Source of the DNA: Perna viridis
Lineage: Eukaryota
Direction of reading: 5' to 3'
Length of the DNA stretch: 64,000 nucleotides
Assembly: GCA_037379345.1 (NCBI GenBank)
Contig: CM074513.1
Span: forward strand, 60,181,195 to 60,245,194
Under the pieces are notes generated by a model. The model did not search any database, was not told the DNA's origin, and saw only the letters and a program-made list of their open reading frames with translations. A program made the position numbers and the translations under genes. Below, piece after piece: positions 1 through 64,000 of this stretch. Position 1 is the first letter of the stretch. Every line of letters begins with the position of its first letter.

Positions 1-1844
1 CTTATGGTAGATATTTCTATCACTTTGGTGACAGTGTGGAATTTCGAGTATAGAATATTACCGAACTTCAACAGTTTCAACTGAAAGTGATCAGAAATTC
101 GACTTTTTTTTGTGAATAAATATTCCCTGGAACTTAGATGTAGGATTCAATTTTGATTTCAAGAACTGTTTGCAAAGTTAACAAAAGGAAGTATTTTCTT
201 GCCATAATTCATGTGTATATTATACAGGTACATTGAAATTGGATGTATTAGTGAAATACAAGTAGTTATATGTATTCAATGGAAAGTGCATTTGAAAAAA
301 AGAAGTTTTGTGGCAAATTCTGTTTTAGCTGCATTCCAATGACTGGATCGAGGTGTTAATGGAATCATACCCTATAGGACAGGTACAGTGATCAATGTGA
401 TTAACACAACTTTTTATTATTGTGCTCACACTTAATATTGTTGTGTATACATATTTATTTTGAAAATAAAATGTTGAAAGAGTAATCAAGGGAACCAAGG
501 TTATAGCAGTAATCTTAATCAGTAATATTAAAAAAAGTGTTTTGTGATATAAGAAATCTAATTTGCAATATTAGAAAATGAATTTGTAATATTAAAAAAA
601 TCATTTTTTAAACTTAGAAAATACTCATTTTTGTCCTTTTTGGCTTGACATAAATGTCTTAAACATATCACATTTACACCAAATGCTAAGCTGCTTCATA
701 CCAAGTTATCTTAAGAACTTTCTGTAGTCATTTATGCAGATTTCCGAGAATGACCGGTCATATTTTTTTATGAAAGGAATATTGCCAAGAAATCGTTGTT
801 TATGGAATATTTTCTAAGATACCATACAAAAGTGGAGGAGTAATCATGTTTTGTTCAGCAGAAAAGGAAGACATCTTTTACACAAGTCATTAACTTTTCT
901 TCAAATTATATTATAAATAACTACAATATACAATGAAAAACATTTTTATTTTTTTTTAGAAAAATAAGAAATTCAAAGCGTAGTCTGCTATCCCAACTAA
1001 ATCGTTATTCACACGTATCCATCACATGTCAACGTTTCTGAGGTCGCCAGTGCGCTTGTTTCAATGTCGCCGCTACGTGAAAAAATTATATGGTTTAGAA
1101 AATGCGAAAGTGCGATGGCATGCGCGATGTCGATTTACTTCATTTATACTTCATTTCAAAGAGCATACATCATTTTACCTGAAAACTGCTGCGGGAAGTT
1201 ATCTGTCGGTAGCGTTTTGTTTTAATATTCGTTGAAATACGAGGAAACGCAAAAATACCTCATGTCAAGCAAGTTACGAGCCATGTAGATTTTTCAGACT
1301 TCCCGTAGCACTTAATGAAAAATATACATTTTCATATAACTACCATTAAAATTTGGATGTACAATTTTGTCATCTTCCCACTGCACTTTCGACATTTTTG
1401 TGGTCCGACCATGGCTTGATTGGTTCATTTTTAATCAATTACGCAGCGCAATTTTTGTCTGCTTGGTTTTTTCTAATTATTCCCCTTAGACCTGATATGT
1501 TATATATCGCTACAGTTCATGAAGTAACTGGTACTACTTGTCAGTTACTTTGGGTGCTTCTAGGGCTCCAGTATCTATTATTGCAGGAACTTGTAAATTG
1601 TCATGTCTTGTCTGGTCAGTGTCTGGAGCTAGAAGATTTGTACCTAATTAGGGGGAAACCAGTGTCATCATCTTGGGGATTCCCCAGATTGACCAGGATT
1701 TGGGTCAACCTAAACCTAAGATCACTACAGTCGAATACTACTCACTCCGATACTTTCGTGATTATGTTAGAAATTGTTGGAGTGGTTTGACGAAAATTTT
1801 TTTCAGTTAGAATCGTTTGAAATCTTTTCGACTATCGTTTGATT

Positions 1845-3051
1845 ATGGCTGCTGATAGACCTCGGCGAAATATCCCTGGAATTAACTATAAGAGTTTTTC
1901 AGAATATGGTTTTCCAGATGCTTCCAGTTTGAAGTCGGCTGAAAAAGAGGAGGTAACATGTAAATTTGGAGACATCGGAGATAAAAAAAAAAAACCCAAG
2001 TAGCATTAGGAAAAAGCTAGATCAGGCTATCAGCTTAGATCGATCTTTCAATGAAGATGACGGTAGTGATGAAGAGTCGGTACAGTTGAAGTTAGCCTTG
2101 AAGGCTACAGAGGTTAGAAAAAGAAAAACGGAACTTAGAGAAGAGCTCAGAAGAAGCAGTTAGAGTTACAGAAGAGCAAGGTGAGAATGAGAAATGTGTT
2201 AAGTCAAAGAATTCGTTTAAGACAGATTCTAAAGATATTTCTTTGAATGATTTAAGACAGTTCGAGTGATTGAATGCTTTGGTAGATAAAAAATTGTCTA
2301 AATTTGGTATTCTGGATCAGGATATTAATTCCAGTTCGTCATCGTCAAGTGATGACTCTCACAAAGGGGCAATAAGAAGTAAAAAGAAGTTTGGTAGATT
2401 TGAAATTTTTGCTAGTACGGATTCTAGCTCTGACAGTGATGATTTAAGATCTAAGAAAAAGAAGAAGAGAACAAAATCGGGTATAATAGCTAAGGCTTCC
2501 GACAAAGTCAAAACACAGTTGCTCTGGCCCCAGTCTGCTCTCCAGTATGCATTTGTAAACCAGTCTGTGTCGTTCAACGACTTGGACGTGAAGCAATTCG
2601 GTGAATTGGAAATAATCACCAGTAAGTGCTTTTCTGAGAATGAGCGGAATGGGCGTTTAAACTTGCTAAAAAGATTACATATTACAGCAATATATATGTA
2701 TGGAAAGGTTTGCTGTCTTTTTACGCGGCATGGTTGAGAAAAATTGAGTTGGGTCAGAAGTCTTGGGATGACGATCCGTCTTCTATAGAAGTCTTAATTC
2801 TTACACAGTATGTGCTTCCTAAATCAAAGATGTCTGTTCCTTTTTCTAAACCAGCAGAGAGTAATAAAGTTTGGTTTTGTACTTTATTTAATGGGAATCG
2901 TTGTACGCAAAAAGGGGCCCACAAGACTTTTATGAAAGGTCAGCAAAGATTAGTGCAGCATATCTGTGCAGTCTGCTTTAAAAAAGATAAAAACAAATTG
3001 TTTCATCTCGAATGCGACAGTTTTTGTCCTAATTTTCCTAAATCGGGATGA
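1845..3051 (+). pseudogene. Ngaro gag-like ORF1 (frameshifted)
   Basis: Starts MAADRPRRNIPGINY at 1845; Ser/Asp/Lys-rich middle; C-terminal Cys/His cluster ([22 protein letters not shown]); broken across ORFs 1966, 2270 and 2710. Confidence 0.7.
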
Positions 3052-3480
3052 CTAGCACCGAAATCGTTTTCTGCTATGAACCCGGAGGCCGAAATTTTTT
3101 ACCCGCATATCTAAAGTGGGTTACTCTTACATCAGATTCTTCCGTCACGAGTAACAATCTTAAGTTGGGTTCTGACAAGCCTATTGGTTCAGATTGTAAA
3201 GTTTGTCATGAGATTAACGAGTTGGACAAAGGCTGGTTTAATTGTTTAGATATTTTTTTTGCAGATCATGAACGTATTATGCTTTCTAAAAAGTACAATT
3301 ACGAATTCCTGTTTTATCGCGTTTAAATATCGATTTTTTCAAATTTATGTTGACAGGGTATGATGATTATGATGTGTGCACTTCTTTAGAATATGGTTTT
3401 CCGATGAAAATTCAGAAAAAAAATTATTCTGTTCTTTTCACAATGACAAGGGAGCGGTTGAGTTCCCCGACGATATTGAC
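3048..3480 (+). pseudogene. Ngaro RT N-terminal fragment
   Basis: GYDDYDVCTSLEYGFP followed by N(H)KGAVEFPDDID, resembling the GFP...NHxxA region that precedes DIRS/Ngaro RT domains. Confidence 0.65.
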
Positions 3481-3632
3481 AATCACAAGGGAGCGGTTGA
3501 GTACTCAGACGATATTGACAATTACAAGGGAGCTGTTGAGTTCCCAGACGATATTGACAATCACAAGGGAGCGGTTGAGTTCCCAGACGATTTCACAATC
3601 ACAAGGGAGCGGTTGAGTTCCCAGACGATATT
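3442..3632 (+). repeat. 39-bp tandem repeat, left part (about 5 units; AATCACAAGGGAGCGGTTGAGTTCCCAGACGATATTGAC)
   Basis: Units begin at 3442, 3481, 3520, 3559 and 3597; each encodes NHKGAVEFPDDID; the array is interrupted by the Polinton. Confidence 0.95.
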
Positions 3633-3781
3633 AGTGGTAGGATAATCACAATTCTGCAACACACCCCCTTTTCAAGCAGAAATCCTGCATAGGACCCCCA
3701 ATTTCGGGCTCCGGGGTGCAAACGGATCGTGAGCGAGTCAAGGATGCTGAAAAGTGCTGGGAGGCAAGGCATATGGGGCGT
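3633..3781 (+). repeat. Left terminal inverted repeat of the Polinton
   Basis: Reverse complement of 14098-14249 with a few mismatches and small indels. Confidence 0.95.
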
Positions 3782-3950
3782 GGAGGGTCTTTTCCGATGG
3801 GGGGATATCTCGTCGGAAAAGATTATTTTCTTGCGTCATTCTTAGTAAATTATCTCCCCTGAATTTGAATCAAAAATAGAATTTTTTCAATTTGTTCGCG
3901 CCATAGACTACGGAAAGGAGAAAGAATCGGCCAGATTACAAAAAATATGC

Positions 3951-4605
3951 TTCTGATGAATTTCAATAATTTTTGCCGGGGTCCGAAGACATGCAGGGGA
4001 AAATTTGCAAATTATTTTAGGTGATATGCAAATTTTCCCACACCTTTCCGAAGCAATTACTGGAATAGGGTAGTATAAATACCGCTCGAAAATTTAACTA
4101 GTAATACAGTGCACAATCTTGGTGATCAAGAAATATCACCATTCCAGCATTTAAAAATTGAATGGTATAAATAAAAAAATGCCATCCAAGAATCAAATCT
4201 GCGAAGATAGCAGACCAACCTCATCCCCCAAAAATCAGCAATTCTGCAATACCCCACTGAAAAGGAAGATGGGGCAAATTCTGATGAATTTCAATAATTT
4301 TTGCCGGGGTCCGAAGACATGCAGGGGAAAATTTGCAAATTATTTTAGGTGATATGCAAATTTTCCCACACCTTTCCGAAGCAATTACTGGAATAGGGTA
4401 GTATAAATACCGCTCGAAAATTTAACTAGTAATACAGTGCACAATCTTGGTGATCAAGAAATATCACCATTCCAGCATTTAAAAATTGAATGGTATAAAT
4501 AAAAAAATGCCATCCAAGAATCAAATCTGCGAAGATAGCAGACCAACCTCATCCCCCAAAAATCAGCAATTCTGCAATACCCCACTGAAAAGGAAGATGG
4601 GGCAA
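3951..4605 (+). repeat. Near-perfect 328-bp direct tandem duplication inside the Polinton left end
   Basis: 3951-4277 is repeated at 4279-4605; ORFs 4158 and 4486 start identically 328 bp apart; each copy has GTATAAATA motifs. Confidence 0.95.
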
Positions 4606-4629
4606 CTTTGCAAGGGCAAACCCGGGAAT

Positions 4630-5300
4630 GATGGACTTTACTCCCCCCGGCAAGACGATGCCGACCAGCCGATCGGGGGGAAATTTCGGGTGGTTGAGAC
4701 CATGGGGGAACTTAGGAAAATTACTAAGGAGGAAGGGGTGGTGGGATATAGCAGGAAAAATAAGGTCGACTTGGTGAGGCTGATCGAGTCGACCACAAAC
4801 CGGAAATTCACTCGCCGGGAAGTATGTACCAAGAAGCAGCTCAAAGAGATGGCGCGTCGGAGAGGGATCACCAACATCTCCCGGCTGAGGAAAGATGAGC
4901 TGGTTGAGAAGGTGATTCAGGGGCTTGAAGACGTCGCGGACCAGATCGAGGTGCTGGACAAGAGGGAGGCCTTGGGTGGGGTATTTGGCATAGTGATCAT
5001 CAAGCCCAAGATGCAACAGGACGTGGAGAATTTCATCAAGGTGAGCTGGGGGACCATCCGAAGCAAGATTTCCGAGGGGCTGGCGGGGTTGAAGATGGAG
5101 ACAATCATCCACGTGAGATGGTAAAGATCACCCCGGTGACCGGTGAGAATATATACGCCAACTTCGAGTACTTCACCACAAAGATTGAGCCTGAACCGGC
5201 GAAGGCTGGCGTAGACGGAATCGTGTAACTGCTGGTGTGCATGATGAAGACTACCTTCCAGAAGGTAGAAAGGGGCGAGCCCTCCAATTCACATACCAAA
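4630..5300 (+). pseudogene. Polinton ORF with two Rho_N/HEH-like helical repeats and a region resembling the pPolB N-terminus
   Basis: ELRKITKEEGVVGYSRKNKVDLVRLI and QLKEMARRRGITNISRLRKDELVEKV; then EALGGVF...LKMETIIHV-MVK; frameshift near 5118 and stop at 5226-5228. Confidence 0.55.
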
Positions 5301-5319
5301 GTCCTTCAGAAGCACGGAG

Positions 5320-6195
5320 AATGGGAGAGGCATCACCTTGCGCGAAGTGATCGGCCGGGAAAAGCTGAAGCATATCGTCACGCACCCGGAAGACTACGAG
5401 CTTGGGAGGCGATATATCAAGGGGAAGGTCGATCAGGATGCTCAGCTGACGCTCTTGCAGGATTACTTGGCCCGCACCAATGCCCTGGGTGAGTGCCCGA
5501 TGCGATATTACCAGCGCCATGGCTTTGGGAGGTACTGGTCCGACGAGAAGATCGGTCTCCAGAATATAAGCCGCCGCATCCGGCATACTCTCTGCGCAGA
5601 TCATATGATCGATATCGATATGAAGAATGCGCATCTGACTCTGCTCTCATGGTATTGCCACGAAAATGGTATCGAGTGCACGGGGCTCGACGCATACATC
5701 GCGGACCGAGAGAAGCTTATCGCGGACCTGATGGCCTACTAGGGAATAGATCGGGATGATGCAAAAACCTACCTGCTCGCCATCATCAATGGGAAGATCG
5801 TCAGACTCAAGCATGAAGCACGGACCTGGCTCAGGGACTATGATGGGGGAATGAGGCAGATCGTGGAGGAAGTGATCAAGCTGAATCCTGACTTGCATAA
5901 GCTTGCCTGCGAATCCAAGGAGAAGAGGGGGGCGGACTACAATATCGAGGGTACAACCGTGAATTACGTCATGTTCTCCCTGGAAAATAAGGCTCTGACG
6001 GCAGCCTTCGACTACCTGACCGAGCAGGAAATTGAGATGGGGCGCTCGTATTCGATGGGCTGATGATTCATAAGGGGGTTCCGCGCACCAGGCTGCCCGA
6101 GATTCTCCAAGGCTGCTCCCAGAGGGTGAAGGAAGCCATCGGGGCTGATATCACCGTCACGGTCAAGGAGATGGATGAAGGATACGATATCCCTA
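5320..6195 (+). pseudogene. TV-Pol (family A polymerase-related transposon/viral polymerase) domain
   Basis: FGRYWSDEKIGLQNISRRIR (PolA GR..LQNI), DIDMKNAH (motif A), RDDAKTYLLAIING (motif B), ALVFDGLMI (motif C); in-frame stop at 5740-5742 and frameshift near 6040. Confidence 0.8.
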
Positions 6196-6197
6196 CT

Positions 6198-7470
6198 GCG
6201 TGGGGGTTGACCATGGCTTCCCAGAGATATGCCCGGGCGAATAATCCCTACGTGCAAGACTTCGACCTTAGCAAGCCGACCAACTATCTGATGTATCTGG
6301 ACGCCATGAGTCGGCCCCTGCCGACCGGAGGATTCGAGTGGATCGACCCCTCGGAAGTCCCAGACCTCAGCACGCTCGGCGAGGATGATGAGCAAGGGTA
6401 TATCTTGAAAACGGATCTCGAATACAACAGGGAGCTCCACGATCGCCACAACGACTATCCCCTGGCGCCGGAATACATGGTGATCAATGGAGTCAGGAAG
6501 CTGGTGGCCAACCTCCACGATAAGCAGAAATACGTGGTCCACTACGTAAATCTGAAGAAATACCTTGCCCGGGTCTGAAGCTGAAGAAGATCCATCGCGC
6601 CATCCGATTTACCCAGAGCCCATGGTTGAGAAAAATACGGCTTGTAGGGCGGCGGCATCCACCACCTTCGAGAAGGACTTCTTCAAGCTCATGGTCTTCT
6701 CAGTATTCGGGAAGACCATGGAGAATATCCGCAATAGGGTGGACGTGCGGCTGGTCAATAGCGAGAAAGTCGCTGGGAAGCTGGTGGCCAAGCCCAACTT
6801 CAAACGCAGGACGGTCTTCAGCGAGGATCTGGTTGCCGTTCACATGTATCGCACCAAGCTGGTCTTCGATAAACCGATCTACCTAGGCTTCTCCATCCTT
6901 GATCTATCGAAGACTCTGATGGCCGACTTCGTCTACGATCATCTCAAGTCCCGGTATGGCGACCGACTCAGCATCTGCTACACGGATACGGATAGCTTGA
7001 TCTGCGATATCCAGACGGCGGACGTATATAAGGATATGGCGGAGAGCGTGCAGCAGAGCTTCGATACGTCCAACTATGCCCCAGACCATGTCTCCGGGAT
7101 CCAGACAGGAGTGAATAAGAAGGTGATAGGCAAATGCAAGGATGAGTGCGCCGGCCAGCCGATGACCGAGTACGTGGGACTCCGACCGAAAGCATACGCC
7201 TTCAAGATGGATCGCAAAGAGTGCAAGAGGGCTAAGGGCGTGATGAAAAGCGTTGTCGAGACTGATCTGACCTTCGCCGACTATAAGGAATGCCTTGACA
7301 CGAGCAAGGAGAAATACCGCTCGATGAATATCATCCGCAGCCGGCTCCACCAGGTTCTTACCCTAGAGACCTGCAAGAAATCCCTCTCCTCCAATGACGA
7401 TAAGCGCCACATCCTACCAGACGGCATCAACATCCTCGCGCATGGCCACTACCGAATCTCCCGCGACTGA
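6198..7470 (+). pseudogene. Protein-primed family B DNA polymerase, catalytic half only
   Basis: RYARANNPY..YLMYLDA(short deletion)MSRPLPTGGFEW, HNDYPLAPE, FFKLMVFSVFGKTMEN, YTDTDS, VGLRPKAY, DDKR; frameshift near 6580-6620; no exonuclease domain present. Confidence 0.92.
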
Positions 7471-7652
7471 GGTGGCCACCCCCAAACCCCATCCCCTCCA
7501 CCCAGAATTTCTCGAGGTCCATGGGTCTCGGTAAAATCTACCCGCTCCGCCGCCCTATCTGCACTTTGCAGGCTCTGACGGGTGCGGATGTCCATTCCTC
7601 CTCTTCGGCACTTGGCAGGGTCTGACGGGTGCGGCTGCCCATCCATAGATAA

Positions 7653-8024
7653 ACGAGCAGCATACGCATGCACGACGTGATCCTCCCCAACAAGCCCCTT
7701 ACCAATCTCGAGCTCGAGCGAGCCGTTAGGAAGCTGCACATTCCACACTTCAGAGGCGTCTTCATGCGCGACGACTTGCCGCCCAAGCCCCAATCGATGG
7801 ACTTCAGAGCGCTCAGGGGGAAAATGGATAAGAAGGCGAATAAATCAGACTGCCTCAACACCAACGGAGGGCTGGTGGATACGGTGCTAGATATGCGAAA
7901 ATATCCTCTCATCAACCTCCCACTCCCCCAGACCGACAACGATCCCGTCACCAAAGTCCTTTACGATCAGCTAAAGAATGAACTGGACGCCCTGAGGGTA
8001 TTCGTTGAGCTGAAGCAAGCGTAA
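7653..8024 (+). pseudogene. Adenain (C5) protease N-terminus joined by a deletion to a fibre/neck-like C-terminal fragment
   Basis: PLTNLELERAVRKLHIPHFRGVFMRDDLP is typical of Polinton protease N-termini, but no catalytic His/Cys follows; it runs into GG..LDM..INLPLP..DPVTK; in-frame ACG in TAAACG at 7653. Confidence 0.7.
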
Positions 8025-8076
8025 GAAGATCGCCTTTTTGGATGCTCATAAAGGGCATCCGAAAAAAGTCTCCCCT

Positions 8077-8935
8077 TTACTCTACGTCCGATTGCTTGAC
8101 CCATGAGTTGAACGATGCAGGGTAGCCCCGCCATTTGACGTAGATCTCTTTGAACCCATTCTTGGTGCGTCGTCGCAAGATCTTTTCGATGCGATAGACG
8201 TCTTGGTCGGTGCGCTGGAGCTCGGGCTCGTAGAAGGATCCCTGGATCTCTTCCTGGTTGAAGTCCTTGAGGCGATAGGTCGGTGGGTGAGTATTCAACT
8301 GATTCGAGACGGTGAAGACTTCTTCCGTCCAGCGGGGCGTATATCCCTTCTCGAAAATGCCTTTCTTCTTGGTGATCCGGACCTTATCTCCGACGCTGAA
8401 TCGTGGCGTCTGCATGGGCGGAAGGTCTCCGTAGAGATTCCAATAGACTTTTGCATGGTGCTCTTTCATGTTGGCGACGGTGGGGGTCATCTTGATGGAT
8501 CGATGCTTGGTGGTACTATACTGCCGGACGAGATCATCCAGGATGGGGAGGTAGGTGCGCGTTGAATTGGCCGAGAAATATTTGAACATCTTCTTCTTCA
8601 TGGTGCGATTCCAGCGCTCGGCGGCGCTCGATTTCTCCTCGTGGAGTAGAGCTCTCGACGCCATGCTTCCGGAGCAACTCCGTTGAATGCTCTGAAGGCA
8701 TCTCGCACCGTTGGCTCCCTTCTTATCCTTGAGCGACACCAGCCAACCGTACTTGGAGAAGAAGTCGATGATGCTCAGGATGAAGCGATGGCCTTTGTTG
8801 TCGTGGGATAAGGCGTTCATATCCACGAGGTCGGCGGCCCAGGTATCGTCCACTCCGCCGACGATCACGCGCCTCTTCTGAAGTTTACGACGGTTTGTGC
8901 AGCTCTTCTGCTAGTTGGTCCGACCAGCGCACTTG
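8077..8935 (-). pseudogene. Retroviral-type (rve) integrase with C-terminal chromodomain
   Basis: WSDQLAEELHKP..WAADLVDM..IDFFSKYGW..AERWNRTMK..KGYTPRWT..YRIEKILRRR..YVKWRGYPASFNSWV; the central DDE Asp region is damaged. Confidence 0.92.
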
Positions 8936-8997
8936 CTTCTTTTTTTAACGCCCATTCCGAACCGCGTCTTAGCGCCGATCAGGGGTCGGACGATTTT

Positions 8998-9426
8998 TCA
9001 ATCCATCCTCTCTAGTGCCGTGGGGTCGGTGATGCCGTCAAGCTGGTTGAGCATGGCCTTATCGCAGACAGAATTTTGCGAAGCCGTGTCCTTGTGCTTG
9101 GCATAGCAGAGATTGTGGTGATAGGCGGCCCGATCGACTCGATTGATGGGAATCGACCAGGGTTTGGGGGTGCCGTCTGCATTCAGACGCTTCTGGAGGT
9201 TGGTGCCTGGACCGGTGAAATTGTGGCCGGGCAGATGCATTTCGACCGGCAGTCGGTTGATGAGCGTATTCATGATCCCGGTGCCCTTGGAGGCGACGAA
9301 CTGAGATTTCCTCGATCCACTCACGGCGCAAAGTCCACCCCTCCGTTTCCGTCCATTGCTGGTGACGACCTCGAAGCGACTGAGCGTCTCGGTGGGTTTC
9401 TTTCACTTCAGGCAATATATCGTCAT
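8998..9426 (-). pseudogene. PLA2X (parvovirus-type phospholipase A2 domain) with an N-terminal zinc-ribbon-like segment
   Basis: MTIYCLK*KKPT..TSNGR..LCAVSGSRKSQF is in frame with HLPGHNFTGPGT..INRVDRAAYHHNLCY; TGA at 9403-9405. Confidence 0.85.
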
Positions 9427-9434
9427 TTATGTAA

Positions 9435-9645
9435 ATGGACGTTGACGACCTTTATTACCATGCTTCTGCGTCCGCCAGGAGCAATCACTTCCTTCTCCAA
9501 TAGCGATCGATTCGAGATCTGATCGTCGGCAAGTCGGACTGCGGCAAGATGACGCTGCTGAATAACCTTCTCCTACGCTCGGGGTGGTTGGACTACGATC
9601 GCCTGTACGTCTTTGGCAAGTCGCTCCACCAACCTATCTCCCAAC
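9435..9645 (+). pseudogene. Packaging ATPase (FtsK/A32-like) N-terminal fragment
   Basis: ATG at 9435; LIVGKSDCGKMTLLNNLL (degenerate Walker A), WLDYDRLYVFGKSLHQP; stop at codon 23; truncated by a deletion. Confidence 0.8.
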
Positions 9646-9661
9646 GTCTGCAAGCCGATCT

Positions 9662-10122
9662 GATGGAGTGTGGTGAATGCGAGTGTGCGTGCAGACATGA
9701 GGTGGAAGATGAGGCGTGCCCAAAATGCGGCGTGGTGTGGCTCGGGTATAGCTTTGCCCAGGATGACGTCGAAACACTGGGAAAGTATAATAGCAGACCT
9801 CGTCCCCCACCCCACCCCATGCGGTCAAATGACGACGAGAGGGCATCCATGCCCGCTTCCCTGTGGGGGAGGTAAAGACGTATGCCAGAAGCACTTCAAC
9901 CTCTCTCAGAAGGCACGCTGCCAGCGAATGCTCAAGACCGGAAAGATCTGCCTGAAGAATTGCCCCCAAGGAGCTATCGCTTGCCGCCGGCATGTACGCT
10001 CGAACGCTCCCCAGAACGCCCCGGAAAACGCAAACTCTCCCTCAAACGCTTCCCCGGACGCCTACGCTCTCTCACGCTCAGAGCGTATCGCGTGGGCAGC
10101 CAAGTACGACCGATGGTGGTAA
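9662..10122 (+). pseudogene. Cys-rich Polinton accessory protein (CxxC ribbon plus two C..C..CxxH fingers)
   Basis: MECGEC..CPKCG, then after a frame change CGQMTTRGHPC..CQKH and CQRMLKTGKIC..CRRH. Confidence 0.5.
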
Positions 10123-10182
10123 AGTCGTCTGCCTTTTCGGATGCTCCTGGGGATTCGAAAAGTCGTACGCATCCCTATAAAA

Positions 10183-10545
10183 ATGAGCGTCATCAAGATC
10201 ACGATCAAGGAGCAGCGCGATGCTCTGGCCAAGGAGATGCACGCTCTCAGGCAGAATATCAAGGCAAATAGCATGAGAGACCGCCTTGAGAAGCAGAGGA
10301 TCACACGTGACCTCACCAAATTTTTCAAGCCCGTGGTGGAAGCGCAGGAGAAGGCCGCCACCCAGATCACTAGAAAGATCGACGATATTCCTCTTGCGCC
10401 TCCAGCCCTTTTACCCCACTACCTCCCCAGTTTGCCGATCCACCACTGCCCATCCCTCTGACTACCGATACCATCCTCGGACCGCGTGCGCAGCACTATC
10501 TGCAGCTGAGCATGACCAATCAGGCTGATCACGTCTTCGGACTGC
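10183..10545 (+). pseudogene. Polinton hypothetical coiled-coil protein, truncated
   Basis: TATAAAAATG start; MSVIKITIKEQRDAL..LTKFFKPVVEAQ..; after a frameshift, GPRAQHYL..DHVFG. Confidence 0.55.
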
Positions 10546-10632
10546 TAGCTCGCTACCCTAGCGAAGCACAAGGGGAATATCCACAATCTCATCGCAGGCG
10601 CAGGCATCGCTCACGTGCGCTTCTATAGATAA

Positions 10633-35769: not shown

Positions 35770-37277
35770 CTAATCCAGCGCAGACATGCGCCTTTCCGTC
35801 CGTCTGTCAGTCCGGAAAAAAAGTTGAAGTTTTCCGCATCATTTTTTTCATAACGCTTGCATACAATGAGTTGATTTTTGGTATATGCGTCAACCTTGAT
35901 GAGTTACAGATCAAGTTTGCGTTTCGATCTGCGTCGCTGATATTTGTCCGAGTTATGGTCCTTGAACTTCGAAAAAATTACCGAAATTTAAGTTTTCCGC
36001 ACTATTTTTCTAAACGCTTGCAGATATTGAGCTGATTTTTGGTATGTGAGTCAACCTTGATGAGTTACAGGTCAAATATAAGGTTTCGTTCCGCTCCGCT
36101 AATTTTTGTCCCAGTTATGGCCCTTGAATTAACCAAAATTTAAGTTTTCCGCACTTTTTTCTGAATGCTTGTACATATTGAGCTGATTTTTGGTATGTGA
36201 GTCAACCTTGATGAGTTACAGGTCAAGGTAAGCGTTTCGTTCTGCTTCACTTATTTTTGTCCAAATTATGGTCCTTGAACTTCGAGAAATTTACCGAAAT
36301 TCAAGTTTTCCTCTTTTTTTTTCAAATGCTTGAAAATATTGAGCTGATTTTTGGTATGTAAGTCTACCCTTATGAGTTACAGATCAAGTTTTGGTTTCGT
36401 TCCGCTCCGCTGATTTTGTCCATGTTATAACCCTTGAACTTTGAAAAAAAAAAGTTTTCCGCACTTTTTTCTGCAAGCTTGCAGATATTGAGTTGATTTT
36501 TGGTATGTGAGACAATCTTGATGAGTTGCAGGTCTAAGTAAACGTTCCGTTCAGTTTCGCTGATTTTTGTCCAAGTTATGGTCCTTGAACTTTTAAAAAA
36601 TTACCGAAATTTAAGTTTTCCGCAGTTTTTCCTAAATGCTTGAAAATATTGATCTGGTTTTTGGTATGTGAGTCAACCTTGATGAGTTACAGGTCAATAT
36701 AAACGTTTCGTTCTTCTTCGCTTATTTTTGTCCAAGTTATGCCCTTGAACTTTGAAAAAAAATACCGAAATTTTATTTTTCCGCACCTTTCTTCTAAACG
36801 CTTGCAGATATTGAGTTTGGTATGCGAGTCTACCTTGATGAGTTACAGATCAAGTTTATATTTCGTAACCGCTTTGCTGATTTTTTTCCAAAGTTACCAA
36901 CTTTCAGTTTTACGCGCTATGCCAAAATTTTAGTTTTACGCGCTTTTTTTTCTTTTTTTATAGATTTAAGATATTGAGTTATTTTTTTTTTTGTTTTTTT
37001 GTTTTTTTTGTTTTTTTTTTTACAAATCAGTCTCAACCGTTATTTGAAACCTAATCTGTCCAATTATTCGTGCATAAAACTTTGCAAATCTGCATCTATT
37101 CAATGGATTTGAACATATTTCTTGTCTTTGTCCAATCCCTTCTTCTGTTCAAAATCAAGGTCATTTCCTCGGTTTGTCATTTATACTTGATGATCCAAGG
37201 TCAGTATTTGGGTCAGTGATATTAACAGCCGGTAGGGGACTATGTATTGCTTTGCAATACTCTCAGAATGCTTGTTA
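35770..37277 (+). mobile_element. Helentron-associated non-autonomous element (HINE-like) with an internal ~156-bp tandem array
   Basis: CCGTCCGTCTGTC near the 5' end; about 7 units (GATGAGTTACAG-like at 35898, 36059, 36210, 36371, 36520, 36681, 36837); 3' hairpin GTATTGC-TTT-GCAATAC. Confidence 0.7.
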
Positions 37278-37959
37278 TATTTATCTTTGATATTTTCAAA
37301 ATTTAAGCCAGTAGAATCCAGAACTAGGACAAATTAGAATTCTTACTTGCTCTGGTTAAAATCCAGGGCAAATTGGAATTCCAATTTGTCATAGAAGAAA
37401 AATTAGAACTCCAATTTGCCCTATGAAGATTCCGGATCCTACTGTATTCCAATTTGCCCTGTAACATATACACAAAATGCGTCTACAACTACTACTTTGA
37501 GGCGCAACAACTCAAACCGGCTTAACACTTGTGAAAACTATCAGTACGCATGTACAACTTCCTAATTCAATAGAAGACTGGTCTCCAAATACGGAGCGAC
37601 GGATGATTAGTTTTCTTATGTTGTTAATATTTAATTTGGCAATTTCTCTAACATGATCATTCAATCCTCTCAAAAAATATATAGGAAACCTTTCAAGCCA
37701 ATAAAACAATAATTTAAATGTGATGACAAAAATCCAAGATGGATAAGGAGTCATGGCCATCACCAATGTATATCGCATAAGATGCACGATGTCTCAATAG
37801 ATGGTCATCTTCCTTTCACACAAAAAACATCTAGGACTTCATCATTAAACCAGTTTGTGTTAAAGGTCAAGTTGAAGAAAAACGATAATTTCTTCTACTA
37901 AACCGTTTGTCAACAAAAGTATAGATGCAACTAATTTCGGCTAGTTAACATAATGTCAT

Positions 37960-38632
37960 CACGAACAAAATTCCGCCTCTATTGCGCTCCTGTATTCTCT
38001 GACCAATTCCCCAACTCTTATGAGGCTGACTTTATAGCTGATCAGATCCAAAGGAAGGGAGACCCTTTAGCTCAGTTTCCGTTTTATAGATGACGTATTA
38101 TCGTTAAACAGTCCTAGTTTCGGGGATTTTATACATCGCATCTAGCCCAAAAAACTTGAGATATATAATACTACAGACAAAGTGAAGTCAGCCTCATATC
38201 TTGACCTAACTTAGAGATTGAAGGAAAAGGAAAAGAACTGACCAAACTATACGACATTCGTGATGACCTTTCATTCTATATTGTCAACTTTTCCTTCATC
38301 TGTGGGAAGTTCCCTTCAGTACCTGCGTATGAAGTTATCGTATCACATCTCATACGTTGAGCTTGCCGTAACTACTTTTTGTACCGTAAAAAACTTTTTA
38401 AAATTAGGCTTCTGGAACAGGTGTATGTAGCTACAAGATTGAAGACATCACTACAGACGTTTTATGGTCGTCATCATGAACTCCAGGATCGTTCCGGTTT
38501 GCCAATCTTCATCACAGAACCGATTTATGTTGCGTTTGTTTTTCCTGTCTGGTCTTCATTCTTGGTATCCATTCTTTTTCCCGCTCGGTTACTCTTCCAC
38601 TCAGTGTTTGCCTGATCTCATAATGAGCAATG
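37960..38632 (+). mobile_element. Degraded Penelope-like RT fragment
   Basis: YEADFIAD..FRFIDDVLSLN..ASYLDL..FYGRHHEL. Confidence 0.8.
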
Positions 38633-39871
38633 GATTTTTTTTTATCAAAATCCTTAGTACATGTACATCTCTTTATAGTCAAGTTTCTTAAAAAGTTCAT
38701 AATGATATATAGGATGCTTGAAAAATATTTCGGGCCGCGCATCAATATTGTGCGACACCTCCTTCAAGTTGATGCAATTAGAACGCGGTTTCTCAAAAAC
38801 GTGAGCCGCGAACAATGACTTCTAGACCCGGCATAATAATTAGATACACTCACCTATTTCCGATATCCATATCTTATTGAAAAATATTCTGTTTCTGACA
38901 AACGGATTAGAGATGATGTATTTTCTTAATGTCTACCATTGATTAACTTTCTGAAATTTTTAATAATCGTATTATTATTTCATCTTGAATTTTACGTACA
39001 AATGTATCTTCCCCAGGAAGTTCAAGACTTATATTGAAGCTCGTGGCTTGGATTTACTTTTTTTTTATTGTATTTACCGATTTTGACCGGTGGTAACTTT
39101 ATGCTGCCCAATTGTGTTAAAATATAACGGAAATAATTATTCGCAATAGAAACGGAAGGTTTATATACAGTATATATAGCGCTAAAATAACCTGGTTTAA
39201 TCCACCTTTCACTTTTGAAATGCCTGTACCAAGTCAAGTTCATTATGGTGGTGTATCATTCTGTTTTTTTTCCTGTTTTACGGACTTTTTATCAGTACGG
39301 TATTTTGTCATTACCTTGCACTTGACTTCTTTCGTGGGTAACTTTTGTCCGGTTGAGAAATATTTTGGCCCGGACCTCAAAATTAGTAATAAGTCCATAT
39401 TTATTCTTCGCACCTGCAGTTATTAAGATATTAACATCCTTTATTGTTGACCAAACATCTATATATTAATGTACTTAAATATACATATCATGAATCTACA
39501 AATAGAGATTTATTATATATCCTCAATTACTAGATCTTTAAACCTCTAATAAAACAATCCAGACACGTTTTATGGAAAATATCATCTGTTTGTAATCGTT
39601 TTATGAGAGAATGTTTCTAACTTTTGTTTACTATATAATAAACTGTTAACATTCTGTTGGATATATCACTGTTGATCTATAGATAAAGTTAAATCGGATG
39701 CTATTACTTTAATAACAATCCTGTTACAGTAACAATCTCATCCGTGTTTAAATGCATGTAAACAACTTCGCGGTATTTTTTGTTGAAAATTAAAATTCGC
39801 GTGGAGTAAAATACAAATATCGAGTGAAAGCAGAGTGTTTATATTGAAATAGAATCCACTAAATCATCACA

Positions 39872-40282
39872 ATGAGAGGTTTTCTTCTTCAGAGGAGACA
39901 TTCTTGGCATGCTTTTTCAAAGGCAGGAACGAGTGATTCCAAACTAACGAAACGTCGACGGTTTTCGTTGGCGGCGAATATCAGTTCCGATTGTTCCCAA
40001 TCGTATCTCTCTAAAAATGGTCGTCGGTTTTCTTTACCGTTTGTGCCCACTTTACACAGACAGTCCGTCCATGTAGGGGAAGTTATTTTTGAGGAAGATA
40101 GGAGTAGCCTTTTAGATGAGGAAGAGGAAACCGAAGCGAAGAGGAGAACTATGAAATTTGACACTTCGATAACTGGTGACCATTTAACTAAACTAATAAT
40201 TTTAACATTGTTTGTTTGTGTTGTGAGTGTTTCAGCTGTATTTTATTCGCTCTATAATGTGATTCAAAAACCAATCTGGTAA
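39872..40282 (+). CDS. Putative tail-anchored membrane protein (136 aa) with multiple PKA consensus sites; paralog of 47867-48292
   Basis: Intact ORF; N-terminus MRGFLLQRRHS; RRHS, RRFS twice, KRRT; single C-terminal TM (LIILTLFVCVVSVSAVFYSLY). Confidence 0.75.
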   Translation: MRGFLLQRRHSWHAFSKAGTSDSKLTKRRRFSLAANISSDCSQSYLSKNGRRFSLPFVPTLHRQSVHVGEVIFEEDRSSLLDEEEETEAKRRTMKFDTSITGDHLTKLIILTLFVCVVSVSAVFYSLYNVIQKPIW

Positions 40283-40859
40283 CCACTGAATTATCAACTG
40301 TATTTTTCTTCAACTTATTTTATTTTAAATTAATTGTTTTGGTTTAAATTGTCATATGAGAATCCCGTCGGAGCTTCTACCGATGTTTATAGATCACGTG
40401 GTGTACCTATTGGATTGTTTCGATATAAATATAAAGAATGTCACCGACATTTAGGCACATAATTTATATTGCCGCCGAAACAAAACGAAAGGTTGTTTAT
40501 ATCGACAGTAATATGATTGTGGTTTACTATTGTCCGTCAGTGCGTCCACACATTGTACATTTTAAAATTTACGAATTTTTTTTACGGATTTTAGTTGGTA
40601 CTATTTTTGTCATCATGAGAGATGAAAATGTTGTTTCTTCGTGTTATTTATTTTTGAGTTATGAACTTTAAATCCTGAAAGAAGGAAACAGAAATGTCAT
40701 GTGCTTTAGCGTAGCTGAGAGTAAATTATTTGTAAATTCTACTCGAGAGTCATGGTCGTTTTCTTAAAACCTCGTTGACATAACAACTTAATTATACATT
40801 AATCTTTTGTTAAATACTGGCAAGAGCCTCAAAACAGAAGAAAAATTTAGAGACATCAG

Positions 40860-41640
40860 AATTAAAAGCAAAACGACAAAAAGACAGCACGCAAAAGCTA
40901 AATTCCTGGCATAATGAACCTTTAAAAAACGGAAGTGACATCAGGTGCCCCGAATGGGTATACATGTCCTCCTCGGCTAACGGCACCCCTCACATTGCAA
41001 GTGAGTTATATCCGATGAGCGTCAAGTTCGGTGGGTAGTCAATCCGGTAAGACGTGAAAACGAACCAAATTATAATGGCAACAATAAAACTTATGTAGTA
41101 ATGATGATAGTCGCAAGATTGAACATAACCCTTTCTTAGAGGCTTATTCAACAGTATATTTGTTATTCAAGGAAACACGACAGTAACACTTCAACTGTGA
41201 AATGCATACTCCATTGGCTGGAGATGTTTGGTATATTGCCAGTAAGGAAGGGCAAATGAACAACTGGAATGTCAAAACATCGCTTTTGTCATAATTTTGA
41301 TTTCTAACTATCGATGTCGTCAATGTGCATGTATATGCTAAGATCTAGGTGTGAAGCAGTTGAAAGTGTTAGTTGTCTCATAATTTCGAGTTTATTCGAG
41401 TATATCAAATGTAAGTAATCCTTGAAGTTTACTCAGAGATAATACATCATCAATGTAATGGAAACGAATATTAAATGATTAGGCAATTCGTATCACTTCT
41501 TTTCTGTAGTATCATAAAACTCAGTTTCATACGAATTTGGTGCACAGTTTTTTCCCAGAGGTTTTCCAATGGTCAATTGGAACACATTTCCTCTCAACTT
41601 GACTAAGTATTGTTGATCAGAACATTTTAGCAACTACAGA
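40860..41640 (-). mobile_element. Older, highly degraded Penelope-like fragment
   Basis: Diverged matches to the RT motifs (FRFHYIDDVLSL, YLDL, NIPN) and to the 3' UTR. Confidence 0.55.
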
Positions 41641-41985
41641 CCTTGATTGCTTCTAGTGAGAATCATTGCAGTTTTTTTTTCACACTATGAGCCTTTAATT
41701 TCCTCTACCTAATACTTGATATCTTCTAGTTCCCTTTTTTTTAAGAAACATTGGTAAATAAGTACTTTTAGCCGTCTTGTGGAAGTGTAGTCTACAATTT
41801 TGAAATATAAGTTTCTGTACTATTACAAATGGTAATTCTATCACACGAGAGATGCTCCTTAATGTGCTAAAGTATTTTGAAATTTTGAGAACCCATACAT
41901 AATTCACGCCACTTGTAGAGTTGGCTTTTCGACGGTATCTCTTACAATTCACCCTTCCCTGTTATGGCGTATGAGTAAATTAGTT

Positions 41986-42590
41986 AGAAAGAGTAATCAA
42001 CGGAACCAAAATTCTAGCGGAAATCAAAATAATTTAATCCAGGGACAAAGACCAGACATGGAAAACAGACAAACAAAACAAAGAATATAAAATAACTAAA
42101 AAAATACATACAAAGTAACAAAAGGAAATGAACAACTCGGACTCCACGAAAAACTGGGAGTATGGACGAGTTGCACCGGTAGGGTAAGCGTCCTCTGCTT
42201 TTCTAGAAACACCCGCTGTTGAGTAAATCAGTTTTCATGGCGCAGATGGATACATCGTAACGATCCACGAGTTCTTGATGACGACCATAAAACTTTTGTA
42301 GTGATGACTTCAATCTTGTAGTGACATTACCCTGTTCCAGAAGCCAAATTGTAAGAAGTCTAGCGCGATACAAAAAGTCTGCGTAGTTACGACAAGCTCT
42401 GGCATAACGAGTTGTGATATGAAAACTCCATACGCAGGTGCTGAAGGGATGTTGCCATAGATGAAAGGAAAGTTGACAATTCTGAATGAAAAGTGATCAC
42501 GTTTGTCGTAAAGTTTGGTCAATAGTTTTCCTTTACCATCGATCTCTAAGTGTAGGTCAAGATATGAGGCTGACTTCACAGTGTCTGTAG
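41986..42590 (-). mobile_element. Penelope-like (Naiad-type) 3' fragment
   Basis: TDTVKSASYLDLHLEIDGKGKLLTKLYDKRD..NIPSAPAYGVFISQL plus the 3' UTR. Confidence 0.88.
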
Positions 42591-44449
42591 AAGCTTTGAA
42601 AAGGGGTTTAGTTGTGCCCAGCAATATATCCTGTTTGTAACGACACTTTTGAAGTTCTGGTAATCCAACAAATGGAAACGACAGCCATGTCAAAAGAAAT
42701 TCAAAAGAACGTAATTGTTAAATATGTCCTCCATATTGCTAAACGAATATTTTGGGTTGTCAAGACCCATTTCCTTAATAAAGCTGTCAATTTATTTTCG
42801 TTTGCACACAAATACTATGTTGTTAAGAGCTTTGTCTGCCGGTGCGACGACGAATTTGTCATGGCGATTTGACATCTATTAAACCTTAGGACGGGTTTTA
42901 TACCATATACATGGTTTTCCAAGGCGTCATTTTCAATTTTATAGGCGTTATTCAATTAGAAAGTAGAAAAAGACATGGTGTAACACAATAAATGCACCGC
43001 TGTATAACCTTTATAAAAATAGTAAATACTACCAGATCACCAAAAAGTCTTTAATAATTATAAACAGTGTCGTGACTTCTTCTCATTCTCTTTTAGCCCA
43101 TTTTAGGAATATTCCACAACTGTGTCCATTACAATTTTGCTGTTTTGTTTCCGGATGATACATTTATGTGGGGGAGTGGTTATTTTAGACCCTTTGCAAG
43201 TTTATCTTGCAATGAATAATTATCAACAGTACTTAGATCACCAGTGAAGACATGTCCAGCAGGACTATAATTGAATGGCGAAGAGGAACAGACACATTAA
43301 GGTGGTCTGGGCTTAACGTCATTGTTAGAGTTCGTGCAATACCTTTTTATTATTGAAAACTGTGGCTGTAATTGGTTTGATTTTAAAACTGAGTGCAATT
43401 AATAGGACCACGATCAGACATACACAAGAAGTTTTTAATAAACATACAAAACCCAAAAACGAAAAAGCAAACCATATCTATAAAACCAAAATAAAAAATA
43501 CGCCTCAAAATCAAGCATTTGGTAATGCCCAATTATTTCCGGTATTTCGCTGCCTGTAATCAGTATAACATATTGATTCAACTTGTATCCAATTAAAAAG
43601 AAGACATATGTTCCTTTAAGGTCAAGCATCACCCTCACCCACGGACCAGTGTACCCCGGACACATTTCACCATCCAGTCTCAATTTCATCTAAGCAGTCA
43701 CATTACCATTGAAGGGTAATAACAAATTACCGAATTGATAGGCAAATTCTGGGCAATAGTCAAAAGAATGAAGGTCCATAGAATGGCATTATGAAGGCAA
43801 AAAAAAAAAACCACCCGTAATGGTTCTGACTTGGTTAGGTATTTCCGGTTGAAATGGTACTTAAACCAGATTTAATAGCACGCAAAAACTAAGAATTTTT
43901 AACTTTTTTAAAGAATGTTTATATGTGAATGAAAAAAAACAAAAGAGGCCGGAAAAAGGAAACACAAAACGATGAAACGGAAACAAAATTTCTAGTAATG
44001 ATATTTTTTGTTTATAAAATTAGTTATCATTGCTATTGACACTTCCGTAAGTCGAGGATACTTCCTTTTTTTATGTGTTTGTCATAACGTCGAGGATAAA
44101 ACCAAGCTCCGAAATAGCGTCTGACGTTCAAAACACTCTAGACGTTGCAGCAAGCCCTCTCAGAAAATGCAAGAATATTGCAAAGTCAGGATAAAGTGAA
44201 CGATTTTAGGCGGCGTTATTCGATTGTCAAACGACGTTAATAATGTCTGAGAATTCCAAAAGGAAACTGACGACTGCCGCTGCCTGGAGCTTGGGATATT
44301 TCCTATTTTGTTGTGCATGCCGCGCGGACGTCACGGATATTCCATATTTTGATGTCTATGTTGTTATCATCATATTAGTTGCATATGAATCAGGCATTGC
44401 TTTTTGAGTGTTTAACATTTTATGAATATGTTTTATATATCACTGAGAT

Positions 44450-45150
44450 TGAATCAATCTCTGTGGCCCTCTGTAGTTTTGCATCCATTTCTGAGGCCCG
44501 CTGTTGTAATGAATCCATCTCTGTAGTCCCGCCGTGGTAATGAAACCATCTCTGTGGCCCCGCTGTGGTAGTGAAGCCATCTCTGAGGCCCCACTGTGAT
44601 AATGAATCGATCTCAGACTGTGACCCGCTGTAGTAATGAATCCATCTCTGTGGCCCCGCTGTAGTAATGAATCCATCTCTGTGGTCCCGCTGTAGTAATG
44701 AATCCATCTCTGTGGCCCCACTCTAGTGATGAATCCATCTCTGTAGCCTCGCTGTGGTTATGAATTTATCTCTGTGGTCTCGTCGTGGTAATGAATCCAT
44801 TTCAGTAATGAAGCCATCTCTGTGGCCCCGCTGTGATAATGAATCGATCTCAGACTGTGACCCGCTGTAGTAATGAATCCATCTCTGTGGCCCCGCTGTA
44901 GTAATGAATCCATCTCTGTGGCCCACTCTAGTGATGAATCCATCTCTGTAGCCTCGCTGTGGTTATGAATTTATCTCTGTGGTCTCGTCGTGGTAATGAA
45001 TCCATTTCAGTAATGAAGCCATCTCTGTGGCTTCGTTGTGGTACTGTATACATCACTGTGGTCCCGATGTGGCCTTGCTCTGGTAATGAATCCTTCTTTT
45101 TTGTCCCGCTGTGGTAATGAATCCACCTCTGTGGTCCTGCTGCTGTAATT
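44450..45150. repeat. 31-bp minisatellite (ATGAATCCATCTCTGTGGCCCCGCTGTAGTA)n
   Basis: About 22 units, with an internal higher-order duplication. Confidence 0.92.
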
Positions 45151-45509
45151 TCTACTGTAGATTAATTAGTTAAGCACAAAACGATTGATTTGGCCCCGTT
45201 TAGTATTGTGAAACTGGTTACTTCATTACCGTAAAGAATTTCTTTTAGATTTGGATAAATCTATTTCTGTTATCATAAATGCCTTTTTTTTCATTTTCAT
45301 CTGACATGAAATCAACAGGGATTTGGTTGGTGTTTCTATAAGACGCAGAGGGTGCTTTCCTATCGATTGGTCCATGCTCCTGTTTAAGAGTAAGATGTTA
45401 GCTCAGATTTGGCTGGCTTTTTATAATAAAAAAAAAGGCACCATGAAGATTATTTGTTCTAAAAGACAAAAGAGAGACCCACTCTTGACAATAGAAAGCC
45501 ACATAAGTT

Positions 45510-46900
45510 GGCTGGAGAAAGCCTAGTCACAATCACATGGTTATACAGACTCCATTCAACTATATATCGGATACTTCGTCCTATAACTCTCATAGACTGT
45601 CATGCCCGAACGTTTGATAGAACTGATAATGCGTGTAAAAAACTGAAACGTAACTTGCACTCACTACACACCGTAGGTGTAAACTCGAATGGCATGTGAC
45701 AGGTGGCAAATACCGTTGTATGGAAACGTGTAATTTTACCTACAGCTCTTTTCGGATGTGAACATTGGGGTCATTTGAACAAAACTGAAACATCTATGTT
45801 GGAACAGACTCAAAGATACTTTACTCGTTTTATATTGTGTTTTGACAAACGTTCACCAAGTGCTTCTTCAGTAAATAACTTAGGACTGTGGTCTATAGAG
45901 GGGTTGATAGACAAATTTAAAACGTTATTCTTTGGTCGGTTGTGTAGAGCGTCGGTAACGACAACTCATAAACAGTTATTTAACCTTAGGCTTGCAGATG
46001 TAATTTCTGGCAAACCTGACAAATCATCTTTGACTTACGATCTCATTCGAACTTGATTGAAATATGATATGTCAGCATTCCTTGAGCACTTCATTGAAGA
46101 AACTTTCATTCCGGACAAGAGACTTGGGTCAAAAGTCGTAAGTCAAATAATAACTATTTATGAAGAAAACAAGTGGAAATTATTGGTACAACAACGACCT
46201 GACCTTTTGGCGATATTTCAAAATCCACCATTCTTTAAGAGAACACAGATTGATTAGACTTTGTCGCAAGCACCATTGCAAACGCAATGAACTTATGGTA
46301 TTAACTTATCTAGGGTCGCTACCTATTATAAGTGGACAATGCTGTTTGTGACCGATTTACTGACGACATAGTCAAATATCCCATACTTCATTGTGAATCG
46401 CTTATGAATGATAGAAACTCAATGTTTTACGGCATTGTAGACTTACTCCAGTACACGATTCAGTTAAATTATTTAACCAAAAGGATGATAACATTCTTAT
46501 AACATTCCATGGTGGCATTTCCGAATTTGCTAATGAACTAGACTCTGACATATGGTACCAGCTAATGCTATGCATCGCAGGTCACATAAATAAATTGTAC
46601 ACTAACTTCAGGAAAGTTATTTTTGAGTTATGATTCAATACTAGTATTTAACATTCAATTACATTTGTACATGTAAGTGTATCATACTCAATATATGCTA
46701 CCTAAAATTGTGTATTATCTACTCTTTTTTAATGCAGTATTGTTTACATGGTATAAAAGGTATTGCATCAGTTTGTGTATATATGTGTGTGTAGTTTTCT
46801 ATTTTGTCAAGTGATTTTTGTATTATATTTGTGATTTTTTTTTCTTGTTTTATGAATCGTCATCTTTTGGTGGAAATAAAGAAAATCAATCAATCAATCA
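45510..46900 (+). mobile_element. 3' fragment of a decayed LINE
   Basis: VILPTALFGCEHW..QRYFTRFI..FFGRLC; ends in AATAAA and (AATC)n at 46875-46900. Confidence 0.7.
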
Positions 46901-47866
46901 TAGTTCGGACGAGCCATTTACAGACATATAGTTCGGACGAACCAAGACATTAAAATGAAACAAATTGATTTAGAAATATATTAAAATGCAAATCAAAAGT
47001 ATCGGAAATAAAAAAAAAAACACAATTGTGAAATGAACGGCCACTCATATTTGAATGTGTTGATAAAGGTGTGACGTAGCAGGAACGAATATACTTGGTA
47101 ACCGTAACATAACGACACATTGGTTATCAACAAAACGACTATAAATCAATTCAAAATTACAATTGCTATCTCGACTATTAGTGTCAGTCTCTCTGTGGAA
47201 TGTCAATACATTTAAAACGAAATCAGTCTGTTCATCACTAAATATCTCTACTAAATAGAAGAAGTAGGAACACTGAGATGTGAACTTTTTTTGAGATATC
47301 GATATACACGGAGTGACCAATAGCATGTTTGTTGGTATTTAAAAAAAGCTGAATCAAATAACGCTGCACACCAATTAGTCAGTTCATTCGAATTTAACAG
47401 TTTTAATAATCATTTAATTGTTGACTCTTTCACAGGCGACAGTATTGTTTAAGAGAGAACAATGAAGCGGAACGACCTTTAATGAACAATTAGTGTTCGG
47501 TTGTCACTCAGTGGTGGAGACATGTACTTATGTTCTAAGATTTAATTGTCCCTGATCGACATTCTGCAAAGTTTTATTGCCATACAAGGAAATAAAACAG
47601 CGTAAATATAGACTCCAATCTGCATTTCAAACTGCTAGTACTAAAACAAAAGGATGTTCTATAGAATCTGTGAAGCTGTAGAAATCACTAATTCTCCAGT
47701 GATTACTGAGATTACATCAACTCAGGAAATTTCTTCTGCATAGTCTTGACAAATGGCATTTCATTATGGAGCTCATGTTTACATTATTTCCTGCCTGGAA
47801 TTAGATTGTTGACTTTAAACAGAATTTTCTTTACAGAGATATTCTTCAGTGACTTCTGTGTGAACG

Positions 47867-48292
47867 ATGAGGAATTACATTCTACAGAGAAGACGGTCGA
47901 GTGTTGCTCTCAGTGATATCACTGAAGAAAACTTTGATGGAAGCCGCCGACGTTCTAGTATAGTTGCAAACGACGTTGCTGCATTTAGAAACGACATGGA
48001 GCGACGTCGTCGATCGTCGGTTTATCTAGGACCAAGTGGAAGTAAAGTTCACCCCGCTGCTGCCAGAAGACCATCTATTTGTAAAGAACCTGAATTTATG
48101 GAGTATCGTGAAATGGTCGAAAGCCACAATCTTCCGAATGGAGACATGGGAAAGTTCCGAAGAATGTCTATAGAGATTGAAAACATGGTTGCAGATGACA
48201 GCTTGAAAAACTTTCTGGTAACAGCTATTTTCATTACGATGTTTTTGGTCAGTGTTATTGCATTTTCTATTTACCAAAGACTTGGAACATGA
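47867..48292 (+). CDS. Putative tail-anchored membrane protein (141 aa) with five RRxS clusters and a phospholamban/sarcolamban-like C-terminus
   Basis: Intact ORF; splice acceptor TTTTCTTTACAG at 47825-47836; MRNYILQRRRSS; C-terminus RRMSIEIENMVADDSLKNFLVTAIFITMFLVSVIAFSIYQRLGT. Confidence 0.8.
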   Translation: MRNYILQRRRSSVALSDITEENFDGSRRRSSIVANDVAAFRNDMERRRRSSVYLGPSGSKVHPAAARRPSICKEPEFMEYREMVESHNLPNGDMGKFRRMSIEIENMVADDSLKNFLVTAIFITMFLVSVIAFSIYQRLGT

Positions 48293-50492
48293 AAAAAAAT
48301 TCAGTCGAAATAGAAACGAGTTACTAAATATTACATGCTTTATTTAGGCAATTGAGCTAATTGCAGAAGATGGTGTATATAAATTAGCTTGCCAACTCTC
48401 ATACAATAGTGAAGTCATTTATTATGAATTAGTAACGAATGCGGAATATAGATTATTTCAGTGCTAAAACATCTTTGTGCAACAGATGAAAACACTTTTC
48501 ACTTCAATGTACAAAATAGCAGACGGATGTGTTTTGACGTACTTTATCGACTATCGTAAAAGTGATCTAGACGCAATGCGTTAATGCAGACGAACTTGTA
48601 AGTCGCGCCTGTACATAGCGGGTATAATATAACAAGGACAATATATTGTAGTGTGTTGACAACTTGTAAAGTGTGTTATACTCCATAAGAGTTATTTTTG
48701 TAATGAATGATTTGTTTTGACTTATTTTTAACATAAAATAACCAGCTACTAATCATATGTATGAGACCAGAGCTCCAAATACAACCAAAGAAATAATCTT
48801 TCAGAACCCATCAATTCTAAAATATTCATATCTAATGTACATTTGTACCAACTTTCATGAGGCGAAAAAAAAAGGGCACCTAAGCATGACAGACGACATA
48901 ATTAAAACCTAAACGACAGTAATATTTTCAGGGAAAGGTATAAAATAAGTACAACACATGTAAAGTTTCGTTTTCTGAGTATGTTCTGTCAAGATTAAAT
49001 TATGGATAAGTGCCTGTATGAGCTAGTAGCCATTATTTACTGTGCCGTCGCTGCCTGTGATGCGAGCCTTTGGGTCAAGGTTGTACGAAATACGTCTCAT
49101 GCGCTGCCTGAAAAATATATTTTCGATATCCACATCTTATTGAGAATATTCTTTTTCTGACAAAAAGGTAATAGATGGTGTATTTTCATATCATAAATAT
49201 CTTCTGTGCTGTCTACTAAATTTGTTCGTTAACAGTTTTGTGCTGCCTGTTAGTATTACAAAATACGGGAAAGAAAACCAATTAACCGGAAGATTTAGCG
49301 TTATAAAACCTGGTTGAACGCGTCATTTACATCAGACATTGCTGTACCAAGCCAGGACCATTGGACTTGTTTACGACGTATTTTTGCCTTTATGTTGCCA
49401 TTTGTTATATGAACTTACCCTTTGACTATTGCCTACAGTTAAGCAGTGTTGATCTTGTTCATACCCTTTATTCTAAGGGAGCAGCTATCTAGATTTAATA
49501 AGGAGAAGGTGGGGTCATTCTGCCATGTGTGATCTGAGTGAACTATAAATTATTCATCCTGTCCTTTGTGTTTCTAAAACCAACTCATCCTGGAATTTCC
49601 ACGTGATTTCTAGTAATATATTATTATTCAAACAGGGCATCATAAACCTAGTACACCTGTCAATATGTTATGTAGGTTGCACTTTGATATAATGTTGTTC
49701 TATCTATAAACCCAACAAATCTAAAATAATAGTCGCTACTTAAAATGATTATAATATCCCCTTGTTATCTGATAACTTTAACATATCCTACGGTCCATCA
49801 AAAGTCACACAATATAATAATAAACAACACCGAATATATTAGCAGTTGATAACATACATTTGGTATTTAAAGATATAATTGCTTTGTACAATCATCTCCG
49901 TCCTTTCCCAGTAATAACAAAAAGGTGAAAGTTGTCTCTGATTGACACTTTGATGGTATAACTGACATTAATCACCTTTCAAACATGGATGAATTTCAAG
50001 CTTTAATGAGACATTGTCATGTTTATTAAGTCGCAGTTCATGTGACTGTATTTCATACCTTCAGTGACGGTTATTTAATACAAATTGAAATTTAATTTGT
50101 ATATTGATGATTTGAATAAATGTGCTTTATTAAAACATAAATCATGAAAATGCTTTCGAAGATATTTATTAAATTACAAAAGAATCTTGGTACAAGGTGA
50201 TTTTTACAGACTAAATCATGATAAACTTCACTACTCAGTTCATGTATTTGGAAAGCTGTATCACTTCTATACCAATAAATCAACAGTAAATGTGTAGTTC
50301 TGGAAGCACCATTCAGTTTGTGTATTCCTCGACCCTCGTCCGTTTCTGTCCGACCTTACACTTCCCCTTTCGCTTCAATCATGCACTCGATTGAACCCTA
50401 GACTTTTTGCCCTTCAAATACACGCTTTCAAAAGTTCTACTCTAATTCAACAAATTTGAAATCACAAAATCATTAAACTCAAATGTGGGGTA

Positions 50493-53400
50493 TTATTCAG
50501 GAGATGGACACCGAATTAGAAGTGGTGTTTCTGTGTGATAATGACCAAGTCTGGCTGATTTTATACACTGTTCCTGCTTCCACAACGGCAAGTGATAAAA
50601 ATCTGATCTGGTCATTTTCATAACTTCCTTAAAATGTCTTTCTGTTAAGTGAAACTGCAAATGAATAAATTCATAAGTTATTTTAGGTTATGGTATTTCT
50701 TTCCTGTTTCGCAAAAAAAAAAAACTTTTAAAATTGTGAACTGCATTTTATTGCTATGAAGAAACAATCGTAGAAGTGGAACAGTCAATTGGAAGAAAAG
50801 TTTAGTCACTAGAAATATAAAAAAAATATCTTTCGTAAGATTTATTTGTATCATGAGAATCAACTCCATTTGTGAGTTGGCCCCGTGCAGGTCCGGGTGT
50901 CAAAAGAATAGGCCTGCAGCAGTGCTAACCTTGTCGTAAAAGGCGACTAAATAGTGCTCAGAACCCTAGCTGGGGGCTAGGGCGCTCTGCCCACAGAGCA
51001 ATTGGGATGTGTGCCCCAGGTGGTAGAATGGGGTACCCCCTGGCGTGTTACATGCTGGGGTTGTCAGGCTATAATACGGAAAACCTGACCGCAAACCATA
51101 GTGGTGCACCGTCTTGGGAAAGATGCCACGTTCCTCGCACGTTAAAGACCCCGACTGTGGTATTCTCCCGGAGTAGGAACCATAGGGCTCCGCCACAGGA
51201 GGCTAAATTGCCCGACCCTATTCTGTTCTCCCTATTTCCAGTGGCAATCAAAATTTGTCGACCCCATTATCCTTGTGTCCCATATTTATTTTGCATTTCA
51301 TCTTCATTTCATTTGGGGTTTAACGCCTGAATATAGCTGAAATTTTGCTGCTCGGGCGTTAAACCCCAACAATCAATCAATCAACCAATTGTGAGTTCGC
51401 TGTTTGACATTACCATGGACATGTTAGCTGCAGTGAGACCAGCTGATGTTTTTCTGGGGAAGACAACTTTGTCATGACAGTAGTTGTGTAGTGATTATGT
51501 CAATTTATATACATTACACTGTGTTTTGACTGATAATACGTCCTGTAATAATAACACCATAAAATGACACAACTAATGCAGTCATTATGATCATTATGAC
51601 AGGGTGGCAATGTGACTTGTTACCTCTTTATGACATCGATCAATCTCATCACAGGGATCCTTTCTTATAAGTTCTCGGTATGCGTATTTAGGATATTTTT
51701 GGAAGGTTCTGTCGATAATCTAAAAAATACAATTTACATAATATCTATCCAGCAGAAAAATGTGTAACTTTTTAACAAAAATTATTGAATTTATAACACG
51801 AATAATTGAGGAGACTGGCGATCATAAAATATAGCGAATCCATTTAAAATTTGTGACTGTCAAGAATTGATTGTCGTACTTACTGGGTATGTTGTATAGT
51901 CCTTATCGACAATAAATAGTAAAACTCTAGAACAAAAAAAGGAATTAACAAACCTCTTAGCAGGATAGTCACTGTACATGTGCGATGAAATATTTATCAA
52001 TTTGTGAATAAAATTTATCAACAAGTGAATATTTCAATTATTCATATAAAAAATATAAATAAACAAATAAGTTTTATTTAGAGTCGACATATAAAACAGA
52101 ATAAGAAACATAAGCTCTGGTAAGCTTTTGAACGACATATTGGGACCTAATGTGGATAAATATTTATTCTCATGTTGATGAATTATACATTGATTTCAAT
52201 AAATTTATAACAAGTAATAGTAAATTGTGTTAGATGCCGGGTTATCAAAGTTGAGTGTCTTTGGTTGATTATAAAGTTGGACCCGAGACATGCAACTGGG
52301 TGTCCAACCACATTATTACATTGTCAATTTATATCAATGATAAATATTCATAATTGATACTTGACCATAAATACTATACCAGAGGTTGACACTTTACAAT
52401 GAAATATTATAAGAAATTGAAAAAAAAAAGATTTTTGGGTTTATTATCAGTCATTACATTTCGCCGATCTCCGATCGCGATTGCCCATTTGGGGTGCGAG
52501 ACATCCTTCTGAAACAGCTTATTTTACTTCAATCATAGCCGTGGAGTTTGCAATTATTTTGAATTATGAGTGTGTTATTTCATATCCATGCACATTCATG
52601 TTCAGATTCCCTACATCTAGGACGTCACTAACTCAGCAGGTAATTACGTGGCATAGGAACTTGCCTCTTGATCGACATCAATTTTAGCATTCTCTTGACG
52701 AATTCTTTTTCTAGTCGCATTGTAGACCTCGTCTCCCTGGAATAAAAATAACTTTGGATAATAATAGGCTAGAATTGTTATTGTACTATTGTTATCCCTG
52801 TATGAACCTTTCATGAAAAAAGAACGATACAAATGTACCAGCGTATGACCTAAATCAAAAATAGTAAGTACTTTCATAAATTACCAAAACGTCTGTAAAC
52901 CTTACGTAAAACACACGTTTATGTAAGCTCTGAAGGCCCGGCAATAAAATTAATAAAACCCGCTGTAACAGAAAGGTGACACTTCTTCAAAATCAAACAA
53001 AAAAATAATATATGAAGACACAAAGAAACTCTAATGCCTCCTGACTGAATGCAATCTGTGGTCGGGTTAAATAAGGCCTTATTAACATCTTTTTTATCAA
53101 AAGAGGAGAAAAAACAACAAACAAATATCCCATAAAATCCATTTAATTATACATCCAATACCTCAACATACACCATATAGACAAAATCAGATATCCACTT
53201 AAAGAACGCTCGCAATTACTGAAAGTTAGCTCAGAATATACTAAAGAATGATAATACCATCAAAACTACACACGGGTCAAATAACTGTATTTGTGAAAGA
53301 AAGGTTAAAAAAAAATAGAAAATAATTTGAGCATCGTATCCTTTACGAAAAATTTCTATTACGGGCAGTTGCTAAAACCACAGGAGTTTTGTTTGAAAGA

Positions 53401-56400
53401 ATGTGTTTTATATATTATATTTCTATAAAAAAAACTAGGTTAACAATCAAGGATGGGTTTAATATGATTACATTAATATTGATTTGTTGATACTTACACC
53501 ATAAGAGGTATTGCACCAGTCCCTGAAATGCTTAATAAATGTTTCTGGTTCATGATTCTGTGATACAATCCAAATACTGACATCATCCAAACACCTAGCA
53601 GCAGAATCTTGTTCTATATATTGCTACAAATCAATGATAAATCATGAAAACATAGAGATGTTTTTCATAGTTCATACAGTCATATGAAATGTTATTTATT
53701 GGCTTCATCTAATAAAATACACTTTGTCTTACTACACTTCATACATTTACAATGTATTCATTACAACTGTTGGTTGAGGGAGAAATGTTGGCTAAGTTTC
53801 ATAAAGAAAATAATTCAACTGTTTACAAATGAATATTTAAAAAAAAAAACATTAACCTGCTGTAAAGACAGTAACCTTCCTCGAACATCCTCTTCAACAG
53901 CATCACCAATCCAAATAAAAATCTACGGAATAAAAACGTTCTGTTAACTTTATATTTGACAGTAGCAGGACGGAAAAAATATGACAATAGTAAGCCAATC
54001 ATACAATATTGTTTGGTATGTGGGAATAAGTTCTTACATAGGATTCTTTTTTGTTGTAATCTACAAGTTTCTTACCTGATCACATGTGTCCAGGAAGGAA
54101 ATATCACCATCTGTTAGGTCCTGAAATATAAAGTTTTATGTTTCTAAATAAGACATTAATAAATATCTGTTAACTAATGAGACATTAATAAATATCTGTT
54201 AACTAATGAGATATTTGCTATCTAAAACCACCCCAAGTTGACTAACTTACCTCTTTTTCAAAGTTGACAATGTCTTCAAAGCTGACAATATTGGTATGAT
54301 GACATAGTACTAAGTTTGGTGGACGTCGCTCTAATTTCTGCAACAAATAATCTATACAATATACGACATTAGTGTATTATGATAAACAATCAAATTCAAG
54401 TTAATAAACAAAACTAACTTGTTATCCAATTTAAAACATGAATGCTTCAGTAAAAACGATTACGATTTGTTTAACTCGAAATTTTTACGATTTCAAATTT
54501 GATAAGAACATGAGCAATTTCAAACTTTGAATAAAGCAATATATATGTATATAGATGTTTATATACATGTACGAGTATATTATTAAAGGTGTTCACCGGT
54601 TTAGGGAATTCCTCTGGATAATCACTATCAGAGCCCAGTACATTTTGTAGTCTGTCGTTTTCTCTTCCTTCCAGTACTATCTCGAAGTTAAACATTCTAA
54701 AATAAAACATACATTTGATTTCAATTACTGATAAAACCAGTTTATTTTTTTTAAAAAGGAGTTAAGAATGAATTTCTATCCTGTCTTCCAAGTAATTTTG
54801 TTGGTTCAACTTCCATAATAATAAATGATTAATGAACAAGGTTGTTGACAAACATTTGTCGAGATCATTCCACAACCAGTACGGTATCTTACGATGGTAA
54901 AATGATGTCTACACCGTTCTTTCTATAACTTTGTACACACAATCGTCATGGGAATGTCTTTGCAACAATATATTTGTATCATTCTAGCACTGAATGTTGA
55001 ATAAATTATCAACACAATACAATAATCATCATCCGATGGAAGAAATCTATCAAGTGTTTAAATCAAATTCTTACCATCGACTTTTAGATGAAGGAATCTT
55101 TTTTTTTGTAATTTGCATGTGCAGGTATAGAATTTCAATAGATCATTTTCAAGTACCTAAATTAAGCAGTCCATTCAAAATCTATAAAGAATCATATATA
55201 ACTTCTTTAACATAATGGTTCGTCTAAGTTTGAGTATTTTGTGCTACTTCAACCATCTCATTGCCTTTAGCTCTTTGTTGTTTACTTTCTATAAACCCCC
55301 TTAACATGACATAATTAAAACTTACTTTGAAGGATTTAGAAATTCCAACATACTCTTTGTATATTCTCTTTCGGGTCCACCGGACTTCTAAGTTAAAAAA
55401 AACATGAAAAAATTTAAATGATGTATTAGTTAACAATAGTATAAAATAGGATATGAAATCGTATGTATTTAAAAGTATAATGTTGTAATCTTTTATTGAA
55501 AAGTTTTAATGGTTATCCATTGTTGTTTGAAGAAATTAAGTGTTACTTCATAATCAAATGAATGAAATCGTATCTTAATTGAAGACTCAAGACTGCTTGT
55601 GTCATCCCTACCTTTCCATACCAGAGGAAGCATTCAACATCTGTCATTATAAGGTATGACGCTGATGAGTTTAATGAACGTCTACGAGGCACAACCTATA
55701 TAAAAGATAAAAACAATATCTTTAAGTCAAACATTACTTGGAACTTTATGATGATTAAATAAATAAACATATTACATGTAGATGGTTTGATATATAAACG
55801 TAATAGTCTGCAATATTGTTTTATATGAATATTTTATGTATTGTGTAATAAAATATTTGACTTGTATGAATGTGTATTATGTTTTACTATTTGACTTGGA
55901 CCGATTGACAGACGAGCTTTCGAAAACTGGTGATTGTATTGCAATCTAGTCGTAATCTTCTACAAAAATGTATATTCTTTTTCATGCTTGATTAGTACGC
56001 ACTTCTTTTCTTGTCATCTATTGGTTGGTAATTGTCGCGGATTAATTCCTTCTCTTGTCATCCATTGATTTTTTATTGTCGCGGGTTAATTCCTTTTCTT
56101 GATGTCCATTGGTTGGTGATTGCCTCAGGTTAATTCCTTTTCTTGTCATCGATTGGTTGGTAATTGTCGCGGGTTATTCTTTTTTGATTTGAACACTTTT
56201 ACCTAAATATCTGAACTGACATGTTGGTTTTTATGTTCATCCGAATCTACAATTAGTATTCTTTTCAACTCAACTATTTTCATATCTGATTTCAACTTCA
56301 CTATTACTCAAGTTAGTTTTTTTTAACATTTCTAGATTAATTGTGCATGTTAATGGTCCAGAAATAATCATTTTTACCTCGTATGAAAGTCCGATATGAA

Positions 56401-59400
56401 TGATTGATTGATTGTGTAACTTATATGAACATTTGCCTAAACGCATACAACTGTAAGGATATTTGACTATACTTAAATAATAGAGATTAATGGTTGATTC
56501 ATTTGACAATTCGAGTGGACCGCTCGAGAGTATGTGTTAACATTCAAATCGATCACATACTGTGGTCATAAAGTAATTGTTTTAAACTATAAATACAATA
56601 AGTGATTTTTGATACTTCAGGTACAATATAGTAAGACTGGGAACTATTCCTGTCACAAGCCATTTATAAATGTGTCTCTTGCATGATATGTGAAGTAAAA
56701 TAAGTGCTTTGTATTCTTGACTTTTTACTTTGCATATGTATTTGCTTTGCTATTTTTACGCTTATTGTATATACACAATCGCCTATCCTCGAACGCTGTT
56801 GTCCTGCTATCCAATATGTTTGATTTGATAATTTACCGTTTTCTTATAATTTGCTACATTTGAATATGGAGTAAAAACCCCTGAGACAAACTATATATTA
56901 AGCTAGTAGGTTTATACTTCACAAACAGATTGATGAAGCCGTATATTAAATTTACTCAAAGGTTATATTTTCCCTATGATAGGTAAATGTACTAAAAATA
57001 CATTCACGCATATGGTTGATTTTTAATGTTATCTTGATTTGCAAGATGCTACTGTGTATTATATTAAACTGTATTTTACAAGGCATTAACATTTACATGG
57101 CGATCAAGCATATGGAATCCTAGAATTAGTTTACTTCTATCACCCCCTATGGAAAACAGGGTTGTGACATAAACATAAGGTTTACTTCTATCACCCCCTA
57201 TGGAAAACAGGTTTGTCACATAAACATAAGTTTAAAAAAACATCTCGAAAATCCATGAATGGAACAAAACAAAAAAGGAGACTTAAGCATCGAAACCAGA
57301 AAGGAAACACAAATTAGACAAAACAACTGGAAACACAGTGACATAACGTAAGCCTTAGTTTGTATATCAGAACAAGCAACTCGTAAGCATATGCCCCCCC
57401 CGCCGTCGCAAAAAAAAAGTTGAAGTGCAAAAGTCCCTTAACTCCTGTAAAATTTGTCAAATTAAAAATGGCGGCACAATGTGATCAACAACAAATGGCG
57501 ACTAACAATCCTACAAAATTTGAACAAATGCAAGCGGTTTCCAAGGAGTTGCGTCCACAAGTGTGACCGGACGGACACCGTTATTTCCATGTTCCCTTCC
57601 CCGTAGCGGCGGGGGACAAAAATAACAATTAAGCGTAAGCAATCAGAAACCGCCTTCAGACTGGAGTAAGTTAATTGAAAAATAATAAACCTTTTCTCAA
57701 TGTATATTTCCAATCCAATCCCATAAACTCACTTGTAAAACTCTCATATTGCCGTTTGCAATTTCCCGAACACGGAACATCTGCGTAGAAAACTGACTAG
57801 AATCCTTAAGGTCACGGTCATGCTGTGAAAGAAAGTTTAAAACGTCAATATATGCTTCATTTTACTTGTTTTCATTAAACTAAAACAATTTGTAAGTTTT
57901 TATTTCATACAGAAAACCTTATTTAAAGTAATTATACGCAGTTGGACTTTTTCGAATTATTATTCGAAGTATTAACGAAACTGTCAATGGTGAAATTATT
58001 TTTGTATTGTAGGTTTGGTTAACAACAATAATAAAACCCACAAAACTCACAAAAGGAAAAAAAAATATGATAATACTAATGACAATTCAGGACTTACTAC
58101 AATGACACTGTTTTGAAGAACATTCATGAAGTGGGTAGGTTCTTTTCCGTCCAGTATCCGCACCTGTTAGATATACCAGCGAAAATGAATTCAATACCCG
58201 AAGATGGAAATAGTACTAAATAAACAAATGGAAGTATGATAACAACTATCTGGCCAAACTTTAACAATTGTCATAAAAAATATATGTAAAACATGAATCT
58301 TCAAAGAAAAAAAGTTTATGACTAACATTTGTACATGGAGGTTGACTTACAATAATACATTGATGATGTAACTCCGTATCTTTGGACAGCACATGTTTTA
58401 CTGTTTCTTGTTGCACCTCTTTTGAAGATTTTGATCCCTGAAAGAACAAAACATTTTACCCAGCCGAGATATACTAGGACAAATCAATCTTTTCAGAAGA
58501 AAATATCGAGAACAGGTATGGTGTATATATCAAAGAAACAACCCCTCAACCGGGAAGAAAGTCAGCCCAAGGCCACACATGTGTCTTCAATGAACGACAA
58601 GGAAACCCTCATATCTCATACATAATACGTTTTTGTAATACCTTTTTTATGCACTGTAAATTCTGAATAGTAAGTTATTTTTTGTATAATTTACAAAAAA
58701 CGACAGAACTTAAAAGAAATCAATTTGTTTCTAGAAGAAAAAAGATAATGTAAAAATCATCTACTTACCACCCAATAATACAAGACATATAAACTTCTCG
58801 TTTTCCGTTTGACTTCATTCAAAACGATATAACAACTACCATTACAAAATATGCCATGTTCATTCCAGGGTATTTCATACAGTTGGTCTGTCTCAACTCG
58901 CCATATCTAAATGGAAAGTATTCACTGAACATTACGTTAACATGATTGATTTGCACATTTTAATGGCTAAATTTACTTAGTCAAATTGATATAAACAAAG
59001 CTTGAATAGTGACTGATCCAGGGGTCCCCGGTTTTCTATATTTCTGGATGCGCCCTGTTAAAATGTATTTGATTGCTAAATTTGTTGGAGTAATACTCAT
59101 TTTTGTTCTACTCGTCAAAATCTTCACATACTAGTTATTTACCTCATTTTGAGGAACGATATCTGTCATTAGATCTTCAGACCAGAGTTCGTCTAATTTT
59201 GCCACAGTTCGGTTATCTTTAGTAGAGAACAGTGCTCTTTCTGAAAACAAGAATGTATCAAACTTATTTGGTTGTATGAATTTATCTGAAGTTTCTAAAG
59301 ATTAAATTAACACAATTGTTCATTTCAATATCCAAAAGTTTTTCATCGTTATGACATAAATTGAATTCATGATAAATATCTAAACATAGATTGTAAAATG

Positions 59401-62400
59401 TATAGTCCACTCATCCATTAAATACAAATAACATTTGTAAATTAACATGTAAAACAAAACACATTGTATGATCGGTTGTAAGAGCAATCAAGGGAACCAA
59501 GGTTATAGCGGTAATCAAAAGAATGTAATCCAGGGACAAAGACCAGACATGGAAAACAGACATACACAACAAAGAACATAAAGGAACTAAAATCATACAT
59601 ATAAAGTAACAAAAGCAAATGAGCAACTCGAACTCCACTAAAAACTGGGAGCATGGACCAGGTGCACCGGTAGGGTAAACGTCCTCTGCTTTTCTAGAAA
59701 CACCCGCCGAGTTGCTCATAAAAAGTCAAGTCCGGGGTAGACAAACGAGGAAAGGAAAACTATGACCCGTTGAATAAGTTTTCATGGTGCTGATGGATAC
59801 ACCATAACGATCCACGAGTTCATGATGACGACCATAAAACTTCTGTAGTGATGACTTCAATCTTGTAACGCCCCGTGCAGGTCCGGGTGTTAAAAGAATA
59901 GGCCTGCAGCAGCGCTAAGCTTGTCGTAAAAGGCGACTAAATAGTGCTCAGAACCCTAGCCGGGGGCTAGGGTGCTCTGCCCACAGAGCAACTGGGATGT
60001 GTGCCCCAGGTTGTGGAATGGGGTACTCCTGGCGTGTTACATGCTGGGGTTGTCAGGCTATAATACGGAAAACCTGACCGCAAACCATACTGGTTGACCG
60101 TGTTGGGAAAGATGCCATGTTCCTCGCACGTTAAAGAATCCTACTGTGGTATTCTCCCGGAGTATGAACCATAGGGCTCCGCCACAGGAGGCTAAATTGC
60201 CCGACCCTACCCACCTCTCCCTATTTCCAGTGGCAATCAAAATTTGTCGACCCCAATGTCCTTGTGTCCCATCCCTTTTTCATTTCATTATCATTTCATG
60301 TTCATTTCCTCATCAATTTCATGTTCATCGTCTGAATATAGCTGAAATATTGCTGCTCGGACGTTAAACCCCAACAAACAAACAAACAAACATCAATCTT
60401 GCAGCACAATAACCCTGTTCCAGAAGCCTATTTGTTAGAGTTTTAGCGCGATACAAAAAGTCTGCGTAGTTTCGACAAGCTCTGGCATAATTTATGAGTT
60501 GTGATATGAATACTCCATACGCAGGTGCCGAAGGGGTGTTGCCACAGATAAAAGGAAAGTTGACAATTCTGAATGAAAAGTCATCACGTTTGTCGTAAAG
60601 TTTGGTCAATAGTTTTCCTTTACCATCGATTTCTAATTGTAGGTCAAGATATGAGGCTGACTTCACAGTGTCGGTAGTATCCTTTACCTCAAGTTCTTTT
60701 GGGTAGATGCGATGTATCAAATCCCCGAAATTAGGATTGTTTAAAGATAATACGTCATCTATATAGCGGAAACTGAGATTGAAGGATCTAGCCAAACGAT
60801 ATTCTTTCTTTCTGATCAGATCAGCTATAAAGTCAGCCTCATAAGAGTGAAGGAATAGGTCAGCAAGTAAAGGAGCACAATTTGTTCCCATTGGAATGCC
60901 GACCGTTTGTTGAAAAACACGTCCACCACACTGGACAAATATGTTGTCGATTAAAAATTCAAGCATTTTGTTAACATCTTCCTCTGTATATTTGGAAGAT
61001 GATTGGGAATTATTTCTTACAAAGTATGAGGAATCTCTACCAAGAACTATATATTTGTATCTAGGTGTACCATCTTTTTTGGAAAAACAACGATGTATAA
61101 CGTTTTTAACTCGAGATTGTAACTGAGTATGGGGAATAGAAAAATATATTGTTGAAAAATCATAGGTTTTAATGCTATTATATTCAGATAATAGTCTTGA
61201 ACTGATTGTCTCCAAAAGATCTTTCCACATTAAATTGATATCATTACGGGAGTAACAAGCGTTGTGGTAGGAGTGCAGACCCTCTTTGACAGTTGTGAGT
61301 ATAGAAGTTAAAAGTTCTGAAAGTTTTTGTTTTGGTGGTACATTTTGCAGTTCCACCTATGAAACGTTGTTTGTATGGATTCTTGTGGAGTTTAGGAATC
61401 CAGTACATAGATGGTAAATCACAATCATCGTCCTTGGTAGAGAGACCAAAAGAGGATAGCACAGATTTATGGTTTTCCACAATCACTTCTTTGGAGAGAG
61501 TGGTAGCAGTATAGGTCTTATCACTGCTATTATTTTCTACGTCTACCTCTGATAATAAACATTGGATGTAAAACGTTTTGCAGACAAAAACAATGTTGTT
61601 TTGGGCTTTGTCTGCTGGTACGACAACATATTTTTCATGCATAGTAGACAATGTTTTTGCTACATCGGGGTCTTTGAAAACTGGTGTAGCCTTGGCACTC
61701 ATTGACCTACTTAAAACTTTCATTCGTTTGAAAATTAAAGACCTCACGGCCTTTAACCAGTCTGCCAGAGTATCAATGTCTTCTTGTTCTCGTTTTATCC
61801 ATTTTCTTGCATAGTCCTACAAATTATTTAAAAAAAAAAATAAACCATTTTTCCTTATCATTTCAAAAACAAAATAAAATATTGTAAACCCTATAATTGC
61901 TGAAAAAAGTAAGTTACCTATGTAACCTATACTGTACGTCAATAGTAATATACCTACGTTACCTATACCGTGCGTCAATAATAATTTACCTATGTTACCT
62001 ATACCGTACGTCTTTAGTAAATCTCATATGTTACCTATACTGCACTTCTCCAGTCATTTACCTAAGTTACATATATTGTACGTCTATAGTAACTCTCCTG
62101 TGTTAGCTATATTGTATTTCTCTAGTATCTTACCTATGTTACATATACTGTATTTCTCCAGTAATTTACCTAAGTTACCTATACTTTACTTCACCAGTAA
62201 CTTACCTATGCTTCCTATACTGTATTTCTCCAAATATTTACCTATGTTACCTATAATGTACTTCTCCAACAACTTACCTGTGTTACCTATACTGTCCTTC
62301 TCTAGTATCTTACCTATGTTACATATACTGTATTTCTCTAGTCACTTATCTATGTTACATATACTGTATTTCTCCAGTAATTTACCTGTATTACCTTATT

Positions 62401-63513
62401 TTACTTCACCAGTAACTTACCTATTATATTGCCTATACTGAACTTCTCCAGTCACTTACCTATGTTACCTATACTGTATTTCTCCAGTAATTTACCTGTG
62501 TTACCTATACTGTACTTCTCTAGTGTCTTACCTATGTTACATATATTGTATTTCTCCAGTAACTTACCTACGTTACATTTACTGTACTTCTCCAATAATT
62601 TACCTGTTACCTATACTGTAGTTCTCCAGTAACTTACATATGTTACCTTTACTGTACTTTTTCAGTAACTTACCTATATGTGTATGTCACCTATACTGTA
62701 CTTCTCCAATAACTTATCTATGTTATCTATACTGTACTTCTCCAGTTACTTACCTATGTTACCTATACTGTACTTCTTTAGTAATTGTCTGTGTTTTGTA
62801 TCTTTTTCTCTCCATTCGTTAAATATTTTCTTGAATGTAATAGGTTCATGATCTTCCATAATTCGACAAATTGACTGGTGAGAAGGGTATCCATTATGTT
62901 TATTGAATGCCTGAGAAAAAAATATAGGCTAATATAGAAATGTGTCGAAACAAATCAAACCCATTGTTTCCACCTTCAACTCTGAAACTGGTAACTATGA
63001 CGAATTGACAAAATAACTAAATTCTTTATTCGCCCCTTATCATTGAATAAGAAATAATCTAATTCTAATTTGTTGTATGTGAACAGAATAATAGTTGATT
63101 TAGTATAGGAATCTTTAATCAAATTTTGCACGGAGTTATTTGTATTACATAACAAGATGCTAACTTCATTTAAATATTGAAACTTTGTGCGAATTATTTC
63201 AACCTTCAAACTTTTGAATGATGATAAATCTTCAGTATATTAAACTGTCAATAATAAAACATATTTTGTCACTTAACACAAAAAATTACAATAATTTTAT
63301 CATTAATCATTCTTCACTTTAATACAAATCAATTGATCTTGTTTTAATTAATACAATTCTCATTTGTTTATATACCATCACAGAATAAATTAGTTATATG
63401 TTTTTTTTTACCTTGCCTCGTTTAATACCATTCATCGCTGCATTCTCATTGGCTAGTGATCCAACCCAAACATATAGAGGACATGACGGCCCTGTATCTA
63501 AAAGGTAGCTATC
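50493..63513 (-). CDS. Villin/advillin-like protein (gelsolin repeats 3-6 plus headpiece); 5' part lies beyond the window
   Basis: 17 phase-consistent exons (545 aa): 63412-63513, 62754-62910, 59143-59240, 58769-58906, 58351-58437, 58098-58163, 57733-57822, 55612-55695, 55326-55387, 54597-54696, 54251-54337, 54076-54120, 53857-53922, 53498-53623, 52665-52736, 51624-51719, 50493-50654. Motifs DSYLLDTG..YVWVG, IWRVE..GSCYIVL..YYWVG, GKEPTHF, SLNS..WYGK, IFIWIG, HEPETF..W, HLTE..LPLWKQ. Confidence 0.93.
50879..51388 (+). mobile_element. SINE-like element, copy 2 (last intron of the villin-like gene)
   Basis: TSD TTGTGAGTT at 50870 and 51389; (AATC)n tail. Confidence 0.9.
56000..56185. repeat. 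Short ~45-bp tandem repeat (about 4 units)
   Basis: CTTGTCATC.ATTGGTTGGTAATTGTCGCGG.TTAATTCCTT repeated. Confidence 0.8.
57370..57622 (-). mobile_element. Short HINE/MITE-like element in a villin intron
   Basis: AACAAG start, GGACGGAC motif, terminal CCCC..GGGGGACAAAAA hairpin. Confidence 0.5.
59481..61820 (-). mobile_element. 5'-truncated Penelope-like element (Naiad-type RT, no C-terminal GIY-YIG) in a villin intron
   Basis: VVVPADKA, YWIPKLHK, TYDFSTIY, GIPMGTNCAPLLADLFL, FRYIDD; SINE-like copy 3 is inserted near the ORF end. Confidence 0.92.
59870..60392 (+). mobile_element. SINE-like element, copy 3 (nested in the Penelope-like element)
   Basis: TSD TCAATCTTG at 59857 and 60393; (AAAC)n tail. 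Confidence 0.9.
61910..62790. repeat. 36-bp minisatellite derived from a villin exon 3' end plus its splice donor
   Basis: (TTACCTATGTTACCTATACTGTACTTCTCCAGTAAC)n, about 24 units; the last unit overlaps exon 62754-62910. Confidence 0.92.
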
Positions 63514-64000
63514 CTAGAACAAAGATATAGAGGACATGACGGCCCTGTATCTAAAAGGTAGCTATCCTAGAACATGACGGCCCTGTATCTAAAAGGTAGC
63601 TATCATAGAAAATGACGGCCCTGTATCTAGAAGGTAGCTATCCTAGAACAAAGATAAAGAGGACATGAAGGCCCTGTATCTAAAAGGTAGCTATCCTAGA
63701 ACAAAGATATAGAGGACATGACGGCCCTGTATCTAAAAGGTAGCTATCCTAGAACATGACGGTCCTGTATCTAAAAGGTAGCTATCCTAGAACAAAGATA
63801 TAGAGGACATGACAGAACTGTATCTAAAAGGTAGCTATCCTAGAACAAAGATATAGAGGACATGACGGCCCTGTATCTAAAAGGTAGCTATCCTAGAACA
63901 AACATATAGAGGACATGACAGAACTGTATCTAAAAGGTACCTATCCTAGAACATGACGGCCCTGTATCTAAAAGGTAGCTATCCTAGAACAAACATATAG
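63470..64000. repeat. 53/38-bp tandem array derived from a villin splice acceptor plus the exon 5' end
   Basis: CTAGAAC(AAAGATATAGAGGAC)ATGACGGCCCTGTATCTAAAAGGTAGCTATC repeated at least 10 times; runs off the end of the window. Confidence 0.92.

Follow-up and report, generated by a model that had tools for sequence, protein, structure and literature searches.

Minimal family-A DNA polymerase domains of the TV-Pol type are described from the PolA-S3H replicases of virophages (Sputnik V13, Zamilon) and PLVs; in the accessible part of the original account, they are predicted to be primases and stated never to be fused to nuclease domains (Iyer 2008, PMC2579912). PolA-SF2 (Herpes_ori_bp) proteins have been described as well (Barth 2026), and in Group 2 Polintons a PolA-helicase stands in place of the family-B polymerase pPolB. 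For pPolB, in-frame insertion of HNH or VSR domains (Jeong 2023; Krupovic 2024, PMC11161782) and fusion to helicases (Tlr1-like pPolB-S1H; OmPLV SF1-pPolB, PMC12721341) are on record, whereas polisuvirus genomes carry pPolB and PolA as separate replicase genes (Barth, Ha, Aylward 2026, 10.64898/2026.10.13.758929). For the PolA of the latter, autonomous movement has been proposed, perhaps through collaborative homing. The locus presented here belongs to a different type: in animal Polintons, a family-A polymerase domain is nested within pPolB. The arrangement is real and conserved, and the window, that is, the whole 64-kb stretch of DNA analyzed, holds a broken copy of it.

The host element is a decayed 10.6-kb Polinton (3633-14249), a GC-rich island within the window, which ends in terminal inverted repeats (TIRs) and is flanked on both sides by the 6-bp duplication GATATT. 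TIRs with AG..CT ends plus a 6-bp target duplication, which we take to be the definition of Polintons (Polintoviricetes), were present in 5/5 Polinton copies checked; as each of the five carries its own 6-bp duplication, they are separate integrations. The gene set comprises pPolB, a chromo-domain integrase, a PLA2-like gene, an ATPase remnant and a double jelly-roll (DJR) capsid gene. pPolB, rve integrase, A32 ATPase and DJR capsid were thus all found, the rve match being weak (E 0.007, in a sister copy). The features are as follows (P0006 is an intact relative of the polymerase, see below):

3627..3632, no strand: left 6-bp target-site duplication, GATATT; the hexamer is repeated at 14250-14255
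3633..3781, plus strand: left TIR with AGT start (repeat analysis)
3951..4578, plus strand: exact tandem duplication of 328 bp covering the region where pPolB starts; of the copies compared, the window's alone has it
4507..5162, plus strand: pPolB N-terminus with two Rho_N-like repeats, equivalent to P0006 residues 1-214; terminates at a deletion
5154..5316, plus strand: decayed Exo I remnant, equivalent to P0006 residues 484-549; HNH and Exo II come next in sisters and are deleted in the window
5315..6200, plus strand: TV-Pol/family-A polymerase domain, equivalent to P0006 residues 774-1072 (from ORFs and alignment; fold from a sister's unbroken frame)
6199..7470, plus strand: pPolB palm, fingers and thumb, equivalent to P0006 residues 1215-1644 (phi29 fold taken from a carrier)
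7653..8024, plus strand: truncated ORF, in sisters a small His/Cys-motif protein without Pfam match; by its place among the genes, a candidate adenain-type protease
8077..8910, minus strand: decayed integrase of retroviral type that includes a chromo domain (rve match at E 0.007 in a sister copy)
8998..9402, minus strand: PLA2-like (PLA2X-type) virion gene, a gene class as in the accessible text of PMC8502044
9504..9640, plus strand: packaging ATPase remnant (Pox_A32 matches in sisters)
10633..11921, plus strand: PF21738 match (Pfam, E 3e-43)
11908..12543, plus strand: probable minor capsid gene without Pfam match, which we assume from its position to encode the penton
14098..14249, minus strand: right TIR with ACT end (repeat analysis)
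14250..14255, no strand: right 6-bp target-site duplication, GATATT, pairing with 3627..3632

The PolA-type motifs that a preliminary description of this DNA had claimed (GRY..LQNI, DIDMKNAH, RxxAK..ING and FDG) were located between 5527 and 6060 as GRY, LQNI, DIDMKNAH, RDDAK..ING and FDG. The residues characteristic of TV-Pols lie at ~5527 (GR), ~5617 (motif A Asp), 5752-5766 (RxxxK) and ~6054 (FDG Asp). The PolA stretch is interrupted by a TAG stop (5740-5742) and a frameshift near 6045, and pPolB is damaged as well, by another frameshift near 6570 and by the shortening of its motif A. The same description had TV-Pol reading in frame into pPolB, and the frame 6036-6578 is indeed stop-free, leading from FDG..VKEMDEGYDIP to RYARANNPY; however, this joint is a microhomology deletion scar, and the PolA part itself is broken. 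Aligned with P0006, the window retains residues 1-214, 484-549, 774-1072 and 1215-1644; residues 215-483, 550-773 and 1073-1214 are missing from it, and the joints carry short microhomologies. Since the sister copies keep the intervening sequence, and since the joints show microhomology, both the TV-Pol-to-palm joint at ~6200 and the missing exonuclease are deletion scars. Contrary to what had been supposed, the exonuclease is not wholly absent: the Exo II and Exo III region is gone from the window, but a decayed Exo I remnant persists (5154-5316).

Searching the genome at the DNA level gave 18 matches, which are the window, 10 sisters (80-91%) and older copies; the protein search yielded one additional old locus. 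In 9/10 sisters, the PolA-like stretch is joined upstream to HNH and Exo II (the tenth is without its 5′ part), and in 8/10 it continues on its downstream side into KGVYPY and Exo III (deletions of their own have affected the remaining two). At the position of the ~6200 joint, these eight contain 370-430 bp encoding KGVYPY and Exo III (one of them 2.2 kb). The sister elements, in which the preliminary description had proposed to inspect the stretch between TV-Pol and pPolB motif A, have no helicase there: unbroken natural frames lead from Exo II via the insert to KGVYPY (L011, 481 aa; L021, 483 aa) and from the insert via Exo III to motif A (L013, 498 aa). The insert of ~310 aa accordingly occupies a loop that separates Exo II from Exo III in the exonuclease of pPolB, and it keeps the reading frame. 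Four older copies have the identical layout, and four other Polintons of the same genome are empty at the insert site.

Intact versions are also found in public assemblies. P0006, a protein of 1644 aa, is 94% identical over the insert, and its cluster holds five 1644-aa proteins that are 92-100% identical to it; the closest named database members of the window's polymerase cluster are Mytilus proteins. P0006 is followed by nine further long carriers (pPolBs with the insert) at 54-63% and then by PolA-SF2 replicases at 42-48%. The spacer from the DSF to the KGVYPY anchor measures 339-401 aa in 15/15 carriers and in 23/23 cluster members spanning both anchors. Its median is 32 aa (25-82) in insert-free relatives, as measured in the 179/236 in which both anchors were found (the remaining 57 have no recognizable anchor). 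Among these further top relatives, the insert was not found in any (0/119 and 0/117; 0/236).

Together, these data decide between the readings first considered for the locus. That two separate polymerases lie side by side and lost a helicase between them is rejected: no helicase was found in 26/26 element stretches, in a search whose control detected helicases in viral loci, and the intact carriers have no room for one. A separate transposon with its own TSD is not tenable either, the domain residing in pPolB context at all 14 other carrying loci of the genome. Nor was the fusion created by deletion in the window copy alone, as intact carriers exist. The suspected true chimera is real, but it is nested in the exonuclease, not fused ahead of an exonuclease-less pPolB. 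The 5 viral-contig and 11 metagenome-contig loci did not include any free viral genome bearing the chimera; one contig is a carrier, its reading frame broken inside the insert (L036), and the remainder are distant relatives, the five that were tested being of TV-Pol-D5 type. The carrier elements constitute a virus-like family in marine animal genomes.

By sequence, PolA went undetected in the insert in Pfam, PHROGs and PDB-sequence searches and by hhalign against T7 gp5, which aligned motif B alone (probability 0.2); tblastn against phages gave no match, and the leads from an atlas search all stayed below 0.9, with 16-27% of members bearing PF00476. The structure predicted from a sister's unbroken frame (pLDDT 96.5, pTM 0.92) was used for a structure search (VIA), in which the top 17 matches were all family-A DNA or T7-type RNA polymerases. 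Superposition with Klenow aligned 281 residues (Z 15.4, rmsd 4.2), and the best viral match was the Zamilon virophage replicase (E 2e-21, TM 0.76), which bears out the assignment as TV-Pol made from the sequence. The PolA fold covers residues 4-311 of the 313-residue insert, and no nuclease is present inside it. A whole-library search returned 3776 relatives of the insert, with the domain N-terminal in most of the matches listed; 31 of 38 relatives scanned have a helicase-type (29 plus P0453) or pPolB (P0427) family. A natural carrier of 1162 aa, which begins downstream of the N-terminal terminal-protein and vOTU domains, gave a model (pLDDT 87, pTM 0.78) with confidence in both parts and a low-confidence linker, the top structural matches being phi29 polymerase.

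Measured against the TV-Pol domain as defined in the accessible text of PMC2579912, the modeled insert presents the family-A fold (thumb, beta-hairpin, RRM palm, HTH fingers) without an exonuclease of its own. The defining residues (hairpin Arg, two palm Asp, fingers RxxxK), assigned by position and alignment rather than by side-chain superposition, are present in 21/21 long carriers and in the window copy. TV-Pols have been described as stand-alone proteins, fused to a C-terminal D5 helicase or with an N-terminal helical domain, whereas the insert is nested in an exonuclease beside an HNH. By domain, it is a TV-Pol; its architecture is none of those described.

Both polymerases appear to be under constraint. 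Besides the invariant Arg, Asp and RxxxK residues of the insert, Exo II and Exo III are retained in 21/21 long carriers and every other pPolB motif in 20/21, the 21 representing six or seven clusters with many near-copies. Exo I-III, Pol A-C and a phi29-like fold were thus found in carriers, and are broken in the window copy. For the insert, dN/dS was 0.17 (11 genome copies, 55 non-independent pairs, range 0.08-0.83), compared with 0.17-0.23 for three flanking segments of the same copies, and synonymous sites are free to vary (pS 0.24). This shows purifying selection on the insert, at the level of its flanks. With the in-frame nesting, the family-A fold, both motif sets intact, purifying selection, an insert clade on non-monophyletic backbones and one conversion tract (see below), the existence of a TV-Pol-pPolB chimera is practically beyond doubt.

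If the insert were an intein or a self-splicing intron, its removal would leave a normal pPolB and a free TV-Pol. It is in frame, site-specific and mobile in the way inteins are, and Krupovic 2024 suggests, in the available text, that the nuclease inserts of pPolB derive from intein invasions (PMC11161782). However, carriers gave no Hint-type Pfam match, 3/3 loci gave no Rfam match at E<=0.1, the PolA fold fills the insert, and a pS of 0.24 also speaks against it. Inteins begin with Cys or Ser and end with His-Asn; the ends of the insert vary and show no such fixed residues. Splicing is thus extremely improbable. Because there is no Hint domain and no Rfam match, and because the fold fills the insert, a single unspliced two-polymerase protein is very likely made. 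RNA data amount to 7 raw reads and sparse contigs in 4 runs, none of them spanning a joint, a coverage too thin for calls on expression or splicing.

In trees computed quickly (LG+G4, SH-aLRT only), the inserts fall into one cluster (SH-aLRT 96), which sits among PolA-helicase replicases and also takes in two unlabelled fragments. The carrier backbones are non-monophyletic (AU p 3e-50 and 8e-42 for the two flanks), a single backbone clade of carriers being rejected at p<1e-40, and the backbone trees require 5-6 changes. P0013, P0217, P0219 and P0293, which failed the anchor pattern, were left out of the first flank trees; in the later ones, P0013 was entered manually, while P0096 was taken out because of its long branch. 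P0010 lacked the length needed for the N tree. The nearest relatives of P0008, 82% identical, are empty at the insert site, and inserts 91% identical to each other reside in backbones 65% and 80% identical in the flanks. The most direct trace of transfer is found in P0083, which agrees with the empty P0490 at 240/273 informative sites outside a tract at ~630-1056; within this tract, it matches the carrier P0068 at 8/8 sites on the upstream side and 23/23 sites on the downstream side of the insert. No second long tract was seen in the 55 pairs, which were compared at the protein level between predicted proteins, and the pattern is that of gene conversion into an empty site. On these sequence comparisons, lateral spread of the insert by gene conversion is highly probable.

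One ancient insertion, passed on vertically and lost repeatedly without any lateral spread, would account for the inserts being one clade at one common site and for insert groupings that partly mirror the backbones (P0007 with P0011, P0008 with P0009). It would, however, need many exact excisions, each restoring a spacer of 31-32 aa, as well as the 5-6 changes on the tree, and it leaves the 91% insert identity on 65% and 80% flanks and the P0083 tract unexplained. Purely vertical descent is thereby largely refuted and very improbable.

Lateral spread by conversion raises the question of what drives it. Like a homing element, the insert has a fixed site, empty alleles in close relatives and flank co-conversion (in one tract); the endonuclease of such an element is missing, there being no nuclease in the insert. 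The neighboring HNH was considered as a co-traveling driver and rejected, because it lies outside the tract and is also present in insert-free relatives. Because pPolB is a mosaic elsewhere too, as illustrated by P0006, which is placed differently in the N- and C-flank trees, ordinary recombination might suffice to disperse an insert that is neutral or useful, with no homing machinery involved. Alternatively, the polymerase could be selfish, of no benefit to the virus and kept active because it copies its own coding sequence wherever the empty site of a co-infecting Polinton is broken. Sitting in a tolerant loop, such a homing element would require neither splicing nor a nuclease of its own. 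An insertion site that stays fixed on distant backbones, relatives that are 82% identical but exactly empty at the site, a conversion tract centered on the insert and a patchy, rare distribution would all agree with this. So would P0427, in which a PolA-like domain has entered pPolB a second time and independently, in another pPolB type and at a different site, beside another endonuclease-like stretch (its VSR label found no match in a pattern search of two genome loci), and the PolA/AEP mobility proposed in the accessible text of Barth et al. 2026 (10.64898/2026.10.13.758929). Yet the insert kept a dN/dS of 0.17 while at least 11 copies spread vertically within one family, which is more readily explained by a benefit for the element than by decay between rare homing events; moreover, the insert contains no nuclease, and the HNH lies outside the tract. 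A selfish polymerase is therefore unlikely. It is only slightly less doubtful that a new class of mobile element is at hand, namely a bare polymerase domain that resides in frame in polymerases without splicing or a nuclease of its own, promotes its own transfer into empty sites and has invaded Polinton pPolB at least twice, independently each time, leaving animal viruses with one protein that has family-A as well as family-B active sites.

As the best explanation overall, and with moderate confidence, we favor a TV-Pol that sits in frame in the proofreading loop of pPolB, stems from a PolA-helicase, spreads by recombination and provides a predicted priming site. The domain would have been acquired from the PolA-helicase replicase of another small DNA virus, a donor among the PolA-SF2/SF3 replicases being likely, and recombination would then copy it, with short flanks, into the empty site of other pPolB lineages. 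The predicted second active site would prime or re-prime displaced single strands or freshly excised element DNA, and would hand the primers to the adjacent pPolB site, which is processive and proofreading. As to function, such priming or re-priming is the leading option, at roughly even chances and by analogy: CCPol, of the TV-Pol class, has been shown to prime DNA, with Klenow extending its primers (PMC7581432, available text). The analogy is weakened because CCPol primes only with its partner MP and extends primers when alone, and no MP counterpart was identified in the Polinton. The rarity of the insert (0/236 further relatives) argues against a large general advantage.

The same behavior of CCPol, extending without priming when alone, would suit a domain that serves, next to the proofreading site, as an active accessory polymerase for lesion bypass or gap filling. 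The fold is about equally near to Pol theta, Pol nu and Klenow (Z 15.1, 13.2 and 15.4), and pPolB has a terminal-protein primer of its own (PMC11161782, available text). However, the closest relatives of the insert act as the only polymerase in replicases fused to a helicase, which depend on priming, and an auxiliary role without priming is quite improbable. The carriers would combine, in a single natural protein, the active sites of DNA polymerases from two unrelated families, one lodged in the proofreading domain of the other, and would offer an assayable handle on the role of TV-Pols of eukaryotic viruses; by 2020, bacterial CCPol was the only TV-Pol that had been assayed (PMC7581432, available text). 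The chimera also looks like a standing intermediate in the swapping of pPolB and PolA modules among small DNA viruses.

The preliminary description had considered the arrangement unfamiliar in animal Polintons, and a PolA domain inside pPolB was indeed not described in the open running text of the literature searched. The nesting of A in B is thus apparently undescribed. With the TV-Pol/PolA-S3H replicases, the insert has the minimal family-A domain and its motifs in common, and it ends where the polymerase domain of the PolA-SF2 proteins (Barth 2026), to which it is 42-48% identical, ends; unlike in PolA-helicase replicases, it has no helicase and lies inside the exonuclease of a family-B polymerase in animal Polintons. 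CCPol-MP of SCCmec has a PolA domain of the TV-Pol class as well, one with demonstrated polymerase and primase activity, but CCPol is bacterial, stand-alone and dependent on MP, a partner for which no counterpart was identified here. HNH- and VSR-bearing pPolBs share the HNH (Endonuclease VII) backbone and the in-frame mode of insertion; here, what has been inserted is a further polymerase, from a different family; it occupies a different site and is found in a scattered minority of backbones. The pPolB-helicase fusions are likewise very large pPolB-based replicases of Preplasmiviricota, but are joined end-to-end with a helicase, whereas here two polymerases are nested and the exonuclease is kept. 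Inteins and homing endonuclease genes in polymerases are also site-specific and in frame, with flank co-conversion, but the insert contains neither a splicing domain nor a nuclease. The polisuviruses also combine pPolB and PolA in one element, in the accessible text as separate replicase genes, whereas here both form one polypeptide, with a fixed site and a mapped conversion tract; the fixed site, the empty alleles and the tract make the proposed autonomous mobility of PolA directly testable.

Besides the Polinton of the window, four older and more diverged Polinton copies (L051–L054) carry the TV-Pol insert at the same site, and at L057–L060, loci of the same genome, this site is empty. In the sister copy L025, ∼1.8 kb of extra DNA directly follows the insert downstream (L025:5892–8095). 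The Polinton of the window itself is integrated mid-way in a 39-bp tandem array, which resumes on both sides. A dispersed ∼290-bp repeat is present in several copies in the window, and the LINE-like fragment comprises, as judged by eye, an endonuclease and a reverse transcriptase.

Repeats and retroelement fragments of the window
3398–3618 and 14215–14435: 39-bp tandem array flanking the Polinton
18953–22309 and 2270–3326: LINE-like and gag-like retroelement fragments (labeled by eye)
35839–36994: tandem array, unit ∼160 bp
44467–45137: tandem array, unit ∼31 bp
61836–62820: tandem array, unit ∼36 bp
63425–64000: tandem array, unit ∼53 bp

The pPolB loop between the DSF and KGVYPY motifs, where TV-Pol resides, is tolerant of insertions, because unrelated Cys-rich inserts of ∼40–55 aa are also found there (proteins P0007 and P0218), irrespective of whether TV-Pol is present alongside. 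The N- and C-flanks of the insert in the intact carrier protein P0006 occupy separate places in the pPolB tree; the pPolB of P0006 is mosaic around the insert region. Another protein, P0443, is a fusion that combines a TV-Pol-like domain with NUDIX and with an origin-binding helicase of SF2.

A PolA-like domain (residues 871–1172; 32% identity) was also found in P0427/P0478 (1766 aa, from Logan), the pPolB of which is of a type (PF03175) differing from that of the carriers. There, the domain is placed between Exo III and motif A. As its branch in the tree is remote from the carrier clade, P0427/P0478 likely represents a second, independent invasion of pPolB by PolA. The stretch around this domain presumably resembles a VSR-type endonuclease insert.

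What the first reader, a model, noticed from the sequence alone, without database searches (positions are those of the whole stretch)
39872..48292. Two paralogous tail-anchored multi-PKA-site proteins: candidate long phospholamban-like regulators
Seen: two intact, co-oriented ORFs 8 kb apart among decayed repeats. They share an N-terminus (MRGFLLQRRHS / MRNYILQRRRS), similar length (136 and 141 aa), a likely disordered body with 4-5 RRxS/T clusters, and one C-terminal TM ending FYSLY / AFSIY. The second ends RRMSIEI-x8-LKNFLVTAIFITMFLVSVI. Established: phospholamban has RRASTIEM..LQNLFINFCLILICLLL, and PKA phosphorylation relieves its inhibition of SERCA; cAMP/PKA relaxes bivalve catch muscle. 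Inference: an undescribed family of membrane-anchored cAMP-effector microproteins, possibly SERCA or channel regulators with graded multisite phosphorylation.
Basis: partly seen in the sequence, partly recalled or inferred. Interest (0 to 1): 0.85.

Follow-up and report, generated by a model that had tools for sequence, protein, structure and literature searches.

The report
Conserved tail-anchored multi-phosphosite protein gene pair
Two small neighbouring genes are real, expressed and conserved between this mollusc and mussels; they encode membrane-anchored proteins studded with conserved kinase-target motifs, an uncharacterised family that resembles phospholamban only in layout, with no detectable homology.

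Summary
ORF1 (39872-40282, 136 aa) and ORF2 (47867-48292, 141 aa) are intact, co-oriented, distant paralogs (26% identity). Both are real genes. Orthologs of the same length occur in other species, including Mytilus galloprovincialis VDH99482.1, named only 'hypothetical predicted protein'. dN/dS is about 0.04-0.12, and cross-species DNA similarity stops at the ORF boundaries. ORF2 is transcribed as one unspliced + strand mRNA of about 1.2 kb in four RNA studies. An ORF1-type ortholog shows a transcript-like unspliced contig of about 1.5 kb in another species. The order ORF1-type, ORF2-type, convergent villin is conserved in Mytilus and a third species, so the duplication is ancient. A probable third paralog lies 24 Mb away. 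RRx[S/T]-hydrophobic motifs occur 3-5 times per protein against about 0.1 expected. Their columns are much better conserved than the linkers. The juxtamembrane and TM segment is highly conserved in both clades and is the most conserved part of ORF2. The proteins are tail-anchored. The phospholamban reading is not supported as homology: there is no Pfam or PDB match at E<=10, the 'LKNF' Asn is K/R in orthologs, and the size is 2-5 times that of regulins. A regulin-like mechanism stays possible but untested. This is an undescribed family; function is inferred.

The parts
39872..40282 (+). ORF1-type gene CDS (136 aa, stop included): tail-anchored protein with 4 basophilic sites
   Evidence: ORF. 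(orthologs P0007 99%, P0008 75%). (dN/dS 0.07; DNA similarity to the sister-species contig L012 runs exactly 39872-40282). (61% to Mytilus copy A).
40193..40255 (+). ORF1 transmembrane helix (residues 108-128), followed by an 8-residue tail NVIQKPIW
   Evidence: Kyte-Doolittle 2.47. (S-x-Y at the helix end conserved).
39537..39597 (+). Short upstream block conserved with the sister species, 275-335 nt before the ORF1 ATG; candidate promoter or 5'UTR
   Evidence: 75% over 61 nt; the only similarity outside the ORF.
47457..47605 (+). Upstream block conserved with the sister species; it spans the 5' ends of the RNA contigs, so candidate core promoter plus start of the 5'UTR of ORF2
   Evidence: 74% over 157 nt. 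(contigs start at 47509, 47518, 47540).
47509..48775 (+). ORF2 transcript: unspliced, about 1.17-1.27 kb; 5'UTR about 358 nt with six uATGs, 3'UTR about 400-480 nt
   Evidence: colinear contigs 47518-48683 (X1), 47509-48669 (X4), 47540-48775 (X7), no joints. Stranded raw reads of X21 have the first mate on the - strand here and on the + strand over the - strand villin exon. Depth is zero at 46970-47363. (uATGs).
47867..48292 (+). ORF2-type gene CDS (141 aa, stop included): tail-anchored protein with 5 basophilic sites; in-frame TGA 6 nt upstream of the ATG
   Evidence: (orthologs 61-79%, 136-139 aa). (dN/dS 0.03-0.12). (Mytilus VDH99482.1).
48158..48169 (+). Membrane-proximal site RRMS (residues 98-101; Ser101 lies 15 residues before the TM helix), on a predicted short helix
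   Evidence: RRMS invariant in the ORF2 clade; [KR]xT-MKFD in the ORF1 clade. (RRMS, RRIS, RRVS in distant members). (helix 93-108).
48212..48274 (+). ORF2 transmembrane helix (residues 116-136), followed by a 5-residue tail QRLGT
   Evidence: pLDDT 89-97. (Kyte-Doolittle 2.58). (juxtamembrane+TM+tail segment, residues 93-141, pairwise identity 0.86).
50154..50656 (-). Terminal exon of the neighbouring villin/gelsolin-family gene (headpiece domain plus 3'UTR), convergent with ORF2; syntenic marker, not part of the family
   Evidence: PF02209 VHP, E=9e-12. (splice junction at 50656 in all four runs). (same neighbour in two other species, including Mytilus).

Best explanation
Shown:
- ORF1 and ORF2 are genuine protein-coding genes. 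They belong to an ancient tandem cluster beside a convergent villin gene, conserved at least between this species and Mytilus.
- ORF2 is intronless in this species. The ORF1-type mRNA looks intronless in another species, so ORF1 is inferred to be intronless too.
- Each encodes a tail-anchored membrane protein of about 130-190 aa. The cytosolic N-terminal domain is rapidly evolving and probably disordered. It carries 3-5 strongly conserved RRx[S/T]-hydrophobic motifs, the PKA/PKG-class consensus.
- The last motif lies 15 residues before a highly conserved TM helix that ends in an invariant S-x-Y.

Inferred: the TM and juxtamembrane segment docks on an integral-membrane partner (pump, channel or transporter) in the ER/SR or a related endomembrane. 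Multisite phosphorylation of the cytosolic domain by a basophilic kinase switches or grades that interaction. This would be a kinase-controlled regulatory subunit, analogous in logic to phospholamban or phospholemman but not detectably homologous to them. The partner is unknown.
For: Real genes:
- Same-length orthologs at 61-79% (ORF2) and 75-99% (ORF1).
- dN/dS 0.03-0.12 with saturated dS, and DNA similarity confined to the ORFs.
- Only 12 relatives among 1.84 billion cluster representatives, all with the same architecture.

Expression:
- Unspliced + strand RNA over ORF2 in four studies, with a spliced, opposite-strand villin exon as internal control.
- Contigs carrying the ORF1-type ortholog share 5' and 3' ends across independent runs.

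Age and synteny:
- Same gene order in ctg45934 and in Mytilus UYJE01001145.1.
- The ORF1-type and ORF2-type clades each have 98/98 support.

Motifs under selection:
- Enrichment against shuffles is below 0.0005 in most members.
- Motif columns 0.80 and 0.76 pairwise identity, linkers 0.50 and 0.44.

Membrane segment:
- Juxtamembrane+TM+tail identity is 0.86 (ORF2 clade) and 0.71 (ORF1 clade), more than a passive anchor needs.
- AF2 gives low confidence for residues 1-90, a helix at 93-108, a break, then a TM helix at 111-140 with pLDDT 89-97.
- Tail-anchor geometry.
Against: - No phosphorylation, membrane insertion, localisation or partner was observed; all function is inferred from sequence.
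- RNA depth is low in the one raw-read run, and no tissue information was available.
- The ORF2 5'UTR holds six uATGs, which would damp translation.
- There is no direct RNA evidence for ORF1 in this species.
- Arg-rich clusters could serve another role, such as Arg-based ER retention or lipid binding.
- The AF2 model rests on only 12 sequences.
Confidence: 0.6

Rival explanations
1. One reading: long phospholamban-like regulins. The TM helix binds the M2/M6/M9 groove of SERCA and inhibits it. PKA phosphorylation, above all at the membrane-proximal RRMS/KRRT site, relieves the inhibition in a graded way.
For: - Tail-anchored topology.
- A conserved RRxS site on a short helix 15 residues before the TM, then a break, then the TM helix. 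From my own knowledge this resembles PLN's helix-loop-helix with Ser16.
- A very conserved TM, suggesting an intramembrane partner.
- An invariant S-x-Y[Q/N/K] at the luminal end. It faintly recalls the sarcolipin tail RSYQY, which is needed for inhibition (PMC8396278).
- Regulins are so divergent that lack of sequence similarity does not exclude the mechanism.
Against: - No hit to PF04272 or PF05366 at E<=10 for any of 12 members.
- No PLN or SLN chain retrieved from the PDB at E<=10 with the profile or with the 52-aa C-terminal segments. An ABCC2 TM helix scores better.
Asn34/Asn11 is the key inhibitory residue in PLN and SLN.
- Size is 131-189 aa against 28-66 aa for known regulins.
- No tissue or SERCA data.
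Confidence: 0.15
2. A trafficking or scaffold protein rather than a pump or channel regulator. The RRR clusters act as arginine-based ER-retention signals or as acidic-lipid or calmodulin binding patches. Phosphorylation masks them, so it controls the protein's own location or membrane contacts.
For: - Repeated RRR/RRRR clusters in a disordered cytosolic domain of a tail-anchored protein.
- ORF1-type motifs (KRRRFSL, GRRFSLPF) combine basic and aromatic residues, as in MARCKS-like effector regions (my own knowledge).
Against: - The Ser/Thr and the +1 hydrophobic residue are as conserved as the arginines, which points to kinase recognition and not charge alone.
- The near-invariant TM helix is not explained by a trafficking signal.
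Confidence: 0.15
3. Not genes: chance ORFs, transposon-derived ORFs, or conserved non-coding elements that happen to be open.
For: - The ORFs lie among retroelement debris.
- No Pfam domain.
- Many uATGs in the ORF2 5'UTR.
Against: - dN/dS far below 1 with saturated dS, and similarity bounded by start and stop codons.
- Same-length orthologs.
- Only 2 clear copies plus 1 divergent copy in a 723-Mb genome.
- Conserved synteny with villin in three species.
- Sense-strand RNA.
Confidence: 0.02

Closest known systems
Phospholamban (regulin family, Pfam PF04272)
   Same: Tail-anchored single-pass protein. It has a PKA-type RRxS site on a short cytosolic helix about 15 residues before the TM helix, and a strongly conserved TM.
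   Different: - No detectable sequence similarity.
- No conserved Asn equivalent to Asn34.
- 131-189 aa against 52 aa.
- 3-4 additional conserved basophilic sites on a long disordered N-terminal domain.
- SERCA binding untested.
Sarcolipin and insect sarcolambans
   Same: Tail-anchored, with a very short luminal tail. The family-invariant S-x-Y[Q/N/K] at the luminal end loosely recalls the sarcolipin tail RSYQY (PMC8396278).
   Different: - Those are 28-45 aa peptides with almost no cytosolic domain.
- The LFxNF and WLL motifs are absent.
- No Pfam or PDB match.
Another-regulin (ALN) and endoregulin
   Same: These are the longer regulins, with a disordered cytosolic N-terminal region ahead of a C-terminal TM. 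They carry a polar, non-Asn residue at the key TM position.
   Different: - 62-66 aa.
- No repeated RRxS motifs.
- No sequence similarity found.
Phospholemman FXYD1 and IRAG/MRVI1 (from my own knowledge, not tested here)
   Same: Small or anchored membrane proteins whose multisite phosphorylation by PKA, PKC or PKG tunes a partner: Na,K-ATPase for FXYD1, the IP3 receptor for IRAG. This is the same regulatory logic as inferred here. IRAG is also tail-anchored.
   Different: - FXYD1 is a type I protein with the FXYD motif and C-terminal phosphosites.
- IRAG is large and has coiled coils.
- No FXYD or other Pfam family is hit.

Membership tests
Regulins (phospholamban, sarcolipin, sarcolamban, MLN, ELN, ALN, DWORF) | Tail-anchored single TM helix with a very short luminal tail | tested here: met
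   One C-terminal helix with Kyte-Doolittle 2.3-2.9 and 6-14 residues after the 19-residue hydrophobic window in the 12 typical members. P0016 and P0018 show longer C-terminal extensions. AF2 TM helix pLDDT 89-97.
Regulins (phospholamban, sarcolipin, sarcolamban, MLN, ELN, ALN, DWORF) | Sequence membership: match to Pfam Phospholamban (PF04272) or Sarcolipin (PF05366), or to solved PLN/SLN chains | tested here: not met
   No such hit at E<=10 for 12 members, for the family profile against the PDB, or for the 52-aa C-terminal segments.
Regulins (phospholamban, sarcolipin, sarcolamban, MLN, ELN, ALN, DWORF) | Essential Asn (PLN Asn34, SLN Asn11) in the cytosolic half of the TM helix that contacts SERCA Thr805 (PMC8396278) | tested here: not met
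   The only nearby Asn (N115 in 'LKNF') is K or R in the more distant ORF2-type orthologs (retained in P0002) and absent from the ORF1 clade. The polar residues in the helix are Thr or Ser. Other regulins use other polar residues, so this weakens but does not exclude the mechanism.
Regulins (phospholamban, sarcolipin, sarcolamban, MLN, ELN, ALN, DWORF) | Micropeptide size (about 28-66 aa) | tested here: not met
   Family members are 131-189 aa.
Regulins (phospholamban, sarcolipin, sarcolamban, MLN, ELN, ALN, DWORF) | Binds the SERCA M2/M6/M9 groove and alters Ca affinity or Vmax | not testable with these tools
   No eukaryotic SERCA sequence could be supplied unspliced. The species' SERCA gene would have to be joined from exons, and that step was left out.
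Tail-anchored membrane proteins (topological class) | Single TMD near the C-terminus, no N-terminal signal peptide, bulk of the protein cytosolic | tested here: met
   The N-terminus is charged (MRNYILQRRRSS), and the only hydrophobic stretch is C-terminal. Actual insertion was not tested.
PKA/PKG-class (basophilic) kinase substrates | R-R-x-S/T-hydrophobic consensus, conserved across orthologs | tested here: met
   3-5 sites per protein against about 0.1 expected. R8, R9, S11, R28, R29, S31 and S51 are invariant across both paralog clades. Motif columns 0.76-0.80 identity, linkers 0.44-0.50.
PKA/PKG-class (basophilic) kinase substrates | Actual phosphorylation of the sites | not testable with these tools
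   Needs phosphoproteomics or an in vitro kinase assay.
MINAR1_C / UPF0258 (PF06789; a lead from the ESM Atlas) | Match to the Pfam model | tested here: not met
   Atlas score only 0.77. No PF06789 hit at E<=10 for any member.
Transposable-element ORF | Many dispersed copies, TE domains, no stable synteny | tested here: not met
   2 copies plus 1 divergent copy in 723 Mb. No TE domain. Conserved position beside villin in three species.

The most novel reading that the evidence does not exclude
These proteins are a molluscan class of long regulins. They would be tail-anchored inhibitors of SERCA, or of another P-type pump or Ca channel. The TM helix would occupy the regulatory groove, and a disordered arm with 4-5 sites would convert cAMP/cGMP kinase activity into a graded, multi-step release of inhibition. 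That would be the first PLN-type kinase-controlled Ca-handling switch described in Lophotrochozoa, and it would have arisen independently of vertebrate phospholamban.
Probability: 0.15. Interest if true: 0.8.

Novelty: new variant of a known kind. Interest (0 to 1): 0.5.

Why it matters
Small tail-anchored phosphoproteins such as phospholamban and the other regulins are key switches of membrane pumps. None is known in molluscs, where cAMP and cGMP control of muscle and neurons is classic physiology. This work turns a by-eye guess into a defined gene family. The family is conserved, expressed and syntenic. It has precise candidate phosphosites and a TM helix conserved enough to imply a membrane partner. 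That makes kinase assays, localisation, partner discovery and SERCA reconstitution directly feasible. If the partner is an ion pump or channel, this would be an independently evolved, multisite version of the phospholamban principle. If not, it is still an unannotated, lineage-restricted signalling component that current gene catalogues list only as 'hypothetical'.

Tried and rejected
- **Pfam:** scans of both ORFs and of 12 family members at E<=10 gave only noise (PsbN, DUF6353 and others).
- **PDB:** the sequence searches with the profile and with the C-terminal segments gave only noise (ribosomal L3, a designed protein, ABCC2, NdhG).
- **ESM Atlas (two calls):** all scores were below 0.9. 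Hits were unnamed arthropod clusters, MINAR1_C at 0.77 and 'Plekhm3' at 0.81. I treated them as leads and did not confirm them.
- **5'UTR intron:** the acceptor-like site ttttctttacag 30 nt upstream of the ORF2 ATG suggested one. RNA contigs run straight through it and no joints were found, so I rejected it.
- **Earlier notes of this scan:** nothing by place or by words.
- **Literature:** no paper in the library holds the accessions, and the 15 papers listed for phospholamban with mollusc terms include none on a molluscan phospholamban-like protein.
- **Taxon of the distant members** (P0012, P0014, P0016, P0018) and of the window's own organism: the records give sample codes only, so it could not be determined.
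- **Complex prediction:** not used. No eukaryotic SERCA sequence was available unspliced, and I make no binding claim between proteins in hand.
- **Fold search:** not run. The model is a disordered chain plus one helix, and matches would be meaningless.


Full report
**1. Observation**

- They align over their whole length at 26% identity, E=4e-8. Their DNA is diverged beyond easy alignment, so they are old paralogs and not a recent duplication.
- An in-frame TGA lies 6 nt upstream of the ORF2 ATG, so the ATG is the true start of the frame.
- ORF1 carries four basophilic sites: RRHS 8-11, RRFS 29-32, RRFS 51-54, KRRT 90-93.
- ORF2 carries five: RRRSS 8-12, RRRSS 27-31, RRRRSS 46-51, RRPS 67-70, RRMS 98-101.
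- RRx[ST]-hydrophobic occurs 3-5 times per protein against about 0.1 in 2000 composition-preserving shuffles.
- Each protein has one strongly hydrophobic C-terminal helix, with 5-8 residues after it by eye.
- The surroundings are LINE and LTR retroelement fragments and satellites.
- The neighbour on the - strand is the last exon of a villin-type gene (VHP domain, E=9e-12).

**2. They are real genes**

- The 5.8-billion-protein search found same-length, full-coverage orthologs. For ORF2 these are P0002 (79%) and P0003-P0006 (61-66%, 136-139 aa). For ORF1 they are P0007 (99%) and P0008 (75%).
- One cluster member, P0033, is Mytilus galloprovincialis VDH99482.1 / A0A8B6C4X1, named only 'Hypothetical predicted protein'.
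- Against the sister-species contigs, dN/dS is 0.07 for ORF1 and about 0.04 for ORF2. It is 0.03-0.12 for ORF2 against a more distant species. dS is saturated throughout.
- Nucleotide similarity between species runs exactly from start codon to stop codon (39872-40282; 47864-48288). The only other similarity is one short upstream block per gene (39537-39597; 47457-47605).
- Neutral DNA has therefore randomised while the reading frames were kept.

**3. Expression and gene structure**

Fourteen runs from six studies with transcriptome-sized assemblies hold the ORF2 stretch, and one further run is explicit stranded RNA-seq kept as raw reads. I laid four runs from four studies on 45000-50900.
- All four show the villin exon 50154-50656 ending in the same loose end at 50656, a splice junction. 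So all four are RNA.
- Colinear contigs cover 47518-48683 (X1), 47509-48669 (X4) and 47540-48775 (X7). There are no joints, and depth is zero at 46970-47363.
- In the stranded run X21, first mates lie on the - strand over ORF2 and on the + strand over the - strand villin exon. So the ORF2 RNA is on the + strand.
- ORF2 is therefore an intronless gene with a 5'UTR of about 358 nt and a 3'UTR of about 400-480 nt. The acceptor-like site 30 nt upstream of the ATG is not used.
- The 5'UTR holds six uATGs with short uORFs. Depth in X21 is low.
- In another species, five Logan contigs carrying its ortholog P0062 share one 3' end, and three share one 5' end. All are colinear with the genomic contig. 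That behaviour fits an unspliced mRNA of about 1.49 kb and not random genomic contigs. This is an inference.

**4. Age, synteny and family size**

- On contig ctg45934 of another species, the ORF1-type gene (P0062) and the ORF2-type gene (P0031) are co-oriented, in the same order, 29.6 kb apart.
- The VHP exon lies downstream of the ORF2-type gene on contig ctg25437l, which carries the ORF2-type protein P0003 of the same 90%-identity cluster as P0031.
- In Mytilus galloprovincialis UYJE01001145.1 the locus holds two ORF1-type genes, then the ORF2-type gene, then a convergent Gelsolin+VHP gene, all within about 17 kb.
- A maximum-likelihood tree separates the ORF1-type and ORF2-type clades with 98/98 support. 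The duplication therefore predates the split of these species.
- This genome holds only the two window genes plus a marginal third ORF at G000:C3:35890410-35890724 (114 aa). It has KRRTS, RRNS and KRRKS sites, a TM and an end SLYQ. hhalign gives 92% probability, E=5e-7. Its conservation and expression were not tested.
- An exhaustive HMM search of 1.84 billion representatives found only 12 proteins at E<=1e-3.
- The distant ones (P0012, P0014, the P0016 cluster, P0018) keep the same plan:
  - an N-terminal LQRRRSS;
  - repeated RRRSS;
  - RR[MIV]S-x-x-[LF]-E before the TM;
  - a TM ending S-x-Y-[QK].
- Their taxa could not be determined.

**5. What selection preserves**

- In the ORF2 clade, motif columns have 0.80 mean pairwise identity, linkers 0.50, and the juxtamembrane+TM+tail segment 0.86.
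- In the ORF1 clade the values are 0.76, 0.44 and 0.71.
- R8, R9, S11, R28, R29, S31, S51, S134 and Y136 are invariant across both clades and the distant members included in the alignment.
- AF2 on the 12-sequence alignment gives low confidence for residues 1-90, a modest helix at 93-108 carrying RRMS, a break at 109-110, and a confident helix at 111-140 (pLDDT 89-97).
- The membrane-proximal phosphoacceptor lies 15 residues before the TM in both paralogs (S101 to F116; T93 to L108).
- A near-invariant TM helix argues for a specific intramembrane contact and not for mere anchoring. This is an inference.

**6. Comparison with the known**

- No member hits Phospholamban (PF04272), Sarcolipin (PF05366), MINAR1_C or any other Pfam family at E<=10.
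- The family profile and the 52-residue C-terminal segments retrieve no PLN or SLN chain from the PDB at E<=10. An unrelated ABCC2 helix scores best.
- The regulin review (PMC8396278) names Asn34 of PLN and Asn11 of SLN as the critical inhibitory residue, and RSYQY as the essential sarcolipin tail. The family is also 2-5 times longer than any regulin.
- What remains is shared logic: tail anchor, a juxtamembrane RRxS on a short helix, a conserved TM, and an S-x-Y-Q end faintly like RSYQY.
- Regulins are themselves barely alignable with each other. So the mechanism is not excluded, but nothing here supports it beyond layout.
- The literature searches found no description of this family or of a molluscan phospholamban-like protein.

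**7. Verdict**

- 'Phospholamban-like SERCA regulator' is an untested analogy, which I put at about 15%.
- The cAMP and catch-muscle link is speculation. From my own knowledge, catch release is attributed to twitchin phosphorylation.
- The most likely reading is a kinase-controlled, tail-anchored regulatory subunit of an unknown integral-membrane partner.

**8. Limits**

- The organism's name was not available. Its closest named relative sequence is from Mytilus.

Noticed in passing
G000:C3:35890410-35890724 (locus L031:1480-1824, + strand), outside the window: A probable third family member of 114 aa lies on the same chromosome, 24 Mb away. It has KRRTS, RRNS and KRRKS sites and a C-terminal TM ending SLYQLLID. 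hhalign to the family profile gives 92% probability, E=5e-7.
   Followed up: partly
window 47509-47866: The 5'UTR of the ORF2 mRNA holds six upstream ATGs with uORFs of 2-29 codons. This suggests translational damping or control of the main ORF.
   Followed up: partly
L034 (Mytilus galloprovincialis UYJE01001145.1) 1980-2378 and 5580-5972: Mytilus carries two intact ORF1-type genes in tandem upstream of the ORF2-type gene (copy A about 96% to P0009; copy B close to P0011). The cluster has three members there against two in the window.
   Followed up: partly
window 50154-50656 (- strand) and rightwards: This is the terminal exon of a villin/gelsolin-family gene (VHP domain), well expressed in all four RNA runs and spliced at 50656. 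One run (X21) shows a 1-nt deletion relative to the assembly at 50452, in the 3'UTR, in 17 of 17 reads.
   Followed up: partly
window 4000-14000: A GC-rich block (48-55% GC against about 34% around it) holds long ORFs on both strands. One has a chromodomain (8077-8868, -), so it looks like an LTR (chromovirus-type) retroelement.
   Followed up: partly
window 19388-21489 (- strand): LINE-like element: reverse transcriptase (RVT_1, E=1e-30) next to a weak endonuclease/exonuclease/phosphatase match.
   Followed up: partly
window 44450-45031; 61908-62784; 63467-64000: Three tandem arrays: a 31/62-bp satellite between the two genes, a 36-bp repeat with about 24 copies, and a 38/53/144-bp repeat at the window end. 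The long ORFs that overlap the first two arrays are repeat artefacts.
   Followed up: no
window 42310-42693 (-) and 60364-61356 (-): Two fragments of one repeat family share the peptide ...KSASYLDL.LEIDGKGKLLTKLYDKRD.FSFRIVNFPF.... The longer one has a weak RVT_1 match, so these are decayed retroelement copies.
   Followed up: no
P0016 cluster and P0018 (other organisms): In some distant members the called ORF runs 70-135 residues past the TM helix, with variable ends among cluster members (188-287 aa). This may be read-through by the gene caller, an intron after the TM, or a genuinely non-tail-anchored variant.
   Followed up: no
window 49076-49826: In one RNA run (X1), low-depth contigs cover the stretch between the ORF2 3' end and the villin 3' end. 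This may be an extended 3'UTR of either convergent gene or background transcription.
   Followed up: no
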